Below are positions 1 to 64,000 of a DNA stretch of 64,000 nucleotides, one piece after another. Under the pieces are notes generated by a model. That model did not search any database. It saw nothing but the letters and a program-made list of their open reading frames with translations, and was not told where the DNA came from. The translations under genes and the position numbers were made by a program. Numbering within the stretch: position 1 is the first letter of the stretch; every line of letters begins with the position of its first letter. This DNA is from an uncultured bacterium. GTDB lineage: Bacteria > Fidelibacterota > Marinisomatia > Marinisomatales > UBA1611. The stretch covers positions 9,560 through 73,559 of the forward strand of contig CAZYDX010000001.1 in assembly GCA_964646455.1 (NCBI GenBank), written 5' to 3'.

Positions 1-1
1 A

Positions 2-931
2 ACACCAACATCTGTTTTAAGTGCGACAATAAATAAGTATTGTACTTGTTCTATAATTATTGGTGATGATGATAAAATTTATATTTCCAGTAAGGATTTA
101 AACCTAAAATATACTGCCGATAGATATGATAATATTCAATTTGGGGATGATCTTGATTTAATTAAATCTGCTGTAAAAATTATGCAACCAAATTTTGGTT
201 TTGAGTTGGAAACATATGCTGAATTTTTACCAGGAACAGGCCTGGGTGGTTCATCAGCTATAGTAGTATCTGTCCTAGGTGCATTGAATTATTTTCGTAA
301 TGAACAACAATTAGATATATACCAACTTGCAGACCTTGCTTATCAGGTTGAACGTATAGATATGAAAATTAAAGGAGGATGGCAGGATCAATATGCTACC
401 GCTTTTGGAGGATTTAGTTGGATAAATTTCCGCGAGAATGAAATCATTGTTAATCCATTATTACTACGTAAAGAAACTATTTTAGAATTAGAGTACAACT
501 TGATGCTTTTTCGTCTTGGAGAAACTCGTAGTTCAAGTAATATACAAAAAAAACATATATCTAAATTAGAGAATTCAAGCAATCTGGATTCCTATGCAGA
601 AATGACTGAACTATCAGTTAAAATGAAAGAATCACTATTAAAAGGAGAGACCAAAACCTTTGCTGATTTTCTTCACGAATCATGGATGATAAAGCAGAAA
701 ATAAACTCATCAGTATCAAATGATTTAATTGAAGACTGCTATAATACAGCTCGTGATTTAGGTGCTTTAGGTGGTAAGCTATTAGGCGCTGGAAGTAGTG
801 GATATTTACTTATTTATTCATCACCTTTATATCAAAAGAAAATAATTGAATCATTAGCTGATAAAGGTGTAATGAAAGAAAATTTTAAATTTAGTCAAGA
901 TGGCCTTGAAGTTTGGTCTACAAAAAAATAA
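2..931 (+). CDS. GHMP-family sugar(-phosphate) kinase, HddA/fucokinase-like; 5' end lies upstream of the window
   Basis: The frame of the 182..931 ORF stays open back to nt 2 with no stop. GHMP motif II 'LPGTGLGGSSAIVVSVLGAL'; C-terminal 'GGKLLGAGSSGYLLIY'. Confidence 0.8.
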   Translation, partial: TPTSVLSATINKYCTCSIIIGDDDKIYISSKDLNLKYTADRYDNIQFGDDLDLIKSAVKIMQPNFGFELETYAEFLPGTGLGGSSAIVVSVLGALNYFRNEQQLDIYQLADLAYQVERIDMKIKGGWQDQYATAFGGFSWINFRENEIIVNPLLLRKETILELEYNLMLFRLGETRSSSNIQKKHISKLENSSNLDSYAEMTELSVKMKESLLKGETKTFADFLHESWMIKQKINSSVSNDLIEDCYNTARDLGALGGKLLGAGSSGYLLIYSSPLYQKKIIESLADKGVMKENFKFSQDGLEVWSTKK

Positions 932-942
932 TATAGTTTAAT

Positions 943-1908
943 ATGAGAATTTTAATAACTGGAGCAACTGGATTTGTTGGAAGCCATATGGCTGATTATA
1001 TTATTGAAAATACTGATGATGAAATTTTTGCAACAAAAAGATGGATGGAAGACACACAAAATATTGAACATTTATTAGATAATAAACGTTTTACTTTTAT
1101 AGACTGTGATTTATTAGATGGATTAAGTGTTAAAAGGGCTATTGAAATTTCAAAGCCAAAAAAAGTTTTTCATTTTGCTGCACAAAGTTTTCCCGAGATT
1201 AGTTTTAATATTCCTATTATTACATTAGAAACAAATATTATTGGTACATCTAATTTACTTGAATCAATTAAGATAAGTAATTTTAATCCTGTAATAATTA
1301 GTGTTTCATCAAGTGAAGTCTATGGTATGCCTAAGAAAGAGGAAATCCCAATTAATGAAAACAATCCAATTCGTGCTGCTAATCCATATTCAATTTCTAA
1401 AGTAGGCCAAGATTTGATGTCTACATATTACTTTAAAGCATATGATATGAAAATAATTATAACTAGGATGTTTAGCCATGAAGGATCTAGGAGAGGAAAG
1501 GAATTTGCACTTTCATCTTTTGCATATCAGATTGCAAAAGGTGAAGAAAATGGAATATATGAAATAAAACATGGCAATCTTGATTCTATAAGAACTTATA
1601 ATCATATAGATGATGCTATTACAGCATATTGGCTATGTTCAAATACTAAAAATTTTGGTGAAATTTATAATATAGGGGGTAACGAAACTTGTACAGTAGG
1701 AGATGCGCTTGATTTAATGATATCCAAATCAGATAAGCCTTTTAAAAAAATATTGGATAAAAATAGAGTGAGGCCAACAGATATAACTTTGCAGATTCCA
1801 GATTCTTCAAAATTTTATAAAGAATTTGATTGGAGGCCAATCAAAACCTTAAATGATATTTGTGATGACTTGTTATCCTATTGGCGGAGAAAAATAAGGT
1901 TTCAATAA
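943..1908 (+). CDS. NAD(P)-dependent sugar-nucleotide dehydratase/reductase, Gmd/Rmd-like extended SDR
   Basis: Rossmann 'ILITGATGFVGSH'; 'SSSEVYG'; YxxxK in 'YSISKVGQD'; 'TRMFSHEGSRRG...SSFAYQIAKGE' resembles GDP-sugar 4,6-dehydratase/4-reductase enzymes. Confidence 0.75.
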   Translation: MRILITGATGFVGSHMADYIIENTDDEIFATKRWMEDTQNIEHLLDNKRFTFIDCDLLDGLSVKRAIEISKPKKVFHFAAQSFPEISFNIPIITLETNIIGTSNLLESIKISNFNPVIISVSSSEVYGMPKKEEIPINENNPIRAANPYSISKVGQDLMSTYYFKAYDMKIIITRMFSHEGSRRGKEFALSSFAYQIAKGEENGIYEIKHGNLDSIRTYNHIDDAITAYWLCSNTKNFGEIYNIGGNETCTVGDALDLMISKSDKPFKKILDKNRVRPTDITLQIPDSSKFYKEFDWRPIKTLNDICDDLLSYWRRKIRFQ

Positions 1909-3039
1909 ATGGAAAAAATTAATATACCGTGGGCTAAACCTTCTTTTGATGATAGCGAATTGAATGAGGTTATTGATTCATTCAGTTCAAATTGGCTTAC
2001 AATGGGGCCAAAGGTTAAAAAATTTGAAGAGAAAATGGCTAGATTATTAGATGTTCCCTATGCAATTGCTGTAAATAATGGAACAACAGCACTAGATATT
2101 GCTCTAAAATCAATTGGAATTAAGCCTAATGATGAAATTATTGTTCCGGCAATGACTTACTTTGCTACAGCATCTGCAGTTTCATATCAATACGCCACTC
2201 CTGTTTTTGTTGATATAGATAAAGAAAGTTTTAATTTAGATCCTAAAAGGATTGAAGAGGCTATATCAATAAAAACAAAAGCAATTTTATTTATAGATTA
2301 CGGTGGCAATCCTGCAAACTTTGATAAAATTAAAAAGATTTCAGAAAAATATAATCTTACTCTTTTACAAGATGGAGCTCAATCTTTAGGTGGCGTATAT
2401 AAAGGAAAACCAATGGGAGCGCAGGCTAAAATTTCTACTATGAGTTTTCATATGGCAAAAATCATTACATGTGTTGAAGGTGGTATGATTTTTACACATG
2501 AAAAAAAACTTATGTCAGAGGTTCTTTCTAGGAGGAATCAGGGTGAGGTAGGTGAAGAAAATTATAATCATGTGTATCTAGGCACTAATGCTAGAATGAC
2601 AGATATTCAAGCTGCAATTGGACTAGCGCAGTTAAAAAAACTTCCAAGTTTTTTAGACAAAAGAATAAATATCGCTAAAAAATATGATGAATTATTTGAT
2701 CAATTAGATTTAAACATAAAGACTATTTCTATATCAAGGAAAAACAGTATAAATCCTTATTTTCTTTATCCTATATTAATCGATAACAGAGATCAAGTAG
2801 CGCTGTATATCAAAAACAAATTTGGTATTGATACAAGAATAGCATACTCTATGCCAGTTTATAAACAAAAATTATACTCTGAGGAAGGTGCTAAATATAA
2901 AAAAATGGATTGCCCTGTTGCAGAATTTGTTACTTCCCAAATTCTTAATCTGCCAATTTTTCCTGATATGAATGTAGATATGATAGAAAAAGTAGTGCTA
3001 TCAATTAAAGATGCAATAATTTATTTTGATTCAAAATAA
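1909..3039 (+). CDS. DegT/DnrJ/EryC1/StrS-family PLP sugar aminotransferase
   Basis: 'AVNNGTTALDIAL', 'LLQDGAQSLG', PLP-lysine block 'SFHMAKIITCVEGGMIF', 'GTNARMTDIQAAIGLAQL'. ATG directly abuts the upstream TAA. Confidence 0.85.
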   Translation: MEKINIPWAKPSFDDSELNEVIDSFSSNWLTMGPKVKKFEEKMARLLDVPYAIAVNNGTTALDIALKSIGIKPNDEIIVPAMTYFATASAVSYQYATPVFVDIDKESFNLDPKRIEEAISIKTKAILFIDYGGNPANFDKIKKISEKYNLTLLQDGAQSLGGVYKGKPMGAQAKISTMSFHMAKIITCVEGGMIFTHEKKLMSEVLSRRNQGEVGEENYNHVYLGTNARMTDIQAAIGLAQLKKLPSFLDKRINIAKKYDELFDQLDLNIKTISISRKNSINPYFLYPILIDNRDQVALYIKNKFGIDTRIAYSMPVYKQKLYSEEGAKYKKMDCPVAEFVTSQILNLPIFPDMNVDMIEKVVLSIKDAIIYFDSK

Positions 3040-3056
3040 GTGTTTCAATAATTAAA

Positions 3057-3932
3057 ATGGATTTAGAAAAGAATATAGATAAAAATTTAATAATCCCAAG
3101 CTCAGTTAAAGAACAGTTTAATTTAAATGGTCGTTTAGCAGTTATTACAGGAGGAGCAGGTTTTCTAGGAGTTCAATTTGCGGAAACTATTTTTGAAATG
3201 GGAGGAATACCCGTTATCCTGGATTTTAATAAAGAGCTAATTGAATCAGCAGAAAAACAATTAAAAGATTTTGGATGCAAAAAATATTATTTTTTTGAAG
3301 TTGATGTGACAAATGAAAAAGATTCAGAGAATATTATAAATAAAATTTGGGATGAAATTTCACAAGTTGATATTTTAATAAATTGTATTGCTTTAACAAA
3401 AGATACTATTGAAAAAACTAATTCTGATTTTTTTGAGCCTTTTGAGAATATGGATCAGAAATTATGGGAGAAAGGAATTAATCTCAATTTAACCGCTACT
3501 CAATTAATGTGTAAAATTGTTGGTAAAAAGATGTCGAAATGTGGTAAAGGTTCTATTATAAATATTGCATCAGATGTTGGAGTAATAAGTCCAAATCAAA
3601 ATATATATAAACCAGATAAATATGGTTATAAAGGTGTTAATTTCAATACCCCATCCTTTTATTCAGTAGGTAAAGCAGGTGTAATACATTTGACTAAATA
3701 TCTTGCTACTTATTGGGCAAAAAATAATGTTAGAGTTAATAGCATTTCTCCTGCCGGTGTATTTAAAGATCATGATAAGGAATTTGTAAATAAATTGGGC
3801 AATCAAATTCCAATGGGGAGGATGGCAATGCCAAATGAATTTAAAGGTGCAATAGCTTTTCTTTCTTCTGACGCATCCTCATTTGTAACCGGACATAATT
3901 TGATTATTGATGGGGGAAGAACTATATGGTGA
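3057..3932 (+). CDS. short-chain dehydrogenase/reductase (classical SDR)
   Basis: Cofactor motif 'ITGGAGFLGVQFA'; YxxxK in 'YSVGKAGVIHLTKY'; 'NSISPAG'; C-terminal 'FVTGHNLIIDGG'. Confidence 0.8.
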   Translation: MDLEKNIDKNLIIPSSVKEQFNLNGRLAVITGGAGFLGVQFAETIFEMGGIPVILDFNKELIESAEKQLKDFGCKKYYFFEVDVTNEKDSENIINKIWDEISQVDILINCIALTKDTIEKTNSDFFEPFENMDQKLWEKGINLNLTATQLMCKIVGKKMSKCGKGSIINIASDVGVISPNQNIYKPDKYGYKGVNFNTPSFYSVGKAGVIHLTKYLATYWAKNNVRVNSISPAGVFKDHDKEFVNKLGNQIPMGRMAMPNEFKGAIAFLSSDASSFVTGHNLIIDGGRTIW

Positions 3933-3950
3933 ATGTAATTATAAAAAATT

Positions 3951-5216
3951 ATGATTGAGAAATTCGAAAAATTAATTAACAAAATATTTAATCCTTATGG
4001 AAAATTTAATAAAAATGAATTGAAATATGTTCTTCAATACCTTGATTCAGAAAACCCTGAAAATGAATTAAATCCATGGTCAGCAAGACTTGAAGAAGCA
4101 TTTTCAGATAAATTTAATGTAGAGTTTGCGATTGCGCATAATTCTGGAACTTCTACATTGCATAGTTGTCTTTATGCGGCTGGAGTTGGGGCAGGTGATG
4201 AGATTATTGGCCCAGTTCAAACTGGTGCTTGGTTTCCTTATGTCTGTCTCCATCAAAATGCAGTACCTATTTATGTTGATTCTGATCCAAATACATTTTT
4301 AATGGATCCTAATGAAATTGAAAAAAAAATAACAAAAAAAACTAAAGCTATCATACCAACTCATATGCATGGTTTATCTTCAAAAATGGATGAGATAATG
4401 AAGATTGCTGAACATTATAATCTTTACGTTATTGAAGATTGTGCACAGAGTTTCTTGGCTAAATATAAAGAAAAGTTTGTTGGCACTATTGGCCATATGT
4501 CAAGTTTTAGTTTTGAAACAAAAAAACATATGACTTCAGGTCAAGGTGGTATTGTATTAACAAATGATAATATTTTAGCAGAAAAAATAAGAAAACATGC
4601 AGGACTGGGTTATAAAACATTAACAGCGAAACAAGGAATGACAAGATTAATGCCACATGAATTTCAAAATCCGTATTTTAAAAGACATGACACTTTAGCT
4701 TATAACTACAGATTGCCTGATATATGTGCTGCTATTGCATTAGCTCAATTAGAAGATTTGGATAATAAAGTAAAGAGGCGAATTAAAATAGCTAGAATGT
4801 ATGATAGAGTATTGCAAAATGTAGATTGGATTATTCCTCAAAAAGTTCCTGATTATTGCGAAAGTACTTATTGGTCCTACGCAGTAAAATATTTAGGTGA
4901 ACAAAGTTATGGTATTAGTTGGGAAAATTTTTATGAAATGTTTAATAATAATGGTGGTGATGGTTTTTATGGAGCATTATCATTAAATACAGATGAAATC
5001 TTTATGAAAGAAAAAGATTTTCTTGGCACATATATTCCTAATGATTATGATTTATTTAAAAATAGATTCTCTGATGATAGTGAAATGTATCCGATAGCAA
5101 AAAAAATTCAACCATTATTAATACAATTTAAAACTGGATATAGAAATTTAAATATAGCTGAAAAATCAGTTAATGCTTTAAAGAAAACAATTCAACAGAT
5201 ACAGAAAAATGGTTAA
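3951..5216 (+). CDS. DegT-family PLP-dependent enzyme (aminotransferase or dehydratase-like), long variant
   Basis: 'AHNSGTSTLHSCL', 'VIEDCAQSF', lysine block 'SFSFETKKHMTSGQGGIV', 'YNYRLPDICAAIALAQL'. At 421 aa it has an extended C-terminus. Confidence 0.75.
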   Translation: MIEKFEKLINKIFNPYGKFNKNELKYVLQYLDSENPENELNPWSARLEEAFSDKFNVEFAIAHNSGTSTLHSCLYAAGVGAGDEIIGPVQTGAWFPYVCLHQNAVPIYVDSDPNTFLMDPNEIEKKITKKTKAIIPTHMHGLSSKMDEIMKIAEHYNLYVIEDCAQSFLAKYKEKFVGTIGHMSSFSFETKKHMTSGQGGIVLTNDNILAEKIRKHAGLGYKTLTAKQGMTRLMPHEFQNPYFKRHDTLAYNYRLPDICAAIALAQLEDLDNKVKRRIKIARMYDRVLQNVDWIIPQKVPDYCESTYWSYAVKYLGEQSYGISWENFYEMFNNNGGDGFYGALSLNTDEIFMKEKDFLGTYIPNDYDLFKNRFSDDSEMYPIAKKIQPLLIQFKTGYRNLNIAEKSVNALKKTIQQIQKNG

Positions 5217-5946
5217 TGGATTAATTACAGTAAGATCACAATCAACCAGGTTACCTGAAAAGTGCTTTCTTCCATTTGGTAATGGAAATGTTATTGAACA
5301 TGTAATACGTAGAGCAAAATATTTTAAAATTAATCCTATCGTATGTACAACTAATGAAATTGAGGATGATAGAATAGTCGAAATAGCAAAGAATGAGGAT
5401 GTTCGATACTTTCGTGGAAGTGTTAAGGATAAATTATTACGATGGAGAGATTGTTGTAGAAAATATAATTTAGATAAATTTGTAAGCATAGATGCAGATG
5501 ACCCTTTTTTTGATGGTGACTTGATCAAAAGTAGTTATAAAGAATTAAGTGATTCTTTTGATATAATTAAACATCCTATGCAGCAACCAAATAATGGTTA
5601 TTATGAAGGTTGTGTTGGATATTCATTAAGGACTACAATTATCGAAAAAGCATGTGAAATAAAAAACACTGATGATACGGAAATGATGTGGCATTTTATT
5701 GAAGATGTTTCAGGAGTTAGGATTGGATTTTTGAAAGTTGTTGATGACAATATTTCATTTCCTATAAGACTGACTTTAGATTATCAAGAAGATTACTGGC
5801 TAATGCAATTTATTTTGAGATCTCTTGGGCCTTTTGCAGATAGAAAAAATATAGTGGGTTTATTTATTAATAATCCAGATTTGTATACATTGAATTGGTT
5901 TAGAAATGATGAGTATAAATCTGCTCATTCCAAATTATCTTATTAA
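5209..5946 (+). CDS. cytidylyltransferase-fold protein, SpsF/FlmC-type
   Basis: N-terminus 'LITVRSQSTRLPEKCFLPFGNGNVIEHVIRR' fits the R-x-x-S-x-R-L-P-x-K signature of SpsF-type CMP-sugar synthetase-like proteins. 8-nt overlap with the upstream gene. Confidence 0.6.
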   Translation: MVNGLITVRSQSTRLPEKCFLPFGNGNVIEHVIRRAKYFKINPIVCTTNEIEDDRIVEIAKNEDVRYFRGSVKDKLLRWRDCCRKYNLDKFVSIDADDPFFDGDLIKSSYKELSDSFDIIKHPMQQPNNGYYEGCVGYSLRTTIIEKACEIKNTDDTEMMWHFIEDVSGVRIGFLKVVDDNISFPIRLTLDYQEDYWLMQFILRSLGPFADRKNIVGLFINNPDLYTLNWFRNDEYKSAHSKLSY

Positions 5947-5963
5947 TATTTATTTCTTATTCT

Positions 5964-7253
5964 ATGAATAAACAAAAGATTGTATATATCGTTCACCATG
6001 TAGATGTTGAAGGTCCATTGACCGAAACGATTGAAGCAACTTTTGAAAGAATGTATGATTTTGGACTACCCAAAGATATTTCTATAACTAAAGATAACCT
6101 CCATAAGATTCAAGATGGAGTTTTAGATGGTATAGATCAAAATCTATCTTCAAAATTAAAAAAGGTGTTTTCTAAGAGATATCTGAATTATTTCAAAGAT
6201 TGGAATGAAATCGACAAATCAATAATTGAAACTACATCTAAATCATTTAGGCAGAAACATTGTTCCAAAGAGGGCGATCCTTATAAGTATTCTTGGTACA
6301 TATATGATTATCATAATGGTTATAAAGATAATCCACGATTTCGTGTAAAAGGAGTACATAAAATATTTGATCATTATATGAATAGTCTTATAAAAGAAAA
6401 TATTTTTAATGATGGCATCTATTGGCATTATCATCAGCCTTCAATTAGCGGTCAATGTCTAGAAGATAATACATGTTGGACAAATAGTGTTTTACATGAA
6501 GAAATAGTAGCAAAAAGGATTATAGAGCGTAATTGGTATTTTAGTTGTTTTCGTGCGGGTTCATGGGTGGAGAGAAATGATATTTCTCATTGGCTAGAAA
6601 TGTTTATACCTTTTGATTATAGTGCAAGATATATGTCAGATAATGAAGCATATTCTCCTGGAGATGTTTTGGATTGGCGTTTTACTCCTAATATTTGGGG
6701 TGCATGGCATCCAGATTGGTATGACTATCGTGTAGAAGGAACAATGAAAAGATATTTATTTAGATGTACAGATCTTGCTACTTACCATAATCATTTAAAT
6801 AAAAAAGAAGTTGAAGAAGCTTTTGAACAAGCTGATGAACATGGATCTAGTATCCTCAGTTATTATAATCACGATTATAGAGATATGAAATTAGAAGTAG
6901 ATGAAGCGTACCAAATAATTACAGATGTAAGTGAAAAATACCCCGATATAAACTGGAAATTTGTAAATGCTCTTGAAGCTGCCCAAAAATACTTAAACAT
7001 AAATCCACGAAAACCAAATCTATCGGTTAAAAAGGAGAATGATCTGCTTTATGTTCATTCTGAAAATAATATTTTTGGACCTCAGCCTTTTTTAGCAATT
7101 CAAGAAGGAGATAAGTTTTTCAGAGATAATTTTACTATGGAGACTGAAAAAAGTTGGGTATATAGATTTAGAAATCTACATAATCTAAAGGCATTTGGTG
7201 TCGCTGCAAATGATCCTTCTGGTCTATATGACATAAAGGTAAAAGTTTTTTAA
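5964..7253 (+). CDS. hypothetical soluble protein, function unknown
   Basis: 429-aa co-directional ORF rich in Trp/Tyr/His, with no TM segment and no motif I can name. It is flanked tightly by glycan genes. Confidence 0.5.
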   Translation: MNKQKIVYIVHHVDVEGPLTETIEATFERMYDFGLPKDISITKDNLHKIQDGVLDGIDQNLSSKLKKVFSKRYLNYFKDWNEIDKSIIETTSKSFRQKHCSKEGDPYKYSWYIYDYHNGYKDNPRFRVKGVHKIFDHYMNSLIKENIFNDGIYWHYHQPSISGQCLEDNTCWTNSVLHEEIVAKRIIERNWYFSCFRAGSWVERNDISHWLEMFIPFDYSARYMSDNEAYSPGDVLDWRFTPNIWGAWHPDWYDYRVEGTMKRYLFRCTDLATYHNHLNKKEVEEAFEQADEHGSSILSYYNHDYRDMKLEVDEAYQIITDVSEKYPDINWKFVNALEAAQKYLNINPRKPNLSVKKENDLLYVHSENNIFGPQPFLAIQEGDKFFRDNFTMETEKSWVYRFRNLHNLKAFGVAANDPSGLYDIKVKVF

Positions 7254-7273
7254 TTAATATAACTATATAATAT

Positions 7274-8059
7274 ATGTTTAAAGATTTAAATAGAGAGGAA
7301 ATCTATAGAAAGGAATATTATGAGTATTGGTATTCTAGAGTGCATGAATCAAATAAGCTAGGCAATAAGTCCTCAATAATTATCGAAGGTGACTTTGTTG
7401 TTCCTTCTGATTCCATATATAGAGAATTTTTTGATAAGTATCTTATTAATAATGGAAAGATTTTAGATATAGGATGCGGTTGGGGTAGGTTTTTTAATTA
7501 TTATAATAATTGTAATATGAAAATATATGGTGTAGATATCTCTAATATTATGGTTAAGAAAGCAAAAGAATTTTTTCCTGAAACAGCCTTAAGAATTAAT
7601 GAAGCAGAAGCTGAAAATCTTCCATTTGAAGATAATTTTTTTGATGTGGTGTGCTGTTTTGGTGTTTTCGATGCTACATTTCAAGATAAAGTTCTAAAAG
7701 AAATGCTTCGTGTTTGTAAACTTGGAGGAAGGGTTATTTTTACTGGTAAAAATAATAGATATCCATTAAATGATAAGATAGCTTATAAAGCTGAGTTAGG
7801 CGCATTAAAAAACAAAGAGCCTAATTACTATACTAATGTAGAAAAAATGATTAACGAATTAATTGAAAATAAACATACTATTTCAAATAAATATTTCTTT
7901 ATAAATAGGGGTGATATGTCGTTTAATAATTACGTTATTGATTTACCAGAACAATTTTATGAATATTGTTTAACAGTAAAGAAATGCTCTACGTCTTATA
8001 AATTCTCAAAATTTTATGATTCAAGATCTGAAAATTTTAAAATAAAAGATTCATTATAA
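7274..8059 (+). CDS. class I SAM-dependent methyltransferase
   Basis: Motif I 'ILDIGCGWGRFF'; 'FDVVCCFGVF'; 'LGGRVIFTG'. Confidence 0.8.
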   Translation: MFKDLNREEIYRKEYYEYWYSRVHESNKLGNKSSIIIEGDFVVPSDSIYREFFDKYLINNGKILDIGCGWGRFFNYYNNCNMKIYGVDISNIMVKKAKEFFPETALRINEAEAENLPFEDNFFDVVCCFGVFDATFQDKVLKEMLRVCKLGGRVIFTGKNNRYPLNDKIAYKAELGALKNKEPNYYTNVEKMINELIENKHTISNKYFFINRGDMSFNNYVIDLPEQFYEYCLTVKKCSTSYKFSKFYDSRSENFKIKDSL

Positions 8060-9081
8060 TGATTGATAATCCAATATTTATTACAGGTTGTTATAGAAGT
8101 GGCACCACATATATAAGCAGAGTCCTTGATGCTCATCCTAATCTTAATGTAACATTTGATTCGGTAAATTATTTTCGTTTTATTATAAAAAAAAATATAC
8201 CTGCAAAAGAATATAAAAAAATTGTTAATAGTATTTCTAAGCGTATGAAATCAAGATATAATATTATCTTAGATCCCAAAAAAATTATAAAAAATATCGA
8301 AAATTCTAATTCTATAAATCATAAACAAATTTATTCTAGTGTAATGAATTGTTTATTTGAATATTCGAAAAATATATGGGGTGAAAAATCTTTGCTAGAA
8401 TGGTCTAATATACCTCTATTTTTATCAATGTTTCCAAATGGTCATGTAATACATATAATTCGAGATCCAAGAGACGTAGTAGCTTCTTATAAAAACATGA
8501 CATATGAAAAGGGAGATAGATATTTAGATGCTATTTTTGCTAGCCTAGGTTCTTTAAATGCATCAATGTATTATAATGATTTGCTTCCAGAAGATCGTTA
8601 TAAAATATTGATTTATGAAGACTTCATCATGAATAAGATTAAATACTGTAGAGATTTATGTAAATACTTAGGTATTGAATTCTTTGATGAAATGCTTGAT
8701 GAAAATAATCATACAGATATTTTTGGAAAAAAATTTAATTCAAAAACACATACGTCATTTCCAGATGATAAATCTAAACCAATAAATAGATGGAAGAAAA
8801 AACTATCCAATAATGAAATTGAATTAGTAGAAAGTATTTTAAGATTACAAATGAACCATTATGGATATAAGCTATCAACTGACTTAAAAAATAATTCAAT
8901 TTCATGGCTATTAAATATTTTAAAAAATAGCAATCTTATTAATGATCACTTTATTAATTATTTAATTTCTGGAGAAGGAATTGAATCTTATCCAAGTGAT
9001 TCTACAGATCCTAAGAATTGGGCTATTGATACAGGAATTACTGGTCAAGGAGCTGCTAAGGCTTATGTAGAAAAAAAATAA
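8059..9081 (+). CDS. PAPS-dependent sulfotransferase
   Basis: 5'-phosphosulfate-binding loop 'GCYRSGTTYISR' and 3'-phosphate-binding block 'IIRDPRDVVASY'. TAATG overlap with the upstream gene. Confidence 0.8.
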   Translation: MIDNPIFITGCYRSGTTYISRVLDAHPNLNVTFDSVNYFRFIIKKNIPAKEYKKIVNSISKRMKSRYNIILDPKKIIKNIENSNSINHKQIYSSVMNCLFEYSKNIWGEKSLLEWSNIPLFLSMFPNGHVIHIIRDPRDVVASYKNMTYEKGDRYLDAIFASLGSLNASMYYNDLLPEDRYKILIYEDFIMNKIKYCRDLCKYLGIEFFDEMLDENNHTDIFGKKFNSKTHTSFPDDKSKPINRWKKKLSNNEIELVESILRLQMNHYGYKLSTDLKNNSISWLLNILKNSNLINDHFINYLISGEGIESYPSDSTDPKNWAIDTGITGQGAAKAYVEKK

Positions 9082-9148
9082 TTATTTTCAATTTATTTTT
9101 ATAACAACTTTACCAAAATTTTCTAATATACTATGTAACTACTAATAC

Positions 9149-10114
9149 ATGAATATAAAAGATAAACTTCGCTTGCCTTATTATTTTATTCGTGATTTAA
9201 AATCATCAAAAAATGATAATTTAGTTAAAAGAAATTCAATACTGAAAAATCAATTTTTAAATGATGAATGTTATCTTTTGCTTTCGGGTGAACCCATTGC
9301 ATCTTTTGATCTTAATCAGATAAAAAATAAGTTTTCAGCTGCATGTGGGTTGTTTTTTGTACATGAACAAATGCCAAATCTCAATCTTAATTTTATGTTC
9401 AACCTTGGTCTAGGACCCAAATTGGATAAAAGAAACCCTTATGATGAAATGCGATGGCCTGAAAATTACATTCCTTCAAAAAAAAAATGGGATAATAAAT
9501 TAATTATTAGGAACCTTTTTGAAAATACCAAGAATAACAAAACACTTAAATATTTTTTTAATTATGATTTTATTAATTATTACATAAAGAATCATATTAT
9601 CAATTTAAGTAATGATAATATTTTTTGGATAAAAACTATGGACCATTTTCATATAAAAAGACATAAGCAGATTGATTTGACAAATAGATTTATAGGAGCA
9701 GGAAATGGATTTATAGATTCTATTTTGTGCCTTATTTATATGGGATTCAAGAAAATCTATATTCTTGGCGCTGGTTACACTTACAAGCCTAATTATTTAT
9801 TTCATTTTTATACAAACTTTTCTAGCCCATTATCCCTAGGTAAAAACACTGCAATAAAAAATGGCAAGATGTTTATTCATAATTATAATAATAAATTTGG
9901 CACAAATATAGAATTCAATGGTCTAAAAAAAATTAATAATTATTACAGAGGTGTTTATATAAAAAATAGAGTTAAATCATTCTATGAAGAATCAAATGCA
10001 AATATATTAAATAAATATGCAAAAGATATTGGTGTAAGTTTAATAAATATTATGCCTGATGAATTTGAAAGTCCAATTTTTGAAAGGTTTTCTTATAAAG
10101 AATTCAAAAATTAA
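9149..10114 (+). CDS. hypothetical protein; possibly a Cst-II/DUF115-like nonulosonate transferase
   Basis: 'YLLLSGEPIASFDLNQI' and 'GAGNGFIDSILCLIYMGFKKIYILGAGYTY' loosely resemble the G-N-G-P-S and 'ALGYKEIYLSGIDFY' blocks of Campylobacter Cst-II type enzymes. The resemblance is weak. Confidence 0.35.
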   Translation: MNIKDKLRLPYYFIRDLKSSKNDNLVKRNSILKNQFLNDECYLLLSGEPIASFDLNQIKNKFSAACGLFFVHEQMPNLNLNFMFNLGLGPKLDKRNPYDEMRWPENYIPSKKKWDNKLIIRNLFENTKNNKTLKYFFNYDFINYYIKNHIINLSNDNIFWIKTMDHFHIKRHKQIDLTNRFIGAGNGFIDSILCLIYMGFKKIYILGAGYTYKPNYLFHFYTNFSSPLSLGKNTAIKNGKMFIHNYNNKFGTNIEFNGLKKINNYYRGVYIKNRVKSFYEESNANILNKYAKDIGVSLINIMPDEFESPIFERFSYKEFKN

Positions 10115-11456
10115 AAATATATCTAGTTCTGATTTATTATTAATCATATTTCTAGCAATGGTGGAATTGCATGTTTTTAATATTTTCATATTTTTTGAAG
10201 GTATTATTGGACAAACATTCACATTCGATAAAATGAGAGTAGTATTTTGTTTTATCGTATTATTAATACATCTTTTCATATATAGAGGGATATATATATC
10301 CTATATTAGATCATATTTAAAATATTTTGTTTTGCTATTAATATTGTTTACCATATCAAATCTGTTGAATTACAATACATTAGATTCAAAAGAACTTATA
10401 CGATCATATCTTTTAATCTTATATCCATTTTGTTTCATATTAGTTATAAGGTCTATTTTGCATCTAAAAATATTTTTATCAATTTGTGCTGTTATTGCAA
10501 CTTTAATATCATTTATTTCTGTATCTGATTTGATTTCAATAAGTAGTTTTGGTTCTTCTATAAAAGGAGCTTACTATGCAGAATATTTGGAGTCAACCTC
10601 GACCCATGGATTGATGAATGATAAAAGTGTAGTTAGAAGTGGGTTTTTATGGATGTCTAACAATGTTATGGCGCATCAATTATCTCCATATTTTGTATAC
10701 TTATTTTTTATGTTTATTAATATAAAAGGGTTTAGTTTTTCAAAGGTAGTATATCTTATATCAATGTCAGTTATTTTCATAGCTATATTAAAAACCCTAA
10801 GTCGGGGAGGATTAATTGTAGTGATGTTAGGTTCTATTTTTGCATTATTATATTCAAAGAAGATTAATTTTTTAAGTTTTGTTAAATATTCATTAATCTT
10901 TTTATCATTATTGGGAATTTTATTTATTTCACAATTTAGCGCTAAATATACTGATACTATATCTAAGAGGTTTTCAAGTGTAATATTATTATTAAAAAGT
11001 AGTAATATTTCAAAACTTGAAGGTAACGCACTTGGAAGAATTTTTGCTGCAGCTGCTACAGTAAAAGAAATAAGTCAGAAGCCTTTTTTTGGTTGGGGTA
11101 ATGGAAAAATGTTAGGTAGTGTAGGTAAAGGAACAAAAAATCATGTTGCATATTTGGATTATATTGGAAAAGTAGGCATATCTGGTTTTGTAGTATTAAT
11201 TTTATTATGGAGAAAAGTTTTTATTGATTTTTTTAATTCAAAAAGAATTCTTTTGAATAATAGGATTTATGATAATAATCTAAATAAATTGTTACTTGTT
11301 TTAATATTTGTGAGTTTTTTATCAGGATTCTTTCAACCACAATCATTCATTGGACCAATGAAGTTAATGATATGTTATATTGTCTGTATTTCTTACAAAT
11401 TATCAATTGATCATAATCAAATGCATACAAAAATATCATATAGAAATATTAGCTGA
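10059..11456 (+). CDS. O-antigen ligase/polymerase-family (WaaL/Wzy-like) polytopic membrane protein
   Basis: Multiple TM helices; 'LKTLSRGGLIVVMLGSIF' and 'GWGNGKM...KNHVAYLDYIGKVGISG' fit Wzy_C-type blocks. The start is uncertain: ATG 10059 overlaps the upstream gene by 56 nt, and the next ATG is 10158. Confidence 0.6.
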   Translation: MNLKVQFLKGFLIKNSKIKNISSSDLLLIIFLAMVELHVFNIFIFFEGIIGQTFTFDKMRVVFCFIVLLIHLFIYRGIYISYIRSYLKYFVLLLILFTISNLLNYNTLDSKELIRSYLLILYPFCFILVIRSILHLKIFLSICAVIATLISFISVSDLISISSFGSSIKGAYYAEYLESTSTHGLMNDKSVVRSGFLWMSNNVMAHQLSPYFVYLFFMFINIKGFSFSKVVYLISMSVIFIAILKTLSRGGLIVVMLGSIFALLYSKKINFLSFVKYSLIFLSLLGILFISQFSAKYTDTISKRFSSVILLLKSSNISKLEGNALGRIFAAAATVKEISQKPFFGWGNGKMLGSVGKGTKNHVAYLDYIGKVGISGFVVLILLWRKVFIDFFNSKRILLNNRIYDNNLNKLLLVLIFVSFLSGFFQPQSFIGPMKLMICYIVCISYKLSIDHNQMHTKISYRNIS

Positions 11457-11557
11457 TGATTTTAGATTCATCAATTAATTTACTTTAAATAAGAAATTAT
11501 ATTTTATTCTTTATAACTAATAAATATATAAATATTATTATTTGTAGGACTTTATAA

Positions 11558-12535
11558 ATGAAATCTATAGTTACTGGTGGAGCTGGATTTATTGGAAGTC
11601 ATCTTGTCGATGCATTGTTGGAAGATGGGCTAGAAGTTATTGTTATTGATAACTTTAGTACTGGCAGGTTGCAAAATCTTAATCATGTGGTAGATGATAT
11701 AGAATTAGTTGAATGTGATATATCTTCTAGTGGTAAATGGAAAAATTATTTTAAGAACGTGGATTATGTTTTTCATTTAGCAGCGTTAGCTGATATTGTT
11801 CCATCTATTGAAAATCCTGCTGAATATTATCGTTCAAATGTTAATGGTACTTTTAATTTATTAGAGACTTGCAAAAATAATAATATTAATAAAATTGTTT
11901 ATTCTGCATCTTCATCGTGTTATGGAATTCCTGATGAATATCCTACAAAAGAAACGGCTGAGATTCGTCCACAATATCCATACGCACTTACAAAATATTT
12001 AGGTGAACAACTTATGATGCATTGGTGCGCTGTATATAATTTAAAAACAGTATCATTACGTTTTTTTAATGTTTATGGTCCAAGATCAAGAACATCTGGT
12101 ACTTATGGAGCAGTATTCGGTGTTTTCCTTGCTCAAAAACTTGCTAAAAAGCCTTTCACGGTAGTTGGAGACGGTAAGCAAACTAGGGATTTTACTTTTG
12201 TTTCAGATGTCGTAGAAGCTATTATTGCTGCTGCCAAAAGTGATGTAATTGGCGAAATTATAAATATTGGATCAGATAATACATATAGTGTCAATGATCT
12301 TGTTGGGCTTCTTGGTGGAGAAGTAGAGTATATACCTAAACGACCTGGAGAGCCTGATTGTACTTGGGCAGAAATTAAAAAGGCTAAAAAACTATTAAAT
12401 TGGATTCCCAAAGTAAGTTTAGATGAAGGAGTTAAAATTCTACTAGATAATATAGATTATTGGAAAGAAGCGCCGGTTTGGAATAAAGATTCTATTGCTG
12501 AAGCCACAGAAAAATGGTTTAAATACTTGAGTTAA
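11558..12535 (+). CDS. NAD-dependent epimerase/dehydratase (UDP-glucuronate decarboxylase / UDP-hexose 4-epimerase-like)
   Basis: 'IVTGGAGFIGSHLVDALL', 'IDNFSTG', 'SSSCYG', YxxxK in 'YALTKYLGEQ'. Confidence 0.8.
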   Translation: MKSIVTGGAGFIGSHLVDALLEDGLEVIVIDNFSTGRLQNLNHVVDDIELVECDISSSGKWKNYFKNVDYVFHLAALADIVPSIENPAEYYRSNVNGTFNLLETCKNNNINKIVYSASSSCYGIPDEYPTKETAEIRPQYPYALTKYLGEQLMMHWCAVYNLKTVSLRFFNVYGPRSRTSGTYGAVFGVFLAQKLAKKPFTVVGDGKQTRDFTFVSDVVEAIIAAAKSDVIGEIINIGSDNTYSVNDLVGLLGGEVEYIPKRPGEPDCTWAEIKKAKKLLNWIPKVSLDEGVKILLDNIDYWKEAPVWNKDSIAEATEKWFKYLS

Positions 12536-12542
12536 CATTATT

Positions 12543-14066
12543 ATGAATTCTAAGATTAAATCGCTAAGTGCCCTTCAAGAAATAACTAAAGAACTTAAAT
12601 CAAATGGTAAAACTATAGTCCATTGCCATGGTGTTTTTGACTTGCTTCATATTGGACATATAAGACATTTCAAAGAAGCAAAATCTTTTGGTGACTATTT
12701 AATAGTTACTATTAGTCCTGATGAATTTGTAAATAAGGGACCAAATCGACCCGCATTTACAACTGAATTACGACTTGAAACTTTGGCTTCATTAGATTTT
12801 GTTGATTTTGTTGCTTCTAATAATTGGCCAACAGCTGTTGAAACGATTAAAATGTTAAATCCAGATATATATTGTAAAGGGCCAGATTATAAAGAACAAA
12901 GTGATGATATAACTGGTAAAATTAAAGATGAAAAGGAAGCTGTTAAGTTTATAGGTGGTGTAATTAGATATACAAAAGATATAACTTTTAGTTCAAGTAG
13001 TCTTCTAAATAAATTTGGTGAAATTTATAATAAGTCTCAAAAATCCTTCATTCAAAAGATATGTCATAAATATGATTTTGAAGATATAAAAACTAAAATA
13101 AGTAAAATGAAAGACCTCAGAATTCTTGTTGTAGGAGAAACTATAATTGATCAATATGTTTTTTGTCAAGCTTTGGGAAAATCAGGTAAAGAGCCTGTAC
13201 TTGTATTAAGAGAACTTGAAATGGAACAGTATGCAGGTGGAGCTGTAGCAATTGCAATGCATTTATCAGAATTTTGTGGAAGTATTACTTTATTAAGTAT
13301 GTTAGGTGAGAAAAAGGAATATGAGAATTTTCTTATTGATAATCTTCCAGATAATATTGAGCCATGCTTCATTTATAAAAACAATGCGCCAACTATTACA
13401 AAAAAGAGGTTTGTTGATCATGTTTCTAAGAGAAAATCTTTAGGGGTTTATACAATAAACGATTCACATATGGATAGTGAAAATAATAAACAATTTCAAA
13501 ATTATCTTAATGATTTAATACCCAAGCATGATTTATTAATTATTTCTGATTATGGGCATGGTTTTATATCTAAAGAATCTGCAATAAAGATTTCAAAGAA
13601 ATCTATTTTTACTTCTCTTAATGCGCAAATTAATGCATCAAATATTGGTTATCATACAATGGATAATTATAGAAATATAGATTGCGCAATTATAAATGAA
13701 AATGAAATTCGTCATGAATTACGAGATCGTGAAACAAATGTAAATGATTTAATGAAAACACTTGCCGAAAAAATGAAAGCAAATAGTTTAATAGTTACAC
13801 GTGGAAACAGAGGAGCAATATTATATAATTCTATAAAAAAGAAATATCATAATTGTCCAGCTTTTGCTTCAAAAATTATCGATAAAATAGGGGCTGGAGA
13901 TGCAATGTTAGCTTTACTAAGTTGTTCATTAAAAAGCGGTATTGATATTGATGTTTCACTGCTAATAGGTTCTCTTGCGGCAGCTCAATCTGTAGAGACC
14001 ATAGGTAATAGTATAAATGTTAATAAAAATCAATTAGTTAAGACTGTTTATCATTTATTTAAATAA
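12543..14066 (+). CDS. bifunctional nucleotidyltransferase + PfkB sugar kinase (HldE/RfaE-like, domains in inverted order)
   Basis: N-terminal cytidylyltransferase HxGH motif 'HCHGVFDLLHIGHIRHF'. The C-terminal ~320 aa is PfkB-like ('ILVVGETIIDQY', 'GAGDAMLALLS'). Confidence 0.75.
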   Translation: MNSKIKSLSALQEITKELKSNGKTIVHCHGVFDLLHIGHIRHFKEAKSFGDYLIVTISPDEFVNKGPNRPAFTTELRLETLASLDFVDFVASNNWPTAVETIKMLNPDIYCKGPDYKEQSDDITGKIKDEKEAVKFIGGVIRYTKDITFSSSSLLNKFGEIYNKSQKSFIQKICHKYDFEDIKTKISKMKDLRILVVGETIIDQYVFCQALGKSGKEPVLVLRELEMEQYAGGAVAIAMHLSEFCGSITLLSMLGEKKEYENFLIDNLPDNIEPCFIYKNNAPTITKKRFVDHVSKRKSLGVYTINDSHMDSENNKQFQNYLNDLIPKHDLLIISDYGHGFISKESAIKISKKSIFTSLNAQINASNIGYHTMDNYRNIDCAIINENEIRHELRDRETNVNDLMKTLAEKMKANSLIVTRGNRGAILYNSIKKKYHNCPAFASKIIDKIGAGDAMLALLSCSLKSGIDIDVSLLIGSLAAAQSVETIGNSINVNKNQLVKTVYHLFK

Positions 14067-14111
14067 TTATCGTCCATCTGAATATAATAATTTACTTATA
14101 TACAAGAAAAT

Positions 14112-14127
14112 AGGATATTATTATCCT
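14112..14127 (+). terminator. weak hairpin (AGGATA / TATCCT, 4-nt loop) downstream of the HldE-like gene; possible terminator
   Basis: The inverted repeat was read directly. The stem is only 6 bp, it is AT-rich, and the T-tract is poor. Confidence 0.15.
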
Positions 14128-14226
14128 CTTTAGTATTAAATATCTTCAGAATAATTGGAGCACTTATTAATAAAAAGGATAATGTATTCAATTATTATTA
14201 ATAATATTGTAATATGCTTAATTATT

Positions 14227-14232
14227 AAGGAG
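14227..14232 (+). promoter_or_regulatory. Shine-Dalgarno-like AAGGAG 9 nt upstream of ATG 14242
   Basis: 'ttAAGGAGtaaagtgaaATG' read directly. It is one of the few strong SD matches in the window. Confidence 0.5.
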
Positions 14233-14241
14233 TAAAGTGAA

Positions 14242-15027
14242 ATGAGTAATAACATATCATCATTTAAAAATAATGGATATTTAAAATATAAATTTAAAAA
14301 TATTGAACCTATAAATTTGGTGAAGAAAATTATCAATAAACATTTTAAATCTACTTTATGTAAGGATTATCCTGATACGGATTATTTTCGAAATCTTTTA
14401 TTAATATGCCAAGATGAAATAAACCAAAATAAAGTTCATCAACAAATTGTTAATAATGAGAAAGAAATATATAATAAACTTCTTAGCAATAAGTCTATAT
14501 CTATACAATCAGTGGTTTATTTAAGAGGTGTGAGATCTAATTCTCAAGAAATGATGGAGTATTTGGATTATCATAGAGAAAACTTTTATTGTGATGATGA
14601 CTATATAAATCATCAATTGAACAATCATATTCCAATACAAAATTACAATATTAATACCAGTATGAAAATAATTGACAAATCCCATACTATAGATGACGAT
14701 AATATAACAACAGAAAAATTTTATTCTAAAAATAGTGGTGTTGATCGATTTTCTGTGGGACACAATATTGGATTATCTTACAATCCAAAGGTTATAACTG
14801 ATGGTGTTGATATATCTGAAGCAGAAAGAATTGATTTAGATAAAGATGAAATGTTTATTTTTTCTCCAAACTTAATTCATGGTGGAGGAATTAATCCAAC
14901 TAAAAACATAAGATTTAGTTTAGATTTTGCTGTTATTAGCACAGAAAAGCTTGTAGGAGCGAGTAAAAGCCATTTTGCAGCATATACTAAAGAAAAAACT
15001 CATTTTGTTGATTTAAATACCCTCTAG
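14242..15027 (+). CDS. putative Fe(II)/2-oxoglutarate-dependent oxygenase (PhyH-like)
   Basis: N-terminal 'FKNNGYLKYKF'; candidate H-x-E 'DYHRENF'; distal 'LIHGGGINPTKNIRFSLDF' supplies the His and the 2OG-binding Arg. Motif-level resemblance only. Confidence 0.35.
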   Translation: MSNNISSFKNNGYLKYKFKNIEPINLVKKIINKHFKSTLCKDYPDTDYFRNLLLICQDEINQNKVHQQIVNNEKEIYNKLLSNKSISIQSVVYLRGVRSNSQEMMEYLDYHRENFYCDDDYINHQLNNHIPIQNYNINTSMKIIDKSHTIDDDNITTEKFYSKNSGVDRFSVGHNIGLSYNPKVITDGVDISEAERIDLDKDEMFIFSPNLIHGGGINPTKNIRFSLDFAVISTEKLVGASKSHFAAYTKEKTHFVDLNTL

Positions 15028-15151
15028 CTATATAGTTTATAAAATAGTTTGATTTTTTATTAATAATTGATCAAAAATCTCAATATATTCATTTTCAGTC
15101 TATTTGAAAAATTGAAAAAGATTTGCAGAATTATACTATAATATTATAAAA

Positions 15152-15718
15152 ATGAATTCAAAATCCTTTTTATTAAAATACTTAAATGATTTTTCTGATC
15201 TAATTAAACCCAGACTAGATGATGTGGATAGCTTACTGGAAGTTGCAGAGTTATGTAAAAAAGTTAGAGAAAATCAAAACAAGATACTTATTTTTGGTAA
15301 TGGTGGTAGCGCAGCGATGGCAAGTCATTTTAGTGTGGATATTACAAAAAATGCAAGGATAAGGTGCTTGAACTTTAATGAAGCTGATCTTATCACATGT
15401 TTTGCAAATGATTATGGTTTTGATCGGTGGGTAGAAAAAGCAGTCGAATTTTATGGTAACGATGGAGATTTGTTAATACTTATATCCTCTAGTGGCAATT
15501 CAAAAAATATGCTTAATGCTGTTGATGTCGCTAGAAAAAAGAATTTTATGAGCGTTATAACACTTTCAGGATTCAATAAAAATAATCCTTTAAAGAAAAT
15601 GGGTAATTTGAATTTATGGGTAAATAATAAATCTTATAACTTTGTGGAAAACACCCATCAAATATGGCTATTATCTATTGTTGATCTCATAATTGGTTCG
15701 CGTGAATATTCCGTATAA
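15152..15718 (+). CDS. gmhA: phosphoheptose isomerase (SIS domain, GmhA-like)
   Basis: 'ILIFGNGGSAAMASHFSVD' and 'LILISSSGNSKN' are typical GmhA/SIS blocks. The length of 188 aa fits. Confidence 0.8.
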   Translation: MNSKSFLLKYLNDFSDLIKPRLDDVDSLLEVAELCKKVRENQNKILIFGNGGSAAMASHFSVDITKNARIRCLNFNEADLITCFANDYGFDRWVEKAVEFYGNDGDLLILISSSGNSKNMLNAVDVARKKNFMSVITLSGFNKNNPLKKMGNLNLWVNNKSYNFVENTHQIWLLSIVDLIIGSREYSV

Positions 15719-15740
15719 CATTGTTAGATAATAAATTACT

Positions 15741-16721
15741 ATGAGAAAAATATTTGTTACAGGTGGAGCAGGTTACGTTGGAGCTGTTTTAGTTCCACGC
15801 TTACTTGATGAAGGTTATGAAGTAACGGTGCTTGATCTTATGATTTATGGACAAAATGTTTTACCAAATCATTCAAATTTAAATGCTATTAAAGGGGATA
15901 TTAGGAATTTGGATCTTTTGGATGAAATAGTTCCAGGTCATGATACAATTATACATTTAGCCTGTATATCAAATGATCCTAGTTTTGAATTGAATTCGGA
16001 TTTAGGTAAATCTATTAATTTGGACGCTTTTCGTCCTTTTGTTGAAATATCAAAAAAACGAAATGTTAGTCGTTTTATTTATGCATCTTCTTCAAGTGTC
16101 TATGGTATCAAAAAAGAAACTGATGTTCATGAAGGAATAATTTTAGAACCGCTTACAGATTATTCGCGTTTCAAGGCAGAATGTGAAAAAATTCTGTTAG
16201 AATATCAGTCTGATAGTTTTACAACAGTAACTATTCGACCTGCAACAGTATGCGGATATTCTCCTAGGCAGCGTTTAGATGTGGTTGTTAATATACTTAC
16301 AAACTTAGCATTTCATAAACGTGAAATTTCAGTTTTTGGTGGTAAACAACTGCGCCCCAATATACATATTCTAGATATGGTAGAAGCCTATATGACGCTT
16401 CTAAATTCCCCAAAGGAAAAGATAGCTGGAAAGATATTCAATGCTGGGTATGAAAATCAATCAGTTATGGAATTAGCTGAAACAGTTAAATCTGTAGTTG
16501 GTAGGGATGTCAAATTGGTACATACTCCCTCTGATGATAACAGATCTTATCATATTTCATCTGAAAAGATTAAGAAAGAGCTTGGCTTTGTTCCAAGTCA
16601 TACCATACGTGAAGCAGTTGAAGACCTTTGTAATGCATTCTCAAAAGGACTATTACCTGATTCACTTGAAAATGAAATGTATTTTAATATAAATAGAATG
16701 CAAAATTTGGAACTTAATTAA
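15741..16721 (+). CDS. NAD-dependent epimerase/dehydratase (extended SDR)
   Basis: 'IFVTGGAGYVGAVLV', 'ASSSSVYG', YxxxK in 'YSRFKAECE'. Confidence 0.8.
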   Translation: MRKIFVTGGAGYVGAVLVPRLLDEGYEVTVLDLMIYGQNVLPNHSNLNAIKGDIRNLDLLDEIVPGHDTIIHLACISNDPSFELNSDLGKSINLDAFRPFVEISKKRNVSRFIYASSSSVYGIKKETDVHEGIILEPLTDYSRFKAECEKILLEYQSDSFTTVTIRPATVCGYSPRQRLDVVVNILTNLAFHKREISVFGGKQLRPNIHILDMVEAYMTLLNSPKEKIAGKIFNAGYENQSVMELAETVKSVVGRDVKLVHTPSDDNRSYHISSEKIKKELGFVPSHTIREAVEDLCNAFSKGLLPDSLENEMYFNINRMQNLELN

Positions 16722-16723
16722 TA

Positions 16724-17824
16724 ATGAAAGTTAGATATTCATATCTACCACAGCAATTTAATGACTGTGAAGATTTATGGCAGGATTTACGAAAATTTGT
16801 TCCTACTGGAGATTTTACATTAGGGAAACCACTGAAAAAATTTGAGCACAGTTTTGCAGAATTAATTGGAGCAAAATATGCCATAGGTGTGAACTCTGGA
16901 ACTGATGCAATAAAAATAACTCTTAAAGCTTTGGGTATTGGTCCTGGTGATGAGGTTATAACTGCTGCTAATACTTTCGTAGCTACCGTTGGTGCCATTT
17001 GTGAATTGGGTGCTATTCCTGTTTTTGTAGATTGTGATGATACGTTTTGTATGGATGTAGATAATATTGAACATAAAATCACTGATAAAACTAAAGCCCT
17101 ATTACCGGTTCATTTTACTGGATATATGACTGATATGCGTAAAATCACAAAAATTGCAGATCAATATAAATTATTTGTTGTAGAGGATGCTTGCCAATCA
17201 ATTCTTGGATCTATTGATGGTAAAAAAGCTGGCAATTGGGGTTGTCCCGCAGCATTTTCTTTACATCCATTAAAAAATATTAATGTTTGGTCAGATGGAG
17301 GCGTGATTGTAACGGACGATGCTGACTTAAATAATAAATTGAGACTAATGCGAAATCATGGTTTAGAGGATAGAGATACGGTGTCTATTATGGGTTATAA
17401 TTCTCGTTTAGATACAATACAAGCTGTAGTAGGAAACTGGATTTTACCAAAGGCAAAATCAATCTCTGAGAAACGAATATCCAATGCTAATTACCTTGAC
17501 AATGGTCTTTCAAAAGTCAATCAGATCTCAATTCCTCCAAGGCCCAACGGATATCGGTTGGTTTACCACCTTTATATTATATTTGCAAAAGATAGAGATG
17601 GGCTATTAGAATATTGTATCGAAAGAGGAATTGAGGCAAAAATTCATTACCCTATTCCTATTTATCGACAACCTGCATTAAAATACCTTGGATATAGACA
17701 AGGTGATTTCCCAATTGCTGATTCTCACACCTCTAAAATTATTACATTCCCTTGCGATCAACACCTTGAGCAGTCCCAATTAGATTATATTATTAATACA
17801 GTAAGCGAATATTATGGCAGATAA
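16724..17824 (+). CDS. DegT-family PLP sugar aminotransferase
   Basis: 'GVNSGTDAIKITLKALG', 'VVEDACQSILG', 'AFSLHPLKNINVWSDGGVIVT', 'GYNSRLDTIQAVVG'. Confidence 0.85.
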   Translation: MKVRYSYLPQQFNDCEDLWQDLRKFVPTGDFTLGKPLKKFEHSFAELIGAKYAIGVNSGTDAIKITLKALGIGPGDEVITAANTFVATVGAICELGAIPVFVDCDDTFCMDVDNIEHKITDKTKALLPVHFTGYMTDMRKITKIADQYKLFVVEDACQSILGSIDGKKAGNWGCPAAFSLHPLKNINVWSDGGVIVTDDADLNNKLRLMRNHGLEDRDTVSIMGYNSRLDTIQAVVGNWILPKAKSISEKRISNANYLDNGLSKVNQISIPPRPNGYRLVYHLYIIFAKDRDGLLEYCIERGIEAKIHYPIPIYRQPALKYLGYRQGDFPIADSHTSKIITFPCDQHLEQSQLDYIINTVSEYYGR

Positions 17825-18926
17825 TAATATAATAATACCTTATGTAGACCTTTCTGCGCAATGGAGAGATGACCGTTCAGAACTACTACCTATAATTGAT
17901 AATTTACTGAGCAGCGGACATTATGTAGGCGGAGAAGAAATTGAGCACTTTGAAATTCAGATTGCCAAATTATGTCAGGTTAAATATGCTGTAGCTCTAA
18001 ATAGTGGTACAGACGCCCTAACTTTGTCTCTTCATTTATTAGGCGTAAACAAAGGAGATGAAGTTATAACTCCGCCTAATTCATTCATTGCTTCTACAGC
18101 AGTTATTGAGCATCTGGGAGCAGTACCTGTCTTTGTAGATGTTTTATCAGACCAAAACATTGACACAGAAATGATTGAATCTTCTATAACTAATAATACA
18201 AAAGCAATTATGCCAGTCCATTTAACAGGTAGGATGTGTGATATGGATAGAATTACTAATCTAGCAAATAATTACGGTTTAAAGATTATTGAAGATGCAG
18301 CACAAGCTATTGGCTCAAAGTATAGAGGAAAACCTAGCGGTTCTATAGGGCATGTCGGTTGTTTTTCAGCGCACCCTCTAAAAAATTTAAATGCATGTGG
18401 TGATGGTGGATTTATTACTACGAATGATTCTAATTTGTATGAAAGAGCTAAAGCGCTACGAAGTCATGGTATTATTGATCGTGATAGGGTAGATAGTTTT
18501 GGATATGTTTCTAGGATGGATAATCTTCAGGCAGCAATTTTAAGTTATAGATTAGATAAATTAGATAAAATCATTGAAAAAAGAAGAAAAAATGCTCAAT
18601 ATTATTTAGATAATATTGATAGTAATAAAGTAATTCTTCCTGTTGAGAAAGAATATGAATTCAATTCTTACCATACATTTGTTATACAAGTGGAAAAAAG
18701 AAATGAATTAAAAGATTTTTTACTTGAAAAAGGGATTGAAACTGCAATACACTATCCAACGCCCATTCATTTACAGCCGGCTGCAAAAGAATTAGGTTAC
18801 ACAATAGGGGATTTTCCCGTAACTGAAGCACAAGCTAATACGATATTGACCTTACCAGTGAATCAAAATTTAAGCCAAATCGAAATAGAGGCAATAAGCG
18901 CCGCAGTAAATAGTTTTTACATTTGA
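17814..18926 (+). CDS. DegT-family PLP sugar aminotransferase (tandem paralogue of 16724..17824)
   Basis: 'ALNSGTDALTLSLHLLG', 'IIEDAAQAIGS', 'CFSAHPLKNLNACGDGGFITT', 'SRMDNLQAAILS'. Confidence 0.85.
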   Translation: MADNNIIIPYVDLSAQWRDDRSELLPIIDNLLSSGHYVGGEEIEHFEIQIAKLCQVKYAVALNSGTDALTLSLHLLGVNKGDEVITPPNSFIASTAVIEHLGAVPVFVDVLSDQNIDTEMIESSITNNTKAIMPVHLTGRMCDMDRITNLANNYGLKIIEDAAQAIGSKYRGKPSGSIGHVGCFSAHPLKNLNACGDGGFITTNDSNLYERAKALRSHGIIDRDRVDSFGYVSRMDNLQAAILSYRLDKLDKIIEKRRKNAQYYLDNIDSNKVILPVEKEYEFNSYHTFVIQVEKRNELKDFLLEKGIETAIHYPTPIHLQPAAKELGYTIGDFPVTEAQANTILTLPVNQNLSQIEIEAISAAVNSFYI

Positions 18927-20536
18927 TAATTGGAATAGATCTTGATAACACTATTATCGACTACAGAGAATCTTTCTGGTTAACCTCTGTTTCTACTGGT
19001 ATTATTTCTGATAATGACAAGAAAGATTTTTGTTTAAAAAAGGGTACGTTTCCAAGTAAAAGTCAAATTAAACAATACCTAAAGTCCGAGAAAAATAGTG
19101 ATTTTATGTGGGAATCATTGCAGGGAAAGGTATATGGTCAGTATATACCTCATGCTAAAATTTATCCTGGATTTGCTAATTTTCTTTTACATTGTAAAAA
19201 TAGAGGCGTAAAGGTTTTCATTATTAGTCATAAAACTAAATTTGGACATAATGATAATAGTAAAACACCTTTACGAGAAGCAGCATTAAACTTTTTAAAG
19301 AAAAATAATTTATTTTCAGATGATTATGGAATCAATGAGAATGATGTGTTTTTTTTAAATACTCGAAATGCGAAAGTAAATAAAATTATGGATTTAAAGT
19401 GCACATATTTTATAGATGATTTACCTCAGATTTTTGAAGAAAAGAACTTTCCCCAAAAAACAACTAAAATACTTTTTGATCCTGTATCTGAGAGTCTAAT
19501 GAATGACACCTTTAATAGTTGGTGGACCATTAATAAATATATTTTTGACCAAGTCAAAAATTCTGATATTAGCGCGTATGTTGAAATTTGTATTAAGGAT
19601 AAAGTAAAATTAGTTAGCAATGTAAAAGGAAGGAAAAATAGCAATATATATAAAGTTAATATGAATTCCGGTAAAGAATTTGTAGGTAAGCTCTATCCTG
19701 ATAGAACCTTTGATAATCGCGATAGAATTACTAAAGAAACCTGCGCCTACAACTTTCTTCATTCAAATGAAATAAAAAAGGTACCAAAAACCATATATTC
19801 TAATCAAAATTTAAATTTTGCCCTATTTGAATGGGTTATTGGAAAAGAAATATCAGAAATAACCGAAGATCATATTCAGGGTGTTACTGATTTTGTAATA
19901 GAATTGGCAAATATAAGTAAAAATACAAACCCAGGGACTTTTGATTTAGCTTCAGCTGCTTGCCTTAGCGGTCAAATGATTGAACAACAGATTAATGAAA
20001 GATATACTGTTTTACTAAAATGTGCAGAATTACATTCTGATTTGTCCAATTTTTTGAATAATAACTTTTATGAAGCTATTAAAAAAATATTACCAGTAAG
20101 TAAAAAACACTGGCCAGGAGACTTTAGTAAAAAATTAAATAAATATCATAGAATATTGAGCCCATCTGATTTTGGTTTTCATAATATTTTACTTACAAAG
20201 AATGGTCTAAAGTTTATTGATTTTGAATATTTTGGTTGGGATGATCCTGTGAAACTTGTATGTGATTTTTTGCTTCATCCAGCTATGAATTTAACAGATT
20301 CACAAAGGTCAATATGGTTGGAAAAAATGAATGAGACTTTCTCTAATGATATTAATTTCAAAGCTAGATTATCAGCTTCCTATTATCTTTATGGGCTTTG
20401 TTGGTGTTTAATTATTTTAAATGTTTTCACTACAGAAAATATGAATGATAAAAAGCAAGCTATACAATTGTCAAAATCAAAAAAGTTGTTAAATCATATT
20501 ATTAGATTAAATGAAAAAGGAATTATGTATGCATGA
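18923..20536 (+). CDS. fusion protein: N-terminal HAD-like hydrolase + C-terminal APH/choline-kinase-like phosphotransferase
   Basis: HAD motif I 'IIGIDLDNTIIDY' and motif IV-like 'YFIDDLPQI'. Kinase block 'LSPSDFGFHNILLTKNGLKFIDFEYFGWDDP' (D-x4-N ... DFE). TTG start overlapping the upstream TGA. Confidence 0.6.
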   Translation: MIIGIDLDNTIIDYRESFWLTSVSTGIISDNDKKDFCLKKGTFPSKSQIKQYLKSEKNSDFMWESLQGKVYGQYIPHAKIYPGFANFLLHCKNRGVKVFIISHKTKFGHNDNSKTPLREAALNFLKKNNLFSDDYGINENDVFFLNTRNAKVNKIMDLKCTYFIDDLPQIFEEKNFPQKTTKILFDPVSESLMNDTFNSWWTINKYIFDQVKNSDISAYVEICIKDKVKLVSNVKGRKNSNIYKVNMNSGKEFVGKLYPDRTFDNRDRITKETCAYNFLHSNEIKKVPKTIYSNQNLNFALFEWVIGKEISEITEDHIQGVTDFVIELANISKNTNPGTFDLASAACLSGQMIEQQINERYTVLLKCAELHSDLSNFLNNNFYEAIKKILPVSKKHWPGDFSKKLNKYHRILSPSDFGFHNILLTKNGLKFIDFEYFGWDDPVKLVCDFLLHPAMNLTDSQRSIWLEKMNETFSNDINFKARLSASYYLYGLCWCLIILNVFTTENMNDKKQAIQLSKSKKLLNHIIRLNEKGIMYA

Positions 20537-21362
20537 TAATATGCATAAAGCTGCACTAGAAATTAAATTGGATGAACGTTCTAGATATCTTAGAAAAATG
20601 ACAGTTAAAACACTTGAGAGTGGAAAAAGGGCTCACCTAGGTTCTGCAATGTCCATTCTAGAAATTGTTAGAGTTTTATATGATGGTTATTTAAATATAG
20701 ATCCAAAAAATCTAGCAGATCTTGAAAGAGATCGATTTATTTTAAGTAAAGGCCATGGATGTTTGGCTCAATATGTTATCTTAGCTGACAAAGGTTTTTT
20801 TGATCAAAAAGAACTATTAAAATTTTGTCATGCGGAATCCATTTTAGGAGGGCACCCCGAACAAGGAAAAATTCCTGGCGTTGAAGCATCAACAGGGGCA
20901 CTGGGGCATGGTATGCCAATTGGTGTAGGCATGGCATTAGCAGCTAAATTGCATAATAGAAAAACAAAGGTTGCTGTGATTTTAGGAGATGGCGAAACAA
21001 ATGAAGGATCAATATGGGAAGCAGCCATGTCTGCAGCTAAACATAATCTTTCTAATCTTACTATTTTCATTGATTATAATAAAATTCAATCTTATGATTT
21101 TGTTTCTGAAGTTTTAAATCCAGAGCCGATGGCTGATAAATGGTCAAGTTTTGGTTTTTTTGTTAAGGAAGTGAATGGTCATGACATTAATGAGTTGAAT
21201 AATGAAATTTCAAAATTACCTTATGATAAAACAAAACCAACGGCGTTTATATGTCACACAATAAAAGGGAAAGGGTTCCCGTTCGCTGAAAATGACCCAA
21301 CTTGGCATCATAAATCTAATTTGACCGATTCTGAAATTAAAAATATGTACGATAATTTATAA
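20511..21362 (+). CDS. transketolase, N-terminal (ThDP-binding) subunit
   Basis: 'HLGSAMSILEIVRVLY', 'GALGHGMPIGVGMALA', ThDP motif 'ILGDGETNEGSIWEAAMSAAKHNLSNLTIFIDYN'. ATG 20529 or 20541 are alternative starts. Confidence 0.85.
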   Translation: MKKELCMHDNMHKAALEIKLDERSRYLRKMTVKTLESGKRAHLGSAMSILEIVRVLYDGYLNIDPKNLADLERDRFILSKGHGCLAQYVILADKGFFDQKELLKFCHAESILGGHPEQGKIPGVEASTGALGHGMPIGVGMALAAKLHNRKTKVAVILGDGETNEGSIWEAAMSAAKHNLSNLTIFIDYNKIQSYDFVSEVLNPEPMADKWSSFGFFVKEVNGHDINELNNEISKLPYDKTKPTAFICHTIKGKGFPFAENDPTWHHKSNLTDSEIKNMYDNL

Positions 21363-21367
21363 TAAAT

Positions 21368-22282
21368 ATGCGAAAAACTAGTTTAAATATGGTTTACGAA
21401 TTAGCTAAAAAAGATGATAGGGTTTTGTTTATTGGATCTGATCTTGGTCCTGGGGTTTTAAATGAATTTAAAAAAGATTTTCCGGACCGTTTTTTCATGG
21501 AAGGTATAGCAGAACAGCATATTATTGGTATGGCTGCAGGTCTTGCATTTGATGGTTTTATTCCTTATGTGAATACTATTGCAGTTTTTTTAACTCGTCG
21601 ATGTTTCGAGCAAGTAGCATTAGATCTTTGCCTTCATAATCTTCCAGTAAGATTAATTGGTAATGGAGGAGGGCTCGTATATGCACCCTTAGGCCCCACT
21701 CATCAAGCTATTGAGGACATTGGCATTTTACGTACATTACCTAATATGACAATTGTAGCTCCTTGTGATGCAAATGAGATGGAAAGACTTATGGTTGCAT
21801 CATTAGAGTGGCCACACCCATTATATATTCGTCTAGCAAAAGGTGGAGATCCAATAATTAGTAAATCAGAATTAGGATTTGAGATAGGTAAAGGAATCAA
21901 TTTGAGAAAAGGTAATAATGTTATATTTATTACAACTGGAATAACAGCTCAAAGAGCTAATGATGCTTGCTTAAAATTGAATGATGAACAGATTGATTGC
22001 GGATTATTTCATATGCATACAATTAAACCTTTTGACCATGAAGGTTTAAGGGAAGCCTCTAAATCTGCAGATTTAATTGTTACTTTAGAAGAGCATGTAT
22101 TAAATGGAGGGTTGGGAAGTGCTGTCTTAGAATCATTTTCTGATAACGGTATTATAAAAAAGGTTGTCAGACTAGGTATTCCTGATGTTTTTGCAAAGCA
22201 ATATGGATCACAAGATATTATACTTGAGGGTTTTGGGCTGGACTCAGATAGTATTGTAAAAACAGTCAAAAGATATCTATAA
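21368..22282 (+). CDS. transketolase, C-terminal (pyrimidine-binding) subunit
   Basis: 'FFMEGIAEQHIIGMAAGLAFDGFIPYVNTIAVFLTRRCFEQV', 'GPTHQAIEDIGILRTLPNMTIVAPCD'. Confidence 0.85.
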   Translation: MRKTSLNMVYELAKKDDRVLFIGSDLGPGVLNEFKKDFPDRFFMEGIAEQHIIGMAAGLAFDGFIPYVNTIAVFLTRRCFEQVALDLCLHNLPVRLIGNGGGLVYAPLGPTHQAIEDIGILRTLPNMTIVAPCDANEMERLMVASLEWPHPLYIRLAKGGDPIISKSELGFEIGKGINLRKGNNVIFITTGITAQRANDACLKLNDEQIDCGLFHMHTIKPFDHEGLREASKSADLIVTLEEHVLNGGLGSAVLESFSDNGIIKKVVRLGIPDVFAKQYGSQDIILEGFGLDSDSIVKTVKRYL

Positions 22283-22315
22283 CAAATAAATAAAATAGAA
22301 ATAGGAAAATAAACT

Positions 22316-22981
22316 ATGGGTAAACTTGTAAATTATGTTACACCTTTACATATAGCTACTAGTCGAGCTTATATCGACCGTATGGTAGATGAAAAGGTTG
22401 AATGTATGTTAAAGGCTAAAGAGTATGAAGAAGATTATTGGGACGGAGATCGCCGTTATGGTTATGGCGGATATAAATATATTCCTGGCAGGTGGAAGCC
22501 AGTTGCAGAGGCATTAATAAAGAATTATAATCTTACAAATGAATCTAGTGTTTTGGATATAGGCTGCGGAAAAGGATATCTTTTGTACGAAATGAAATTA
22601 TTACTCCCAGATTTGATAATTGCAGGTTTTGATAGTTCAAATCATGGACTTGCCAATGCAAAAGAAGAAATCAAAGAATTTTTATTTTCTCATAAAGCCC
22701 AAGAAAAGTACCCTTATAAAGAAGACGAATTTGATTTAGTTATATCATTGGGGTGTATACATAATTTGAGGATATTTGAAATTGAGAAAGCATTAAATGA
22801 AATTGAAAGGGTAGGTAAACAAGGATATATAATGATGGAGAGCTATCGCAATGAACAAGAACAATTTAATCTTCAATGTTGGGCGCTTACGTGCGAATCT
22901 TTTTTTGATTATAAGGAATGGCCATGGATATATGACCACTTTGGCTATACTGGCGATTATGAATTTATTTATTTTGAGTAA
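22316..22981 (+). CDS. class I SAM-dependent methyltransferase
   Basis: Motif I 'VLDIGCGKGYLLYE'; 'FDLVISLGCIHNL'. Confidence 0.75.
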   Translation: MGKLVNYVTPLHIATSRAYIDRMVDEKVECMLKAKEYEEDYWDGDRRYGYGGYKYIPGRWKPVAEALIKNYNLTNESSVLDIGCGKGYLLYEMKLLLPDLIIAGFDSSNHGLANAKEEIKEFLFSHKAQEKYPYKEDEFDLVISLGCIHNLRIFEIEKALNEIERVGKQGYIMMESYRNEQEQFNLQCWALTCESFFDYKEWPWIYDHFGYTGDYEFIYFE

Positions 22982-22987
22982 TTAATA

Positions 22988-24019
22988 ATGAAAGCAGCAA
23001 TAATACAAAAAAGTAAAGAACCTTTAGTGGTAGTTGATATTGATTTGCCCGAAAAGTTGGAAGTTGGTCAGGTTTTAGTGAAATTGAGTTATAGTGGGAT
23101 TTGTGGTGCGCAAATAAATGAAATTGATGCAATGAAAGGACCCGATAAATTTCTACCGCATTTACTAGGTCACGAAGGATCTGGTATAGTAAAAGAAATT
23201 GGACCAGGAGTTTCAACCGTAATGCAGGGGGATCATGTCGTGTTGCACTGGCGACCTAGCAAAGGAATTCAATCACCCACGCCTAAATACAATTGGAATG
23301 GTAAACGGGTTAATGCTGGATGGGTGACTACTTTTAATGAGGAAGCGGTAATTTCTGAAAATAGATTAACAGTGATTCCTAAAAATTTTGATATGAGAAT
23401 TGCACCATTGTTTGGATGTGCAGTTACTACAGCCTTTGGTGTTGTAAATAATGATGCAAAAATAAAAGTAGGTCAGTCTGTAGTAATTTTTGGTATTGGA
23501 GGAGTTGGACTCAATATTGCACAAGCTGCATCAATGGTTAGTGCCAATCCTATTGTAGGTGTAGACTTATTAGAAAATAAATTAGAAATGGGTAAAAAAT
23601 TTGGCCTAACTCATACTATTATAGGTGGTATTGAAGATTATATAAATAAAATTAAGAATATTGTTGGAGAAGAAGGTGCTGACATAGTTATTGAAACAAC
23701 AGGTAATTCACGAATTATTGAGCAAGCATATAAGCTGACACATCCTGATGGTAGAACAATATTAGTTGGTGTCCCTAATAAAGGAGATAATGTATCTATC
23801 TATACTTTACCATTACATTTCAACAAAATACTTACTGGATCGCATGGAGGTGACTCTATCCCTGATCTTGAAATACCGCGCTATATAAAATTATTGGAAG
23901 CTGGTAAAATGAGCCTAAATGACCTAATTACACATGAATTTAGTTTGAATGAGGTTAACGAGGCGCTTGATCTTTTTCGATCAGGACAAGCTGGAAGAAT
24001 AATAATAAATATGAGTTAG
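22988..24019 (+). CDS. zinc-dependent medium-chain alcohol/polyol dehydrogenase
   Basis: Zn-ligand region 'GICGAQINE...LGHEGSGIVKEIGPGV'; Rossmann 'VIFGIGGVGLNIAQAA'. Confidence 0.8.
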   Translation: MKAAIIQKSKEPLVVVDIDLPEKLEVGQVLVKLSYSGICGAQINEIDAMKGPDKFLPHLLGHEGSGIVKEIGPGVSTVMQGDHVVLHWRPSKGIQSPTPKYNWNGKRVNAGWVTTFNEEAVISENRLTVIPKNFDMRIAPLFGCAVTTAFGVVNNDAKIKVGQSVVIFGIGGVGLNIAQAASMVSANPIVGVDLLENKLEMGKKFGLTHTIIGGIEDYINKIKNIVGEEGADIVIETTGNSRIIEQAYKLTHPDGRTILVGVPNKGDNVSIYTLPLHFNKILTGSHGGDSIPDLEIPRYIKLLEAGKMSLNDLITHEFSLNEVNEALDLFRSGQAGRIIINMS

Positions 24020-24027
24020 ATGAAGAA

Positions 24028-25368
24028 ATGGGAAATTCAAAATTATTAAAAACATTTTTAAACATGCCTGAATTACCAATAGTAAGAAAAGGTGATGGCA
24101 TTTATCTTTATATGAAAGATGGAAAAAAAATTCTTGATACTACTGGAGGGTTTACGGCACATGCTATTTTGGGTTGGTCACAACCCACTGTAATAGATGC
24201 GATTATTAAACAGGCAAGGAAAATCACCCATATTGATTACAAGACCTTTTCCGATATAAACAGGGAGAAATTGGCTAGTTTACTACTATCTAGAGCTGAA
24301 CATGATCTTGACAGAGTTTATTTTGTTGGTAGTTCCGGAGGAGAAGCCTGTGAGGCGGCCATGAAATTAAGTTATCAGGCCCATTATGACACTGGTAAAA
24401 AGGAAAAGACTTGGTTTATTTCTAGGGAGCAGTCTTATCATGGCTCTTCCACGGACGCATTAGCTGTAGGTCATCGGCCAAACCTTGACTTTTACAAACC
24501 TCTTTTACCAAATAAAAGGGCAAAAATATCCGAACACAATATGTACCGGGATAAAAATGATAATGAAACAATGGATGAATATTCTCACCGAAGTGCGAAA
24601 CAATTAGAAGACAAGATTCTTGAAATTGGTCCGGAAAAAGTATGCGCATTTATTGCAGAAACAATCATGGGGGGTCTTGTTGGTGATGTTCCTCCTGCGC
24701 CAAATTATTGGAAATATGTTAATAGTATTTGTAAAAAATATGATGTGCATTTGATTCTTGATGAAGTTTGGTGTGGTACAGGAACTAGTGGTAAAATTTA
24801 TTGTGTTGATTGGGATAATATTACACCAGATTTTATATTTATTGGTAAAACACTGGGGGCTGGTTTTGCGCCATTAAGTGCTTTGGTTACAAGTAGCAAA
24901 ATTGAAGAGAAAATTAGAAATGGACAAGGTCAGATACAGCATTCAACTACTCACCAAGGGCACTCGCTCTGTGTTGCAGCGGCCTTAGCTGTGCAAAAAA
25001 TTATACACAATGATAGTTTTCTTGAAGAAATAAATACTAAAGGTGAAATATTAAGGAATACATTAGAAAATGAACTAGGAAATCATCCTTTTTATTCAAA
25101 TGTCAGAGGAAGAGGTTTGAGGAATTCTCTTGAATATCAATGTGAGGATCAACATTTATTTGGAAATGCTCTTGCCCAAGAAATGAAAGAAAATTTTGGT
25201 ATATTAATCAGCGGGAAATGGCATAGAGTCTGTTTTTCACCAGCTCTAACAATAACAATGGATGAATTAGATTTTGTTTTAAATTCATTTATTGAGACTT
25301 TTAATAATGTTGCATCGAAATGGGATAAAAAGTATAGATCTAAAATTGATATAAAGCCAATCTTTTAA
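24028..25368 (+). CDS. class-III (omega-type) PLP aminotransferase
   Basis: 'SGGEACEAAMKLS', 'LILDEVWCGTGTSGK', PLP-lysine block 'IGKTLGAGFAPLSA'. Confidence 0.8.
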   Translation: MGNSKLLKTFLNMPELPIVRKGDGIYLYMKDGKKILDTTGGFTAHAILGWSQPTVIDAIIKQARKITHIDYKTFSDINREKLASLLLSRAEHDLDRVYFVGSSGGEACEAAMKLSYQAHYDTGKKEKTWFISREQSYHGSSTDALAVGHRPNLDFYKPLLPNKRAKISEHNMYRDKNDNETMDEYSHRSAKQLEDKILEIGPEKVCAFIAETIMGGLVGDVPPAPNYWKYVNSICKKYDVHLILDEVWCGTGTSGKIYCVDWDNITPDFIFIGKTLGAGFAPLSALVTSSKIEEKIRNGQGQIQHSTTHQGHSLCVAAALAVQKIIHNDSFLEEINTKGEILRNTLENELGNHPFYSNVRGRGLRNSLEYQCEDQHLFGNALAQEMKENFGILISGKWHRVCFSPALTITMDELDFVLNSFIETFNNVASKWDKKYRSKIDIKPIF

Positions 25369-25387
25369 TAAATCAAAAATTGAAGCA

Positions 25388-25879
25388 ATGGATTTAAGTT
25401 ATAAAATAAACCTTAAGGATTCAAAATCCATCATCTTAGATGATTCAGGTAAATCTATTGCATGTTTTACCGTCAATGATATTGTTGCAATAGATAATAG
25501 TGTTATCGATCAATTAATTGGATTATCAGAGGAATTGGGTAAAAAAGACATTCGTATATGCTTACATCAAAATAACGAAAGTAAATTGCACAATATGATA
25601 AATCTTATTTACAAGAAAAAAATAAATGTTCCTCATAAGCATCTAGATAAATCAGAAAGCTATCATATAATTAGGGGGCAAATGATTATAAGTATATATG
25701 ATAATGAGGCTAATATAAAAGATAAATATTTTCTTGACGAAAATGATACTTTCTTATTTAGAGTTGGGAAAGATAATTTTCATACTACTGTTCCTGTTTC
25801 GGACTATGTTATTGTTCATGAAACTCGTTCAGGTCCTTTTAACAAAAATGGTGATAGTATATTTTTCAACAAAAAATAA
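25388..25879 (+). CDS. small cupin-fold protein, WbuC-like
   Basis: 163 aa. 'IRICLHQNNESKLHNMINLI...VPHKHLDKSESYHIIRGQMII' resembles the WbuC-family cupins found in O-antigen loci. This is recalled, not searched. Confidence 0.45.
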   Translation: MDLSYKINLKDSKSIILDDSGKSIACFTVNDIVAIDNSVIDQLIGLSEELGKKDIRICLHQNNESKLHNMINLIYKKKINVPHKHLDKSESYHIIRGQMIISIYDNEANIKDKYFLDENDTFLFRVGKDNFHTTVPVSDYVIVHETRSGPFNKNGDSIFFNKK

Positions 25880-25894
25880 TTTATTTGAATTAAT

Positions 25895-26458
25895 ATGAAT
25901 ATTGGCGAATCTTATTACACTGAACAAGAATTGAATTCATTTGGTTTTTTAAAGATTGGAAAAAATGTTCTTATTAAAAAGAATGCAACTATTATCTATT
26001 CTGAAAATATTTCTATTGGTGATAATGTAAGGATTGATGATTTTTGTTTTATTATAGCTAAAAATAAATTAAAAATTGGTTCTTATTGTCATATTTCATC
26101 ACATTGTGTAATTAGAGCTGATGAAAAAATATCAATTGGGAATTTTGTACAAATTTCGAATAATGTTATAATCTTAACTGTTACTGATGATTTCTCAGGT
26201 GAGTTTCTAGGAGGTCCAATGGTGCCTAATAAATATACTAAAGTATCAGGTGGAAGTATAATTTTAGAGGATCATGTGCTTTTGGGCGCGGGAAGCGTTG
26301 TTTTGCCAAACTGCACTCTATTAGAAGGTGCTGCTGTAGGTGCTAATTCATTAGTAGATAGAGATTTAGATGAATGGATTATTTATTTTGGCAATCCTGT
26401 AAGAGCAGTTAAAAAAAGAAAAAAAGACAGAAAAGAGCTTGGACTAAAATTAATCTAA
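25895..26458 (+). CDS. hexapeptide-repeat (left-handed beta-helix) acyl/acetyltransferase
   Basis: Repeated [LIV]-G-x4 hexapeptides: 'IGDNVRIDDFCFI', 'IGSYCHISSHCVI', 'IGNFVQISNNVII', 'LLGAGSVVLPNCTLLEGAAVGANSLV'. Confidence 0.75.
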   Translation: MNIGESYYTEQELNSFGFLKIGKNVLIKKNATIIYSENISIGDNVRIDDFCFIIAKNKLKIGSYCHISSHCVIRADEKISIGNFVQISNNVIILTVTDDFSGEFLGGPMVPNKYTKVSGGSIILEDHVLLGAGSVVLPNCTLLEGAAVGANSLVDRDLDEWIIYFGNPVRAVKKRKKDRKELGLKLI

Positions 26459-26482
26459 TTTATTATTACTTCTCATTAAGTA

Positions 26483-26899
26483 TTGAATAAAGAATTTATT
26501 AAATCAGTTAATTTCCATCACTATGGATTGGCTCTTAAAAGTTTCAGGAGTGCAGTAAAATTCCATAGTAATTTGGGATACATTATTTCTGAAATTATTT
26601 ATGATGATATCCAAAATGTAGAATTAATCCTTTGTACATCTAACAACTTTCCCACAGTTGAACTTGTAAAACCATATGATGACAAGAGTCCAATAAATAA
26701 TTATTTAAAAAAAAATAATGAAATAATTTATCATATTTGTTATGAAGTAGATGATATTGATAATGATTTAAAGTTATTATTTAAAAATAATCGTTCAATA
26801 TGCGTAAGCAAACCAAAGCCTGCTAAATTATTTAATAATCGATTAGTTTCATTCTATTACATAAATGATATCGGATTAATAGAATTACTCCAAAAATGA
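26483..26899 (+). CDS. VOC/glyoxalase-fold protein (methylmalonyl-CoA epimerase-like)
   Basis: 'FHHYGLALKSF' and 'HICYEVDDI' match the paired metal-ligand blocks of VOC enzymes. TTG start at 26483 verified in the sequence. Confidence 0.6.
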   Translation: MNKEFIKSVNFHHYGLALKSFRSAVKFHSNLGYIISEIIYDDIQNVELILCTSNNFPTVELVKPYDDKSPINNYLKKNNEIIYHICYEVDDIDNDLKLLFKNNRSICVSKPKPAKLFNNRLVSFYYINDIGLIELLQK

Positions 26900-28641
26900 T
26901 TAAAGAAGATATAAAGTACAGTGAAATATTAAGGGAGAATAGTGAATTAGCTAAGGTGCTTCCAGATAAAAGTTATGAGATAAAAATATTATCAAATATT
27001 ATTACTTCTCAAGTAAATGAAATTTTAGAATATACATTGAGATTAGAATCAATACCTGCAATAGTAAAATCTGGTAACTATGATAATATAGTTCAAGATA
27101 GTTCTGTTTATAATAATTCAGATTTATGCATAATATTTTGGGAATTATGTAATATTATTAATGGATTTCAGTATAAAATAGAACTCTTAACTAATAGAGA
27201 GTTGGAAGATCTTAAAATAAAGATGAAGACTGAGATTGATCTTGTAATTCGTAATTTACAAAAGGCCTCTCTTGTTATTTTTAATCAGTTTTCATCATTA
27301 GCATTTTCAACAAATAGTATAATTAGCAATAATTATAAAAGTTTTTCAGATGAATTAAATCAATATTTAAAAGATCGAATAACTGATAATATACGTATAG
27401 TAGAAATAGATAATGTATTAGCAAATATTGGTTTGCAAAAATGTTTGGATGAGAGGAATTATTATTCTTCTAAAGCATTATATACAGTTGAATTTTTCAG
27501 ATCCTATACTGAATATGTTAAGCCTTATATAATGTCTGCCAATGGCAAAGCAAAGAAGATTTTAATTTTTGATTGTGATAATACATTATGGAAGGGTGTG
27601 CTTGGTGAAGATGGTATTGATAATATTGAAATGTCATCTGATACAAATAATGGATGTATATTTTCTGAGATTCAGGATATTGCACTGGCTTTAAATAGAC
27701 AAGGTGTACTAATTGGCTTGTGTAGTAAGAATAATATAGATGATATAGACGAAGTTATTGGTTCTCACCCAAATATGAAAATCAAAGATGAAAACATCTC
27801 TATAAAGAAATGTAACTGGTCAGATAAAGTTTCTAATCTCAGAGAGATTGCTGAAGAATTAAATATTGGTTTAGATAGTATTCTTTTTATAGATGATTCG
27901 TCTTTTGAAATAAACTTTGTAAATGAACAATTGCCAGAAATTACTACTTTGCAAGTTCCTGAAAGAATATATAATTATCCAAGATTATTGCGGGAAAATA
28001 TTAGACATTTTTATAATTTATCATCCACTGATGAAGATAGGAAAAAGAATTCAATTTATAGGCAACAATCAAAAAGGAAGAATGATCAAAAGAGATTTTC
28101 AAATATTGAAGATTATCTAGTTTCCTTAAATATAGAAGTAAAAATGTATGAAAATATAGAAACTATAATTCCGCGAGTATCACAGATGAGTCTTAAAACA
28201 AACCAATTCAACCTTACAACAAATAGATATACTGAAAATGATATTAAAAAATTTAATATGGATAAAAGAATCAGAATTTATGCTTTTTCAGTCACTGACA
28301 AGTTTGGTGATAGTGGAATAACAGGATTATCAATAATAAAACTTATAACTGAAACTAAAACGGCAGAAATTGATACTTTTCTTATGAGCTGTAGAATTAT
28401 TGGTAGGAATATAGAATATGCATTCATTAACAATATTATAACGAGAATAAAAAAAGAAAAGTTTAGTTATGTAAAAGCAAATTATATAAAAACAAATAAA
28501 AATGATCAGGTGAAAAATTTCTATGACTCTTGTTCTTTTAAAAACATTGAATCTAATAAACTAAATAAAAAATATATTTTAGATTTAAGCAAATATGAAC
28601 CAAAACTAATAAACTATATCAGGATTGAAAATGCCAAATAA
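26896..28641 (+). CDS. FkbH-like HAD-superfamily (subfamily IIIC) phosphatase/acyl-loading enzyme with a C-terminal GNAT-like region
   Basis: Diagnostic 'KKILIFDCDNTLWKGVLGEDGIDNIEM', 'LIGLCSKNN', 'ILFIDDSSFE'; C-terminal 'LMSCRIIGRNIEYAFIN'. Confidence 0.7.
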   Translation: MIKEDIKYSEILRENSELAKVLPDKSYEIKILSNIITSQVNEILEYTLRLESIPAIVKSGNYDNIVQDSSVYNNSDLCIIFWELCNIINGFQYKIELLTNRELEDLKIKMKTEIDLVIRNLQKASLVIFNQFSSLAFSTNSIISNNYKSFSDELNQYLKDRITDNIRIVEIDNVLANIGLQKCLDERNYYSSKALYTVEFFRSYTEYVKPYIMSANGKAKKILIFDCDNTLWKGVLGEDGIDNIEMSSDTNNGCIFSEIQDIALALNRQGVLIGLCSKNNIDDIDEVIGSHPNMKIKDENISIKKCNWSDKVSNLREIAEELNIGLDSILFIDDSSFEINFVNEQLPEITTLQVPERIYNYPRLLRENIRHFYNLSSTDEDRKKNSIYRQQSKRKNDQKRFSNIEDYLVSLNIEVKMYENIETIIPRVSQMSLKTNQFNLTTNRYTENDIKKFNMDKRIRIYAFSVTDKFGDSGITGLSIIKLITETKTAEIDTFLMSCRIIGRNIEYAFINNIITRIKKEKFSYVKANYIKTNKNDQVKNFYDSCSFKNIESNKLNKKYILDLSKYEPKLINYIRIENAK

Positions 28642-28876
28642 TTTAGAAAATAGTTTGAAAGAAATAATGTCTGCAGTATTTACAGTAGATAAAAATGAAT
28701 TAGATCATAATTCTTCGCCTGAAGATATTTCATCATGGGATTCACTTAAACATCTTAATCTTGTTGCTGCGATAGAGACTGAGTTAAATATAGATTTATC
28801 TGATGATGAGATTGTATGTTTGACGGATTTTCACAATATTCTTTTAATTATAGAAAAAAAATATAAAGATAAGTAA
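28625..28876 (+). CDS. acyl/peptidyl carrier protein
   Basis: About 80 aa with the phosphopantetheine-attachment motif 'SSWDSLKHLNLVAAIE' (DSL). TTG at 28625, with ATG 28631 as an alternative start. It overlaps the end of the FkbH-like gene. Confidence 0.7.
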   Translation: MKMPNNLENSLKEIMSAVFTVDKNELDHNSSPEDISSWDSLKHLNLVAAIETELNIDLSDDEIVCLTDFHNILLIIEKKYKDK

Positions 28877-28977
28877 ATAATTTATTCCTAAAAATTTATA
28901 CTAACTTTCACTCAAGTTTATCTAATTAAGTCTATTATTGAATATTATTTTAAGTTCAAAACAATCTATGATTTCAA

Positions 28978-30513
28978 GTGAATGATCCTTTATTAAAATC
29001 TGAGTATTTATATAATTTAAAAAGAACATCTACTATAAAATTTTCAGATATATCTAAACCGAATATGGTATGTTTGATAGTTGCAAATGGAGGACCAACA
29101 AAACTGCTACAAAGTTATTTGGATGGACATCCACAATTATACAATATACCTTGTTATCCAATGATATATTATTACCCACATTGGGAAACATGGGAAATAA
29201 ATGAATCTTCAAATTGGACTTGGGAAAAAATTATTGATTTATTTTGCAATAAACACTCATCTCTTTTGGATTCGCGAAATATAGGAGGTTTAAATGGTTT
29301 AGATCGGTTAGGTGATAATAAAAACGAACATATAGAGATCAGTGAAAAATTATTCCGCTTTTATTTAAAAGAAATGTTAAAAGAAGAGCCAATTAAAAGA
29401 CGGACCTTTCTTTTAGCGGTATATTATGTTTATGCCATATGTAAGGGACAAGATTTATCTAATAAAACTACATTATTATGGCCGCATCATGTTTATGAAT
29501 ATCTAGATATTTACTTTTCTGACTTTCCTGACTCTATATTAATTGGTTCAATTCGAGATTCTAGACCCAAAATTTATCGTAACTATGAATTGAACACTAA
29601 AACTGATCAATATAAGCTAAATCCTACTGATCAAATGATATATCGTTCGCACATTTATTATCATGTAGTAAAAAATATGTTTTATTCCCATCACAAACTG
29701 AAAAATTATGTTAATCCATCTAGAGCTTATTTCCTTAAGCATGAAGAATTAGCGATGGACCAAAAGAAAACTATGCAGAACTTTTGCAGAATTATTCATA
29801 TTGATTTCTTGAATCTTTTATTAGATAGCACATTTGATGGAAAGTTATGGTGGGGGCATAGAATTTATGATATGCCCATTTCTAATGAAAACATGAAACC
29901 TAAAGAAAGAGTCAACTTGATTTCGAAAATGGCATTGGAAAGAGTATTATTAACAGATTGGAATCAATATTCCTCATTAGAAATATTTGTAATTGAAGGA
30001 ATTGCTTATGATTTTTTCACTAAGTATAATTACGATTTATTATATTATAAAAAAGATACATTTATTTACCGCTTTATATTATTCTTAATAATTTTATTAC
30101 CACAAAGTTTTGAATTAAGAGATTTTATATACTATTGGTCACCTATAAATCATAAAAATTTCCTTGTGTTAGCTTTTAAAGAATGTAGAGGGATTATACC
30201 TTTAAAAGATTATTCAAAAAATGCATCCTATATTTATAAACGTAATTATAAAGACTTCAAATTGTGGGAAAAGAGTTATTCATACCGTCTTTTTGAAAAA
30301 ACAAAGAATTTTAATTATGGAAGTAAATATTGGTTCATAATTGCAACGATCCAGAATTTTGGTGCAGTAATATATATATTAGGAAAATATTTTCATTTTT
30401 TAATATCAGCTTTTTTATTACCGGTCCAATATTGCAAACGTGTTTTATTGCATTTCTCAGGTTTATGGAAGAGATTATTTAACAAAACCTTTTGGGTTCA
30501 AGAATTAACTTAA
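28978..30513 (+). CDS. membrane-anchored protein with a divergent sulfotransferase-like N-terminal domain
   Basis: 'LIVANGGPTKLL' and 'IGSIRDSRPKIYRNY' loosely fit the PAPS 5'-PSB and 3'-PB blocks. The C-terminal third is hydrophobic ('FIYRFILFLIILLP', 'WFIIATIQNFGAVIYILGKYFHFLISAFLLP'). GTG start. Confidence 0.35.
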   Translation: MNDPLLKSEYLYNLKRTSTIKFSDISKPNMVCLIVANGGPTKLLQSYLDGHPQLYNIPCYPMIYYYPHWETWEINESSNWTWEKIIDLFCNKHSSLLDSRNIGGLNGLDRLGDNKNEHIEISEKLFRFYLKEMLKEEPIKRRTFLLAVYYVYAICKGQDLSNKTTLLWPHHVYEYLDIYFSDFPDSILIGSIRDSRPKIYRNYELNTKTDQYKLNPTDQMIYRSHIYYHVVKNMFYSHHKLKNYVNPSRAYFLKHEELAMDQKKTMQNFCRIIHIDFLNLLLDSTFDGKLWWGHRIYDMPISNENMKPKERVNLISKMALERVLLTDWNQYSSLEIFVIEGIAYDFFTKYNYDLLYYKKDTFIYRFILFLIILLPQSFELRDFIYYWSPINHKNFLVLAFKECRGIIPLKDYSKNASYIYKRNYKDFKLWEKSYSYRLFEKTKNFNYGSKYWFIIATIQNFGAVIYILGKYFHFLISAFLLPVQYCKRVLLHFSGLWKRLFNKTFWVQELT

Positions 30514-30573
30514 TAAATATTTAGATTTATTTGTTTATAACAGACTGTATTGTGATTATTATTAAGGTAAAAA

Positions 30574-32745
30574 ATGAAAAATATTAAAATTCTATCTACT
30601 CTAGGACCAAGTTCTTTGGATAAAAAAGTAATTCGACGATTAACTGAATTAGGAGTTGATATGTTTCGTTTAAATTTATCTCATATAACCATAGATCAAC
30701 TTGAAAGTAATATTAATATTATTAGAGATTATAGTAATGTTCCCATTTGTTTGGATACGGAAGGTGCTCAGGTGAGAACTGGAGTTGTAAAGGGTGGGAA
30801 AATATTTGTTAAAGAAGGAGAAATAATAGAACTCATTTCATATGAATTATCTGATAATAAAAACTTATTTTATTTTACACCACTTCATATTATGGATAGG
30901 TTAAGTTTAGGCGATTTAATTAGTATCGATTATGATTCATGCTTGATTCAGGTTATAGATAAAACTAGTTCAGGTATAAAAGTAATGGTGCTAAGTGAAG
31001 GAGAAATTCATAGTAATAAAGCAGTATCTATTCTTCAAAAAAATCCTGAGCTTGAACCTCTTACCGCAAAAGATCTTGAAGCAATTATGATTGGTAAAAA
31101 ATTAAAAATTAATAATGTCGCTTTATCATTTGCTAATAGTGGTAAAGATGTAAAACTGTTGCGGGAGTTGTGTTCTAAAGATTGTTCGATTATTTCTAAA
31201 ATTGAGACTACAAAAGCTATAGATAATTTGAATGAAATAATTCGATTGTCTGATGCCATTTTAATTGATCGTGGAGATTTATCAAAAGAAGAATTGATAG
31301 AAGAAATACCATTTTTACAAAAATTTATAATTAATAAAGCAAATGAAATGAATAAAGAAGTTTATGTCGCCACAAATTTATTGGAATCAATGATAAGACA
31401 TAAAAGCCCTACTCGTGCTGAGGTTAACGATGTAATAAACACGTTAATTGATGGTGCAGATGGATTAGTTTTAGCTGCAGAAACAGCAATTGGTGATTAT
31501 CCAATTGAAAGCGTAGGGTATATCAAAAATCTAATAAGTACATACAATATGAAGATGCATAATGAAGGTAATGTCTATAATAATATAGAAAGTACATTTA
31601 TCAATTTTCCTCATGGAGGAAAATTGATACAGCAGATCAAAATTCGAGATAAATTAGAATATGAGCATGAACTTCTAGTAGATGAACAAACATTATTAGA
31701 TGTTGAACAAATTGCAAATGGTGGTTATTCTCCTCTAACTGGCTTTATGGATGAAAAGAATCTGAAAAGTGTCTTAAATGAATATTATCTAACAAGCGGG
31801 GAAGTTTGGACAATGCCAGTAATTTTACAGGTTTGTAAGGGACAAATAAACAATTTTGTTATGGGAGATAGAATTGCATTATTATCTAAATATGATAATA
31901 AAATTTATGGAATATTGGAATTATCTGATGTTTATAAAATAAACTCAAAGGAAATATCATTAAAATTATTTAATACTAATGATGCTAAGCATCCAGGTGT
32001 AAATAATCTAAAGAATAAAGGAAATTATTGTTTGGGTGGTACTATTGAGTCTGTTCGAAAATTAAAAAATCCATATAAAAGATTCATTTTTACTCCAGAA
32101 GAAACACGTTTTATCTTTGATAAAAGAGGCTGGAAAAAAATTATTGGATTTCATACTCGCAATGTTATCCATAAAGCACATGAATATATACAGATTAAGG
32201 CTTTGTCAGAATCATTTGCTGATGGTTTATTTATCCATCCGCTTATAGGACCGAAGAAAAAATTAGATTTTTCTTCAAATATTATATTAAAAAGTTACCA
32301 AATGATGATCGATAATTATTACCCAAAAGGGAAAATTCTTTTGGGTGGTTTTCCATCATATCCAAGGTATGCAGCTGCACGTGAGGCTGTTTTTACTGCA
32401 ATTTGTAGACAAAACTATGGCTGTAGTCATTTTATTATTGGAAGAGATCATTCAGGTGTTGGAAAATATAGTAAGTCAACAGAGGCAAAAGATCTATTTG
32501 AATTTTTGAAAAGTGGTTTAAATATTGAACCTATTTACTTTGATAAAGTATCTTATTGTAAAAAATGTAAGGACTATGTTGAAGATTGCAACCATACTAA
32601 ACATGATTTTAAATCAATTAGCGCTAGTTATGTTCGTAAGGTTTTTCAAGATGGAGAGATGCCTGAAGGTTGGCTTATAAGAGAAGAAATTAGCGAAATG
32701 ATTAATGCATCAATCAAAAACAAGGAAGATGTATTTTACAAATAA
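30574..32745 (+). CDS. fusion protein: pyruvate-kinase A/B domains (no PK_C domain) + Sat-type ATP sulfurylase
   Basis: PK blocks: 'ILSTLGPSS', 'MFRLNLSH', 'CLDTEGAQVRTG', 'SKIET', 'IDRGDLSKE', 'TNLLESMIRHKSPTRAEVNDVINTLIDGADGLVLAAETAIGDYP'. ATPS blocks: 'PHGGKLI', 'GGYSPLTGFM', 'WTMPVIL', 'GFHTRNVIHKAHEYI', 'IHPLIGPKKKLDF', 'GCSHFIIGRDHSGVG'. It is a single uninterrupted ORF. Confidence 0.85.
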   Translation: MKNIKILSTLGPSSLDKKVIRRLTELGVDMFRLNLSHITIDQLESNINIIRDYSNVPICLDTEGAQVRTGVVKGGKIFVKEGEIIELISYELSDNKNLFYFTPLHIMDRLSLGDLISIDYDSCLIQVIDKTSSGIKVMVLSEGEIHSNKAVSILQKNPELEPLTAKDLEAIMIGKKLKINNVALSFANSGKDVKLLRELCSKDCSIISKIETTKAIDNLNEIIRLSDAILIDRGDLSKEELIEEIPFLQKFIINKANEMNKEVYVATNLLESMIRHKSPTRAEVNDVINTLIDGADGLVLAAETAIGDYPIESVGYIKNLISTYNMKMHNEGNVYNNIESTFINFPHGGKLIQQIKIRDKLEYEHELLVDEQTLLDVEQIANGGYSPLTGFMDEKNLKSVLNEYYLTSGEVWTMPVILQVCKGQINNFVMGDRIALLSKYDNKIYGILELSDVYKINSKEISLKLFNTNDAKHPGVNNLKNKGNYCLGGTIESVRKLKNPYKRFIFTPEETRFIFDKRGWKKIIGFHTRNVIHKAHEYIQIKALSESFADGLFIHPLIGPKKKLDFSSNIILKSYQMMIDNYYPKGKILLGGFPSYPRYAAAREAVFTAICRQNYGCSHFIIGRDHSGVGKYSKSTEAKDLFEFLKSGLNIEPIYFDKVSYCKKCKDYVEDCNHTKHDFKSISASYVRKVFQDGEMPEGWLIREEISEMINASIKNKEDVFYK

Positions 32746-32867
32746 CATCATTATATAAGGTTAGTTGAATCCTTTAAATATTTATCATTTAATTTTCAAA
32801 TCGCAAATAATATATCTCCTTCTTTTTGCAATAAAATAAATAAACTTCTTACTTAATGTTTAATTGA

Positions 32868-34121
32868 ATGTCTACTGATATAAAAATATTTTTAATAAAA
32901 TTTTCAAAAATTCCTATATATCTAATTATTATACCATTTATAATCATTGTTCGAATTATACGTCCGTTAATATTTATTAGGTTTGGTAAAATACATTCTT
33001 ATATAATTGGGCATTTTATTGCAGATACTGAATATTATCTAAATGAGAAAAAACTGCAAAAAATAAAGTCAATTGATTTTTTCTATTATTACTTTAAATA
33101 CACTTCATTTAAAAATCCTCCAAATGAACAATGGGATCTGATGGTGCGACGAAAATTATTTATTAATCCCTTGATTAAATTATTTCATAAAGTTAATGAT
33201 TTTATTCCTGGTGGTGATTTGCATAAGATAAATATGCCTCTTCAAAAAACTAAATTCAACAATTTAAAACTTGTAAGAAACAGAATCCTCAATGATGCTA
33301 TTATTGATAAAGATGATTTGATACACATAAATTTTACTAATGAAGAAATTCAAAGAGGAGAAAATTTTTTAAAAGACATAGGTGTTAAATCTGAAGATAA
33401 ATTTGTTTGTTTGCTTGTTAGAGATTCTGCTTATAAAGACAAATTCCAAAATTGGAGAAAAAATTGGGCATACCATAATTACAGAGATTCAGATATTGAA
33501 GACTATAAACTTATGGTATCATCATTGGTTAAAAAAGGCTATAGGGTATTTAGAATGGGTAAAGTTGTAAATAATCCACTAGATGTTTCGCACCCATTCT
33601 TTATTGATTATGCTAATTCAGATTTTCGATCTGATTTTCTTGATATTTGGTTAATGGCTAATTGTTATTTCTGCGTAACTACTGGTTGCGGAATAGATAC
33701 TCTTTGTAGAAATTTTATGAGACCTATGGTTTTAGTAAATTTTTTGCCAATTAATACTATTCCTAACCTTCCTCCCTTAATTCTATCCCCAAAAACATTA
33801 TTATGGGAAAGTACGGGTGAAAGATTATGTCTATCGGAGTCTATTAGACACTCTTATATCCGTACTGAACTATATAAAGATGCAGGAATATTAATAAAAA
33901 ATCTTTCATCAGTTGAAATAAATGAAACAGTTTTAGAGATGGAATCAAAATTATTAGGTAATTGGAAGAAGTCTAAGTTAGACAATCAATTAAATATTCG
34001 GGCTTTAGAATTGTTATATAAAAATATTACATATCGAAAAATACGTTCTTCAATTCATTATCTAGATTCTAGTATTAGTGATACATTCTTACGTCATAAT
34101 CATGAATGGTTTTTAAAATGA
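32868..34121 (+). CDS. N-terminally anchored putative glycosyltransferase (resembles the family I recall as TIGR04372)
   Basis: N-terminal TM 'IPIYLIIIPFIIIVRIIRPLIFIRFGKIHSYIIGHF'; 'FVCLLVRDSAYKD...HNYRDSDIEDYKLMVSSLVKKGYRVFRMG'. The family assignment is from memory only. Confidence 0.4.
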   Translation: MSTDIKIFLIKFSKIPIYLIIIPFIIIVRIIRPLIFIRFGKIHSYIIGHFIADTEYYLNEKKLQKIKSIDFFYYYFKYTSFKNPPNEQWDLMVRRKLFINPLIKLFHKVNDFIPGGDLHKINMPLQKTKFNNLKLVRNRILNDAIIDKDDLIHINFTNEEIQRGENFLKDIGVKSEDKFVCLLVRDSAYKDKFQNWRKNWAYHNYRDSDIEDYKLMVSSLVKKGYRVFRMGKVVNNPLDVSHPFFIDYANSDFRSDFLDIWLMANCYFCVTTGCGIDTLCRNFMRPMVLVNFLPINTIPNLPPLILSPKTLLWESTGERLCLSESIRHSYIRTELYKDAGILIKNLSSVEINETVLEMESKLLGNWKKSKLDNQLNIRALELLYKNITYRKIRSSIHYLDSSISDTFLRHNHEWFLK

Positions 34122-35887
34122 ATAAAGTATTAAAAGTTTTTAATACTCTTATACGTCAATTTCCAAAACATTTTATTATATTGTTTTTTCTTATTGTTTT
34201 ACAAACTAGTTTAAGTGTACTGAGTGTTTTATCGGTTGCACCAATAGCTGATTTCTTTTTAGGTAATTCAGGAGAAAATGCAAATATAATTACTCGTTAT
34301 TTTGAGAGTGTTTTTGGTTATTTAGATCTTGAATTACATTTAATGTATCTATTTATCTTTTTCGGTGGCATTACTTTAATAAATGGCCTTTTTAATTTGA
34401 TTGTTCATTATTCGATACTGAGAGTTAAATATGATGTATTAAATAACATGTTAACAAGTTCTATCGGAGAGTTTTTTCAATCTCGATTATTATTTTTCAC
34501 TCAAGGTGATATGGGATTATTATTAAATACTTTTCAGCGTGAGGTTGCTAAAATTGGGGATACATTCGGTGGCATTACAAGATTTTTCGCTAATATATTT
34601 CATACATTAATTCTATTAAGTATACCTATTTATTTTTCCCCAATGCTTACAGGGTTATTCTTGATCCTTTCCTTTATCATTTCTAGTCCACTGATATTTT
34701 TAAATCGATATATTTATTCTCTAGGTAAAAAAAATACAGAAACAGCAAATATAACTTCTGGAATTTTACATGAAACGATGACAGCAGCTAAGCTAATTCT
34801 TAGTTCTGGAAGGCAGCATGCAGCTGTAAAGAGGTATTCGGATTCTATAATTAAACACTCTACAGTTAGTGTCAAATTTCAATCTATTCTCCATGCCGCT
34901 GGGATATTATATCAACCCTTGGGTATTATTGTAGTTCTTATTTTGGTTTATGTTGCGTTTATAGAAGGATTGCAGTTGAGTGAACTATCTTTGATCCTTT
35001 TTTCTATTTATAGGCTTATACCTAATATGGCAGCATTATTTAAAAGTACAGCTACAATTGGTGGTTTTGCTCCAGCCTTTGAGCAACTAGAAAAATTGCG
35101 CATTGATGCGGAAAAATTTAAAGAATATTCGGGTGGAGCAGAATTTATATCACTAAATAAATCTATTCGTTTTCAAGATGTGTCATTTAATTATCCTGGG
35201 CGAAAGATGGCGTTAAATCAAATTGATCTAAATTTTAAAAAGAATCACATGACAGCTTTGGTAGGAAAATCTGGAGCTGGTAAAACAACAGTCGTTGATT
35301 TAATTTTGGGATTATATGAAAATACTAATGGTTCTTTATTATTAGATGGAAGTGACATCAATCAGTATAATATAAATTCATTTCGTAAAAAGATTGGTTA
35401 TGTACCTCAAGATCCACAACTTTTTGATGCATCAGTAAGAGAAAATTTATTATGGTCTAATCCTTATGCAACTGAGAAAGATATGTGGGAGGCATGTAAA
35501 TTAGCCAATGCTAAAGACTTTGTTTCTGATCTTCCCGGTATGTTAGACACTACTCTAGGAGACAGGGGTATAAGAATTTCTGGTGGTCAGCGACAAAGGC
35601 TTGCATTAGCAAGGGCGATTATTCGCAAACCAGATATACTCATTCTTGATGAAGCTACAAGTGCTCTTGATACAGAATCTGAGAGATTAATTCACGATTC
35701 TATAGTTTACTTAAAAAATAAAATGACAATTATAATTATTGCACATCGTTTATCCACAATAAAAAATGCAAACTATATTTATGTCTTAAATGAAGGAAGT
35801 GTAGTTCAAGAAGGTTCTTTTTCAAAATTAGCAGATCAAGAAGGGCATTTTTCTAATATGATCAAATTGCAATTAATGAATAATTAG
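34106..35887 (+). CDS. ABC exporter, fused permease + ATPase (MsbA/PglK-like)
   Basis: N-terminal 6-TM-type domain; Walker A 'GKSGAGKTT'; signature 'ISGGQRQRLALARA'; Walker B 'ILILDEATSALD'; H-loop 'IIAHRLSTI'. ATG 34118 (ATGA overlap) is an alternative start. Confidence 0.9.
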   Translation: MVFKMNKVLKVFNTLIRQFPKHFIILFFLIVLQTSLSVLSVLSVAPIADFFLGNSGENANIITRYFESVFGYLDLELHLMYLFIFFGGITLINGLFNLIVHYSILRVKYDVLNNMLTSSIGEFFQSRLLFFTQGDMGLLLNTFQREVAKIGDTFGGITRFFANIFHTLILLSIPIYFSPMLTGLFLILSFIISSPLIFLNRYIYSLGKKNTETANITSGILHETMTAAKLILSSGRQHAAVKRYSDSIIKHSTVSVKFQSILHAAGILYQPLGIIVVLILVYVAFIEGLQLSELSLILFSIYRLIPNMAALFKSTATIGGFAPAFEQLEKLRIDAEKFKEYSGGAEFISLNKSIRFQDVSFNYPGRKMALNQIDLNFKKNHMTALVGKSGAGKTTVVDLILGLYENTNGSLLLDGSDINQYNINSFRKKIGYVPQDPQLFDASVRENLLWSNPYATEKDMWEACKLANAKDFVSDLPGMLDTTLGDRGIRISGGQRQRLALARAIIRKPDILILDEATSALDTESERLIHDSIVYLKNKMTIIIIAHRLSTIKNANYIYVLNEGSVVQEGSFSKLADQEGHFSNMIKLQLMNN

Positions 35888-35907
35888 AATGATCAAAGTT
35901 TGGTAGA

Positions 35908-37410
35908 ATGAGAAAAAAAATATTCTTAAACAAAAGTTTCTATTTTATTCTGTTAATTATCATTACAGTATTATTTACTATGCTGAAATCTATACAGTTG
36001 AAAATGCATAATACTATACCTGAAGCGATTGCTCGTCAAAGAATGCTAATTGGTATTGCAATATCAGATTTGAATTATGGTTTAAAAGGCTATATTGGTT
36101 ATGATATAATAAATGATACATTAATTAAGAATGGTATAACAAATAGAACAGAAGCATTTTATAATAAAGATGTTCTAAATAAAGCAATAAATAAAACACT
36201 AGATCTTGATGTTTCATCTAATAGTAAATACCCTATTTATAGGGAAGATAAAGGGATGGTGGTTTATTACAAAATGGCATTTTTACTATTTGGATATAAT
36301 GTTCAAGGATTTTTATACTTATATTATTTATTATTTCTTGTTTCTGTTCTTATTTTCATATTTACTTTTTATAATAGAATTGATTTGCTCAATATTCTGC
36401 TATTATTTGTATTAAGTCATTATTTTTTAGTATCAATAATTCCATATGCTGGCATTGAGCTGCAAACTGTTCATAATCAACGTTTCTTAGCAGTCCTAGG
36501 CTTGCTTCCTAGTATATACCTATCATTTATAATTTTTTGGAAATATAGATTAAGTGCTTTTGTAAAACTTGGCACCTTAATTCAAATTCTAATTTTGATA
36601 TTTGTTTATTTTTGTAGATCTAGCATAATATATCAAATATTATTCTTACTAATATTGTTTGTTATTGGTGTTCTACGGCATTGGTTTAAAAATCCGGAAT
36701 TAGGAAAGCTTATATTTATTAAAATTAATATATTTCCAATATTCATGATTTGTATAACCCTATTTTTATTACAATTACATTTAATTCTTTCTTTACATCA
36801 TTCATATGATTCAACTACATCAAAACATCTATTTTGGCATGATGTTTATAAGGGTTTGAGTGTTCATCCTAAAAGTAAGATTAAACATAATATTTATGGT
36901 TATAAAGATGATTCTGTCCAACAGTTTGTTGATGATTATGCAAAAAAACATCTAGACAGAGAAAGTGTGAACTCCGAAGATGAGTCAAAATTATATGAAG
37001 CAATCGTTAAAAACAAAGTTGTAGAAATTATTAAAAATGATCCATTTTATATATTTTCCACCTTTTTTTATTATAAGATAAACAGTTTTTTTCATTATTT
37101 CACTACTACATTATTTAAAACTATTAACAATTATTCTTTCTGGATTATACTATTATTGATTACATCAACAAGTACATTAATTAATAAAGTATTTATGAAT
37201 AAATGGTTTGATTATTTTAAGGTTGTTACTTTTGCAATGCCATTTTCCTTATTGCCAGCTTTAATTGCATTTCCGCATCCAAGCGTATATTCTGATACTA
37301 TTTTAATGTTTACTTTTTATGTTTATTTGATTTTATCTGGTATTATTTGTTATTTATCTAATAAATATTCTATACTAAAAGTATTAAGTAAATCTTATAA
37401 AAATAATTAG
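35908..37410 (+). CDS. polytopic integral membrane protein; candidate GT-C-type glycosyltransferase or polymerase
   Basis: TM1 is followed by a ~90-aa loop ending in the acidic 'YREDKGM' just before TM2. Many further TM helices follow, plus a ~90-aa soluble loop (aa ~300-390). No named motif. Confidence 0.5.
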   Translation: MRKKIFLNKSFYFILLIIITVLFTMLKSIQLKMHNTIPEAIARQRMLIGIAISDLNYGLKGYIGYDIINDTLIKNGITNRTEAFYNKDVLNKAINKTLDLDVSSNSKYPIYREDKGMVVYYKMAFLLFGYNVQGFLYLYYLLFLVSVLIFIFTFYNRIDLLNILLLFVLSHYFLVSIIPYAGIELQTVHNQRFLAVLGLLPSIYLSFIIFWKYRLSAFVKLGTLIQILILIFVYFCRSSIIYQILFLLILFVIGVLRHWFKNPELGKLIFIKINIFPIFMICITLFLLQLHLILSLHHSYDSTTSKHLFWHDVYKGLSVHPKSKIKHNIYGYKDDSVQQFVDDYAKKHLDRESVNSEDESKLYEAIVKNKVVEIIKNDPFYIFSTFFYYKINSFFHYFTTTLFKTINNYSFWIILLLITSTSTLINKVFMNKWFDYFKVVTFAMPFSLLPALIAFPHPSVYSDTILMFTFYVYLILSGIICYLSNKYSILKVLSKSYKNN

Positions 37411-37421
37411 CGAGGCAATTA

Positions 37422-38060
37422 ATGATTAAATCTAACATAAATAAATATTTTAGTTCTATTTTTCATAGATATAATGAATCAAATGAATTGAATAATCTAA
37501 GAGACAAACCAATCGAACATAAAATTAAATATTATAATTCTCTAAGCTATGAAGTTATAATGAAAAAAAAGGAGAATAAATTTTATTTATATATGCCAGA
37601 ACTTTCTATTGTTACCATTAATACTAATTTGGATAAGGCTTTTATAGAATTAGAGAAAAAAAGAGAAAAATATTTTACTACTCTTTTATCCTACGATTCT
37701 GATCATGAAATTAGACTTCCAAATAAAATAAAGAATAAATTTGAAATATATCAGAAAATGAAATTGTTTATTTACAAACTAATCATTATATGCTTTTTAG
37801 GTGGAATAACATTTTCATTAAGTATTGCATTAATAAGTAATAAAATTGCAGAAATCCCAGATAGATTTGACGATATTTCTATTGTAGATAATATGTGGAA
37901 ATCAGTTGGAAAAGTTAAAGAAATAATTGAAGCCCCTGAAGAAATTCAAAAAGAAAGACTTGAAACATTTCATGAACTTTTGCTAATGTTAAAACCATTT
38001 GTGCAGGAATTAGAAATATTGTTTGATAAACAAGAGTCAAATAAAAATTCAGATAAATAG
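37422..38060 (+). CDS. hypothetical single-pass membrane protein
   Basis: 212 aa with a central TM 'LFIYKLIIICFLGGITFSLSIALI'. The N-terminal 'YEVIMKKKENKFYLYMPELSIVTINTNLDKAFIELEKK' has a HicB/UPF0150-like pattern. Confidence 0.4.
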   Translation: MIKSNINKYFSSIFHRYNESNELNNLRDKPIEHKIKYYNSLSYEVIMKKKENKFYLYMPELSIVTINTNLDKAFIELEKKREKYFTTLLSYDSDHEIRLPNKIKNKFEIYQKMKLFIYKLIIICFLGGITFSLSIALISNKIAEIPDRFDDISIVDNMWKSVGKVKEIIEAPEEIQKERLETFHELLLMLKPFVQELEILFDKQESNKNSDK

Positions 38061-38080
38061 TGTTGAAGTAGTTGTTATAA

Positions 38081-38101
38081 ATAAAAGTTAAAACCTTTTA
38101 T
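38081..38101 (+). terminator. weak AT-rich hairpin (ATAAAAG / CTTTTAT, 7-nt loop) followed by a T-rich tract; possible operon boundary
   Basis: The inverted repeat was read directly in the 95-nt gap before the TTG-start DegT gene. It has only one G:C pair, so stability is low. Confidence 0.2.
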
Positions 38102-38155
38102 AATTTTATTTACTCTTCTTGTTTTATTTAACTCATTATATAAACTTTTATAGCT

Positions 38156-39256
38156 TTGATTAAATTAAATAATTTATCTCGCCATAATACAAGTATTAAA
38201 AATGAGCTTGAAGAAGCTATAAATAGAGTATTTACTAGCGGATGGTATATTTTGGGATCTGAGGTAAAACTATTTGAGAGTGAATTTGCAGATTATTGTG
38301 GCGTAAGTAATTGTATTGGAGTTGGCAATGGAACTGATGCTTTAGAAATTTGTTTGCGTTCCTTGGATGTAGGACAAAATGATTCAGTTGCATGTGTTGC
38401 AAATGCTGGATATTATTCGTCTACAGCTATTTTATCTATTGGCGCTGTTCCAAAATATATAGATGTATCTTGGGAAAGTATGACAATGGATCCAAAATCT
38501 TTGGAAGAGAGAATTACTTCAGATACTAAAGCAATTATTGTAACTCATTTGTATGGTCAGATGGCTAATATGCCAAAAATCATGGCAATTGCTAATAAAC
38601 AAAAGATTCCTGTTATTGAAGATTGCGCTCAAGCACATGGTGCTGTCTTAAATGGAAAAAAAGCAGGGAGCTGGGCGACCCTAGGATGTTTCAGCTTTTA
38701 CCCTACAAAAAATTTAGGTGCGCTTGGTGATGGAGGTGCCATTACAACATCAGATGAAAAGCTTACAAAAAAAATTATGCAGTTAAGACAATATGGTTGG
38801 GATAAAAAATACCAACTAAATATTTCAGGTGGCAGAAATAGCAGGTTGGATGAAATTCAGGCTGCTGTATTGAGAGTTAAACTTAAATATTTAGATAATT
38901 GGAATAATATTCGCAGAAAGATTGCTTCAAGTTATTCAAAAAAACTAAATAGCTCTGATTTACTTCTACAAAAGAATTTTGGTAAGGATTATGTTGCACA
39001 TCTATATATTATTAGATCCAATAATAGAAAAAAATGGATGAAGATATTAAATGATGCAAAAATCGCTTCAGATATACATTATCCAATACCTGATTATAAA
39101 CAAAATAACCTAATAAACTATTTTAATAATATATCATTAAATAATACTGAAAAATGTTGTAAACAGGTATTTTCAATACCCTGTTATCCTGAAATATCTG
39201 AGCTAGAATTTAGTAAAATTATAAAAACCTTGATTGAACTAAGAAATAAAAACTAA
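38156..39256 (+). CDS. DegT-family PLP sugar aminotransferase (ArnB/FdtB/WecE-like)
   Basis: '[16 protein letters not shown]', '[11 protein letters not shown]', '[21 protein letters not shown]', '[18 protein letters not shown]'. TTG start verified. Confidence 0.85.
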
Positions 39257-39257
39257 A

Positions 39258-40082
39258 ATGAAAATTTGTATTGCTGGAAAAAATTCTATTGCTGTTAATG
39301 CAGTTGATCATTTAATTAATTTAATTGATAAAGGGGATCATGAAATAGTTGTTTTACCTAATAATGATGATTTAGGCTATGATGATTGGCAACCATCATT
39401 ATCAAAATATGCATCCAATAATGATTTAAATATTGTTGATATTAACGAACTTTATTATTTAAATGATTTAATTTTTATTTCACTAGAATATAATAGGATA
39501 ATTGATCCTAATAAGTTCCAAACTGAAAAACTATTTAATATTCATTTTTCGTATTTACCAAGCTATAAAGGTATGTATACAAGTATACATCCTATTATTA
39601 ATGGTGAAAAGAAAAGTGGTGTTACATTACATCTTATTGATTCTGGTATTGATACTGGAGAAATTATAGATTGTATCCAATTTCCATTAGAGATTGATGA
39701 CACTGCAAGAGATTTATATTTTAAATATTTAGACTATGGTTTTAAAATATTTAAAAATAATATTATTTCAATAATTAATAATACTTATAACTCTACTTCA
39801 CAAAGTAATCTATATGCATCTTATTATTCTAAAAAATCAATTGATTTTAATAATATTAAAATTGACCTAAATAAAACGGCATATGAAATTCATAATCAAA
39901 TACGAGCTTATAATTTTAAAGAATACCAATTACCTAAAATTATGAATAAATTTATTTCAAAATCTGTTTTAACTAATGAAAAAAAAGAATATGAAAAAAT
40001 AGTAGAATTTGATGATAGATTTGAAATTGTGGGGATTGATAAATATGTTGTGCAGACATATAAAGCAAAACAAAGTATTTAA
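39258..40082 (+). CDS. sugar N-formyltransferase (formyl_trans_N fold)
   Basis: 'LFNIHFSYLPSYKGMYT' (H-x-S-L-L-P-x-x-R/K-G type block) and 'GVTLHLIDSGIDTGEIID'. Confidence 0.7.
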   Translation: MKICIAGKNSIAVNAVDHLINLIDKGDHEIVVLPNNDDLGYDDWQPSLSKYASNNDLNIVDINELYYLNDLIFISLEYNRIIDPNKFQTEKLFNIHFSYLPSYKGMYTSIHPIINGEKKSGVTLHLIDSGIDTGEIIDCIQFPLEIDDTARDLYFKYLDYGFKIFKNNIISIINNTYNSTSQSNLYASYYSKKSIDFNNIKIDLNKTAYEIHNQIRAYNFKEYQLPKIMNKFISKSVLTNEKKEYEKIVEFDDRFEIVGIDKYVVQTYKAKQSI

Positions 40083-40085
40083 TGA

Positions 40086-41021
40086 ATGATGAATGATTTT
40101 ATTACATTGATGATCTTATCTTATTATAGTGAAAATAGAATCACTAAAAACTACAATCTAATTAAAGAGAGATTAGAAAAAGAAAAAATTTCGTTCGAGT
40201 TAATAATTATTGATGATGGATCAAATGATAACTCATATGAAGAAGCATTAAATATTGAAAAAATTGATAATAGGGTAAAAGCGTATCAGTTAAGTAAGAA
40301 TTATACTAGTCATTATTCTATTTTTGCAGGGTTTTCAGTTGCAAAAGGAAGTTGTGCAGTCGCAATACCTGATGATTTTCAAGTTCCTTTGGACACTGTT
40401 GTCGAAATGTATCGTCATTGGGAAAGAGGTTATAAAATCGTTGTACCTTATCGAGATCTAAGAGAAGATCCATTAATAAACCGTATTTTTTCAAATATTT
40501 ATTATAGCATTATGAATACTTTATCTGAAGTAAAATTTCCCAAGGGTGGTGCAGATGTTTTTCTTGCTGATAGAGAAGTAATTGATATTTTTAACAAAAA
40601 TATTCATCCAAAAAATACATCAACGATAGTTGAGGCACTTCGATTAGGATTCGATCCACTATTTATCCCTATGCATCGAGCAAAGGGCGTTAATATAAAA
40701 TCTCGCTGGTCATTTAAGAAAAAATTTAGGCTTGCGAAGGATACTTTCTTATCATCATCATCATTTCCTATAAAATTGATTTCTGTTTTGGGTATTGGAA
40801 CATTTTTCTTTTCTATTTTCGTAATTGTTTTTTATATATATGCTAAGTTGATTGGCTATGTGAAAATACCAGGATGGACTTTACTTGTTATTTTTATATC
40901 ATTTTTTAGTGGTCTAATATTACTGAGTCTGGGAATAATTGCTGAATATATATGGCGGATCTTTGATGAAGTTAAAGGAAGGCCAGGTTTTATAATTAAA
41001 AAAAAAGATAATATTGAGTAG
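40086..41021 (+). CDS. GT2 polyprenyl-phosphate glycosyltransferase (ArnC/GtrB/DPM1-like)
   Basis: 'IIIDDGSNDNS', 'AIPDDFQ', two C-terminal TM helices, and the typical tail 'LGIIAEYIWRIFDEVKGRPGFIIKKK'. Confidence 0.8.
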   Translation: MMNDFITLMILSYYSENRITKNYNLIKERLEKEKISFELIIIDDGSNDNSYEEALNIEKIDNRVKAYQLSKNYTSHYSIFAGFSVAKGSCAVAIPDDFQVPLDTVVEMYRHWERGYKIVVPYRDLREDPLINRIFSNIYYSIMNTLSEVKFPKGGADVFLADREVIDIFNKNIHPKNTSTIVEALRLGFDPLFIPMHRAKGVNIKSRWSFKKKFRLAKDTFLSSSSFPIKLISVLGIGTFFFSIFVIVFYIYAKLIGYVKIPGWTLLVIFISFFSGLILLSLGIIAEYIWRIFDEVKGRPGFIIKKKDNIE

Positions 41022-41427
41022 TTCAAGTCTTATTAATACTTGTAAAGTTTTGTCTCTACCAAAGATAGAAGATCCCCGGGGGAATTTGACATTTATTGAA
41101 AATAATAAGCACATACCATTTGAAATTAAAAGGATATTTTATATTTATGATGTTCCTACAGCTGAAAGTCGCGGAGCACATGCACATAAATCTCTTCATC
41201 AGTTCCTAGTTTGTCTTTCAGGAAGTTTTGATGTCACAATTGATGATGGAAAGAATAAGAAAAGAATCCATCTTAATAGACCATGGAAAGGCCTGTATAT
41301 TCCACCAAAAATATGGGCAGCAGAAGAAAATTTTGATCCTGGGACAGTATGTTTAGTTTTATGTTCAAATATATATATTGAGAATGATTATATAAGGGAT
41401 TATAAAGAATTCTTAAAACATATTTAA
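41014..41427 (+). CDS. FdtA/WxcM-like cupin, sugar-nucleotide 3,4-ketoisomerase
   Basis: 'LPKIEDPRGNLTFIE', 'IPFEIKRIFYIYDVP', 'RGAHAHKSLHQFLVCLSGSFDV'. TTG start overlaps the upstream TAG. Confidence 0.7.
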   Translation: MSSSSLINTCKVLSLPKIEDPRGNLTFIENNKHIPFEIKRIFYIYDVPTAESRGAHAHKSLHQFLVCLSGSFDVTIDDGKNKKRIHLNRPWKGLYIPPKIWAAEENFDPGTVCLVLCSNIYIENDYIRDYKEFLKHI

Positions 41428-41457
41428 TGAATAATTGTTTTTAAGGTAAAATATACA

Positions 41458-42273
41458 ATGATGAAAAAAATTAATATTATTGCTGAGATAGGATGGAACC
41501 ATATGGGAGATATGGATCTTGCTGCAAAAATGATTAATAAGGCTGCTAAAAATGGTGTTGATATTTGCAAGTTTCAAACTTGGTCTGTGGATAAGCTAAA
41601 ACCAGGCGTATGGGATAAAGATGGTCGTAGAGAAATTTATAAGAAAGCTCAATTATCAAAAGAAGATCACTCTTATTTGAAAACTATTTGTGAAAATAAT
41701 TCTGTAGAATTTCTCACCTCAGTTTTTAATATTAATGATCTTGTTTTCTTAAGTGAGTTAAATATGGAAATGATCAAGATTCCAAGTCATGAGGTTCATA
41801 ATCTGGAATTAATAAAGGCTTCTGTTGATTTATTTGATATTATTCTAATATCTACTGGTGCTGCGAAGTGGTTGGAAGTAGAAAAAATAATAGAAGCTGT
41901 AGATCCTGAAAAGCTCGTTTTTATGCATTGCGTATCGACTTATCCTTGTCCTCCAGAAAATATTAATCTTCCTAGAATGCAGAAACTAAAAGATTATACA
42001 TCTGCTGTTGGTTACAGCGGACATTTTACTGGGATAGATGATGCTATCAGTGCAATTTGTCATGGTGCGACCTTCATTGAAAAACATTTTACTATCGATC
42101 AAGATTTGCCAGGAAGAGATAATAAATTTGCTATTTTACCTAAGCAAATGAGATCACTTACCGATTTTAGAGATAAGTATGAAAAAATGAATATTGATTT
42201 AGGGTTAGACTTACAGGAATGTGAATTAGATACTTATGAAAATTATAGGGGTCGATGGAGTAAAAATGGCTAA
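41458..42273 (+). CDS. NeuB-family ulosonic-acid synthase, TIM-barrel only (no SAF domain)
   Basis: 'IIAEIGWNHMGDMDLAAKMINKAAKNGVDICKFQTW', 'MHCVSTYPCPPENINLPRM', 'VGYSGHFTGI', 'IEKHFTIDQ'. At 271 aa it is too short for the C-terminal antifreeze-like domain. Confidence 0.75.
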   Translation: MMKKINIIAEIGWNHMGDMDLAAKMINKAAKNGVDICKFQTWSVDKLKPGVWDKDGRREIYKKAQLSKEDHSYLKTICENNSVEFLTSVFNINDLVFLSELNMEMIKIPSHEVHNLELIKASVDLFDIILISTGAAKWLEVEKIIEAVDPEKLVFMHCVSTYPCPPENINLPRMQKLKDYTSAVGYSGHFTGIDDAISAICHGATFIEKHFTIDQDLPGRDNKFAILPKQMRSLTDFRDKYEKMNIDLGLDLQECELDTYENYRGRWSKNG

Positions 42274-43585
42274 ATCACGGATTCCTTTAATATCAATTAT
42301 AATTCGCACCTATAATGAAGAGAAATGGATTGGTAGATGCCTTAGAGGAATATTCAGCCAAAAAGTGGATGCAAAGATTGAAGTAATTTTGGTTGATAAT
42401 GAAAGTACTGACCATACAGTGCAAGTGGCAAAACGGTTTCCAATTAGTCAATGTATTACAATTAATAAATTTTTTCCAGGATTAGCGTTAAATAATGGTA
42501 TACGTGAATCAAAAGGCGATTATATTGTTTGTATATCTGCTCATTGTGTACCTGAAAATGATCAATGGCTAACTAAATTACTGGATAATCTTAAAGATAA
42601 TTCAGATATCGCAGGTGTATACGGTAGACAACTTCCTTTTAGTTTCACAGATCCAATAGATAAGCGTGATTTATTGATTGTCTTCGGATTAGATAAGCGT
42701 ATACAGCAAAATGATTATTTTTTTCATAATGCTAATAGTATGATACCAAGAAAAGTATGGGACAAGTATCCATTTGATGAAGAAGTTAGTAATATTGAAG
42801 ATAGAGTTTGGGGGAAGCAAGTAACAGAAGCTGGTTATAAAATTATTTATGAACCAAAAGCTGCAGTATATCATCATCATGGATTGCATCAAGGAAATGA
42901 AAAATCGAGAGCTAGAGGTGTCGTTTCAATTCTTGAACATGTTGATGAAGGCATATTGAATTCATTTCCACATTCGATGAAACCTGAAATGATTAATATT
43001 GCAGCAGTTATCCCTATAATAGGAGATATTTATAAAGACAAGGACCAATTACATCAATTTCAAAAAACGATAAATGAATTAAAAGAATCAAAATTAATTG
43101 AATCGATTTACTGTGTTTCAGATAATAATGAAGCTGCAGATTCCTTTGATATTAAATGGTTAGATAGAAAGTTAATATTGAAAGCTAATTCATTGCCGTT
43201 AGATCAATTATTAAAGAAAACTTTAGATTTGATAGAAAGTAAAGGTGAATGTCCAGATAGTATATTGTATGTAAATCATGATTATGTTAACCGTCCAAAA
43301 GGTATTTTTGATGAACTTATTAAAGATGCTCAGCTTAAAGGATGTGATACAGTATTTCCGGGTTTAATAGATTATGGTCATTATTGGTATTTTAATGATG
43401 AAAATAAATTTAAACAAACCGATTCATCATTAGAATCACGTAGAAAACGAGATCCACTTTATAAAGCGTTATATGGACTAGGATGTTTGACATCTTCATG
43501 GGTTCTGCGTTCGGGAAAAATGATAGGAGGAAAAGTAGGTATTCTTCCATTTTCTGATATCAAGTATTCTACACGATTAAAATAA
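42236..43585 (+). CDS. fusion protein: N-terminal GT2 glycosyltransferase + C-terminal degenerate cytidylyltransferase-like domain
   Basis: GT2 part: 'LISIIIRTYNEEKWIGRCLRGIFSQ', 'ILVDNESTDHT'. C-terminal part: 'INIAAVIPIIGD' and 'SRRKRDPLYKALYGLG' resemble CMP-NulO synthetase blocks but lack the R..SK loop. ATG 42266 is an alternative start. Confidence 0.55.
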   Translation: MKIIGVDGVKMAKSRIPLISIIIRTYNEEKWIGRCLRGIFSQKVDAKIEVILVDNESTDHTVQVAKRFPISQCITINKFFPGLALNNGIRESKGDYIVCISAHCVPENDQWLTKLLDNLKDNSDIAGVYGRQLPFSFTDPIDKRDLLIVFGLDKRIQQNDYFFHNANSMIPRKVWDKYPFDEEVSNIEDRVWGKQVTEAGYKIIYEPKAAVYHHHGLHQGNEKSRARGVVSILEHVDEGILNSFPHSMKPEMINIAAVIPIIGDIYKDKDQLHQFQKTINELKESKLIESIYCVSDNNEAADSFDIKWLDRKLILKANSLPLDQLLKKTLDLIESKGECPDSILYVNHDYVNRPKGIFDELIKDAQLKGCDTVFPGLIDYGHYWYFNDENKFKQTDSSLESRRKRDPLYKALYGLGCLTSSWVLRSGKMIGGKVGILPFSDIKYSTRLK

Positions 43586-43592
43586 GATTCAT

Positions 43593-44738
43593 TTGAAAAT
43601 AATCGATATAATTGGATATTCATTATCTTCACCTTATGGTGATGGAAATGTTTATGGACAACCTTTAGGTGTGAAGAGTGTTGGTATTGTTGAAGTGCAT
43701 ACTGATAATGAATACATTGGTATTGGGGAAACCTATTCTGGTGTTTATGTACCTGAATTAATAAATCCGATTGTAGAATATCTTAAATCTTTTATCATTG
43801 GTGCTGATCCTGATAACATTAGTGAAATTAATCATCTTCTTGAAATTCCATTTATATCTGGTAATGGATTAGTGCGTAGTATAATTAGTGCTATAGATAT
43901 AGCTCTGTGGGATATAAAAGGACAATCATTAAATAAACCTATCGCTAAAATATTAAATAGTCAGATAAGAGAATCAGTAAGTGTCTATGCTAGTGGAGGT
44001 TCAGTTACGATGAATAGTGATGAAATTTGCAATGATATAGAAAGAACACTAACCAAAGGTTATAACGCATATAAGATGCGGGTAGGACTTCAATCTTGGA
44101 AGAAAGATATTGAGCGAGTTTCAACAGCCAGAAATACGATTGGAGAAAATAATCAATTAATGATTGATGCAATTATGGGAACGTTACCAAATACTTGGGG
44201 CCTTGATAGAGCAAAAAAATGCATTAAAGATCTGTCCGTGTTCAATCTTACTTGGCTAGAGGAGCCATTACCTCCTGAAAATTTTTCTGGTTATCAAAAA
44301 CTAAATAAAGACTCACCCATTCCAATTGCTATGGGTGAGTCTTTAACTGCTACAAATGAATTTGAAGCATATATTTCTGGCAATTGCGTTGGTTATATCC
44401 AACCTGACGTAACACATTGTGGTGGATTTTCTAGAACTATAAAAGTCATAAATATTGCAAAAAAATACAATATCCCTGTTGCGTTACATGTCTGGGGAAG
44501 TGCTATTTCTATAATGTCTAATTTGCATATTGCATTGGCAATGCCTGAAGTAATCTGGCTTGAAATTCCCCAGGTTAGACTCAATCTTCTTTTCGATCAA
44601 CTATCAGAGAATATAAATATTGAGAATGGTTCTATATTTTTAATTGATAAACCTGGACTAGGAATAAGTATTAATAAAGAAGAAAAAAATAGATACCCTT
44701 TTATTCCAGGGAGCGGATATAAAGTTCCTTTAAAATAA
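43593..44738 (+). CDS. enolase-superfamily enzyme (mandelate racemase / acid-sugar dehydratase-like)
   Basis: 'DIALWDIKG', 'AYKMRVG', metal ligands in 'LMIDAIMG', 'LTWLEEPL' and 'AMGESL', plus 'YIQPDVTHCGG'. TTG start verified. Confidence 0.75.
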   Translation: MKIIDIIGYSLSSPYGDGNVYGQPLGVKSVGIVEVHTDNEYIGIGETYSGVYVPELINPIVEYLKSFIIGADPDNISEINHLLEIPFISGNGLVRSIISAIDIALWDIKGQSLNKPIAKILNSQIRESVSVYASGGSVTMNSDEICNDIERTLTKGYNAYKMRVGLQSWKKDIERVSTARNTIGENNQLMIDAIMGTLPNTWGLDRAKKCIKDLSVFNLTWLEEPLPPENFSGYQKLNKDSPIPIAMGESLTATNEFEAYISGNCVGYIQPDVTHCGGFSRTIKVINIAKKYNIPVALHVWGSAISIMSNLHIALAMPEVIWLEIPQVRLNLLFDQLSENINIENGSIFLIDKPGLGISINKEEKNRYPFIPGSGYKVPLK

Positions 44739-44739
44739 A

Positions 44740-45768
44740 ATGAATCAAGTTGGAAAACTCTTAATAGGATGCGATCTTTTTTTGGATCTCAAAATGTATC
44801 ATATACCAGATTATTTTATAAAATTAATGAAAAATAAATATGAAAATGTCGATTTAGTAGAAATCAATACCGTCAATTCTGAAAGTATTGATTATTCTAC
44901 AATTGATATTTATTGGGGAAATAGAATAACAAAAAATTTAATTGATGAACTAACATCACTAAAATGGATACATTTTGGTTCTGTTGGAGTAAATGCTAAA
45001 ATAAAGAATAAAGTTATAAATAGAAATATTCGAGTATCCAATAGTAGTGGAATTATGACAGATGCAGTTGTTTCTAGTGGATTAGCATTTATTTTTGCAT
45101 TTGCTAGAGGATTACATAACGTATGGAATCTCAAGGATAGTAATAAGTTTAATAGAAAATCTTATGATCAATTTTTTGAAAATACACATGATGTTTTTGG
45201 GCAGTCTATACTTATTGTAGGGTTTGGTGATATTGGAAAGAAACTTGCTTTAGCATGCAATTCTTTAGGAATGAAAGTTAGTATTATAAGAAAAAATTAT
45301 GATAATAAGCCCAAGTGGGTCAAAGCGTCTTATCCAATTAAAGAACTTAATGAAGCAGTAGAGGATATTGACTATATTGTTAATATTCTTCCATTAAATG
45401 ATCAAACTAAGGGTGTTTTCACAAAAAATATTTTCACAAAAATGAAAGATGAATCAATATTTATCAATATTGGTCGTGGAGATACTGTTATTGAATCTGA
45501 TTTAATCGATTCGTTAAAGAATAATATTATAGGTGGCGCGGGGTTAGATGTTTTTTCTTCTGAAAGTTATGTAGATCCTTCAACGCCTCTTATGCCAGAT
45601 TCTCCACTATTTTCGTTGCGAAATGTTATTTTAACACCTCATATTGGAGGATTAACTAATAGTTACTGGAAAAAGCAATGTAATTTATTTTTAGATAACT
45701 TAAAGCAGTTCATATCCGGTAAAGAATTAATTAATGAAATTTTCACTAATAATATAGTTTCTGATTGA
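44740..45768 (+). CDS. D-isomer-specific 2-hydroxyacid dehydrogenase
   Basis: 'SILIVGFGDIGKKLA', 'FINIGRGDTV', 'AGLDVF', 'LTPHIGGLT'. Confidence 0.75.
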   Translation: MNQVGKLLIGCDLFLDLKMYHIPDYFIKLMKNKYENVDLVEINTVNSESIDYSTIDIYWGNRITKNLIDELTSLKWIHFGSVGVNAKIKNKVINRNIRVSNSSGIMTDAVVSSGLAFIFAFARGLHNVWNLKDSNKFNRKSYDQFFENTHDVFGQSILIVGFGDIGKKLALACNSLGMKVSIIRKNYDNKPKWVKASYPIKELNEAVEDIDYIVNILPLNDQTKGVFTKNIFTKMKDESIFINIGRGDTVIESDLIDSLKNNIIGGAGLDVFSSESYVDPSTPLMPDSPLFSLRNVILTPHIGGLTNSYWKKQCNLFLDNLKQFISGKELINEIFTNNIVSD

Positions 45769-46472
45769 AAAGACATAATTCAAATAATATTTTAGGTATA
45801 ATACCAGCCCGAGGAGGATCAAAGGGCGTTCCCAAAAAGAACATACGTAAGATAAATGGTAAACCTCTGATTTACTACACAATCGCAGAATCACAAAAAT
45901 CAAAATTGTTAACTGACTTTGTTGTTTCAACAGAAAGTAAAGAAATTGCGGAATATTGCAAATCAATTGGGCATGAAATTCCTTTTATGCGTCCATTAGC
46001 TCTTTCTGAAGATCATGTAGAATCTTATCCTGTTATATATCATGCTCTTAAAGAAATGGAAAAAATAAAAAAAATTTATTATGATATCATAGTTATGTTA
46101 CAACCTACTACTCCATTAAGAATATTTTCTGATATTGATAATGCATTAGCAATGCTTTTGGAATCAGATGCAGAATCAATTGTTAGTATTGTTAATGTAG
46201 GTGGCTATCATCCTTTAAGAATGAAACAAATTAGTGATAATAATATTTTAGTTAATTATGTAGAACAGAAGTTTGAGAATATGCAGCCTAGACAGAGTTT
46301 GCCACCTGTTTTTATAAGGAATGGGGCTATTTATGCATCTAAAAGAAATATTATAATTAATAAAATGATAGTTGGACGTAGTTGTTTGGCCTATGAAATG
46401 CCATATGAGAGATCAGTTAATATTGATACTGAAATAGATTTTAATTTGGCTGAATTAATGATGAAAAAATAA
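45765..46472 (+). CDS. neuA: CMP-nonulosonate (acylneuraminate) cytidylyltransferase
   Basis: 'LGIIPARGGSKGVPKKNIRKINGKPLIYYTI', 'MLQPTTPLR', 'RQSLPPVFIRNGAIYA'. TTG start in a TTGA overlap. Confidence 0.8.
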   Translation: MKRHNSNNILGIIPARGGSKGVPKKNIRKINGKPLIYYTIAESQKSKLLTDFVVSTESKEIAEYCKSIGHEIPFMRPLALSEDHVESYPVIYHALKEMEKIKKIYYDIIVMLQPTTPLRIFSDIDNALAMLLESDAESIVSIVNVGGYHPLRMKQISDNNILVNYVEQKFENMQPRQSLPPVFIRNGAIYASKRNIIINKMIVGRSCLAYEMPYERSVNIDTEIDFNLAELMMKK

Positions 46473-46476
46473 ATGT

Positions 46477-47322
46477 ATGTTTTTCTATCGAACCTTAAAA
46501 AGAATAGAAAATAAAATTATGTTTTTGATTGATTTGTCATCCTTTGAATTTTGGAGAAATATATTGTCATTTTCAATGCCGACACAGAAGAAAATAAAAT
46601 TTGATTTTCAAATAATTGATTTATTAATAAAAAATCATCAAAAAGAAAAGATTTTACTTATAGGTAATGCTAAAACATCAAAAACATTAGGCAATGAAGT
46701 TAATTCTTTTGATGGAGATATTATAAGATTCAATCGCTTTCAGGATGGTTATGATGATTATTTGGGGTCTAAAACAACGCACTGGTTCCTTTCTAATGGC
46801 CTGACTTTTGATGAACGAAACTATGTTTATAATAATTTGGATAGAATAAAACAAACCAATCCAGATTTAATTAATTATCTTATGACAACATATAATTCGA
46901 ATACAGAATATCATGAAAAGAAAAAAGTTTTAAGTAAAGACAGAATAATTGATATAATTGATACTCGTCCATTAATTAGAATTCTAATTAATTTAACAAA
47001 TCAATTTATCAGTAGTAATGGTCATATAATTAATCTAAGGGATCCTATGCTTGTAAATTATGGTTATTTTAAACCATCTACAGGTTTTCTAAGTATTATT
47101 TATGCATTGAATAATTACAAACAAATTTTTATACACAATTTTGACTTTTTTCGCTCAGATCATTATTGGATAAAAAAGGAAAATTATGGTATGAATGAAG
47201 TTGATGGTAAGTATTATAAGGGTGTTGATTCCGATAAGGTTCAAGGAAATCATGAATTCATTTTTGAAGAGAATGTAATAAAGGAATTGATTAATAATAA
47301 ATTTATTAGATGGTTATCTTAA
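46477..47322 (+). CDS. GT29-like (animal-type) sialyltransferase homologue
   Basis: Sialylmotif L-like 'ILLIGNAKTSKTLGNEVNSFDGDIIRFNRFQDGYDDYLGSKTTHWFL'; S-like 'KPSTGFLSIIYALNNYKQIFIHNFDFF'; III-like 'DHYW'; VS-like 'NHEFIFEE' (H-x4-E). All four occur in canonical order. Confidence 0.6.
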   Translation: MFFYRTLKRIENKIMFLIDLSSFEFWRNILSFSMPTQKKIKFDFQIIDLLIKNHQKEKILLIGNAKTSKTLGNEVNSFDGDIIRFNRFQDGYDDYLGSKTTHWFLSNGLTFDERNYVYNNLDRIKQTNPDLINYLMTTYNSNTEYHEKKKVLSKDRIIDIIDTRPLIRILINLTNQFISSNGHIINLRDPMLVNYGYFKPSTGFLSIIYALNNYKQIFIHNFDFFRSDHYWIKKENYGMNEVDGKYYKGVDSDKVQGNHEFIFEENVIKELINNKFIRWLS

Positions 47323-47335
47323 TAAAGGCAGCAAT

Positions 47336-47800
47336 ATGAATCTGAAGGATATTAAACTCATAGTTTATGATTTTGATGGAGTAATGACAGATAATAAGGT
47401 TTATTTAGATCAAAATAGCAATGAAATGGTTAGAGTAAATCGATCTGATGGTTTAGCAATAGCAATAATTAAAGAAATGGGAATTAAACAAATAATTATA
47501 TCTACTGAAGAAAATCCAGTTGTAAGTGTTAGAGCTAAAAAACTAAAAATTAAATGTTTCCACAATATTGATAATAAGAAAAATGAACTGAAACGATATT
47601 GTAGTAACAATAATATTGATTTATCTGAAGTTGTTTATGCAGGAAATGATGTTAATGATTTAGAAGCAATGCAAATATGTGGTTGCACCTTTTGTCCTGC
47701 AGATGCACATATGAATATAAAGAAAATTTCAGATTATGTTCTTAAATCAAATGGTGGCGATGGAGTGATAAGAGAAATGTTGGATTTCATTAAAAAATAA
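47336..47800 (+). CDS. KdsC-type HAD phosphatase (ulosonate-phosphate phosphatase)
   Basis: 154 aa. 'LIVYDFDGVMTDNKVY' (DxDxT), 'YAGNDVNDLEAM', 'GGDGVIRE'. Size and motifs are those of Kdo-8-P / Kdn-9-P phosphatases. Confidence 0.75.
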   Translation: MNLKDIKLIVYDFDGVMTDNKVYLDQNSNEMVRVNRSDGLAIAIIKEMGIKQIIISTEENPVVSVRAKKLKIKCFHNIDNKKNELKRYCSNNNIDLSEVVYAGNDVNDLEAMQICGCTFCPADAHMNIKKISDYVLKSNGGDGVIREMLDFIKK

Positions 47801-47805
47801 ATGTT

Positions 47806-47810
47806 AGGAG
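47806..47810 (+). promoter_or_regulatory. Shine-Dalgarno-like AGGAG 6 nt upstream of ATG 47817
   Basis: 'gttAGGAGaaaaaaATG' read directly. Confidence 0.5.
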
Positions 47811-47816
47811 AAAAAA

Positions 47817-48668
47817 ATGTCTATTTTTATAATTGCTGAAATTGGGATTAACCATAATGGAGATCTTGAAATCGCAAAAAAACTTATTGATGTTGCTGCA
47901 GATGCAGGCGCTAATGCAGTAAAATTTCAAAAAAGAGAAATTGATTTAGTATATTCAAAATCAATGCTTGATAGTCCTCGTGAGAGTCCATGGGGGACAA
48001 CTCAAAGAGAACAAAAAAAAGGACTTGAGTTTGGAGCAGATGATTATAAAAAAATTGACAAATATTGTAGAGAAAAAGATATTGAGTGGTTTGCCTCAGC
48101 CTGGGATATAAATAGTCAAAATTTCTTAAATCAGTTTGATCTTAAATATAATAAAATAGCTTCAGCTATGATTGTTTACGAAGAACTTTTGCAAAAAGTA
48201 GCATCTGAGGGTAAGCATACATTTATTTCTACTGGTTTGAGTAGCTTAACTGATATTGATAGAGCTGTGCAGATTTTTAGGGATTCGAATTGTCCTTTTG
48301 AATTAATGCATTGTGTTTCAACCTATCCAATGCGCGATGAAGATGCTAATCTAAAAATGATAGAAACATTACGTGAGAGATATAATTGTAAAATAGGTTA
48401 TAGTGGGCACGAAGTTGGTCTTGCAGTATCATATGCAGCAGCAGCATTAGGAATTACTTCTCTTGAACGACATATTACACTAGATCGAGCAATGTACGGA
48501 TCAGATCAGTCTGCCTCAATTGAGCCTGCGGGTTTTAAAATGTTAGTAGGCGCTATTCGGAAGATTGAACAAGCATTAGGAGATGGAGAAAAACGTATTT
48601 TAGAAGCAGAAATTCCTATTGCTCAAAAATTACGTGAACATTTTAAATGGGAATCCAGCAAAAAATAA
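47817..48668 (+). CDS. neuB: NeuB-family nonulosonic-acid synthase, NANS-like, no SAF domain
   Basis: 'IIAEIGINHNGDLEIAKKLIDVAADAGANAVKFQKR', 'MHCVSTYPMRDEDANLKMI', 'IGYSGHEVGLAVSYAAAALGITSLERHITLDRAMYGSDQSASIEP'. Only 283 aa. Confidence 0.8.
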   Translation: MSIFIIAEIGINHNGDLEIAKKLIDVAADAGANAVKFQKREIDLVYSKSMLDSPRESPWGTTQREQKKGLEFGADDYKKIDKYCREKDIEWFASAWDINSQNFLNQFDLKYNKIASAMIVYEELLQKVASEGKHTFISTGLSSLTDIDRAVQIFRDSNCPFELMHCVSTYPMRDEDANLKMIETLRERYNCKIGYSGHEVGLAVSYAAAALGITSLERHITLDRAMYGSDQSASIEPAGFKMLVGAIRKIEQALGDGEKRILEAEIPIAQKLREHFKWESSKK

Positions 48669-49504
48669 AAAACCCTATTGGAGTTATGCAAGGGCGCTTA
48701 TTGCCAAAGTATAATGGACGTTACCAAGCACATCCTGTAGATTATTGGGAAGATGAATTTCCCATTGCGTTTGAATTAGGTCTAGATTGTATAGAATTTA
48801 TTCTTGATTTTAATGACTTTCAAAATAATCCATTAATGACAATCGATGGTAAAAAAAAGATTCAAAAAATAACAAAACAAACAGGAATTGCTGTGCATTC
48901 AGTTTGCGCAGATTATTTAATGTATCTCCCATTGCATTCTGAAAATGAGCATGATGCTTCTTTAAGCCTAGAAATAGTTAAATCATTGATTATAACGGCT
49001 GCAGAATTAGATATAAGTGATATAGTAATACCTTGTGTTGATAATGCAAGTATTAAAAACATAAAGCTAAGGGATAGATTTATAGAGGTTCTATCTTCTG
49101 TTTTAAAAATAGCTGAAGAAAATAATGTAAACCTTGCTCTAGAAACAGATTTAAATCCTTATCAATTAATAAAATTAATTGAAGAATTTGATTCAACCAG
49201 TATTAAAGTAAATTATGATATAGGCAATAGTGCGTCATTAGGATACAATCATCTTGATGAAATAAAATCATATGGTTCTCTTATAAGTGATGTACATATA
49301 AAAGATCGTAAGTTAGGTGGTGGTTCTGTAGTGCTTGGTCAAGGTAATGCTGATATACCTGGTTGCATTAATACTTTTAGAAGTATTAATTATAAAGGAA
49401 TTTATATATTACAAATATATAGAGATGATGAAGGAATATCTATTTTTAAAAAACAATTAAGTTGGCTTAAAAAAAATGTTCCATCTTTATGGCAAAAGAA
49501 TTAG
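48647..49504 (+). CDS. xylose-isomerase-like TIM-barrel protein (sugar-phosphate isomerase/epimerase family)
   Basis: 'IGVMQGRLLP', 'GLDCIEFILD', 'NLALETD', 'VNYDIGNSA', 'DVHIKDR' fit the metal-ligand spacing of this fold. ATG 48686 is an alternative start. Confidence 0.55.
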   Translation: MGIQQKIKNPIGVMQGRLLPKYNGRYQAHPVDYWEDEFPIAFELGLDCIEFILDFNDFQNNPLMTIDGKKKIQKITKQTGIAVHSVCADYLMYLPLHSENEHDASLSLEIVKSLIITAAELDISDIVIPCVDNASIKNIKLRDRFIEVLSSVLKIAEENNVNLALETDLNPYQLIKLIEEFDSTSIKVNYDIGNSASLGYNHLDEIKSYGSLISDVHIKDRKLGGGSVVLGQGNADIPGCINTFRSINYKGIYILQIYRDDEGISIFKKQLSWLKKNVPSLWQKN

Positions 49505-50226
49505 CAGTAATAATCCCAGCAAGATCTGGATCTAAAGGATTATCAGATAAAAACATAAAGCTTTTGGCAGGGCATCCTCTTCTGTCTTATAGTATTGCAG
49601 CAGCTAAACTTTCTAACATTAACCCTATATTAGTTTCAACTGATTCAGATGAATATGCTGATATCGCGAAATATTATGGAGCAAGCGTTCCATTTATAAG
49701 ACCAAAAGAGATATCAGCAGATAAATCAACTGATTTTGAATTTATGAAACATGCTATGGAATGGTATAAAAAACATCATAGTAAATTACCAAATTATTGG
49801 TTACATCTTCGTCCAACAACTCCACTAAGAGATCCACATATAATTAATAAAGCAATAGAATTGATTACAAAAAATCCTTTAGCTACCTCACTGCGGTCGG
49901 GCCATGAAGTTCCAGAATCTCCATTTAAATGGTTTATGAAAGATAAAGATGGTTTTTTTAAAGGTCTTCAAAACAATCTTACTCCAGAATTAGTTAATGA
50001 GCCGCGTCAGAAATTTCCTAAGATGTATAATCCCGATGGATATATTGATATTGTCAAATCATCTCATGTGCTTTATAATAATACACTTCATGGAGATAAA
50101 ATGTTAGTTTTTGTAACGCCAAGATGTACTGAAGTTGATACAAAAGAAGATTTTGATTATTTAGAATATGAAATTAGAAAGCAGAAATCACCATTATTAA
50201 ACTGGTTAGAAAAAAAGGTATCATAA
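49489..50226 (+). CDS. CMP-nonulosonate cytidylyltransferase (second copy)
   Basis: 'LAVIIPARSGSKGLSDKNIKLLAGHPLLSYSI', 'LHLRPTTPLR', 'RQKFPKMYNPDGYIDI'. Confidence 0.75.
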   Translation: MAKELAVIIPARSGSKGLSDKNIKLLAGHPLLSYSIAAAKLSNINPILVSTDSDEYADIAKYYGASVPFIRPKEISADKSTDFEFMKHAMEWYKKHHSKLPNYWLHLRPTTPLRDPHIINKAIELITKNPLATSLRSGHEVPESPFKWFMKDKDGFFKGLQNNLTPELVNEPRQKFPKMYNPDGYIDIVKSSHVLYNNTLHGDKMLVFVTPRCTEVDTKEDFDYLEYEIRKQKSPLLNWLEKKVS

Positions 50227-50227
50227 T

Positions 50228-51613
50228 ATGTCTGGATTAGGTTTCTCTCACAAATCTCAGTTGGTTCCATTAGTCAATACAAAGCACAGAATCATTAAAA
50301 CCCCAATTCCTGTTCCAGAAAGTATTTCATATTTAAATAAATTATATAATTCTGAATCACATTCAATGCATGGACAGCTTCCTATGGTTTGGGATAGAGC
50401 AGATGGGTTTCAAGTCTTTGATCCGTGGGGAAATAAATGGCTTGATTTTTCAAGTACAATTTTCGTTACGAATGCTGGTCATGGAAATAAAAGGATTACA
50501 AATGCTTTGAATAAGGTTATCAATAAATCATTATTACATACATATACTTTTAGTTCGAAAGAACGTATTGATTATATAGATTATTTAATAAAAAATACTC
50601 CAAAACAATTTGAAAAGGCTTTTTTACTTTCTGCAGGCACAGAAGCAACTGAATGCGCACTAAAACTTATGCGACTTAATGGACAAAAGAATGATAAGCG
50701 ATTAGGAGGAATAATTTGTTTTGAAGGTAATTGGCATGGAAGAACAATGGGTGCCCAAATGATGAGTGGCAATATAGCTCAGAAGGATTGGATTGGATAT
50801 CATGATCCAAATATACATCACCTTCCTTTTCCTTATCCTTGGAAAAAGGAAGCTATAAGAGATCCACGTAAGTTTTTTACAGATAATTTAAATAGTCTTT
50901 TAGATGAGAAAAATTTAGATCCAAAAAAGGACATATGTGGAATAATGATGGAAACTTTTCAAGGATGGGGTGCAGTCTTTTACCCACCAGAATTTGTTCA
51001 AGAAGTGCAATCTTTTGCACGTGAGATTAATGCCGTATTGGCATTTGATGAGATGCAGTCTGGTTTTGGACGTACTGGAGAACTATTTGGTTATATGCAT
51101 TATGGTGTAGAGCCTGATCTGATTTGTTGTGGAAAAGGTGCAAGTTCAAGCTTACCCCTATCAATAGTTTTGGGTAGTGTTAATTTAATGGATATTCCTG
51201 AAATTGGTTCTATGAGCTCTACGCATTCGGCAAATCCAATGGTATGTGCTGCTGGAAAGGCAAATTTAGAAGCTATTCTTAAAGATGGATTATTAAAAAA
51301 CTCTAAGTTGCTTGGTAAAACTTTTCATGACGAGTTAAATAAAATGCAACACTATTTTCCTAAACATCTTTCTTATATTCAAGGAAAGGGATTGATTTCT
51401 GCTTTGATCTTCTATGATAGAGATGGAAACCCTCTAAACAATCTTTGTGACCGCGTAGTTGAGTTTTGCTTTCAACGTGGACTTCTAGTAGTGCATACAG
51501 GAAGAGAATCTATTAAACTAGCGCCACCTTTAACAATGAATGAAGAAGCTCTAAAAGAAGGGATTGATGTTATACGTAGTAGTATAGCTGATGCGATCAA
51601 TGAAATATGTTAA
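50228..51613 (+). CDS. class-III PLP aminotransferase
   Basis: 'SAGTEATECALKLMR', 'AFDEMQSGFGRTGELFG', lysine block 'CCGKGASSSLPLS'. Confidence 0.8.
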   Translation: MSGLGFSHKSQLVPLVNTKHRIIKTPIPVPESISYLNKLYNSESHSMHGQLPMVWDRADGFQVFDPWGNKWLDFSSTIFVTNAGHGNKRITNALNKVINKSLLHTYTFSSKERIDYIDYLIKNTPKQFEKAFLLSAGTEATECALKLMRLNGQKNDKRLGGIICFEGNWHGRTMGAQMMSGNIAQKDWIGYHDPNIHHLPFPYPWKKEAIRDPRKFFTDNLNSLLDEKNLDPKKDICGIMMETFQGWGAVFYPPEFVQEVQSFAREINAVLAFDEMQSGFGRTGELFGYMHYGVEPDLICCGKGASSSLPLSIVLGSVNLMDIPEIGSMSSTHSANPMVCAAGKANLEAILKDGLLKNSKLLGKTFHDELNKMQHYFPKHLSYIQGKGLISALIFYDRDGNPLNNLCDRVVEFCFQRGLLVVHTGRESIKLAPPLTMNEEALKEGIDVIRSSIADAINEIC

Positions 51614-52038
51614 ATAATATTAGGCATACTGGAATTGTAGTTAGAGATCTTAATAAATTAATTTCATTTTATGAAGGTCTTGGCTTCTCAATAGATAATA
51701 GACAGATAGAAAAGGGACTATATATAGATAAAATAGTTGGTTTAGATAATGTTTCCATAGAGACAGTTAAACTAAAATCGCCATGTGGTGGTTTAATAGA
51801 ACTATTAAACTATATTTCGCATCCTGATAAAAAAAAGATTATAAAACAACCATCTAATAAGCTAGGTTGCTCACATATTGCTATATCTGTAAAAAATTTA
51901 GATAAAGCAGTAATATTTGTTCAAAATAATGGCGGATCAATCGTGAACAATCCTGTGAGTTCACCGAATGGTACAGTTCGTGTTGTATATTGTCATGATC
52001 CTGAAGGAGTGCTCATGGAATTAGTAGAGGAAATTTAA
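51607..52038 (+). CDS. VOC/glyoxalase-fold protein
   Basis: 'IRHTGIVVRDL', 'CSHIAISVKNLD', 'YCHDPEGVLMELVE'. Confidence 0.65.
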   Translation: MLNNIRHTGIVVRDLNKLISFYEGLGFSIDNRQIEKGLYIDKIVGLDNVSIETVKLKSPCGGLIELLNYISHPDKKKIIKQPSNKLGCSHIAISVKNLDKAVIFVQNNGGSIVNNPVSSPNGTVRVVYCHDPEGVLMELVEEI

Positions 52039-52703
52039 TGTCAGACTATATTAATGTAATTTACAGCACTGATAAGATCCCTAAAACAGATTACCCATAT
52101 AGGTTATCATCATATTTATTTAATAATTATAAACTTCAAAAAGGGCAAAAGATACTAGAACCAGGATGTGGAAGAGGTGAATTCTTAAATGGTTTTCGAA
52201 AACTGGGTATGGAAGTATATGGATGTGATATATCTCCTCAGGCAGGTGAAGAATTAAATAATATTGAAGTCAAACAAACAGATATTGAAAATGACCCATT
52301 ACCATATGATGATAATTTTTTTGATGTAGTTTTTAGTAAATCATTATTGGAACATCTTATTCATCCTGACCATTATCTACTAGAAGTAAATAGAATTCTT
52401 AAGCCGGGGGGGAAAGTTCTTACACTTGTTCCTGATTGGGAATCGAATTATAAAATATACTTTGATGATTTTACTCATAGGACACCTTTTACAAAGGTTT
52501 CTCTAAATGATATTTATCTTATGTGCGATTACGTGAACGTTGAAATAATTAAATTTAGACAATTACCTATAGTATGGAAATTACCATTTCTTAATTATTT
52601 TTGTGCTTTCATCTCACCATTTATCCCTGTTAGAACAACTAATAAATTTTTACGATGGTCAAGAGAGCTAATGCTAATAGGATATGCTAATAAAGGAAAA
52701 TGA
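52038..52703 (+). CDS. class I SAM-dependent methyltransferase
   Basis: 'ILEPGCGRGEFL', 'FDVVFSKSLLEHL', 'LKPGGKVL'. TAATG overlap with the upstream gene. Confidence 0.7.
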   Translation: MSDYINVIYSTDKIPKTDYPYRLSSYLFNNYKLQKGQKILEPGCGRGEFLNGFRKLGMEVYGCDISPQAGEELNNIEVKQTDIENDPLPYDDNFFDVVFSKSLLEHLIHPDHYLLEVNRILKPGGKVLTLVPDWESNYKIYFDDFTHRTPFTKVSLNDIYLMCDYVNVEIIKFRQLPIVWKLPFLNYFCAFISPFIPVRTTNKFLRWSRELMLIGYANKGK

Positions 52704-53470
52704 ATTTAGAATTAAATAATAAATGTTTTTTAGTAACTGGTTCTAGTCGAGGTATTGGAAAATCTATTGCTAAACGATTATTAAGAGAAGGTGCTAGAGT
52801 AGCGATTGTATCTAGGGGAGAGGAAGACCTCCATTTAACTGGTGAAGAACTTAAGAAAGAATTTTCTGCTGATAATGTTCAAATGTTTTTATCAGATTGC
52901 ACATCATATGAAGCTCTTATAAAATTAAAAAAAGATATTATTCATGTATGGGGTGGAATTGATGGCGTTGTTGCTAACGTTGGAGATGGACGTAGTGTTA
53001 GTGAAGCTATACCGGATGTTGACCAATGGAATCGTACATGGAAAACCAATTTTGAATCATCTTATCTTACAGCAAGCGTTTTCTTAGAATTATTAAAAGA
53101 ATCAAAAGGTAGCATATTATTTATTTCATCAATTGCTGGAGTTGAATCCATAGGTGCGCCAGTAGATTATTCGATAGCAAAATCTGCAGTAAATTCATTT
53201 GCAAAAAATCTTTCAAAAAAAATAGCTCCAGATATTAGGGTTAATGTGATTGCGCCAGGAAATATATTTTTTAAGGGCGGTTCGTGGGATCAAAAATTAT
53301 TAAAAAATAGTAAAAAGATTGATAAAATGCTTAAGGAAAATGTGCCAATGCAGCGATTTGGAAAGCCAGAAGAAATAGCAGATATTGCTGCTTTTTTGTG
53401 TTCTAATCGTTCATCATTTATAACAGGTACTATAATTAGAGTTGATGGTGGTCAAACAACTTCTTTCTAA
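52700..53470 (+). CDS. short-chain dehydrogenase/reductase (classical SDR)
   Basis: 'FLVTGSSRGIGKSIA', 'FISSIAG', YxxxK in 'YSIAKSAVNSFAKNL', 'NVIAPGNI'. Confidence 0.85.
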   Translation: MNLELNNKCFLVTGSSRGIGKSIAKRLLREGARVAIVSRGEEDLHLTGEELKKEFSADNVQMFLSDCTSYEALIKLKKDIIHVWGGIDGVVANVGDGRSVSEAIPDVDQWNRTWKTNFESSYLTASVFLELLKESKGSILFISSIAGVESIGAPVDYSIAKSAVNSFAKNLSKKIAPDIRVNVIAPGNIFFKGGSWDQKLLKNSKKIDKMLKENVPMQRFGKPEEIADIAAFLCSNRSSFITGTIIRVDGGQTTSF

Positions 53471-53546
53471 TTTAAACTCAATATTTTCGTAATTACTTTT
53501 CTTATTTATAAATAATTTTAAATCATATTAACTATTTATTAATTCA

Positions 53547-55295
53547 ATGAGTCATTTTTTAGTAACAACACCATTAAAAGAGACCTGGCCAACTGATAAT
53601 AGCAAAATACTATTTTTAGGTGAATGGTGTCTATTGTATTACGAAAAAAAATCATTGTCTTCTGTGAATGGACATGTTTTGGATTATCATTGGGATGATA
53701 GAAATAAATTATATAATGATTATAAATATATACAAAAAATTTATGAACAACTCTTAATCTTATTATCTTATCAGTTAAATACTATTCATAATGTTGATCA
53801 TTCAGTACGTTATTGGAGAATATTAGTTGGACCATGGCTCGGATATTTTCTACAAATTCTGTTTGATAGATGGTCTTCTCTAACTCAAGCAATGAATTCG
53901 TATGAGATTGATAACACAATAATTCTAGATTATGAATCTGAGCATTTTATTCCAAAAGGAATGGATGACTTCCATGAATATTATATAAGCGATGAATGGA
54001 ATCATTTTGTTTATGGAGAAATATTGAAGATGGCAGGAGAAGTTTCATTATCTTATCAAAATCCAGAACAAGTGCAAATAGAAAATAAAATTAATAATAC
54101 AAATCATAATTTTTCATTAAAAAAAATATTAAAATCAGTTTTAAATAATCTTTCTTACTTAAATAGAGACAATGATTACTTTTTCATTTCTACTCAACTA
54201 CCAAAGTTATTACAATTGAAACTTGAATTAAAACTTAATCAATTTCCAATAATAAGGTTCTCTAGACAAGTTCCGAATAAAAAACCTGATTTAAAGAAGC
54301 GCAGTTGGGAATTAAATCCGACAAATGATTCAGATTTTGTAAGAATTTCTACAAAGTTAATTAGCAAATTTTTACCTACAGTTTATCTTGAAGGATATAA
54401 GTCACTCATAGAGATCGTGCAAAATTTAACTTGGCCAAAACGACCTAAAGCAATTTGGACTTCAGATTCGCATTATGATGATGATGTTTTTAAAGCTTGG
54501 TCTGCAAATAAAATAGAACATGGTTCAAAATTAATTATCGGACAGCATGGAGGTCACTTTGGAATTGGTCGTTGGTATTTTTTGGAAGAACATGAAATCT
54601 CTATTTCTGATAAGTATTTTAGTTGGGGATGGACAGATAATTCTATTCCTAAAGTTATTCCAGTCGGACAATTGAAAAATAAAAAACCATTAACTTTTGA
54701 TTATTCAAATCAAAAAAAGTTGCTTATGGTATGTCTAAGTATGCCTCGATATAGTTACCATATGTATAGTGTCATTGTTGCAAGTCAATATTTGGACTAT
54801 TTAAATCAACAATTCTTATTTGTTAAATCACTTAAAAAATCAATACAGAATAAGTTAATTATTAGATTATATAATAAGGATTATGGCTGGGAACAGGAGA
54901 ATCGTTGGAAAGATAAGTTTCCAAATATCCAATTAGATAATGGTAAAAAGAATATGGAATCACTTATTATTGGTTCACGCCTTTATGTGTCAACATATAA
55001 TGCAACAACATATTTGGAATCATTAACAATGAATATACCAACTATAATTTTTTGGAATCATAATCATTGGGAAATTCGTGAATCGGCAAAACCATATTTT
55101 GAAAAGATGAAAAAAGTTGGAATATTTCATGATAATCCTGTATCAGCTGCTAGGCAAATTAACTCTGTATGGGATGATGTGGATAAATGGTGGTCTAGCA
55201 ACGAAGTTTCTGAAGTAGTAAAAATATTTTGTAATAGATTTTCTAAAATATATAAAAATCCTTTAAAAAAGATCATTAAAGAAATAAAAAATTAA
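53547..55295 (+). CDS. large uncharacterised putative transferase (resembles the family I recall as LIC12162-type, found in nonulosonate loci)
   Basis: 582 aa. The N-terminus 'FLVTTPLKETWPTDNSKILFLGEWCLLY' matches my memory of that family's start (..T..EETWP....LFLGEWC..). No search was done. Confidence 0.4.
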   Translation: MSHFLVTTPLKETWPTDNSKILFLGEWCLLYYEKKSLSSVNGHVLDYHWDDRNKLYNDYKYIQKIYEQLLILLSYQLNTIHNVDHSVRYWRILVGPWLGYFLQILFDRWSSLTQAMNSYEIDNTIILDYESEHFIPKGMDDFHEYYISDEWNHFVYGEILKMAGEVSLSYQNPEQVQIENKINNTNHNFSLKKILKSVLNNLSYLNRDNDYFFISTQLPKLLQLKLELKLNQFPIIRFSRQVPNKKPDLKKRSWELNPTNDSDFVRISTKLISKFLPTVYLEGYKSLIEIVQNLTWPKRPKAIWTSDSHYDDDVFKAWSANKIEHGSKLIIGQHGGHFGIGRWYFLEEHEISISDKYFSWGWTDNSIPKVIPVGQLKNKKPLTFDYSNQKKLLMVCLSMPRYSYHMYSVIVASQYLDYLNQQFLFVKSLKKSIQNKLIIRLYNKDYGWEQENRWKDKFPNIQLDNGKKNMESLIIGSRLYVSTYNATTYLESLTMNIPTIIFWNHNHWEIRESAKPYFEKMKKVGIFHDNPVSAARQINSVWDDVDKWWSSNEVSEVVKIFCNRFSKIYKNPLKKIIKEIKN

Positions 55296-55330
55296 TTATT
55301 TATTTATATCAATGAGATACAATTATTTTT

Positions 55331-56290
55331 ATGAAAATGAATAATAAAAATATAATTCTATCAATAATTATTCCTCTCTACAATGATGAAATTTATATTT
55401 TAGATTGTATAAAGTCAGTTATTATTAATAAAAGTAATAATTTTGAGATATTAATATCTGATGATGTTTCTACAGATTCTAGCTTGAATATAATCAAGTC
55501 AATTAAAGATCCTAGAATAAGAATTATTTCTACTCCTAAAGCATTTGGTGCGGCAAAAAATTGGTCATATGCATTAAATGCTGCTAAAGGTAAATATGTT
55601 TATTTTCTAGCTGGTGATGATTATTTATCGAAAGGAATATTGGATAAAATTATTCCTAATTTTGATGGAAAATCTCATTATATAGCTCCTATGAGTTGCT
55701 TTAATGATAAGGATGGAAAGATATTTGAGGAACAGGCTACTATAGAAAAGTTCCATAATATGTTTGATGGGAATGAAAAATTATCTTACCAATTAATGAA
55801 ATGGATTAATCATGATGAATTAGTCCTCTCATTTTTTGTTAGAAAGAAAATGTTAATTATATTTAATATGCTACCTTATAGTTCTAATTCTATTTTTTGG
55901 TATTGGGTCTTTGTCGCTTTTTATAATACGAATGTGAAAAATTTAACTGATACAGTTCTTTTCAAAAGGTATAATCATATACATAAGAGAGAATATTGGA
56001 CATCAATCCGATCACAAAATAGTTTATTAGTTTATCTTAAACGATCCTATATTTTTAGATCGTTGTGTGATATATACAATATTATAATTATTTCAAAATA
56101 TTTTAATTCACTAAAATTATTTTTTCATCTATTATTTTTACCAAGAAAAACTTCCGATCATAGTGGTGGTTTATTGGGTTTTTTCAAGAATTCAAAAAAA
56201 CATTATTACGAACCTGGTTTAATATTAATTTTTTTATTTTCTATACCGATTTCAATTATTCGATTTATAAATAAAATAACTAATGAATAA
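55331..56290 (+). CDS. GT2-family glycosyltransferase with a hydrophobic C-terminus
   Basis: 'LSIIIPLYNDEIYILDCIKS', 'ILISDDVSTDSS', DxD-like 'YFLAGDDYL'. C-terminal TM 'GLILIFLFSIPISII'. Confidence 0.7.
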   Translation: MKMNNKNIILSIIIPLYNDEIYILDCIKSVIINKSNNFEILISDDVSTDSSLNIIKSIKDPRIRIISTPKAFGAAKNWSYALNAAKGKYVYFLAGDDYLSKGILDKIIPNFDGKSHYIAPMSCFNDKDGKIFEEQATIEKFHNMFDGNEKLSYQLMKWINHDELVLSFFVRKKMLIIFNMLPYSSNSIFWYWVFVAFYNTNVKNLTDTVLFKRYNHIHKREYWTSIRSQNSLLVYLKRSYIFRSLCDIYNIIIISKYFNSLKLFFHLLFLPRKTSDHSGGLLGFFKNSKKHYYEPGLILIFLFSIPISIIRFINKITNE

Positions 56291-56924
56291 TTCAAAAATA
56301 GTCGTTTATACGGCAATTAAAGGCAATATAGACCCAATCAGAGATGACATAATATGTTTTAATAAATACAACAAATTTAAATCTGATGTGATGAATGCAA
56401 AAATTTATAAAATATTACCACATTTATTTATGGATTGTGAATATAGTATATGGGTTGATGGCAATATTTTCTTAAATAAACAATCAGAAGAATTTGTTAA
56501 AATGTTAAATGGGAAAGAGATTGCAGTTATAAAGCACCCAACAAATAAGTGTATTTATCAAGAGGCAGAAATAGTTATAAATTCTAAATTAGATGATAGT
56601 GAAATAGTTACAAACCAAATTAGCAGATACAAAGATAATGGTTATAAATCTATGCAAGGAATGGGAATGTGTGGATTAATAATAAGGAAACATACGGATA
56701 AAATTGCAAGGTTAAATGAAAAATGGTGGTCTGAAATATGTTTTGGATCTAAACGAGATCAAATTAGTTTTCCTTACGTATTTAGTAATGAAGTAGAATA
56801 TATTGATTGGCCAGGATCATATAATAATAATTTATTTTCAAGAGATAAACATGTAGTTCCTTTTTACATACAATTTAAAAATATTATTAAGGTTTTTATT
56901 AAAAATTTGATAAAAAAATTATGA
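56283..56924 (+). CDS. DUF616/TOD1-MUCI70-like putative glycosyltransferase
   Basis: 'IVVYTAIKGNIDPIRD' and 'SKRDQISFPYVF' fit what I recall of DUF616 proteins (YTAIFG.YD ... RDQLSF). Confidence 0.4.
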   Translation: MNNSKIVVYTAIKGNIDPIRDDIICFNKYNKFKSDVMNAKIYKILPHLFMDCEYSIWVDGNIFLNKQSEEFVKMLNGKEIAVIKHPTNKCIYQEAEIVINSKLDDSEIVTNQISRYKDNGYKSMQGMGMCGLIIRKHTDKIARLNEKWWSEICFGSKRDQISFPYVFSNEVEYIDWPGSYNNNLFSRDKHVVPFYIQFKNIIKVFIKNLIKKL

Positions 56925-56999
56925 AAAAAAGAATTATAAGTTTTTTAGAATATTATCCCAGATTATACAACTTGTTTAAAGGAACAAAAAAAAATTGCC

Positions 57000-57794
57000 A
57001 TGGATTTTATTTACAACCGTAAACAACCTGTTGAATATTGGTATGATATTAGTTTATTAACTGATGCGCCTTGGGAAAATATGGTTCATAATTCGGATAA
57101 TATGAATAAAAAATTCTCTACAACCCATAGACAATTATTGAAACTCGTTTCTAATGGAGATTTTACGTTAACTCAGTTTGATCAATACAAAAATATTGAT
57201 ATTTACAAAAAATTGAATCAATTAATGTGGCGCCACTATATCGTTTTTTGGACATCTTTATATTCTGCAAAATCTACGCAATCCAATATAAAGAATTATG
57301 TTGAGATGGGAGTTGCTGATGGACTAACTATTTATTTTGCAATTAATGCAGTAAAAGAATACAAATTTGATTTTAAAGCTTATCTTTATGACACATGGGA
57401 TAAGGTATTGCTTGATAATCCTTCAACTTTAGGAAAACAATTTGAATATGATTATCTTGATATAAATGTTACAAAAAATAATCTTAATGCATTTAATGAT
57501 AAATTATATTTTAAACGTGGAATGATTCCAGAAACTTTTAATGGTAAAGATGAGCCAAAATCAATTGTATGGATGAGTTTAGATTTAAATTCAAATAAAC
57601 CCACAATTGAATCTTTGGATTATTATTGGGATAGGTTAGAGTCAGGTGGGGTCATTTTAGTTGATGATTATGCTCAGCAAACCTATGTTGATACTAAAAG
57701 ATCTATTGATATATGGATTTCAAAGCATAATAATTCTTTATTATTTCAAGTTCCAACTTCACAAGCGATCATTTTTAAAACAAATAATAAATAG
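57000..57794 (+). CDS. TylF/MycF-like SAM-dependent O-methyltransferase
   Basis: 'VEMGVADGLTIYFA' (motif I) and 'MSLDLNSNKPTIESLDYYWDRLESGGVILVDDY' (the D-x-D..Y.S....L......L..GG....DDY block of the TylF family). Confidence 0.65.
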   Translation: MDFIYNRKQPVEYWYDISLLTDAPWENMVHNSDNMNKKFSTTHRQLLKLVSNGDFTLTQFDQYKNIDIYKKLNQLMWRHYIVFWTSLYSAKSTQSNIKNYVEMGVADGLTIYFAINAVKEYKFDFKAYLYDTWDKVLLDNPSTLGKQFEYDYLDINVTKNNLNAFNDKLYFKRGMIPETFNGKDEPKSIVWMSLDLNSNKPTIESLDYYWDRLESGGVILVDDYAQQTYVDTKRSIDIWISKHNNSLLFQVPTSQAIIFKTNNK

Positions 57795-57814
57795 ATCTAA
57801 AAATAGAAACTTCA

Positions 57815-58558
57815 TTGAAATTATTTTTGAGATCAAAAATTATTAATTACAAAGATCTAAAATCTTTTATTAAAAAAATAAAAAATATTAAAGAAATAAT
57901 ATTAAAAGTATTTTTTGAAAATATTTTATATCTATTTTACAAAAAGAAAATATTTGATTTGAATCTAGTAGAAAAAAAAAATGTTTTAGTTTTTGTTGCC
58001 CATCACGATGATGAAGTTATTTATTGCGGAGGTACGCTTTGTAAGCTTGCAAAAAATAAGAATAGGATTCATATAATAGTTCTTACTGATGCAAAGTTTC
58101 AGAATACGGAACTAGGTAAAGAAAATTATATAAAAAGAAGGGAATCTTTTTACCAAGTAAATAAATATTTAAATTCAACTTACACAGAGTGTAATATAGA
58201 AAATTATAAAAATTTAGATCACATAGTTATTTCAGATATATTGAAAGCTGTAATAAATAAGGTAAATCTTATAAAGATTAATCCTGATTTGATTATTACA
58301 CATGGTATTAAGGGAGAATATGGACATGCTCAACATAAGTTAACACATATTATTGCAAATAAAATCTTTAAAAATTACCCAATCTATTATTTTAACAATG
58401 GTTTAACTGTAGATAAAATATGGGTAAATATTTCAGAAAAAGAAAAAAATATAATTTTTTATTATTATGAGAATTGGGATAAATCTGAATTTCATGCTGT
58501 GAAACTATTATCTGATAATTGGAATATAAAAAATTTAGAAATTTTTGAAATGTACTAG
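57815..58558 (+). CDS. PIG-L/LmbE-family N-acetyl-sugar deacetylase
   Basis: 'VLVFVAHHDDEVIYCGGTL' (AHxDDE zinc motif) and 'HGIKGEYGHAQH'. TTG start; there is no internal ATG before the domain. Confidence 0.75.
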   Translation: MKLFLRSKIINYKDLKSFIKKIKNIKEIILKVFFENILYLFYKKKIFDLNLVEKKNVLVFVAHHDDEVIYCGGTLCKLAKNKNRIHIIVLTDAKFQNTELGKENYIKRRESFYQVNKYLNSTYTECNIENYKNLDHIVISDILKAVINKVNLIKINPDLIITHGIKGEYGHAQHKLTHIIANKIFKNYPIYYFNNGLTVDKIWVNISEKEKNIIFYYYENWDKSEFHAVKLLSDNWNIKNLEIFEMY

Positions 58559-58641
58559 ATTTTTAATTGACCAAATAAACATATTCAATAATCTTAAATT
58601 ATTTAGATCAAAAATATAAAAATTTAATGTGAACTAATAAA

Positions 58642-59484
58642 GTGTACAAATCTATACTTAAAAGAATGATAAAAAAGTTTTTAGATTATATTATTAAAAT
58701 TAATAATACACATCTTTATAAGTTTTTATATAATCTCTTATCAAAAATTTTCAGATTTAATTCTTTTATAAATTCATATAAGAAAGATCATATATGTTTG
58801 GAAGATAAAACTAGTAAAGATATGATTTATATATGTCATAAAGAAAGAATTCCCTTATATAATATTGGAATTAATTCCAGGTTAGATAAACTAATGAGAG
58901 ATGAATACTTATTAAATAATATTTCTTTACCAGAAGATTGTATTGTTTTTGATATAGGTTCAAATATTGGTGAATTTGGCGTTTACTTAAGAGCTAATTG
59001 TAAAAAAATGAATATAGAATATCATGCATTCGAACCATCTATGATAGAATATGAGACAAATAAATTAAATAATAATAGAAATAATGATTTTATTAATAAT
59101 GTTGGTTTATGGAATAAGAAAGGAGTGATAGAATTTTATAATAAAAATATTACTGGAGATAGTTCATTTATTGAGACAGATGGTTACACTTCGATAGAGA
59201 GAGCTAACGTTGATACTATAGATAATTATGTTAAAAAATATGATATTCAAAATATAAGATTGTTAAAATTAGAAGCAGAAGGAGGCGAGCCTGAAGTACT
59301 TGAGGGTGCGATAAATACTTTACCTATTATAGATTATATAACTGCTGATTTAGGCTATGAAAGAGGAATTAATGAAGAACATACATTTTCTGATGTAACA
59401 AATTTTTTACTTTCAAACGGCTACGAAATAATTGATATAAACCTCGATAGGTTTTCTTCTCTTTATAAAAATAAGAAAGATTAA
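58642..59484 (+). CDS. FkbM-family methyltransferase
   Basis: 'VFDIGSNIGEFGVYL' and 'IRLLKLEAEGGEPEVLEGA'. GTG start, with ATG 58666 as an alternative. Confidence 0.7.
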   Translation: MYKSILKRMIKKFLDYIIKINNTHLYKFLYNLLSKIFRFNSFINSYKKDHICLEDKTSKDMIYICHKERIPLYNIGINSRLDKLMRDEYLLNNISLPEDCIVFDIGSNIGEFGVYLRANCKKMNIEYHAFEPSMIEYETNKLNNNRNNDFINNVGLWNKKGVIEFYNKNITGDSSFIETDGYTSIERANVDTIDNYVKKYDIQNIRLLKLEAEGGEPEVLEGAINTLPIIDYITADLGYERGINEEHTFSDVTNFLLSNGYEIIDINLDRFSSLYKNKKD

Positions 59485-59504
59485 ACTTATAAAATAAAAA
59501 ATAG

Positions 59505-60431
59505 ATGAAAAAAATATTTGTCGCCACATCAAGTTTTGCAAAGATATCAAATGATCCAATAGATTTGCTAGATAAAAATTTATATAAAGTTAGTTATAAT
59601 ACCTTATTACGAAAGTTGAATGAAAGAGAATTAATTGATTTTGCTAAAAATGCTGATGCAATTATTGCAGGTACTGAGAAATATTCTATAAAAGTATTTG
59701 AGAAATTGAACAAACTAAAAGTTATATCACGAATTGGTGTTGGGGTTGATAATATTGATCTTAAAGCTTCTAAGACATATGGAATAAAAATTTATATAAC
59801 CCATACTACTCCTGCTCCAGCTGTTGCAGAGCTTACTTTAGGATTGTTAATTGATGTTGCTCGAAAAATTTCTTCAAATTACAGTAATATTATAATTGGA
59901 AAATGGAATAAACAAATGGGTGTTTTATTAAGTAATAAAACTTTAGGAATCATCGGTTTGGGAACAGTTGGAAAAGAATTAGTTAAACTTGCAAAAGGAT
60001 TTAATTTTAAACTTCTAGCATTTGATAAATATTATGATGAAGATTTTGCAAAAAGACATAATATATCTTATTGTGATTTAAACACATTACTTAATAATGC
60101 TGATATTATATCTATACATTTAAATTTGTCTAGTGAAACTGATCAATTAATTAATGAAAAGCAGATTAGTAAAATGAAAAAGAATAGTATATTATTAAAT
60201 ACTTCTAGGGGAGAAATAGTTGATGAGAAAGCTCTTTATAATGCGTTAAAAGATGAGGAGATATTGGGTGCAGGTCTAGATGTTTTTAAAAACGAACCTT
60301 ATTTCGGACCGCTTAAAGAGCTTAAAAATGTGATTCTTACTCCTCATGTAGGATCATATGCTAAAGAAATACGAATTCAAATGGAAATGGAAGCAGTAGA
60401 AAACGTTATTAGAGGGTTAAATGAATTATAA
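59505..60431 (+). CDS. D-2-hydroxyacid dehydrogenase (3-phosphoglycerate dehydrogenase-like)
   Basis: 'TLGIIGLGTVGKELVKLA', 'LLNTSRGEIVDE', 'AGLDVF', 'LTPHVGS'. Confidence 0.8.
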   Translation: MKKIFVATSSFAKISNDPIDLLDKNLYKVSYNTLLRKLNERELIDFAKNADAIIAGTEKYSIKVFEKLNKLKVISRIGVGVDNIDLKASKTYGIKIYITHTTPAPAVAELTLGLLIDVARKISSNYSNIIIGKWNKQMGVLLSNKTLGIIGLGTVGKELVKLAKGFNFKLLAFDKYYDEDFAKRHNISYCDLNTLLNNADIISIHLNLSSETDQLINEKQISKMKKNSILLNTSRGEIVDEKALYNALKDEEILGAGLDVFKNEPYFGPLKELKNVILTPHVGSYAKEIRIQMEMEAVENVIRGLNEL

Positions 60432-61344
60432 AAAAGTTTTAGTTACGGGAAGTTCAGGTTTTATTGGTAGCCATGTAGTTGATGCTTTGATAAAGAATGG
60501 TTTGCAGGTAGTTCTTTTCGATAATAAAAATTCACCTTATAAATCTGATGAACAAATTGAATTTATCGGAAGTATATTAAATAAAGAAGATTTAGATAAA
60601 TCTATAAGGGATTGTGATGCAGTTTATCATTTTGCTGCGCAAGCAGATATTGGAGTTTCAAGCACCTCTCCTGAAAAAACTTTAGAGACTAATATAATTG
60701 GAACACAAAATGTATTAAAAGCAGCTATAAAGCACAAAGTTAAGAGGTTTATGTTCGCCAGTACTATATATGTGTATAGTGAATTAGGAAGTTTCTATCG
60801 TGTTTCAAAACAAGCTTGTGAAAAAATGATTGAAGAATACCAAAGAGAGTTTTCTATTGATTATACAATCTTACGTTTTGGTTCACTTTATGGACCAAGA
60901 GCAAATAAATTTAATGGAATTCAAAATTTTTTAATAGATGCTTTGAAGAATAAGAAGATTTTACGTAGAGGTGATGGTGAAGAGATAAGAGAATATATCC
61001 ATGTGAAGGATGCTGCTCAATTATCTGTTGATGCGTTAGATAAAAAATATATGAATGAACATTTAATAATCACTGGTAATCAACAAATAAAGGTAAAAGA
61101 TTTATTATTTATGATTAAGGAAATATTTAAAGGTCAAGTTAAAATTGATTTTGGGCAAGAAGAGGAACTTCATCATTACGAAATAACTCCATATAATTAT
61201 AAACCGCAAGTTGCTAAAAAATTGACTTCCAGCACATATTATGATCTTGGGCAAGGATTAATGGATTTGATATATGATTTGGAAAATGATAACGATAATG
61301 AAAATAATATTCCAAAAATATCTTTACGTAATAGAAAAAAATGA
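60421..61344 (+). CDS. NAD-dependent epimerase/dehydratase (extended SDR)
   Basis: 'VLVTGSSGFIGSHVVDAL', 'FASTIYVY', YxxxK in 'YRVSKQACE'. Confidence 0.8.
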   Translation: MNYKKVLVTGSSGFIGSHVVDALIKNGLQVVLFDNKNSPYKSDEQIEFIGSILNKEDLDKSIRDCDAVYHFAAQADIGVSSTSPEKTLETNIIGTQNVLKAAIKHKVKRFMFASTIYVYSELGSFYRVSKQACEKMIEEYQREFSIDYTILRFGSLYGPRANKFNGIQNFLIDALKNKKILRRGDGEEIREYIHVKDAAQLSVDALDKKYMNEHLIITGNQQIKVKDLLFMIKEIFKGQVKIDFGQEEELHHYEITPYNYKPQVAKKLTSSTYYDLGQGLMDLIYDLENDNDNENNIPKISLRNRKK

Positions 61345-61958
61345 AATTTATTGATTTGAGCCATCCTATATCTAATGATACGAAAACATATCCAACTGAT
61401 CCAAAAATTTCTATAGTAAAAGAAAAAGGAATAAATCGTAATAACAGTCTATTACATAGTTTTAAAATGGGGACACATACTGGAACACATCTTGATGTAC
61501 CTGCTCATATACTTCCTAATGGTAAAACCTTGGATAATTATTCTTTAAAATACTTTTCTGGCCTCACAGTTAAAGTTGATAAAGATTCAATTGATTCCTT
61601 AAGTAAAATAAAGAAAAATATTGATGGTTTAATTTATGAAACAGGATGGTTTAACAATTTCAATAACCCTGACATTTTCTATGGTAAAGATAGACCTACT
61701 ATACCTCTTAAATTAATTAAGAAAGTTATTGCGATGAATATTAATTTTTTTGGTTGTGACCTTCCAAGTGTAGACAAAAGTGAATCAGTAGATAAAAAAG
61801 TTCACCACAATTTATTGTATTCTGATATTATAATTTATGAATCATTAACAAACCTTAATCAATTACCTTTACTCAAACCTTTTCATTTTTATGGTTTTCC
61901 ACTTCCATTTATTGGGTTAGATGGATCACCTATTCGCGCAGTTGGAATTATTAATTAG
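61341..61958 (+). CDS. cyclase-family metallohydrolase (kynurenine-formamidase-like amidohydrolase)
   Basis: Signature 'MGTHTGTHLDVPAH' (H-x-G-T-H-x-D-x-P-x-H). ATGA overlap with the upstream gene. Confidence 0.7.
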   Translation: MKFIDLSHPISNDTKTYPTDPKISIVKEKGINRNNSLLHSFKMGTHTGTHLDVPAHILPNGKTLDNYSLKYFSGLTVKVDKDSIDSLSKIKKNIDGLIYETGWFNNFNNPDIFYGKDRPTIPLKLIKKVIAMNINFFGCDLPSVDKSESVDKKVHHNLLYSDIIIYESLTNLNQLPLLKPFHFYGFPLPFIGLDGSPIRAVGIIN

Positions 61959-61977
61959 TATTTAATTTTAATTAATT

Positions 61978-62604
61978 TTGATCAAGGGAATTATATTTGA
62001 TTTTGATGGAGTTATAGTTGACTCTGTTCAAGTGAAAACAGATGCCTTTTTTGAATTGTATTCTCCGTATGGTAGTGAAATAGCTGATAAAGTTGTTAAG
62101 CATCATATTTTAAATGGAGGAATGTCTCGTTACGAAAAGATTAACTATTATCACAAAACTTATTTAAATAAATCCGTTACAAAAACAGAGATAGCATTCT
62201 TAGCAAAACGCTTTTCAAAATTAGTTATAAATAAGGTAATTGATTCTCCATATATACCTGGTGTGCTTGATTATATTAAAAAGAGTGTCAAAAATTATAT
62301 GTTATTCATTTCAACTGGGACTCCAATTAATGAAATAAAACAAATTTTACTGGCTAGGAAAATCAATAAATATTTTTCTGATGTTTTTGGTTCGCCTGAT
62401 AACAAAAATATTCATATTAATAATATTATTTCTAATTATAATATAACTTCAGATGAATTATTATTCTATGGTGATAGTAAAGTTGACATGGATGCAGCAA
62501 ATAATAATAATATTGATTTTATACTAATTAATAATATTGATAATAAAGATCTTACTTTGCAATATAGTGGACAAGTAATTGACAACTTTAAAGGATTAAT
62601 ATAA
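61978..62604 (+). CDS. HAD-superfamily phosphatase (beta-phosphoglucomutase/PGP-like subfamily)
   Basis: Motif I 'IIFDFDGVIVDS'; motif IV 'FYGDSKVDMDAA'. TTG start verified. Confidence 0.75.
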   Translation: MIKGIIFDFDGVIVDSVQVKTDAFFELYSPYGSEIADKVVKHHILNGGMSRYEKINYYHKTYLNKSVTKTEIAFLAKRFSKLVINKVIDSPYIPGVLDYIKKSVKNYMLFISTGTPINEIKQILLARKINKYFSDVFGSPDNKNIHINNIISNYNITSDELLFYGDSKVDMDAANNNNIDFILINNIDNKDLTLQYSGQVIDNFKGLI

Positions 62605-63356
62605 TGTATGAAAAAATTAAAATTATTAGATCAAAGCTTGTTAATAATGAATTATCAATCGGAGCTTGGCAACAAATTCCACATGCATCGATATCTGAAA
62701 TATTAGGTAAGTCAGGATATGATTGGGTAGCTGTTGATATGGAACATGGATCTGTAAGTGCTCATCAATTGCCTGATTTATTTAGGGCTATTGAACTTGG
62801 TGGATCTTTACCTTTAGTTAGGTTAAATGAATCTACACCTAAAGAATGCAAAATAGCTTTAGATGCAGGAGCAGGAGGAGTAATTGCTCCTATGATTGAA
62901 ACTGCCGATCAACTTGAAATAATTAAAAAATCCTGCTGCTGGCCCCCATCAGGGAATAGAGGTGTAGGATATTCTAGAGCAAATCTATTTGGTAAGTATT
63001 TTGATGAATATAATGTTGAAGCTCAAAGTCCAATTATTGTTGCTCAAATTGAGCATATTAATGCAGTTAATAATCTCGAAGAAATAATTAAGGTTGAAGG
63101 TTTAGATGCAATTATTATTGGTCCTTATGATTTATCTGCATCTATGGGTTTGACTGGGAAGTTTGAAGATAAGGAATTTGTTAAAGTTATGGATCTTATA
63201 TTGAATATTTGCAAAAAAAATAATTTTCCATGTGGCGATCATATTATATATCCTGACCCTGTTTCAATATCAAATAAGATAGATCAGGGTTTTAGGTTTT
63301 TAGCATATTCAACCGATGCGGTATTATTACATCATGCAGCTGAATTAAAAATATAG
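62604..63356 (+). CDS. HpcH/HpaI-family class II (pyruvate) aldolase
   Basis: 'GYDWVAVDMEHG', 'PLVRLNE', 'VIAPMIET', 'VAQIEH', 'IGPYDLSASMG'. TAATG overlap. Confidence 0.75.
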   Translation: MYEKIKIIRSKLVNNELSIGAWQQIPHASISEILGKSGYDWVAVDMEHGSVSAHQLPDLFRAIELGGSLPLVRLNESTPKECKIALDAGAGGVIAPMIETADQLEIIKKSCCWPPSGNRGVGYSRANLFGKYFDEYNVEAQSPIIVAQIEHINAVNNLEEIIKVEGLDAIIIGPYDLSASMGLTGKFEDKEFVKVMDLILNICKKNNFPCGDHIIYPDPVSISNKIDQGFRFLAYSTDAVLLHHAAELKI

Positions 63357-63379
63357 AATTGATAGGATGAGAATTTTAA

Positions 63380-64000
63380 GTGCCTTTACCTGATAAATGT
63401 CCTCTCTGTAAAGCTAGCGATAAAGAACAATCAGTTGTTACATCGCATGTATATTCACCTGAAAACTTTGTTGGCCGTGCTTTTTATCATTGTCATAACT
63501 GTGATGTAAGACATCAGTACCCTAGGCTTACAGTGCAAGAGGAAAATCATTTTTATAAATCTGAATTTGAATCTTTCATGGACAAGAGATCTGGGGATGA
63601 AGGAGGATGGAAAAAAGCTGAAGATCACATAATTTCAAATGAAGAAACACGTTTAAGACGAATGAAATATCTGTTACCAAATTTAAAAAAGAATATGAAT
63701 ATACTTGAAATAGGTTGTTCATCAGGATTTATGTTATACCCTTTGATTAAAGAGGGATATGATTGTATTGGGGTTGAACCTTCTGGTGTTTTTAGTGATT
63801 TTGTTAAAGATCGAGGATTGAAAGTTTTTAATTCAATCAATGATTTAATTAAAAAGGGAAGTAATACTCAATTCGATTTAATAATGCACTATTTCGTTCT
63901 TGAGCATATAAGTGATCCTATAAGTTTTCTTGAATCTCAACTTGAATTACTGAAACCAGGTGGAAAAATTATTTTTGAAATACCTAATATTGCTGATCCT
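63380..64000 (+). CDS. SAM-dependent methyltransferase with an N-terminal CxxC...CxxC zinc-ribbon; 3' end beyond the window
   Basis: I translated this by hand. GTG at 63380 sits directly after an in-frame TAA, and the frame is open to nt 64000 (207 codons). 'CPLC...CHNC', motif I 'ILEIGCSSGFML', 'FDLIMHYFVLEHI', 'LKPGGKIIFEIPN'. It is not in the ORF track because no stop is reached. Confidence 0.65.
   Translation, partial: MPLPDKCPLCKASDKEQSVVTSHVYSPENFVGRAFYHCHNCDVRHQYPRLTVQEENHFYKSEFESFMDKRSGDEGGWKKAEDHIISNEETRLRRMKYLLPNLKKNMNILEIGCSSGFMLYPLIKEGYDCIGVEPSGVFSDFVKDRGLKVFNSINDLIKKGSNTQFDLIMHYFVLEHISDPISFLESQLELLKPGGKIIFEIPNIADP

What the first reader, a model, noticed from the sequence alone, without database searches (positions are those of the whole stretch)
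18923..25368. HAD-kinase fusion + split transketolase + methyltransferase + Zn-ADH + class-III aminotransferase cassette
Six contiguous, overlapping genes make up this cassette. The first is a HAD-like hydrolase fused to an APH/choline-kinase-like phosphotransferase. Next are the two halves of a ThDP transketolase (GDG-x-N motif intact). A SAM methyltransferase, a Zn-dependent alcohol dehydrogenase and an omega-type aminotransferase complete the set. None of these is a standard nucleotide-sugar tailoring enzyme. ThDP enzymes in glycan and antibiotic sugar pathways install two-carbon branches (for example YerE in yersiniose, or the AviB1/B2-type E1 pairs in branched sugars). A transketolase pair could likewise extend or branch a keto-sugar. 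Alternatively it could build a small amino-polyol phosphate through ketol transfer, reduction, transamination and phosphorylation. That product would be attached as a non-carbohydrate substituent, by analogy with serinol- or aminopropanol-phosphate-type decorations in Campylobacter capsules. The product is not predictable from known pathways.
Basis: inference. Interest (0 to 1): 0.65.

Follow-up and report, generated by a model that had tools for sequence, protein, structure and literature searches.

The report
Transketolase-like sugar-building cassette, product unknown
The six genes are real; five of them form the conserved core of a widespread, biochemically uncharacterised surface-sugar pathway, also present in the Leptospira O-antigen locus, whose transketolase-like enzyme has a remodelled substrate pocket and probably adds two carbons to an unusual sugar.

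Summary
Observation confirmed. Six tightly packed + strand genes encode a HAD-phosphatase/APH-kinase fusion, split transketolase (TK) alpha and beta, a 221-aa SAM methyltransferase, a Zn-ADH and a class-III (omega) aminotransferase.

They are not a six-gene unit. In 48 related loci with full flanks, from more than ten phyla including Leptospira rfb-type loci, the fusion always sits with both TK subunits (48/48). The methyltransferase is usual (43/48) and the ADH is in under half (21/48). The aminotransferase is rare (2/48).

The module is embedded in a larger nucleotide-sugar cluster. That cluster has GmhA-like, reversed HldE-like and SDR genes, C-methyltransferases, radical SAM enzymes and a TIGR04372 glycosyltransferase. 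It overlaps NCBIfam's uncharacterised 'sporadic carbohydrate cluster' (LIC12192 family).

The TK is not housekeeping. The catalytic and ThDP residues are kept. The sugar- and phosphate-binding residues EcTK H461, D469 and R520 are Gly, Leu and Lys here, and H461 and D469 are lost in all three cassette TK subtypes.

Best model (confidence 0.4): a C2 ketol transfer extends a non-canonical sugar aldehyde. The ADH, or a mutually exclusive 2OG oxygenase, makes the aldehyde. The HAD/kinase fusion moves phosphate around that step, and the product is then activated as an NDP-sugar. The product itself remains unknown.

The parts
18923..20536 (+). Bifunctional HAD phosphatase (residues ~1-210, C1-capped) fused to an APH/choline-kinase-like small-molecule kinase (residues ~225-537).
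   Evidence: Pfam APH 9.6e-7, HAD_2 1.2e-3. Invariant HAD motifs, and kinase K256, D416...N421 and D433. AF2 pLDDT 89 and 90. Foldseek hits to APH(9), choline kinase, NahK and MTR kinase for the kinase domain, and to 5'(3')-deoxyribonucleotidase and phosphoglycolate phosphatase for the HAD domain. More than 3800 homologues of about 545 aa.
20511..21362 (+). TK-like ThDP enzyme, alpha (PP-domain) subunit. The true start may be an internal ATG a few codons downstream.
   Evidence: Transketolase_N 5e-44. Best PDB match is the C. hydrogenoformans split TK, 6yak_A, 2e-66. EcTK H26, H66, H100, H261, GDG...N are conserved.
21368..22282 (+). TK-like ThDP enzyme, beta (Pyr + C-terminal domain) subunit with a remodelled acceptor pocket.
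   Evidence: Transket_pyr plus Transketolase_C. Best PDB match 6yaj, 2e-57. The motif reads 'GGGLVYAPLGPTHQ' where the bona fide TK reads 'THAGLTVGEDGASHQ', so EcTK H461 becomes Gly and D469 becomes Leu; R520 becomes Lys. Glu411, H473, R358 and S385 equivalents are kept.
22316..22981 (+). 221-aa class I SAM methyltransferase ('MT221'), the most conserved protein of the module.
   Evidence: Methyltransf_31/25/11. 68-78% identical across phyla where the fusion is only 35-40% identical. Present in 43 of 48 full loci.
22988..24019 (+). Zn-dependent medium-chain ADH of the class I/III/P type, which acts on primary alcohols and aldehydes. It lacks the structural-zinc lobe.
   Evidence: ADH_N plus ADH_zinc_N. 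Nearest PDB entries are class P and class III ADHs, about 1e-41. Present in 21 of 48 loci. Mutually exclusive with the TIGR04324 2OG oxygenase (1 overlap in 49 loci, Fisher p = 0.004).
24028..25368 (+). Class-III (omega-type) aminotransferase. It is an accessory to the module, not part of the core.
   Evidence: Aminotran_3 4e-72. Nearest PDB entries are omega-, GABA- and polyamine transaminases. Found in only the window, L021, L043 and L045, always next to a WbuC-like cupin.
25388..25879 (+). WbuC-family cupin (DUF6016), a frequent companion of the module and the constant neighbour of the aminotransferase.
   Evidence: TIGR04366, 93 bits, above cut-off. Present in 23 of 48 loci.
15741..16721 (+). 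Extended SDR (GalE- or dehydratase-like). In related loci this gene usually lies immediately upstream of the fusion.
   Evidence: Epimerase 3.9e-38. 54-76% identical orthologues directly upstream of the fusion in most loci; present in 42 of 48.
16724..18926 (+). Two DegT/PseC-like sugar aminotransferases, inserted between the SDR and the fusion. Leptospira has the same arrangement.
   Evidence: DegT_DnrJ_EryC1 1.5e-98 and 3.3e-109. PseC and LegC-like, below cut-offs. 61-71% identical in L028 and L030. Present in 11-12 of 48 loci.
15152..15718 (+). Divergent GmhA-like SIS-domain ketose-phosphate isomerase.
   Evidence: SIS_2. gmhA 89.8 bits against a cut-off of 209. Present in 26 of 48 loci.
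12543..14066 (+). Reversed HldE-like fusion: a nucleotidyltransferase (PF01467) at the N-terminus and a PfkB sugar kinase at the C-terminus.
   Evidence: Pfam. HldE 186.7 bits against a cut-off of 521. Present in 39 of 48 loci.
11558..12535 (+). Extended SDR, GalE- or LegB-like 4,6-dehydratase or epimerase.
   Evidence: Epimerase 3.5e-64. GalE 5.6e-55 and LegB 6.4e-53. 60-75% identical orthologues in 42 of 48 loci.
32868..34121 (+). TIGR04372-family putative glycosyltransferase, a candidate transferase for the module's product.
   Evidence: TIGR04372, 191.5 bits against a cut-off of 45. Homologues in 11 related loci, including the S. carbinolicus plasmid.

Best explanation
The region is the core of a horizontally spread pathway that builds an unusual, probably higher-carbon, nucleotide-activated sugar for a surface glycan.

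Shown:
- The HAD-phosphatase/kinase fusion and a split TK-like ThDP enzyme form an obligate unit.
- That unit is usually followed by a very conserved methyltransferase, and then by either a primary-alcohol-type Zn-ADH or a 2OG oxygenase.
- It lies inside clusters with a GmhA-like isomerase, an HldE-like kinase/nucleotidyltransferase, SDR dehydratases/epimerases, sugar aminotransferases and C-methyltransferases.
- The TK keeps its catalytic machinery but has lost the residues that hold the C2-hydroxyl (D469) and part of the phosphate (H461, R520) of ordinary sugar-phosphate substrates.

Inferred mechanism:
1. The ADH, or in other lineages the oxygenase, oxidises a primary alcohol of a sugar intermediate to an aldehyde.
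2. The TK-like enzyme transfers a glycolaldehyde (C2 ketol) unit from a ketol donor (hydroxypyruvate or a ketose phosphate) onto that non-canonical aldehyde. This gives a keto-sugar longer by two carbons.
3. The fused HAD and kinase domains remove a phosphate before this step and install one after it.
4. The methyltransferase O-methylates the intermediate.
5. The product is isomerised and nucleotide-activated by the GmhA-like and HldE-like enzymes, tailored, and transferred, possibly by the TIGR04372 enzyme.

In this window only, the omega-aminotransferase additionally converts the aldehyde or keto group into an amine, in the manner of Kdo8N formation by KdnB and KdnA.
For: Co-conservation:
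- TK alpha and beta are in 48 of 48 full loci carrying the fusion. The methyltransferase is in 43, SDRs in 42, the HldE-like gene in 39 and the GmhA-like gene in 26.
- The gene order recurs in Desulfobacterales, Poribacteria, Chlorobiaceae, Anaerolineales, Verrucomicrobiota, Elusimicrobia, Woesearchaeota, Pelagibacter and Leptospira.

TK residues:
- Catalytic His residues, GDG...N and Glu411 are kept. H461 is Gly, D469 is Leu and R520 is Lys in the window. All three cassette TK subtypes lack H461 and D469.
- The roles of these residues are taken from PMC11387542.
- Engineered D469/R520/S385 variants shift E. coli TK towards non-phosphorylated, non-hydroxylated aldehydes (PMC5073344).

Oxidation step:
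- The ADH belongs to the primary alcohol/aldehyde class.
- ADH and 2OG oxygenase occupy the same position after the TK genes and are mutually exclusive (p = 0.004). This fits a shared oxidative, aldehyde-forming role.

Fusion protein:
- Both active sites are intact.
- The HAD domain has a small-substrate C1-cap fold, not a GmhB fold.
- A separate GmhB-like gene is present in 5 loci.
- The kinase fold family includes anomeric sugar kinases (NahK) and MTR kinase.

Context:
- The cluster is nucleotide-sugar tailoring throughout.
- On the S. carbinolicus plasmid the module directly follows pseB and pseC.

Precedent (my own knowledge): lincosamide octose synthesis uses a transaldolase, a GmhA-like isomerase, a kinase, a phosphatase and a nucleotidyltransferase.
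Against: - No enzyme here has been assayed, and no glycan structure is known from any organism carrying the module.
- The order of steps is not resolved. The TK could act first on a small sugar phosphate, or late on a free or NDP-bound sugar.
- R358, S385 and a Lys at position 520 are retained, so a phosphorylated acceptor is not excluded.
- The ADH is absent from more than half of the loci. Some loci have neither an ADH nor the oxygenase within 10 kb.
- The roles assigned to the HAD and kinase domains are by logic only. Foldseek hits are generic.
- A TK acting on an NDP-sugar aldehyde has no precedent.
- The mutual exclusivity test ignores phylogenetic non-independence.
Confidence: 0.4

Rival explanations
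1. 'TK first': the TK-like enzyme makes an unusual ketose phosphate from a small modified aldose phosphate, for example a 2-deoxy, 2-amino or 2-O-methyl pentose or hexose phosphate. The kinase domain supplies that substrate. The ketose phosphate is then processed exactly as in the heptose pathway: GmhA-like isomerase, anomeric kinase, HAD phosphatase and nucleotidyltransferase give an NDP-heptose or NDP-octose analogue. The ADH and methyltransferase are late tailoring enzymes. This is a sub-variant of the best explanation with a different step order.
For: - GmhA-like and HldE-like genes score well below their equivalog cut-offs, which suggests a non-standard substrate.
- R358, S385 and Lys520 are retained, which could still bind a phosphate.
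- D469 to Leu fits an acceptor without a 2-hydroxyl.
- Analogy with the lincosamide LmbR/N/P/K/O pathway (my own knowledge).
Against: - It does not explain why the ADH or 2OG oxygenase sits directly beside the TK genes as alternatives.
- The HAD domain has a C1-cap fold, not a GmhB-type fold, and a separate GmhB-like gene exists in 5 loci.
- The GmhA-like gene is found in only 26 of 48 loci.
Confidence: 0.25
2. Two-carbon side group: the TK-like enzyme delivers its ThDP-bound C2 unit as a branch or substituent. The target would be an NDP-4-keto or formyl-branched sugar (functionally like YerE or AviB), or an amino group (a glycolyl group). It would not lengthen the sugar chain.
For: - The module follows 4,6-dehydratase-type SDRs and PseC-like aminotransferases.
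- C-methyltransferases and RmlD-like reductases typical of branched deoxysugar pathways co-occur.
- Some loci add PDH-E1-like alpha/beta pairs.
- Two-subunit TKs transfer C2 units to non-sugar acceptors in rifamycin biosynthesis (PMC6002545).
Against: - TK-family enzymes use aldehyde acceptors, not ketones.
- No oxidant, lipoyl or ACP partner is conserved. FkbH and ACP are in 0 of 48 loci.
- It gives no role to the obligate HAD-kinase fusion.
Confidence: 0.15
3. Non-carbohydrate substituent: the TK, ADH, aminotransferase, kinase and methyltransferase build a small polyol or amino-alcohol phosphate. A PF01467 cytidylyltransferase activates it as a CDP-alcohol, and it is attached to the glycan as a decoration.
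For: - The kinase fold is closest to choline and ethanolamine kinases among others.
- The nucleotidyltransferase domain also matches glycerol-3-P cytidylyltransferase, 5.9e-16.
- The HAD domain is of the small-substrate type.
- The ADH and omega-transaminase act on small alcohols and aldehydes.
- The class-III AT + phosphatase + Zn-ADH triad recalls 1-deoxynojirimycin biosynthesis (my own knowledge).
Against: - The aminotransferase is in 2 of 48 loci.
- No LicD- or CDP-alcohol-transferase family is among the conserved neighbours.
- The nucleotidyltransferase matches HldE domain II better, 4e-27.
- The conserved partners are sugar isomerase, sugar kinase and NDP-sugar SDRs.
Confidence: 0.12
4. 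Housekeeping or substrate-supply transketolase: an ordinary split TK placed in the island to raise sedoheptulose-7-P supply for heptose synthesis.
For: - GmhA-like and HldE-like genes lie nearby.
- The best PDB match is a genuine split TK.
Against: - The H461 and D469 equivalents are lost in every cassette TK examined.
- The type-2 beta subunits lack the whole C-terminal domain.
- Linkage to the HAD-kinase fusion is strict.
- Two TK-like pairs occur in single loci and on one plasmid.
Confidence: 0.05

Closest known systems
Split-gene transketolase of Carboxydothermus hydrogenoformans (PDB 6yak/6yaj; PMC7661550)
   Same: Two-subunit architecture: PP domain on alpha, Pyr + C domains on beta. Best sequence match, 2e-66 and 2e-57. 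ThDP motif and catalytic His and Glu residues are shared.
   Different: The window enzyme has Gly, Leu and Lys at EcTK positions 461, 469 and 520, where the C. hydrogenoformans enzyme has His at 461 and Asp at 469 (alignment) and carries no substitution at R520 (PMC7661550). It sits in a glycan island fused in operon with a HAD-kinase. A related subtype lacks the C-terminal domain altogether.
Neofunctionalised TK-like enzymes: Rif15 two-subunit TK (rifamycin L, PMC6002545), AniP (anisomycin, PMC11387542), DesAB steroid desmolase and SqwGH sulfo-sugar TK (PMC3735941, PMC11659671)
   Same: TK scaffold recruited to a specialised pathway, with non-standard donor or acceptor and altered substrate-binding residues.
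   Different: None of these is in a surface-glycan nucleotide-sugar cluster, and none is coupled to a HAD-kinase fusion.
Higher-carbon NDP-sugar pathways: ADP/GDP-heptose (GmhA, HldE/HddA, GmhB, HddC) and lincosamide GDP-octose (LmbR transaldolase, LmbN, LmbP, LmbK, LmbO). My own knowledge.
   Same: The logic is the same: a ketose phosphate is made or extended by a carbon-transfer enzyme, then isomerised, phosphorylated at C1, dephosphorylated at the far end and nucleotidylated. GmhA-like and HldE-like genes are present.
   Different: Carbon transfer here is by a TK-like ThDP enzyme (C2), not a transaldolase (C3). The HldE-like protein has reversed domain order and sub-threshold scores. The phosphatase is a C1-capped HAD fused to an APH-type kinase rather than GmhB plus a GHMP or PfkB kinase.
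NCBIfam/TIGRFAMs 'sporadic carbohydrate cluster' (TIGR04323 LIC12192 family, TIGR04324 2OG-Fe(II) oxygenase) and TIGR04372 glycosyltransferase
   Same: The Leptospira locus that carries these marker genes carries the same fusion, TK and MT221 genes at 37-68% identity, in the same order. The window has a TIGR04372 protein.
   Different: The window lacks the two marker proteins and has the ADH (plus aminotransferase) instead. The family names record a bioinformatic co-occurrence only, and no function is known. No paper in the library mentions them.
Kdo8N formation (KdnB alcohol oxidation, then KdnA transamination). My own knowledge.
   Same: An ADH followed by a PLP aminotransferase can turn a terminal CH2OH into CH2NH2. 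This is a plausible role for the window-specific ADH + omega-transaminase pair.
   Different: KdnB is, as I recall, an iron-type ADH, not a Zn medium-chain ADH. The substrate here is unknown.

Membership tests
Canonical transketolase (EC 2.2.1.1) | ThDP/Mg binding motif GDG-X(25-30)-N and the cofactor-activating Glu (EcTK E411) | tested here: met
   'GDGETNEG...IDYN' in alpha and 'GIAEQH' in beta.
Canonical transketolase (EC 2.2.1.1) | Catalytic and sugar-binding histidines EcTK H26, H66, H100, H261, H473 | tested here: met
   All are aligned and conserved against the C. hydrogenoformans TK.
Canonical transketolase (EC 2.2.1.1) | Asp469, which binds the acceptor C2-OH / donor C4-OH and sets stereoselectivity | tested here: not met
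   Leu in the window ('YAPLGPTH'). It is absent from every beta subunit printed, covering all three cassette subtypes. Role of the residue from PMC11387542.
Canonical transketolase (EC 2.2.1.1) | Phosphate-binding set R358, S385, H461, R520 | tested here: not met
   R358 (R2) and S385 (S23) equivalents are kept. H461 is Gly and R520 is Lys.
Canonical transketolase (EC 2.2.1.1) | Being the cell's pentose-phosphate-pathway enzyme (sole or housekeeping copy) | not testable with these tools
   Only a 95-kb contig is available. Indirect evidence against: two TK-like pairs occur in single loci and on a plasmid.
HAD-superfamily phosphatase | Motifs I-IV (DxDxT, S/T, K, DD) and a Rossmann-like core with cap | tested here: met
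   D6, D8, T10, S102, K151, D165 and D166 are invariant in 13 sequences. Model pLDDT 90. C1-capped HAD hits with TM up to 0.65.
GmhB (heptose 1,7-bisphosphate phosphatase) | HAD-IIIA capless fold with a Zn-binding Cys loop, and an HMM match to GmhB | tested here: not met
   The fusion has no GmhB or HAD-IIIA hit. The fold is C1-capped. Genuine GmhB-like genes occur separately in 5 loci.
APH / choline-kinase-like small-molecule kinases | Bilobal kinase fold, ATP-binding Lys, catalytic D-x4-N loop and Mg-binding Asp | tested here: met
   PF01636 above cut-off. K256, D416...N421 and D433 invariant. Foldseek probability 1.0 to APH(9), choline kinase, LicA, NahK and MtnK. Substrate not inferable.
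ADP-heptose pathway (GmhA, HldE) | Equivalog-level HMM scores and the HldE domain order, kinase then adenylyltransferase | tested here: not met
   gmhA 89.8 bits against 209; HldE 186.7 bits against 521; domain order reversed. The proteins are related but probably act on a different substrate.
'Sporadic carbohydrate cluster' (TIGR04323 / TIGR04324) | Presence of the LIC12192-family protein and its partner 2OG oxygenase | tested here: not met
   Both are present in Leptospira locus L028 and in 18-21 related loci. No member of either ORF family comes from the window's contig L001, which covers window ~10.5-31.4 kb only. The 261-aa ORF at 14242-15027 has no NCBIfam hit. The rest of the window was not scanned for these two families. 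The window shares the fusion, TK, MT221, SDR and TIGR04372 genes with that cluster.
YerE / AviB1-B2 two-carbon branching enzymes | YerE: acetolactate-synthase-type ThDP/FAD fold. AviB: PDH E1 alpha/beta fold. | tested here: not met
   Alpha subunit: Transketolase_N 151 bits against E1_dh 28.6 and TPP_enzyme_C 22.5. The resemblance is at most functional.
Azasugar (1-deoxynojirimycin-type) three-gene signature | Co-conserved class-III aminotransferase + phosphatase + Zn-ADH | tested here: not met
   The domains are present in the window, but the aminotransferase co-occurs in only 2 of 48 loci and the ADH in 21 of 48.

The most novel reading that the evidence does not exclude
A dedicated clade of TK-like ThDP enzymes, always paired with a HAD-kinase fusion, performs a two-carbon chain extension on tailored sugar aldehydes. 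This would create a previously unrecognised class of higher-carbon (C8-C9) neutral keto- or amino-sugars in the surface glycans of bacteria and archaea from more than ten phyla, including the chemically unsolved Leptospira O-antigen. It would be a ThDP-based counterpart of the PEP-dependent NeuB route to nonulosonic acids.
Probability: 0.3. Interest if true: 0.85.

Novelty: new variant of a known kind. Interest (0 to 1): 0.6.

Why it matters
Transketolase-family enzymes have, to my knowledge, no established role in surface-glycan nucleotide-sugar biosynthesis. Here one with a remodelled pocket is the invariant centre of a module found in hundreds of genomes (556 relatives in one representative-genome scan) and more than 3800 protein clusters.

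The module spans marine bacteria, sulfate reducers, green sulfur bacteria, Verrucomicrobiota, archaea and pathogenic Leptospira. In Leptospira the O-antigen determines serovar and vaccine specificity, and its chemistry is still poorly known.

Solving the reaction would do three things:
- Add a new carbon-carbon bond-forming step to sugar biochemistry.
- Give function to several 'sporadic carbohydrate cluster' families that databases name but do not explain.
- Supply naturally evolved TK variants (D469L, H461G) of the kind sought in biocatalysis.

Tried and rejected
- **PDB sequence search for the fusion.** Both the single sequence and the profile gave nothing significant.
- **Foldseek on the whole fusion and on the HAD domain.** This confirmed the folds, but the hits are generic and do not identify a substrate.
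- **Eight literature searches.** Topics were TK in O-antigen, heptose or Leptospira contexts, split TK, Coxiella/virenose, and the TIGR family names. None found a characterised homologous system. The search for EcTK residue roles was useful.
- **HAD domain as the missing GmhB.** Rejected: wrong HAD subclass, and a separate GmhB-like gene is present in 5 loci.
- **Module as part of nonulosonic-acid (Pse/Leg) synthesis.** This was suggested by the pseB-pseC neighbours on a Solidesulfovibrio plasmid. It is not general, because NeuB-like genes lie within 10 kb in only 4 loci.
- **Downstream FkbH, ACP, glyoxalase and hexapeptide genes as part of the module.** Rejected: the hexapeptide gene is in 1 of 48 loci and the other three in 0 of 48.
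- **Housekeeping TK.** Rejected on residues and context.
- **Azasugar triad and amino-polyol phosphate.** Downgraded because the aminotransferase is not conserved.
- **Plasmid collection search.** It gave a single hit. The phage and E. coli collections were not searched because they seemed irrelevant.

Full report
**The observation**

The window is a low-GC (about 29%) marine metagenome contig. Every ORF of 100 aa or more is on the + strand apart from two short antisense ORFs. The same sequence is on JGI contig Ga0117902_1000277 and eight others.

- a 537-aa protein with an N-terminal HAD phosphatase domain and a C-terminal APH/choline-kinase-like domain;
- a split transketolase, with Transketolase_N on one gene and Transket_pyr + Transketolase_C on the next;
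- a 221-aa class I SAM methyltransferase;
- a Zn-dependent medium-chain alcohol dehydrogenase;
- a class-III aminotransferase.

The HAD assignment scores just under the Pfam cut-off. It is secured by invariant catalytic motifs in an alignment of 13 homologues down to 36% identity, and by AlphaFold models of the whole protein (pLDDT 89) and of the HAD domain alone (pLDDT 90). The HAD model matches C1-capped HAD phosphatases, and the C-terminal domain matches small-molecule kinases.

The genes are tightly packed: one 26-nt overlap, otherwise gaps of 5 to 33 nt.

**What is conserved with what**

The fusion protein defines a large family of more than 3800 clusters of about 545 aa. A scan of one genome per species found 556 relatives, and 80 loci were fetched. 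They come from Chlorobiaceae, Anaerolineales, Bacteroidia, Planctomycetota, Verrucomicrobiota, Elusimicrobia, Nitrospirae, many Proteobacteria, Actinomycetota, Woesearchaeota, Pelagibacter, and Leptospira interrogans and L. alexanderi.

I compared these loci by tblastn with the window's proteins and by clustering all locus ORFs. Counts are for the 48 loci with at least 6 kb on both sides of the fusion.

| Gene | Loci (of 48) |
|---|---|
| TK alpha | 48 |
| TK beta | 48 |
| Methyltransferase (MT221) | 43 |
| Extended SDRs | 42 |
| Reversed HldE-like nucleotidyltransferase + PfkB kinase | 39 |
| GmhA-like isomerase | 26 |
| WbuC-type cupin | 23 |
| ADH | 21 |
| DegT aminotransferases | 11-12 |
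| Class-III aminotransferase | 2 |
| Hexapeptide acyltransferase | 1 |
| FkbH, ACP, glyoxalase | 0 |

- The TK alpha gene lies within 600 bp downstream, or a few kb upstream, of the fusion in 73 of 78 loci.
- The methyltransferase is 68-78% identical across phyla, where the fusion is only 35-40% identical.
- The class-III aminotransferase is in 4 loci overall and is always beside the cupin.

So the conserved unit is the fusion plus TK alpha/beta, usually with MT221 and often with the ADH. It is embedded in a bigger nucleotide-sugar cluster. The aminotransferase is a local accessory.

Other frequent neighbours are TylC3-type C-methyltransferases, RmlD-like reductases, radical SAM/SPASM enzymes, NUDIX hydrolases and NTP transferases. 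Two further neighbour families are ones NCBIfam names only as 'sporadic carbohydrate cluster 2OG-Fe(II) oxygenase' (TIGR04324) and 'LIC12192 family sporadic carbohydrate cluster protein' (TIGR04323). A TIGR04372 putative glycosyltransferase is also frequent, and the window has one at 32868-34121.

The Leptospira locus has the same order as the window, at 60-72% identity for every shared gene except the fusion (37%) and the GmhA-like SIS protein (35%): SIS, SDR, HldE-like, SDR, DegT, DegT, fusion, TK alpha, TK beta..., MT221, cupin. No paper in the library mentions these families, and none describes a function for the module.

**The transketolase is not an ordinary one**

Its best PDB relative is the biochemically validated split TK of Carboxydothermus hydrogenoformans. 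Aligned to it, the window enzyme keeps the following:
- the ThDP motif;
- the activating Glu;
- the His residues equivalent to E. coli TK H26, H66, H100, H261 and H473.

Where the true TK reads 'THAGLTVGEDGASHQ', the window reads 'GGGLVYAPLGPTHQ'. H461 is therefore Gly and D469 is Leu, and R520 is Lys.

All cassette-linked beta subunits fall into three subtypes, and all three lack H461 and D469. One subtype also lacks the whole C-terminal domain (167-aa beta subunit).

According to PMC11387542:
- R358, S385, H461 and R520 hold the substrate phosphate;
- D469 hydrogen-bonds the sugar hydroxyl and selects the stereoisomer.

Engineered S385Y/D469T/R520Q variants move E. coli TK from phosphorylated sugars to non-phosphorylated, aliphatic and aromatic aldehydes (PMC5073344).

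Three further observations argue against housekeeping:
- the invariant link to the fusion;
- loci with two TK-like pairs (L014, L049, L067);
- a Solidesulfovibrio plasmid with two such pairs.

This excludes the housekeeping reading as far as sequence can. It points to a non-canonical aldehyde acceptor and perhaps a small donor such as hydroxypyruvate.

**The other enzymes**

- **ADH.** It is nearest to class I/III/P ADHs, which interconvert primary alcohols and aldehydes, and it lacks the structural-zinc lobe.
- **ADH versus oxygenase.** In the loci, the position just after the TK genes is filled either by MT221-ADH or by the 2OG oxygenase + LIC12192 pair, followed by MT221. Among 49 loci with MT221, ADH and oxygenase co-occur once (Fisher p = 0.004; not corrected for phylogeny). 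Only an oxidative task, such as alcohol to aldehyde, is common to both enzyme types.
- **HAD domain.** It is a C1-capped, small-substrate type. Its nearest folds are 5'(3')-deoxyribonucleotidase and phosphoglycolate phosphatase. It is not GmhB-like, and GmhB-like genes are present separately in 5 loci.
- **Kinase domain.** It has all catalytic residues. Its fold class includes anomeric sugar kinases and MTR kinase, but the hits are generic.
- **GmhA-like and HldE-like proteins.** They score far below their equivalog cut-offs, and the HldE-like protein has reversed domain order. This suggests a heptose-type activation route working on a different substrate.
- **Class-III aminotransferase.** It is an omega-transaminase relative.

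**Most likely mechanism**

Shown:
- an obligate unit of HAD-kinase fusion and TK-like enzyme;
- a remodelled TK acceptor pocket;
- an alternative ADH or oxygenase;
- nucleotide-sugar context.

Inferred:
- An alcohol of a sugar intermediate is oxidised to an aldehyde.
- The TK-like enzyme adds a C2 ketol unit, giving a longer keto-sugar.
- The HAD and kinase domains remove and re-install phosphate on either side of this step.
- MT221 methylates.
- The GmhA-like and HldE-like enzymes convert the product to an NDP-sugar for further tailoring and transfer.
- In this window the omega-transaminase would turn the aldehyde or keto group into an amine, as in Kdo8N synthesis.

I put 0.4 on this.

Rival readings:

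| Rival | Confidence | Comment |
|---|---|---|
| 'TK first': an unusual ketose phosphate is made from a small modified aldose phosphate, then processed as in the heptose or lincosamide-octose pathways | 0.25 | Same chemistry, different step order |
| C2 branch or glycolyl donor | 0.15 | Fits the deoxysugar-tailoring neighbours, but TKs use aldehydes and no oxidant or carrier is conserved |
| Small polyol or amino-alcohol phosphate substituent | 0.12 | Weak: the aminotransferase is rare and no CDP-alcohol transferase is conserved |
| Housekeeping or S7P-supply TK | 0.05 | Contradicted by residues and context |

**Comparison with known systems, and novelty**

By sequence the enzyme is a member of the TK superfamily, but it fails two defining substrate-binding features of EC 2.2.1.1. 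By logic the pathway resembles the ADP-heptose and lincosamide-octose routes, and the recruitment of split TKs in rifamycin, anisomycin, steroid and sulfoquinovose metabolism. None of those is a glycan pathway, and none carries the HAD-kinase fusion.

Databases have noticed parts of the cluster as a 'sporadic carbohydrate cluster' without assigning a function. I therefore class it as a new variant of a known kind: biochemically uncharacterised, widespread and experimentally tractable. Its product is still unknown. Interest 0.6.

Noticed in passing
window 30574-32745: A single 723-aa ORF fuses a pyruvate-kinase-like N-terminal half (PK, 289 bits) to a PUA_2 + ATP-sulfurylase C-terminal half (sulfate adenylyltransferase, 382 bits). 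This is an unusual fusion. With the sulfotransferase at 8059-9081, it suggests a sulfated glycan.
   Followed up: partly
window 25895-28876: A hexapeptide acyltransferase, a glyoxalase/methylmalonyl-CoA-epimerase-like protein, an FkbH-domain protein (268 bits) and an 83-aa ACP. This looks like a glyceryl-ACP type N- or O-acylation module. It is not conserved with the TK module: the hexapeptide gene is in 1 of 48 loci and the other three in 0 of 48.
   Followed up: partly
window 41458-51613: Two short NeuB-family proteins (271 and 283 aa, apparently lacking the C-terminal SAF domain), two CTP_transf_3 cytidylyltransferases (a third lies at 5209-5946), a GT29 sialyltransferase-like protein, an enolase-superfamily protein, a 2-hydroxyacid dehydrogenase, and a second class-III aminotransferase (50228-51613, 24% identical to the first). 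Several ulosonic-acid-type modules therefore sit in the same island.
   Followed up: partly
window 14242-15027: A 261-aa ORF with no Pfam or NCBIfam hit lies between the HldE-like and GmhA-like genes. Its C-terminal 'LIHGG...R.S' pattern looks like a PhyH-type Fe/2OG dioxygenase by eye. No homologue was found in the 48 related loci.
   Followed up: no
L028 13763-14949 and 18-21 other loci: The TIGR04324 2OG oxygenase and TIGR04323 LIC12192-family protein always occur as an adjacent pair right after the TK beta gene. They are mutually exclusive with the Zn-ADH; only L025 has both.
   Followed up: partly
L007, L010, L013-L017, L019, L021, L023, L024, L031, L039, L045: A second TK subtype linked to the same fusion has a 250-aa alpha subunit and a beta subunit of only about 167 aa, with no transketolase C-terminal domain and a three-residue deletion in the acceptor loop ('GFAD---YPTLGPTH').
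   Followed up: partly
L034, L049, L050: Some related loci carry an extra PDH-E1-like alpha/beta pair (E1 alpha 266 bits, E1 beta 228 bits) next to the module. This is a second ThDP-dependent two-carbon enzyme in the same glycan cluster.
   Followed up: no
L091 (Solidesulfovibrio carbinolicus plasmid pDCAR1) 14995-16625: Here the HAD and kinase parts are annotated as two separate genes (a 205-aa hypothetical protein and a 333-aa APH-family protein). They directly follow genes annotated pseB and pseC. The gene table lists no TK alpha gene before the second TK beta, which may be a pseudogene or a gap in the table.
   Followed up: no
window 1-64000: Apart from two short antisense ORFs (5178-5528 and 16714-17082, the latter inside the DegT gene), all 65 ORFs of 100 aa or more are on the + strand, and GC skew is positive throughout. 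GC is slightly higher (31-34%) across 16-26 kb than in the flanks (24-30%).
   Followed up: no

What the first reader, a model, noticed from the sequence alone, without database searches (positions are those of the whole stretch)
25388..28876. WbuC-like cupin / hexapeptide acyltransferase / VOC / FkbH / ACP: a carrier-protein-based acyl-donor cassette in a glycan locus
The FkbH-like enzyme has the diagnostic 'FDCDNTLWKGVLGEDG' HAD-IIIC motif. The 83-aa carrier protein has a 'DSL' phosphopantetheine site, and the two genes overlap. In polyketide systems FkbH loads a glyceryl unit from 1,3-bisphosphoglycerate onto an ACP. Here there is no ketosynthase, AT or other PKS domain in the window. The pair is instead preceded by a left-handed beta-helix acyltransferase, a methylmalonyl-CoA-epimerase-like VOC protein and a WbuC-type cupin of unknown function. 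That points to a glyceryl-ACP (or related hydroxyacyl-ACP) used to N- or O-acylate an amino sugar. The five DegT aminotransferases would supply the amines. Enzymology for ACP-dependent glycan acylation of this type is essentially undescribed.
Basis: partly seen in the sequence, partly recalled or inferred. Interest (0 to 1): 0.6.

Follow-up and report, generated by a model that had tools for sequence, protein, structure and literature searches.

The report
Glycerate-loading carrier-protein module for sugar acylation
A capsule-type sugar gene island from an uncultured bacterium carries a small enzyme set (FkbH-like loader, carrier protein, glyoxalase-fold enzyme, AntD-like transferase) that most likely makes a three-carbon hydroxy-acid and attaches it to an amino sugar, a widespread but biochemically untested route that could explain the 'glyceroyl' sugar decorations whose genes have not been found.

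Summary
Five co-directional genes lie at 25388-28876: a WbuC cupin, an LbH acyltransferase, a VOC protein, an FkbH-domain protein and an ACP. The FkbH and ACP genes overlap.

Across 74 genome loci from many phyla, the FkbH-like gene has the ACP next to it in 59-69. One of two tailoring genes precedes it, and no locus has both: a MaoC-dehydratase/SDR fusion (44 loci) or the VOC (14, including this window; P=5e-7). WbuC co-occurs in only 3 of 74 loci and looks like a sugar-side enzyme.

The window's LbH is a close relative of AntD (E 8e-49), which N-acylates dTDP-4-amino-4,6-dideoxyglucose with a hydroxyacyl group. In the closest VOC-type relative, VOC-FkbH-ACP abuts an LbH, a dehydratase, an FdtA cupin and a DegT.

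No KS, AT or PKS domain is recorded in the window, or in the 8 kb upstream and 6 kb downstream that were examined.

Best reading: the module makes glyceryl-ACP, the VOC modifies it at C2, and the LbH transfers it to an NDP-amino sugar. All enzymology is inferred.

Precedents are partial: the C. jejuni cj1302 annotation, N-glyceroyl nonulosonic acids whose genes were still called 'elusive' in 2018, and FkbH loading modules in PKS/NRPS. Verdict: a new variant of a known kind, of moderate to high interest.

The parts
26896..28641 (+). FkbH-like loader, 581 aa, three domains. The N-terminal alpha/beta domain (about residues 1-215) has no known function. The HAD-IIIC phosphatase domain carries D226-C-D228-N-T230, S277, K311 and D333/D334. 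The C-terminal domain has a GNAT-like fold and an invariant C499 in the motif MSCRIIGRN.
   Evidence: TIGR01686 268.5 bits and TIGR01681 57.7 bits. PDB 3slr (BF1531) E 5e-34. In the fold search, 3slr is the top hit and GNAT folds match the C-terminus (model pLDDT only 66). The residues listed are at least 97% conserved in 73 homologs, down to 26% identity.
28631..28876 (+). Dedicated acyl carrier protein: 81 aa from ATG 28631, or 83 aa from TTG 28625. The phosphopantetheine serine is S40 (nt 28742-28744) in the motif W-D-S-L.
   Evidence: Sub-threshold ACP models. W38/D39/S40 are at least 90% conserved in 62 orthologs. An ortholog lies directly after FkbH in 59 loci, and an ACP homolog is found in 69 of 74 loci. 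The spacing is 20 nt or less in 58 of 59 loci and overlapping in 42.
26483..26899 (+). VOC (glyoxalase I / methylmalonyl-CoA epimerase fold) metalloenzyme. Proposed tailoring enzyme acting at C2 of the ACP-bound 2-hydroxyacyl thioester.
   Evidence: Glyoxalase_4 E 1.2e-14. PDB glyoxalase I entries 3hdp and 2qh0 at E 2e-21; methylmalonyl-CoA epimerases at E 2e-6 or weaker. The H12/H13, E60, H84 and E134 ligand set is conserved in 14 orthologs. It occupies position -1 in 14 loci, and no locus has both it and the MaoC-SDR fusion. It is 66% identical to the Armatimonadota ortholog.
25895..26458 (+). AntD-like left-handed beta-helix sugar N-acyltransferase. Proposed to transfer the acyl group to an NDP-4-amino-4,6-dideoxy sugar.
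   Evidence: PDB 3vbi-3vbp at E 8e-49, 169 bits, aligned over residues 5-182. 3vbn is AntD of B. cereus, which binds CoA and dTDP (PMC6031040). It is the only transferase candidate next to the pair in the window.
25388..25879 (+). WbuC-family cupin. Probably a sugar-nucleotide-side enzyme (isomerase or epimerase type), not part of the acyl-donor unit.
   Evidence: TIGR04366 93 bits. No PDB sequence match. It co-occurs with FkbH in 3 of 74 loci, there between two sugar C-methyltransferases next to a DegT. An FdtA cupin holds the analogous place in L086, but similarity to it is only at the level of the cupin core.
15741..18926 (+). Candidate acceptor pathway: an SDR 4,6-dehydratase/epimerase-like gene (15741-16721) and two PseC/WecE-like DegT 4-aminotransferases (16724-17824, 17814-18926). 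GmhA-like (15152) and HldE-like (12543) genes lie upstream.
   Evidence: NCBIfam hits, all below the equivalog cutoffs; Pfam. The link to the cassette is inferred from proximity only.
28978..30513 (+). Sulfotransferase-family protein with two C-terminal hydrophobic segments. A possible, unproven extension of the cassette, acting either on the glyceroyl group or on the glycan.
   Evidence: The window protein alone scores 23.1 bits on Sulfotransfer_3, below the cutoff. Of 40 relatives, 36 hit Sulfotransfer_3. The family profile hits TPST1 at 5e-15, CurM ST at 6e-13 and 4gox at 9e-12. Hydrophobic segments lie at about residues 362-384 and 463-483. It is not found near FkbH in the 74 other loci.
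30574..32745 (+). Fusion of a pyruvate-kinase barrel, a PUA_2 domain and ATP sulfurylase. Provides sulfate activation for the island's sulfotransferases.
   Evidence: PK E 7e-70, PUA_2 E 2e-37, ATP-sulfurylase E 8e-70; NCBIfam.

Best explanation
The unit is a free-standing glycerate-loading module built into a Wza/Wzc/Wzy-type surface-polysaccharide island.

Step 1 (inferred from family membership and conserved residues). The FkbH-like protein takes the acyl-phosphate 1,3-bisphosphoglycerate. It forms a thioester on its conserved cysteine (C499), removes the 3-phosphate with its HAD-IIIC domain, and passes D-glyceryl to the phosphopantetheine arm of the ACP, whose gene overlaps its own and is probably translationally coupled to it.

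Step 2 (inferred; the least certain step). The VOC enzyme is a glyoxalase I / methylmalonyl-CoA-epimerase-fold metalloenzyme with a complete His/Glu/His/Glu ligand set. It abstracts the C2 proton of the ACP-bound 2-hydroxyacyl thioester. The most likely result is epimerisation to L-glyceryl-ACP. The alternative is loss of the 3-OH to give pyruvoyl-ACP. In most other loci a MaoC-dehydratase/FabG-like SDR fusion occupies the same position. By analogy with the DH-KR proteins of FR901464 and lankacidin, that fusion would turn glyceryl-ACP into lactyl-ACP.

Step 3 (inferred from homology and context). The AntD-like LbH transfers the C3 hydroxyacyl group to the amino group of an NDP-4-amino-4,6-dideoxy sugar. 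That sugar would be made by the neighbouring SDR, the DegT aminotransferases and the WbuC cupin. The island's glycosyltransferases, Wzy and the exporter then build it into the polymer.
For: - FkbH domain above the trusted cutoff, with the HAD motifs and C499 conserved in 73 homologs. The C-terminus has a GNAT-like fold.
- The OzmB mechanism, 1,3-BPG to phosphoglyceryl-S-enzyme to glyceryl-S-enzyme to glyceryl-ACP, is established (PMC9057759).
- An ACP gene directly follows FkbH in 59 loci, and an ACP homolog is found in 69 of 74 loci. Spacing is 20 nt or less in 58 of 59. The ACP serine is conserved.
- No locus has both the VOC and the MaoC-SDR: 0 of 75, where 8.2 would be expected (P=4.7e-7).
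- DH-KR proteins convert glyceryl-S-ACP to lactyl-S-ACP (PMC4765723).
- The VOC metal ligands are conserved, and its closest solved relatives are glyoxalase I, whose product is a 2-hydroxyacyl thioester.
- The LbH matches AntD at E 8e-49 over its full length (PMC6031040).
- Of 57 loci with at least 4 genes on each side, 40 have an acyltransferase within 4 genes and 35 have a DegT.
- L086 has VOC-FkbH-ACP-LbH-dehydratase-FdtA-DegT in a row. The cultured Aliarcobacter skirrowii has DegT-MT-MaoC/SDR-FkbH-ACP-Hexapep in a Wzx-containing locus.
- N-glyceroyl amino sugars exist in nature with no gene assigned (PMC5378307, PMC6120980).
Against: - No biochemical data exist for any member of this 580-aa glycan-locus subfamily.
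- The subfamily has an extra 215-aa N-terminal domain that characterised FkbH proteins lack (OzmB is 366 aa), so substrate or partner could differ.
- I could not align C499 to the catalytic cysteine of OzmB.
- AntD uses a CoA thioester, not an ACP, so the LbH might work independently of the ACP.
- The window's LbH is not orthologous to the LbHs of other FkbH loci (27% identity to that of L086).
- The VOC's reaction is a guess from fold precedent.
- The acceptor sugar is inferred from proximity only.
- The structural model has low confidence (pLDDT 66).
- The exclusivity statistic is not corrected for shared ancestry.
Confidence: 0.55

Rival explanations
1. The FkbH-ACP-VOC trio makes an acyl-ACP, but the neighbouring LbH does not use it. 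The LbH would be an ordinary CoA-dependent N-acyltransferase like AntD. The acyl-ACP would go elsewhere: to O-acylation of the polymer, or to a transferase encoded further away.
For: AntD binds CoA (PMC6031040). The LbH partner is not conserved: its best score against the LbHs of the other loci is 67 bits, and it is 27% identical to the LbH of L086. Other loci place GNAT, AAC(3)-like, WcbI-like or unknown proteins beside the pair.
Against: The LbH is the only transferase candidate near the pair in the window. An acyltransferase within 4 genes of the pair is the rule (40 of 57 loci). LbH enzymes that take acyl-ACP exist (LpxA and LpxD, which appear as weak hits). A changing transferase fits changing acceptor sugars.
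Confidence: 0.2
2. The 580-aa FkbH-like subfamily loads a unit other than glycerate. Candidates are the unhydrolysed 3-phosphoglyceryl group or another acyl-phosphate. Alternatively its HAD domain acts on a sugar phosphate and something else charges the ACP.
For: The extra N-terminal domain of unknown function is conserved across the subfamily. Identity to PKS-context FkbH proteins is low (26-28% to the Ralstonia and Streptomyces copies). AMP-ligases lie beside the pair in about 10 loci.
Against: The score is well above the FkbH trusted cutoff. The HAD catalytic residues and the C-terminal Cys are intact and invariant. There is no AMP-ligase in the window. In the papers I read, every FkbH enzyme or domain with an assigned or proposed substrate handles glycerate (PMC9057759, PMC4765723, PMC8609519).
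Confidence: 0.15
3. The pair belongs to a lipid or polyketide pathway. It would supply a starter unit for a ketosynthase that builds a lipid anchor or a longer hydroxy-fatty acyl chain, with the partner encoded outside the window.
For: Seven of 57 related loci have FabH within 4 genes, some with extra SDRs and a second ACP. A Ralstonia megaplasmid homolog sits in a PKS-like set.
Against: No KS, AT, FabH or PKS family appears in the window or in the 8 kb and 6 kb flanks examined. The window is wholly a glycan island. Most related loci lack any ketosynthase.
Confidence: 0.05

Closest known systems
FkbH / OzmB glyceryl-ACP loading in methoxymalonyl-ACP and tetronate pathways (PKS)
   Same: An FkbH domain (HAD-IIIC plus a Cys-bearing C-terminal domain) with a discrete ACP encoded beside it. 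The predicted chemistry is the same: 1,3-BPG to glyceryl-S-enzyme to glyceryl-ACP (PMC9057759).
   Different: No FkbI, FkbK or FkbG homologs and no PKS in the window. The protein is 581 aa, with an extra 215-aa N-terminal domain, against 366 aa for OzmB. The context is a sugar-nucleotide and capsule island. The product is proposed to end as an amide on a sugar, not as a polyketide extender.
DH*-KR*-FkbH-ACP lactate starter modules (FR901464, lankacidin) and OMT-FkbH-PCP-ST loading modules (suomilide, varlaxin, dysinosin aeruginosins)
   Same: FkbH plus a carrier, with on-carrier tailoring of the glyceryl unit. Dehydration and reduction give lactyl (PMC4765723). O-methylation and sulfation give 2-O-methylglyceric acid 3-O-sulfate (PMC8609519, PMC10143770). 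Most related glycan loci carry a MaoC-SDR fusion and a methyltransferase in the same logic. The window has a sulfotransferase-family gene and an ATP sulfurylase right after the ACP.
   Different: Here the parts are separate small proteins, not domains of a megasynthase. The window uses a VOC enzyme in place of DH-KR, for which I found no precedent. The sulfotransferase-family gene here is predicted to be membrane-anchored and is not conserved with the module.
AntD of the Bacillus anthrose pathway (LbH N-acyltransferase; Kubiak and Holden 2012)
   Same: The window's LbH aligns with AntD over its whole length (E 8e-49). AntD N-acylates a dTDP-4-amino-4,6-dideoxy sugar with a short hydroxyacyl group (3-hydroxy-3-methylbutyryl; PMC6031040, PMC8141488).
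   Different: AntD's donor is a CoA thioester made by an enoyl-CoA hydratase route. Here the neighbouring donor machinery is FkbH-ACP-VOC.
[quoted passage not shown]
   Same: A glycan locus with an FkbH-domain gene, cj1302 (PMC7099621), and a glyceroyl-type amide on an amino sugar (PMC3068675). In five related loci an AAC(3)-like gene and a DUF4910/DUF2172 'aminopeptidase-like' gene follow FkbH-ACP. This resembles Cj1296/7 (N-acetyltransferase) and Cj1295 (435 aa, aminopeptidase-like, required for the modification).
   Different: Orthology was not tested, because C. jejuni sequences could not be reached. The window lacks the methyltransferase, the AAC(3)-like gene and the DUF4910 gene. The cassette lies 13 kb or more from the window's NeuB genes.
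Neisseria meningitidis PglB2 (makes glyceramido-acetamido-trideoxyhexose)
   Same: It installs an N-glyceroyl group on a 2,4-diamino-2,4,6-trideoxyhexose (PMC10425976), the same kind of product as proposed here.
   Different: PglB2 is a variant of the bifunctional PglB, with no FkbH or ACP involved. It is a different route to a similar decoration.
LpxA / LpxD (own knowledge)
   Same: LbH-fold enzymes that transfer hydroxyacyl groups from acyl-ACP to UDP-sugars. They show that an LbH plus an ACP donor is workable chemistry.
   Different: They use long-chain 3-hydroxyacyl groups from the housekeeping ACP in lipid A synthesis. They are only distantly related to this LbH (about 30-45 bits).

Membership tests
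FkbH family (TIGR01686) | HMM score above the curated cutoff | tested here: met
   268.5 bits against 146.65, residues 219-549
FkbH family (TIGR01686) | HAD-IIIC phosphatase core: DxDxT nucleophile motif, Ser/Thr motif II, Lys motif III, acidic motif IV | tested here: met
   D226-C-D228-N-T230, S277, K311 and D334 are at least 97% conserved in 73 homologs. TIGR01681 57.7 bits against 35.75. PDB 3slr phosphatase domain E 5e-34.
FkbH family (TIGR01686) | C-terminal transferase domain with the cysteine that carries the glyceryl thioester | tested here: inconclusive
   C499 (S-C-R motif) is present in 72 of 73 homologs, and the C-terminus matches GNAT folds (low-confidence model). It was not aligned to the OzmB catalytic Cys, because no characterised FkbH sequence was at hand.
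FkbH family (TIGR01686) | Dedicated carrier protein as acceptor | tested here: met
   An ACP gene directly follows in 59 loci and an ACP homolog is found in 69 of 74 loci. Spacing is 20 nt or less in 58 of 59. The genetic link is shown; the loading itself is not.
FkbH family (TIGR01686) | Uses 1,3-bisphosphoglycerate to form glyceryl-S-carrier | not testable with these tools
   Needs an enzyme assay with intact-protein MS.
Methoxymalonyl-ACP pathway (FkbGHIJK / OzmBDEFG) | Acyl-CoA-dehydrogenase-like FkbI, 3-hydroxyacyl-CoA-dehydrogenase FkbK and O-methyltransferase FkbG beside FkbH and the ACP, feeding a PKS | tested here: not met
   None of these families, and no PKS, is recorded in the window. 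An acyl-CoA dehydrogenase occurs only in a distant subgroup of loci (L069-L072, L078).
Acyl carrier protein (PP-binding) | Small acidic protein of about 80 aa with a conserved Asp-Ser-Leu phosphopantetheinylation site | tested here: met
   81-83 aa. W38-D39-S40-L41, with D39 and S40 at least 90% conserved in 62 orthologs.
Acyl carrier protein (PP-binding) | Profile match above threshold | tested here: not met
   No Pfam hit at E<=0.01. Best NCBIfam ACP model 29 bits against a cutoff of 71. Orthologs carry only weak or faint PP-binding hits. It is a divergent ACP.
AntD-type LbH sugar N-acyltransferase | Full-length homology to AntD, including the hexapeptide helix and its inserted loop | tested here: met
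   E 8e-49, 169 bits, residues 5-182 against 19-195 of 3vbi
AntD-type LbH sugar N-acyltransferase | Donor is a hydroxyacyl thioester and acceptor is an NDP-4-amino-4,6-dideoxyhexose | not testable with these tools
   Only context is available: two PseC/WecE-like DegT genes and an SDR lie 7-10 kb upstream.
Methylmalonyl-CoA epimerase (TIGR03081 equivalog) | Score above the equivalog cutoff | tested here: not met
   52.9 bits against 114.95. PDB methylmalonyl-CoA epimerases score only 20-31 bits. It works like a VOC thioester enzyme but is not a methylmalonyl-CoA epimerase ortholog.
VOC superfamily, glyoxalase I-like | Paired beta-alpha-beta-beta-beta modules with a four-residue His/Glu metal site | tested here: met
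   Glyoxalase_4 54.9 bits against 27. 3hdp and 2qh0 at 79 bits. H12/H13, E60, H84 and E134 are conserved in 14 orthologs.
WbuC family cupin (TIGR04366) | Score above the subfamily cutoff | tested here: met
   93 bits against 42. The function of the family is itself unknown.

The most novel reading that the evidence does not exclude
The VOC/MaoC-SDR-FkbH-ACP module could be the missing and very widespread genetic basis for short 2-hydroxyacyl amides on bacterial amino sugars and nonulosonic acids: glyceroyl, O-methylglyceroyl and lactyl. In it, dedicated ACP thioesters, not CoA esters, would be the donors for LbH or GNAT sugar N-acyltransferases. The family has thousands of homologs, and MAG labels suggest some are archaeal.

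In this window the VOC would be a previously unknown glyceryl-ACP C2-epimerase or isomerase. The adjacent sulfotransferase-family protein and the PK-ATP sulfurylase might add a sulfate, giving a sulfo-glyceroyl amide like the Mgs unit of aeruginosins but on a capsule sugar.
Probability: 0.3. Interest if true: 0.75.

Novelty: new variant of a known kind. Interest (0 to 1): 0.55.

Why it matters
N-glyceroyl and related hydroxyacyl groups decorate surface sugars of pathogens: Tannerella forsythia Pse5Am7Gra, Vibrio vulnificus LPS and Campylobacter jejuni flagellin. They shape immune recognition and phage binding. Yet papers from 2017 and 2018 state that the responsible genes are unidentified or 'elusive' (PMC5378307, PMC6120980).

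A compact and easily recognised gene trio would make that question directly testable in vitro, and in cultured carriers such as Aliarcobacter. The trio is a tailoring enzyme, an FkbH-like loader and an ACP. It has thousands of homologs and a consistent glycan context.

It would also show that glycolysis-derived, carrier-protein-tethered acyl units, a logic known from polyketide and nonribosomal peptide assembly lines, are used routinely in polysaccharide tailoring. And it would give the alternative tailoring genes (VOC or MaoC-SDR, with or without a methyltransferase) predictive value for the acyl group a glycan carries.

Tried and rejected
1. **Reaching C. jejuni cj1302 or cj1295 sequences.** I tried to test orthology directly. 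Homolog searches seeded with the Campylobacterota FkbH and the DUF4910 protein returned Aliarcobacter and metagenome hits only. The link therefore rests on published annotation.
2. **Structure of the FkbH-like protein.** The model is mediocre (pLDDT 66, pTM 0.41). It is usable only for fold assignment at the domain level.
3. **WbuC.** There is no PDB sequence relative and only cupin-core similarity to FdtA. Its role remains a contextual guess.
4. **Promoter and terminator scan of 22000-33000.** Promoter-like sites are no more frequent than in shuffled sequence, and there is no + strand terminator before 32371. This is uninformative beyond suggesting co-transcription.
5. **The second aminotransferase-VOC-methyltransferase-SDR set at 50228-53470.** I considered it as a paralogous cassette and rejected that. 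VOC2 is not detectably similar to VOC1, and the other pairs are only distantly related.
6. **The sulfotransferase-family protein as a conserved module member.** Rejected: neither it nor the PK-ATP sulfurylase has a homolog in the 74 other loci. Its predicted membrane anchor fits glycan sulfation better. I keep it only as a low-probability extension.
7. **Plasmid search.** The S. meliloti pSymB record had no annotation. The Ralstonia copy is a multidomain protein in a PKS-type context. The Niveispirillum copy supports the FkbH-ACP-acetyltransferase pattern.
8. **Organism identity.** Only 'Gram-negative-type, Wza/Wzc exporter, about 29% G+C' can be said.

Full report
**What is there**

Five co-directional ORFs fill 25388-28876 with gaps of 15-24 nt or overlaps.

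- 25388-25879 is a WbuC-family cupin (TIGR04366, 93 bits against a cutoff of 42).
- 25895-26458 is a hexapeptide-repeat LbH transferase.
- 26483-26899 is a VOC protein. It hits Glyoxalase_4 at E 1.2e-14. The methylmalonyl-CoA epimerase equivalog scores 52.9 bits, below its 114.95 cutoff.
- 26896-28641 is a 581-aa protein. Residues 219-549 match the FkbH domain model at 268.5 bits (cutoff 146.65), and it also matches the HAD-IIIC model.
- 28625/28631-28876 is a small divergent ACP.

The ACP most likely starts at ATG 28631, behind an AGGA at 28621-28624. That start overlaps the FkbH stop codon by 11 nt.

**The setting**

Exact copies of these proteins lie on several metagenome contigs with the same gene order. 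The 95-kb parent contig is one long + strand glycan island.

- Upstream of the window it has Wza- and Wzc-like exporter genes, a NeuB and a PglD-like LbH.
- Inside the window it has Wzy, glycosyltransferases, five CMP-sugar-synthetase-like genes, two short NeuB genes, five DegT, several SDR dehydratases or epimerases, a GmhA-like and an HldE-like gene, FdtA, a formyltransferase and sulfotransferases.

No ketosynthase, acyltransferase or other PKS/FAS family is recorded for any gene of the window, or for the 8 kb upstream and 6 kb downstream that I could read. Representatives of FabH, AMP-ligase, MaoC-SDR, GNAT and DUF4910 from related loci find nothing in the window. The organism was not identified. 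G+C is about 29%.

**The FkbH-like protein**

It has more than 7,800 relatives in the protein collection, and many are full-length at about 60% identity. A scan of one genome per species returned 74 loci labelled as many bacterial phyla and a few archaeal MAGs. The archaeal labels rest on short contigs and may be binning errors.

In an alignment of 73 full-length homologs, down to 26% identity, these residues are at least 97% conserved:

- the HAD nucleophile motif D226-C-D228-N
- S277, K311 and D334
- a C-terminal S498-C499-R500 motif

The only solved relative is the uncharacterised BF1531 N-terminal fragment from Bacteroides fragilis (3slr, E 5e-34). An AlphaFold model is mediocre (pLDDT 66). 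Its fold search puts 3slr first and then GNAT acetyltransferases for the C-terminal domain.

The protein therefore has three parts: an N-terminal alpha/beta domain of about 215 aa, a HAD-IIIC domain and a GNAT-like domain. Characterised FkbH enzymes such as OzmB are 366 aa and lack the first domain (PMC9057759). OzmB takes 1,3-bisphosphoglycerate, forms a phosphoglyceryl-S-enzyme, removes the phosphate and hands glyceryl to its ACP (PMC9057759). The conserved residues here fit that mechanism. I could not align C499 to the OzmB cysteine, and nothing has been measured.

**What is conserved around it**

I called ORFs in the 74 loci and clustered them.

- An ACP ortholog directly follows the FkbH-like gene in 59 loci, and an ACP homolog is detectable in 69 of 74. 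Most of the exceptions are truncated contigs.
- The two genes are 20 nt or less apart in 58 of 59 cases and overlap in 42.
- The ACP's W-D-S motif is conserved.

Position -1 holds one of two genes:

- A 394-aa fusion of a MaoC hot-dog dehydratase and a FabG-like SDR, in 44 loci.
- The 138-aa VOC, in 14 loci including the window.

No locus has both, where 8.2 would be expected (P=4.7e-7, not corrected for shared ancestry). A 306-aa methyltransferase often sits at -2 with either of them.

Among the 57 loci with at least four genes on each side, 40 have an acyltransferase within four genes and 35 have a DegT. The acyltransferases are LbH, GNAT, AAC(3)-like or an unnamed family. FabH occurs in only 7. 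WbuC occurs in 3 of 74, and there it lies between two sugar C-methyltransferases next to a DegT.

The conserved unit is thus [VOC or MaoC-SDR]-FkbH-ACP, attached to varying transferases and sugar-nucleotide genes.

**Two informative relatives**

- In an Armatimonadota MAG the FkbH is 61% identical and the VOC 66% identical. The gene order is VOC, FkbH, ACP, LbH, a 4,6-dehydratase-like SDR, an FdtA cupin and a DegT. The last four form the standard gene set for an NDP-3-acylamido-3,6-dideoxyhexose, here fused to the acyl module.
- In the cultured Aliarcobacter skirrowii the order is DegT, methyltransferase, MaoC-SDR, FkbH, ACP and Hexapep, inside a locus with a Wzx-type flippase.

**The window's LbH**

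It matches PDB 3vbi-3vbp at E 8e-49 over residues 5-182. Entry 3vbn is AntD of Bacillus cereus, an LbH N-acyltransferase crystallised with CoA and dTDP (PMC6031040). AntD works in D-anthrose synthesis, where the acyl group is 3-hydroxy-3-methylbutyryl (PMC8141488, citing Kubiak and Holden 2012). So the transferase next to the module belongs to a family that puts short hydroxyacyl groups on a 4-amino-4,6-dideoxy sugar nucleotide.

It is not orthologous to the LbHs of other FkbH loci (27% identity to that of L086). That fits a transferase matched to its acceptor sugar.

A candidate acceptor pathway lies 7-10 kb upstream: an SDR and two PseC/WecE-like DegT genes. This link is by proximity only.

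**The VOC**

Its closest solved relatives are two glyoxalase I entries (3hdp and 2qh0, E 2e-21). Methylmalonyl-CoA epimerases are much weaker. The four metal ligands (H12/H13, E60, H84, E134) are conserved in all 14 orthologs.

Both precedent enzymes handle the proton on the carbon next to a thioester. Glyoxalase I's product is itself a 2-hydroxyacyl thioester (established enzymology, own knowledge).

The DH-KR proteins of FR901464 and lankacidin turn glyceryl-S-ACP into lactyl-S-ACP (PMC4765723). The MaoC-SDR fusion looks like the free-standing equivalent. I therefore propose that the VOC is the alternative tailoring step on glyceryl-ACP. C2 epimerisation is the most likely reaction and dehydration to pyruvoyl-ACP the alternative. 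This is the weakest step of the model.

**A possible extension downstream**

The gene after the ACP (28978-30513) scores below threshold on Sulfotransfer_3 by itself. However:

- Thirty-six of 40 relatives hit that family.
- The family profile matches tyrosylprotein sulfotransferase (5e-15), the CurM ST domain (6e-13) and 4gox (9e-12). I recall 4gox as the olefin synthase ST domain.

Next comes a fusion of a pyruvate-kinase barrel, a PUA domain and ATP sulfurylase. Aeruginosin-type loading modules combine OMT, FkbH, a carrier and an ST to make 2-O-methylglyceric acid 3-O-sulfate (PMC8609519, PMC10143770), so a sulfated glyceroyl group is conceivable.

Against this, neither gene accompanies FkbH in the 74 other loci. 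The sulfotransferase-family protein has two C-terminal hydrophobic segments, and the island has another sulfotransferase. Sulfation of the glycan is the more ordinary reading.

**What is known**

Of the 44 papers in the searchable library that mention FkbH, only one concerns a glycan locus. It notes in passing that cj1302, in the C. jejuni flagellin glycosylation locus, has an FkbH domain.

C. jejuni 11168 carries Pse with an N5-(2,3-di-O-methylglyceroyl) group. The modification needs Cj1295, a 435-aa 'aminopeptidase-like' protein, and Cj1296/7 next to it is an N-acetyltransferase (PMC3068675). In five loci here an AAC(3)-like gene and a 433-aa DUF4910/DUF2172 gene directly follow FkbH-ACP. 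Sources name that second family 'aminopeptidase-like protein'. The resemblance is suggestive but was not tested by sequence.

N-glyceroyl nonulosonic acids are also known in Tannerella forsythia and Vibrio vulnificus. Their genes were described as 'yet to be identified' in 2017 and 'elusive' in 2018 (PMC5378307, PMC6120980). The one genetically assigned N-glyceroyl route I found is PglB2 of Neisseria (PMC10425976), which involves neither FkbH nor an ACP. I found no later paper that settles the question. The library omits most subscription journals, so this is not proof of absence.

**Verdict**

The cassette should be redrawn in three parts:

- the acyl-donor module: VOC-FkbH-ACP
- the coupling enzyme: the AntD-like LbH
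- a sugar-side gene: the WbuC cupin

The chemistry of the loader and the carrier is a known kind (FkbH/ACP). What is new:

- its use as a discrete module in glycan loci
- the extra N-terminal domain
- the VOC as a tailoring enzyme that never occurs together with the DH-KR-like fusion
- the implied use of ACP thioesters by sugar N-acyltransferases

All of this is inference from sequence and context. The decisive experiments are simple loading and transfer assays, plus knockouts in cultured carriers.

Noticed in passing
window 30574-32745 (+): A single 723-aa protein fuses a pyruvate-kinase barrel domain (residues 2-314), a PUA_2 domain and an ATP sulfurylase. No APS kinase family is recorded anywhere in the window. 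What the kinase-like half does is unclear; ATP regeneration or a substitute phosphorylation step are possibilities.
   Followed up: no
window 28978-30513 (+): This 511-aa protein scores below threshold for sulfotransferase on its own. It belongs to a family of about 554 representatives, most of which do hit Sulfotransfer_3. The family profile matches TPST and the CurM/olefin-synthase ST domains. The protein has two C-terminal hydrophobic segments, so it is probably membrane-anchored.
   Followed up: partly
window 20511-24019 and 32868-35887; loci L010, L014, L026: A split transketolase (N and C halves), a 221-aa methyltransferase, a Zn-dependent alcohol dehydrogenase, the WbuC cupin, a 417-aa ORF with no family and an ABC exporter recur together near FkbH-ACP in three Omnitrophota loci. 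This may be a second conserved sub-pathway, perhaps adding a two-carbon branch to a keto sugar.
   Followed up: partly
window 50228-53470 (+): A second set of class-III aminotransferase, VOC (PF00903), 221-aa methyltransferase and SDR. It has no FkbH or ACP, and its VOC is not detectably similar to the first.
   Followed up: partly
window 12543-14066 (+): An HldE-like bifunctional protein with its domains in the reverse of the usual order: the adenylyl/cytidylyltransferase is N-terminal and the PfkB kinase C-terminal. It sits next to a GmhA-like isomerase, which suggests an NDP-heptose branch in the island.
   Followed up: no
window 5209-5946, 45765-46472, 49489-50226, 41458-42273, 47817-48668 and flanks: The contig holds many nonulosonic-acid-type genes. 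Five CTP_transf_3 genes are recorded (three in the window, at the first three coordinates given, one just downstream and one further copy). There are two unusually short NeuB genes (271 and 283 aa, no SAF domain) and a third NeuB just upstream of the window.
   Followed up: no
loci L028, L033, L036, L053 (and L012): An AAC(3)-like N-acetyltransferase and a 433-aa DUF4910/DUF2172 'aminopeptidase-like' protein follow FkbH-ACP. This resembles C. jejuni Cj1296/7 and Cj1295, the latter required for di-O-methylglyceroyl-Pse. Sequence orthology could not be tested.
   Followed up: partly
loci L040, L054, L060, L064, L076 (Bacteroidota and relatives): The module is expanded with FabH, a second SDR, an MBL-fold protein, a small extra ORF, an AMP-ligase and a GNAT. 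This suggests that the C3 unit is elongated to a longer hydroxyacyl chain in these organisms.
   Followed up: no
L090 (Niveispirillum plasmid NZ_CP025615) and L089 (Ralstonia megaplasmid CP047137): The Niveispirillum plasmid carries a sulfotransferase, then a HAD-IIIC protein, an ACP, a WcbI-family acetyltransferase and an SDR. The Ralstonia homolog is a 1179-aa multidomain protein in a PKS-like gene set. The family therefore grades into secondary-metabolite contexts at about 26% identity.
   Followed up: partly
window 26896-27540 (FkbH residues 1-215): A conserved N-terminal alpha/beta domain (N34, D63, Q67, N155 nearly invariant; no conserved His). It is shared with B. fragilis BF1531 (3slr) but absent from 366-aa PKS-type FkbH proteins. 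Its function is unknown.
   Followed up: partly

What the first reader, a model, noticed from the sequence alone, without database searches (positions are those of the whole stretch)
30574..32745. Pyruvate kinase fused to ATP sulfurylase, with sulfotransferases nearby but no APS kinase
This is a single uninterrupted 723-aa ORF. Residues ~1-330 keep the pyruvate-kinase A/B-domain catalytic landmarks ('CLDTEGAQVRTG', 'SKIET', 'IDRGDLSKE', 'ESMIRHKSPTRAEVNDV...AAETAIGDYP'). The C-terminal allosteric PK domain is replaced by a complete Sat-type ATP sulfurylase ('PHGGKLI', 'GGYSPLTGFM', 'GFHTRNVIHKAHEYI', 'GCSHFIIGRDHSGVG'). The window has one clear sulfotransferase (8059..9081) and one sulfotransferase-like membrane protein directly upstream (28978..30513). 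PAPS-dependent sulfotransferases need APS kinase, and I recognise no CysC-type domain anywhere in the 64 kb. I see three hypotheses. (i) PEP-driven ATP regeneration or coupling pulls the thermodynamically unfavourable sulfate adenylylation for glycan sulfation. (ii) The PK-like domain performs the second phosphorylation or acts on another acceptor. (iii) The ATPS-like domain adenylylates a non-sulfate anion. The third idea is by analogy with the Campylobacter O-methyl-phosphoramidate pathway, where PAPS-pathway homologues were recruited for a different activated donor. I am not aware of a characterised PK-ATPS fusion.
Basis: partly seen in the sequence, partly recalled or inferred. Interest (0 to 1): 0.75.

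Follow-up and report, generated by a model that had tools for sequence, protein, structure and literature searches.

The report
Pyruvate kinase fused to ATP sulfurylase
This gene really does join a working-looking pyruvate kinase to a sulfate-activating enzyme; the same uncharacterised combination occurs in many bacterial phyla inside sugar-coat gene clusters, where it most likely makes activated sulfate while recycling its own ATP.

Summary
Window 30574..32745 (+) is one uninterrupted 723-aa ORF: pyruvate-kinase A/B barrel (aa 2-314, no C-domain), a disordered linker (330-342), then a complete Sat-type ATP sulfurylase (346-711). The identical protein is on 12 independently assembled contigs.

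It is not a one-off. The 80 best GTDB loci, from more than 10 phyla, are all full-length fusions. Triple fusions with APS kinase occur in both orders, and one genome has a split form with adjacent PK-only and ATPS genes.

Both active sites are invariant in 120 homologues. They also carry fixed family signatures: PK 'DTEGAQ(I/V)R' instead of 'DTKGPEIR', and ATPS 'HTRN' instead of the universal sulfate-binding 'QTRN'.

Of 54 loci with full flanks, 32 have an APS kinase (26 abutting the fusion) and at least 31 a sulfotransferase. So PK does not generally replace APS kinase.

Best reading: a PAPS-supply module for glycan sulfation, in which PK uses PEP to turn the ADP made by APS kinase back into ATP.

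This contig has no APS kinase in about 92 kb examined, like a third of relatives; that is unresolved. No paper on the fusion was found. Verdict: new variant of a known kind, interest 0.6.

The parts
30574..32745 (+). Whole 723-aa PK-ATPS fusion ORF (stop codon included)
30574..31560 (+). Pyruvate-kinase module, aa 1-329: A-domain TIM barrel plus B-domain lid, no C-terminal allosteric domain
   Evidence: Pfam PK 2-314, E 6.9e-70. Best PDB sequence match 2e28, E 7e-49. Foldseek aligns about 344 columns at rmsd 2.5-2.8 A on PKM2 and rabbit PK. Catalytic residues are invariant in 120 homologues.
30754..30777 (+). PK family signature D61-T-E63-G-A-Q66-V-R68, where ordinary PKs have DTKGPEIR (monovalent-cation site region)
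   Evidence: E63 in 118/120 and Q66 in 120/120 homologues. Aligned to 'ldtkgpeirt' of 2e28. Also present in the stand-alone PK of the split locus L099 as DSEGAQIR.
31561..31599 (+). Inter-module linker, aa 330-342
   Evidence: The only segment of the AlphaFold model with pLDDT below 50.
31609..32058 (+). PUA_2 N-terminal domain of ATP sulfurylase, aa 346-495
   Evidence: Pfam PF14306, E 1.6e-37.
32083..32706 (+). ATP-sulfurylase catalytic domain, aa 504-711 (HTRN, HKAH, GPKKKLD, GRDHSG, Cys/His cluster)
   Evidence: Pfam PF01747, E 7.7e-70. Best PDB sequence match 8a8d, E 2.3e-86. Foldseek TM 0.91 (8a8d) and 0.93 (1v47). Invariant residues.
32152..32154 (+). Codon of His527, replacing the sulfate-binding Gln of the universal QTRN motif
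   Evidence: His in 120/120 homologues. Among 50%-identity representatives, PK-fused proteins are His 60 / Gln 1 and unfused ones Gln 51 / His 22. The Gln hydrogen-bonds the sulfate oxygens of APS (PMC3779200).
28978..30513 (+). 511-aa sulfotransferase-like protein with two C-terminal hydrophobic segments, directly upstream; probable user of the activated sulfate
   Evidence: Sulfotransfer_3, E 9.9e-5, below cut-off. Homologues lie next to fusions in L067 (1e-77), L026, L033, L039, L043 and L025. Hydrophobic segments at 362-384 and 463-483.
8059..9081 (+). 340-aa PAPS-type sulfotransferase
   Evidence: Sulfotransfer_1 and Sulfotransfer_3 in the precomputed annotation. The motifs YRSGTTY and RDPRDVVAS are in the translation.
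32868..34121 (+). 417-aa TIGR04372-family glycosyltransferase, directly downstream; recurs near fusions
   Evidence: NCBIfam E 1.1e-56. Homologues in L013, L067 and L044.
34106..35887 (+). 593-aa HepA/MsbA/PglK-like ABC exporter; recurs near fusions
   Evidence: NCBIfam. The same cluster occurs in 15-16 of the loci analysed.

Best explanation
The ORF encodes a two-enzyme protein of a widespread, uncharacterised family: a C-domain-less but catalytically intact pyruvate kinase, tethered by a flexible linker to a Sat-type ATP sulfurylase that has His in place of the sulfate-binding Gln. It is the sulfate-activation module of a glycan-sulfation pathway. The ATPS half makes APS from ATP and sulfate. 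An APS kinase makes PAPS and ADP; it is adjacent or fused in most relatives, is not on this contig and is presumed to lie elsewhere in this genome. The PK half uses PEP to convert that ADP back to ATP. This keeps ADP low, which avoids the dead-end APS-kinase/ADP/APS complex, pulls the kinase step and through it the unfavourable adenylylation, and halves the net ATP cost. PAPS is then used by the sulfotransferase at 8059..9081, and probably by the sulfotransferase-like protein at 28978..30513, to sulfate a capsule or O-antigen-type glycan. Shown here: the architecture, active-site conservation, gene partnerships and distribution. Inferred: every catalytic activity, the direction of coupling and the sulfated product.
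For: 1. Architecture and fold.
2. All PK phosphotransfer, metal and nucleotide residues (R32, N34, S36, H37, D61, R68, K149, K209, E211, D235, T267, E303) and all ATPS residues (T528, R529, N530, H533, H536, R624, H626) are invariant or nearly so in 120 homologues at 44-56% identity. The PK half is therefore under selection as an enzyme.
3. Gene-fusion evidence: APS kinase is fused N-terminally in P0116 and C-terminally in P0139 and P0150. It abuts the fusion gene in 26 of 54 loci and lies within 10 kb in 32 of 54. A sulfotransferase is present in at least 31 of 54, and only 4 of 54 have neither.
4. A split form exists (L099): a PK-only gene carrying the same signature lies directly upstream of a His-type ATPS gene. 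The partnership is therefore functional and not an accident of fusion.
5. The recurring context is glycan and nonulosonic-acid biosynthesis.
6. Kinetic rationale from the literature: without a PK/PEP system PAPS formation by PAPSS1 is 'practically missing', because ADP and APS trap APS kinase in a dead-end complex (PMC9885120; see also PMC3734648).
7. Dedicated PAPS-synthesis genes plus sulfotransferases inside a polysaccharide cluster are described as the hallmark of sulfated capsule synthesis (PMC11641403 and PMC11766843).
Against: No APS kinase was found in about 92 kb of this contig, and 18 of 54 relatives with a sulfotransferase also lack one within 10 kb. In those cases the source of ADP for the PK is not visible. 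PK is fused to ATPS, which produces no ADP, rather than to the ADP-producing kinase. A housekeeping PK would do the same job, so the selective advantage of tethering is only assumed. The family-specific changes (PK K-to-E and E-to-Q near the cation site; ATPS Gln-to-His at the sulfate ligand) are not explained by simple ATP recycling. No activity has been measured.
Confidence: 0.55

Rival explanations
1. PK feeds ATP directly to the tethered ATP sulfurylase, as local energy buffering or channelling, independently of any APS kinase. This would keep sulfate activation running when the cellular ATP/ADP ratio is low and remove ADP as a competitor at the ATPS nucleotide site.
For: The fusion partner is ATPS rather than the kinase in nearly all members. 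A third of loci have no APS kinase nearby. Many carriers are energy-limited or streamlined lineages such as Omnitrophota, Elusimicrobia, Pelagibacterales and the SAR406-like source of this window.
Against: The ATPS equilibrium does not depend on ADP, so PK cannot pull that step thermodynamically. The repeated independent fusions and abutting genes with APS kinase point to the kinase step. The flexible linker gives no sign of a channel.
Confidence: 0.12
2. The PK module is mainly regulatory or structural. It might act as a PEP/ADP sensor that ties glycan sulfation to carbon or energy status, or as an oligomerisation scaffold that replaces the C-domain contacts, with little net catalytic flux.
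For: The allosteric C-domain is lost and its place is taken by the ATPS. The cation-site region differs from that of all characterised PKs. In fungi an APS-kinase-like domain fused to ATPS serves as an allosteric module (PMC3779200), which is a precedent.
Against: Every catalytic, metal-binding and nucleotide-binding residue is invariant across phyla, which is unusual for a sensor or scaffold. The split form keeps a complete PK gene.
Confidence: 0.12
3. The PK-like module is a PEP-dependent kinase that performs the second step itself (APS to PAPS). This would make APS kinase dispensable in loci like this one.
For: No APS kinase in about 92 kb here. 18 of 54 relatives pair a sulfotransferase with the fusion but have no APS kinase within 10 kb. 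A distinct Sulfotransfer_3 clade directly upstream of the fusion is enriched in those loci (12 of 13, p = 3e-4). The window's sulfotransferase keeps the 3'-phosphate-binding motif, so PAPS is needed from somewhere.
Against: APS kinase is adjacent or fused in most relatives. No alignment column distinguishes fusions with an adjacent APS kinase from those without. The PK active site is built to phosphorylate a terminal phosphate, not a ribose 3'-OH (established PK enzymology). APS kinase may simply be encoded elsewhere.
Confidence: 0.07
4. The His-type ATPS activates an anion other than sulfate, and the pathway makes a different activated donor.
For: The Gln that hydrogen-bonds the sulfate of APS is His in 120/120 homologues and in 60 of 61 fused representatives, while unfused ATPS mostly keep Gln. 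Whole-protein scores fall just under the NCBIfam cut-offs for sulfate adenylyltransferase (381.6 against 387; 316.9 against 322.95).
Against: The partners are standard APS kinases and Sulfotransfer_1/3 proteins. A sulfatase sits in some loci. All other APS- and PPi-binding residues are canonical. His can also hydrogen-bond sulfate.
Confidence: 0.06
5. Two ordinary genes were joined by a sequencing, assembly or gene-calling error.
For: None found.
Against: The identical ORF is on 12 contigs from independent assemblies. The 80 best GTDB loci are all full-length fusions at 42-49% identity.
Confidence: 0.01

Closest known systems
Bifunctional PAPS synthases (ATP sulfurylase fused to APS kinase: metazoan PAPSS1/2, Aquifex aeolicus Sat-CysC, fungal ATPS with a kinase-like domain)
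   Same: The Sat-type ATPS is fused to a second enzyme of the same pathway. Some family members (P0116, P0139, P0150) carry the APS-kinase domain as well.
   Different: The constant partner here is a pyruvate kinase, which is not a pathway enzyme. The window protein has no kinase domain. The Gln of QTRN is His.
CysDN / NodPQ, the GTPase-coupled ATP sulfurylase, including the extra cysDN-cysC copies found inside sulfated-capsule clusters of marine Vibrio and Cobetia (PMC11641403, PMC11766843)
   Same: A dedicated sulfate-activation module sits inside a polysaccharide cluster with sulfotransferases. An energy-rich co-substrate (GTP there, presumably PEP here) helps overcome unfavourable sulfate activation.
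   Different: The folds are unrelated: CysD is a PP-loop ATP pyrophosphatase and CysN a GTPase. There the coupling is conformational within one reaction; here it is presumably mass action on ADP through the kinase step.
In-vitro PAPS-generating cascades that add pyruvate kinase and PEP (PMC9885120)
   Same: The same enzyme set with the same logic: PK removes ADP, prevents the dead-end APS-kinase complex and regenerates ATP.
   Different: That is a man-made mixture of separate enzymes. Here the PK is genetically tethered, lacks its allosteric domain and has an altered cation-site motif.
Methanothermococcus thermolithotrophicus ATP sulfurylase (PDB 8A8D) and Thermus thermophilus ATPS (1V47)
   Same: These are the closest solved structures to the ATPS half (E 2.3e-86; TM 0.91 and 0.93), including a C-terminal Cys/His cluster pattern.
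   Different: They are stand-alone proteins with the QTRN motif and no PK.
Bacterial pyruvate kinases (Geobacillus stearothermophilus 2E28, E. coli PykF)
   Same: A/B domains and all catalytic residues.
   Different: No C-terminal effector and tetramerisation domain. The motif is DTEGAQ(I/V)R, not DTKGPEIR. The score is below the TIGR01064 equivalog cut-off (285.3 against 306.4).
Campylobacter O-methyl-phosphoramidate pathway
   Same: Only the general idea that PAPS-pathway-like enzymes can be recruited for another activated donor (from general knowledge, not tested here).
   Different: To my knowledge that pathway involves no ATPS homologue and no PK homologue. The partners here are standard APS kinases and sulfotransferases.

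Membership tests
Pyruvate kinase (PF00224 / TIGR01064) | A-domain TIM barrel with inserted B-domain lid | tested here: met
   Pfam PK 2-314 of a 328-position profile, E 6.9e-70. Foldseek aligns about 344 columns at rmsd 2.5-2.8 A on PKM2 and rabbit PK.
Pyruvate kinase (PF00224 / TIGR01064) | Catalytic Arg/Lys/Thr, Mg ligands Glu and Asp, and nucleotide-binding Arg/Lys/His | tested here: met
   R32, H37, R68, K149, K209, E211, D235, T267 and E303 align to the PK motifs in 2e28 and are invariant or nearly so in 120 homologues.
Pyruvate kinase (PF00224 / TIGR01064) | Canonical cation-site motif DTKGPEIR (Glu or Lys at the K+-dependence switch position) | tested here: not met
   The motif is DTEGAQVR here, with E63 in 118/120 and Q66 in 120/120 homologues.
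Pyruvate kinase (PF00224 / TIGR01064) | C-terminal alpha/beta effector domain (PK_C), and full-length equivalog score | tested here: not met
   No PK_C hit. TIGR01064 score 285.3 bits against a cut-off of 306.4.
Pyruvate kinase (PF00224 / TIGR01064) | PEP + ADP to pyruvate + ATP activity | not testable with these tools
   Needs an enzyme assay.
Sat-type ATP sulfurylase (PF14306 + PF01747 / TIGR00339) | PUA-like N-domain plus catalytic nucleotidyl-transferase domain | tested here: met
   PDB 8a8d E 2.3e-86. TM 0.91-0.93.
Sat-type ATP sulfurylase (PF14306 + PF01747 / TIGR00339) | HxxH, RN(P) loop, GxxKxxD and GRDHAG motifs | tested here: met
   H533-K-A-H536, R529-N530, G559..K562..D565 and G623-R-D-H-S-G628 are present, and invariant or nearly so in the family.
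Sat-type ATP sulfurylase (PF14306 + PF01747 / TIGR00339) | Gln of QTRN as sulfate ligand | tested here: not met
   His527 in 120/120 homologues. Role of the Gln from PMC3779200.
Sat-type ATP sulfurylase (PF14306 + PF01747 / TIGR00339) | Score above the NCBIfam cut-offs | tested here: not met
   NF003166: 381.6 against 387. TIGR00339: 316.9 against 322.95. Both fall just short.
Bifunctional PAPS synthase (ATPS + APS kinase) | APS-kinase domain (PF01583) in the same polypeptide | tested here: not met
   Absent from the window protein, although present in relatives P0116, P0139 and P0150.
Sulfated-polysaccharide gene cluster (PAPS genes + sulfotransferases inside a glycan cluster) | Sulfotransferase(s) and ATP sulfurylase within a polysaccharide locus | tested here: met
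   The criterion is as stated in PMC11641403.
Sulfated-polysaccharide gene cluster (PAPS genes + sulfotransferases inside a glycan cluster) | APS kinase in the cluster | tested here: not met
   None found in about 92 kb of the contig.
Sulfated-polysaccharide gene cluster (PAPS genes + sulfotransferases inside a glycan cluster) | Sulfate esters on the glycan | not testable with these tools
   Needs chemical analysis.
PAPS-dependent sulfotransferase (ORF 8059..9081) | 5'-phosphosulfate loop and 3'-phosphate motif (R...S) | tested here: met
   Sulfotransfer_1 and Sulfotransfer_3. 'YRSGTTY' and 'RDPRDVVAS' read from the translation. The assignment of motif roles is from general knowledge.
PAPS-dependent sulfotransferase (ORF 28978..30513) | Family-level match and PAPS motifs | tested here: inconclusive
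   Sulfotransfer_3 at 23.1 bits, below the 27-bit cut-off. 'IRDSRPKIY' only partly fits the 3'-phosphate motif. Homologues bridge to genuine sulfotransferases.

The most novel reading that the evidence does not exclude
The PK-like module does chemistry beyond ADP recycling. In the roughly one third of loci (this one included) with sulfotransferases but no APS kinase, it would use PEP to make PAPS or another activated sulfate donor without CysC. The co-evolved His-type ATPS and the altered PK cation site would be adaptations to that new coupled reaction.
Probability: 0.1. Interest if true: 0.85.

Novelty: new variant of a known kind. Interest (0 to 1): 0.6.

Why it matters
If the best reading is right, many bacterial phyla have hard-wired the arrangement that biochemists use to make PAPS synthesis work in vitro: ATP sulfurylase plus APS kinase plus PK/PEP.

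This would define a third kind of bacterial sulfate-activation module, beside CysDN and plain Sat-CysC. It would also give a simple genomic marker for glycan sulfation in uncultured lineages such as Omnitrophota, Nitrospinota, Pelagibacterales and SAR406-like bacteria.

It would offer a compact enzyme for cofactor supply in enzymatic or microbial production of sulfated polysaccharides, where PAPS supply is a limiting factor.

The fixed Gln-to-His change at the sulfate ligand and the altered PK cation site are clear targets for mechanistic work. Cultured carriers (Mesorhizobium, Sinorhizobium/Ensifer, Methyloversatilis) make genetics possible.

Tried and rejected
- **Hidden APS kinase in the window.** The 212-aa ORF 37422..38060 and the other unannotated ORFs were checked with tblastn, an APS-kinase HMM, a Walker-A scan, Pfam and NCBIfam. 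None is an APS kinase.
- **AAA_33 P-loop kinase as a replacement for APS kinase.** Rejected, because it occurs in the APS-kinase-positive rhizobial loci.
- **Sequence difference between fusions with and without an adjacent APS kinase.** No discriminating column was found.
- **Reaching the contig end by exact DNA scans of metagenome contigs.** Two scans found nothing. The end was reached instead through a protein look-up, which leaves about 3 kb unseen.
- **Annotated rhizobial plasmid context.** The record has no feature table.
- **Look-up of ORF 182..931.** Not on record.
- **Unfused His-type ATPS P0148.** It lies on a 1.2-kb contig with its frame open to the edge, so it is probably a truncated fusion and is uninformative.
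- **Promoter and terminator scan around the gene.** Promoter-like sites did not exceed the shuffles, and no intergenic terminator was found on the + strand.
- **Literature.** Five full-text searches for a natural PK-ATPS fusion found nothing relevant.
- **Taxonomy.** Cluster look-ups returned no names. Only Wzi relatives gave a tentative SAR406/Marinimicrobia assignment.
Full report
**1. Observation**

Window 30574..32745 (+) is a single ATG-initiated ORF of 723 codons with no internal stop. Pfam places a pyruvate-kinase barrel at aa 2-314 (E 6.9e-70), a PUA_2 domain at 346-495 (1.6e-37) and an ATP-sulfurylase domain at 504-711 (7.7e-70). There is no PK_C domain, and NCBIfam agrees.

The identical protein is called on 12 contigs from JGI, Logan, ENA and NCBI assemblies. 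The join is therefore not a sequencing or assembly artefact.

An AlphaFold model built on 27 family members has mean pLDDT 87 and pTM 0.75. Its only disordered stretch is aa 330-342, so the protein is two folded modules joined by a flexible linker.

Foldseek superposes the C-terminal half on the Methanothermococcus (8A8D, TM 0.91) and Thermus (1V47, TM 0.93) ATP sulfurylases. It superposes the N-terminal half on about 344 columns of PK A+B domains at rmsd 2.5-2.8 A. No solved chain covers both halves.

**2. Surroundings**

The window lies in a glycan island that fills essentially the whole 95-kb contig. The island holds two Wza-type exporters, Wzz, Wzy, Wzi, WecG, an initiating transferase, several NeuB / CMP-sugar synthetase sets, many DegT aminotransferases, epimerases and methyltransferases, all on one strand.

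Directly around the fusion the order is:
- FkbH-domain protein (26896..28641) with an acyl-carrier protein (28625..28876);
- a 511-aa sulfotransferase-like protein with two hydrophobic segments (28978..30513);
- the fusion;
- a TIGR04372-family glycosyltransferase (32868..34121);
- a HepA/MsbA/PglK-like ABC exporter (34106..35887);
- a polytopic membrane protein (35908..37410).

A clear PAPS-type sulfotransferase lies at 8059..9081.

No APS kinase is present. tblastn and hmmsearch with three, and later 45, APS-kinase sequences give nothing better than E = 0.01 in the window or in the additional contig sequence. That weakest hit is the Walker A of the ABC transporter. PF01583 appears nowhere in the precomputed annotation of about 92 kb.

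Named relatives of the Wzi protein at the contig end are all Marinimicrobia (labelled Neomarinimicrobiota, Fidelibacterota or Marinimicrobia) at 42-46% identity. Together with 24-34% G+C, this tentatively points to a SAR406-like marine bacterium.

**3. The fusion is a family, not a curiosity**

All 120 best database clusters (44-56% identity, about 725 aa) have the same three Pfam domains. Their sources name them either 'sulfate adenylyltransferase' or 'pyruvate kinase'.

The 80 best are all full-length fusions at 42-49% identity. They come from Omnitrophota, Planctomycetota, 'Deltaproteobacteria', Elusimicrobia, Nitrospinota, Bdellovibrionota, Chloroflexota, Actinomycetota, Verrucomicrobiota, Gemmatimonadota, Campylobacterota and Alpha-, Beta- and Gammaproteobacteria.

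Cultured carriers include Mesorhizobium, Sinorhizobium/Ensifer and Methyloversatilis, and a Pelagibacterales MAG also carries it. Not all 508 stretches were verified as fused.

**4. Both halves look like live enzymes, with family-specific active-site changes**

In a 120-sequence alignment, the PK residues that align with the catalytic, metal-binding and nucleotide-binding residues of solved PKs are invariant or nearly so. These are R32, N34, S36, H37, D61, R68, K149, K209, E211, D235, T267 and E303. The same holds for ATPS residues T528, R529, N530, H533, H536, R624 and H626.

Two deviations are equally fixed.
- The PK motif 'DTKGPEIR' reads 'DTEGAQ(I/V)R', with E63 in 118/120 and Q66 in 120/120. 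This is the region that governs monovalent-cation dependence in PKs (general knowledge).
- The universal ATPS motif 'QTRN' reads 'HTRN', with His527 in 120/120. That Gln hydrogen-bonds the sulfate oxygens of APS (PMC3779200).

A search of 50%-identity representatives with the ATPS half shows how tightly His tracks the PK partner. PK-fused proteins are His in 60 cases and Gln in 1. Unfused ATPS are Gln in 51 cases and His in 22. At least one of the unfused His-type entries is a truncated fusion.

**5. Partners**

- In an Omnitrophota genome the order is sulfotransferase, fusion, then an APS kinase that overlaps the fusion's stop codon.
- In P0116 the APS kinase is fused N-terminally and a sulfotransferase follows.
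- In P0139 and P0150 the APS kinase is fused C-terminally.
- Among 54 GTDB loci with at least 5 kb on both sides, 32 have an APS kinase (26 within 300 bp) and at least 31 a sulfotransferase. Four have neither. Eighteen resemble the window, with a sulfotransferase but no kinase within 10 kb. The sulfotransferase count comes from a home-made HMM and is a lower bound.
- Other recurrent neighbours are NeuB, CMP-sugar cytidylyltransferases, DegT enzymes, epimerases, the ABC exporter, Wzy-like proteins and, in some loci, a sulfatase.
- Locus L067 (a Rhodospirillales chromosome) repeats the window's module of 511-like protein, TIGR04372-like glycosyltransferase, ABC exporter and fusion, again with no kinase nearby.
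- Locus L099 holds a split form. A 353-aa PK-only gene with the signature DSEGAQIR is 44% identical to the window's PK half (E 1e-91). It is followed by 112 bp with stops in all frames, then a 394-aa His-type ATPS gene.
- Locus L098 has an unfused His-type ATPS beside a sulfotransferase and beside a full fusion.

**6. Mechanism**

These facts identify the family as the sulfate-activation module of glycan-sulfation pathways. I give about 0.85 to that general statement.

For the PK half, the best-supported role is PEP-driven conversion of the ADP released by APS kinase back to ATP. This is exactly what has to be added in vitro. Without PK/PEP, PAPS formation by PAPSS1 is 'practically missing', because ADP and APS lock the kinase in a dead-end complex (PMC9885120; PMC3734648). 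Removing ADP also pulls the kinase step, and with it the very unfavourable adenylylation, and it halves the net ATP cost.

This is inference: no activity was measured. Three points weaken it. PK is tethered to ATPS, not to the kinase. A third of loci, this one included, show no kinase nearby. The two signature substitutions remain unexplained. I put this specific mechanism at 0.55.

**7. Rivals**

- Direct ATP supply to ATPS, independent of the kinase (0.12).
- A regulatory or scaffold role for the PK module (0.12). The complete conservation of catalytic residues argues against it.
- PK as a PEP-dependent APS kinase (0.07). The adjacent and fused genuine kinases argue against it. So does the lack of any sequence difference between the with-kinase and without-kinase classes.
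- A non-sulfate anion (0.06). The His substitution and the just-sub-threshold NCBIfam scores favour it. The standard APS-kinase, sulfotransferase and sulfatase partners argue against it.
- Artefact (0.01 or less).

**8. Comparison with what is known**

The closest systems are:
- bifunctional PAPS synthases, which share the ATPS but have a different constant partner;
- CysDN/NodPQ modules, including the extra cysDN-cysC copies inside the sulfated-capsule clusters of marine Vibrio and Cobetia. They play the same role in the cluster, with an unrelated fold and GTP coupling (PMC11641403 and PMC11766843);
- man-made PK/PEP-assisted PAPS cascades.

As a PK, the N-terminal half meets the fold and catalytic-residue criteria. 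It fails the C-domain, cation-motif and equivalog-score criteria. As a Sat, the C-terminal half meets everything except the Gln ligand and, narrowly, the curated cut-offs.

Five full-text searches found no description of the natural fusion. The searchable library misses most subscription journals, so this is absence of evidence only.

**9. Verdict**

The thing is real, widespread, apparently uncharacterised, and best filed as a new variant of a known kind: a PAPS-synthesis module with a built-in pyruvate kinase. Interest is 0.6.

The most novel reading not excluded is PEP-dependent chemistry that dispenses with APS kinase in loci like this one. It has a probability of about 0.1.

Noticed in passing
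window 31599-31629: A perfect 14-bp inverted repeat with a 3-nt loop (TATCAATTTTCCTC / GAGGAAAATTGATA). As RNA it folds at -16.6 kcal/mol with z = -5.5. It is the only such repeat in the ORF and lies exactly at the linker/ATPS boundary (codons 343-352, INFPHGGKLI). In 62 relatives the equivalent 51-nt window tends to be more stable than the rest of the ORF (median rank 0.26; 11 of 62 in the top 5%). The GC-rich PHGG codons could explain this.
   Followed up: partly
window 26896-28876: An FkbH-domain protein (NCBIfam E 7.5e-80) with an overlapping 83-aa acyl-carrier protein lies just upstream of the sulfation genes. This suggests a glyceryl- or glycolyl-type acyl modification of the glycan from a glycolytic intermediate.
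   Followed up: partly
whole window and contig (L012, L008, L095): About 92 kb of uninterrupted, co-directional glycan genes, bracketed by Wza-type exporters at both ends. It holds at least four NeuB-type synthases and six CMP-sugar (CTP_transf_3) synthetases, which points to several nonulosonic-acid pathways in one island.
   Followed up: no
window 18923-22282: A 537-aa protein combining a HAD-like N-terminus with an APH-type kinase domain, followed by a split transketolase-like pair (DXP_synthase_N/Transketolase_N and Transket_pyr/Transketolase_C). This is an unusual set for a glycan cluster.
   Followed up: no
window 8001-12000, 36001-38000, 56001-60000: Patches of markedly lower G+C (0.24-0.25, against about 0.30 elsewhere). 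They coincide with the sulfotransferase/Wzy region and with membrane-protein genes, which may indicate a mosaic origin of the island.
   Followed up: no
L099 4827-7185 (GCA_015231265.1): A split version of the system. A 353-aa PK-only gene with the family signature DSEGAQIR is followed by a 112-bp gap containing a GC-rich hairpin, then a His-type ATP sulfurylase gene.
   Followed up: yes
L098 5016-9488: One contig carries a sulfotransferase, an unfused His-type ATPS (405 aa) and, on the opposite strand, a full 724-aa PK-ATPS fusion. That is two His-type ATPS copies side by side.
   Followed up: partly
L050, L060, L064, L068, L070, L072, L073, L083, L084, L087 (rhizobia): In Mesorhizobium and Sinorhizobium/Ensifer the fusion, partly on megaplasmids, is followed by an APS kinase and a Na_H_Exchanger-family transporter. 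It is accompanied by an AAA_33 P-loop kinase, a Wzy-like protein and a large cadherin/RTX/metallophosphatase protein. No sulfotransferase was detected by my HMM.
   Followed up: partly
L052, L062, L066, L076, L081, L082, L085, L092 and others: A distinct Sulfotransfer_3 clade (about 343 aa) sits directly upstream of the fusion, almost only in loci that lack an APS kinase (12 of 13, p = 3e-4), together with a Wzy-like 472-aa protein (7 of 7). Whether these sulfotransferases still bind the 3'-phosphate of PAPS was not examined.
   Followed up: partly
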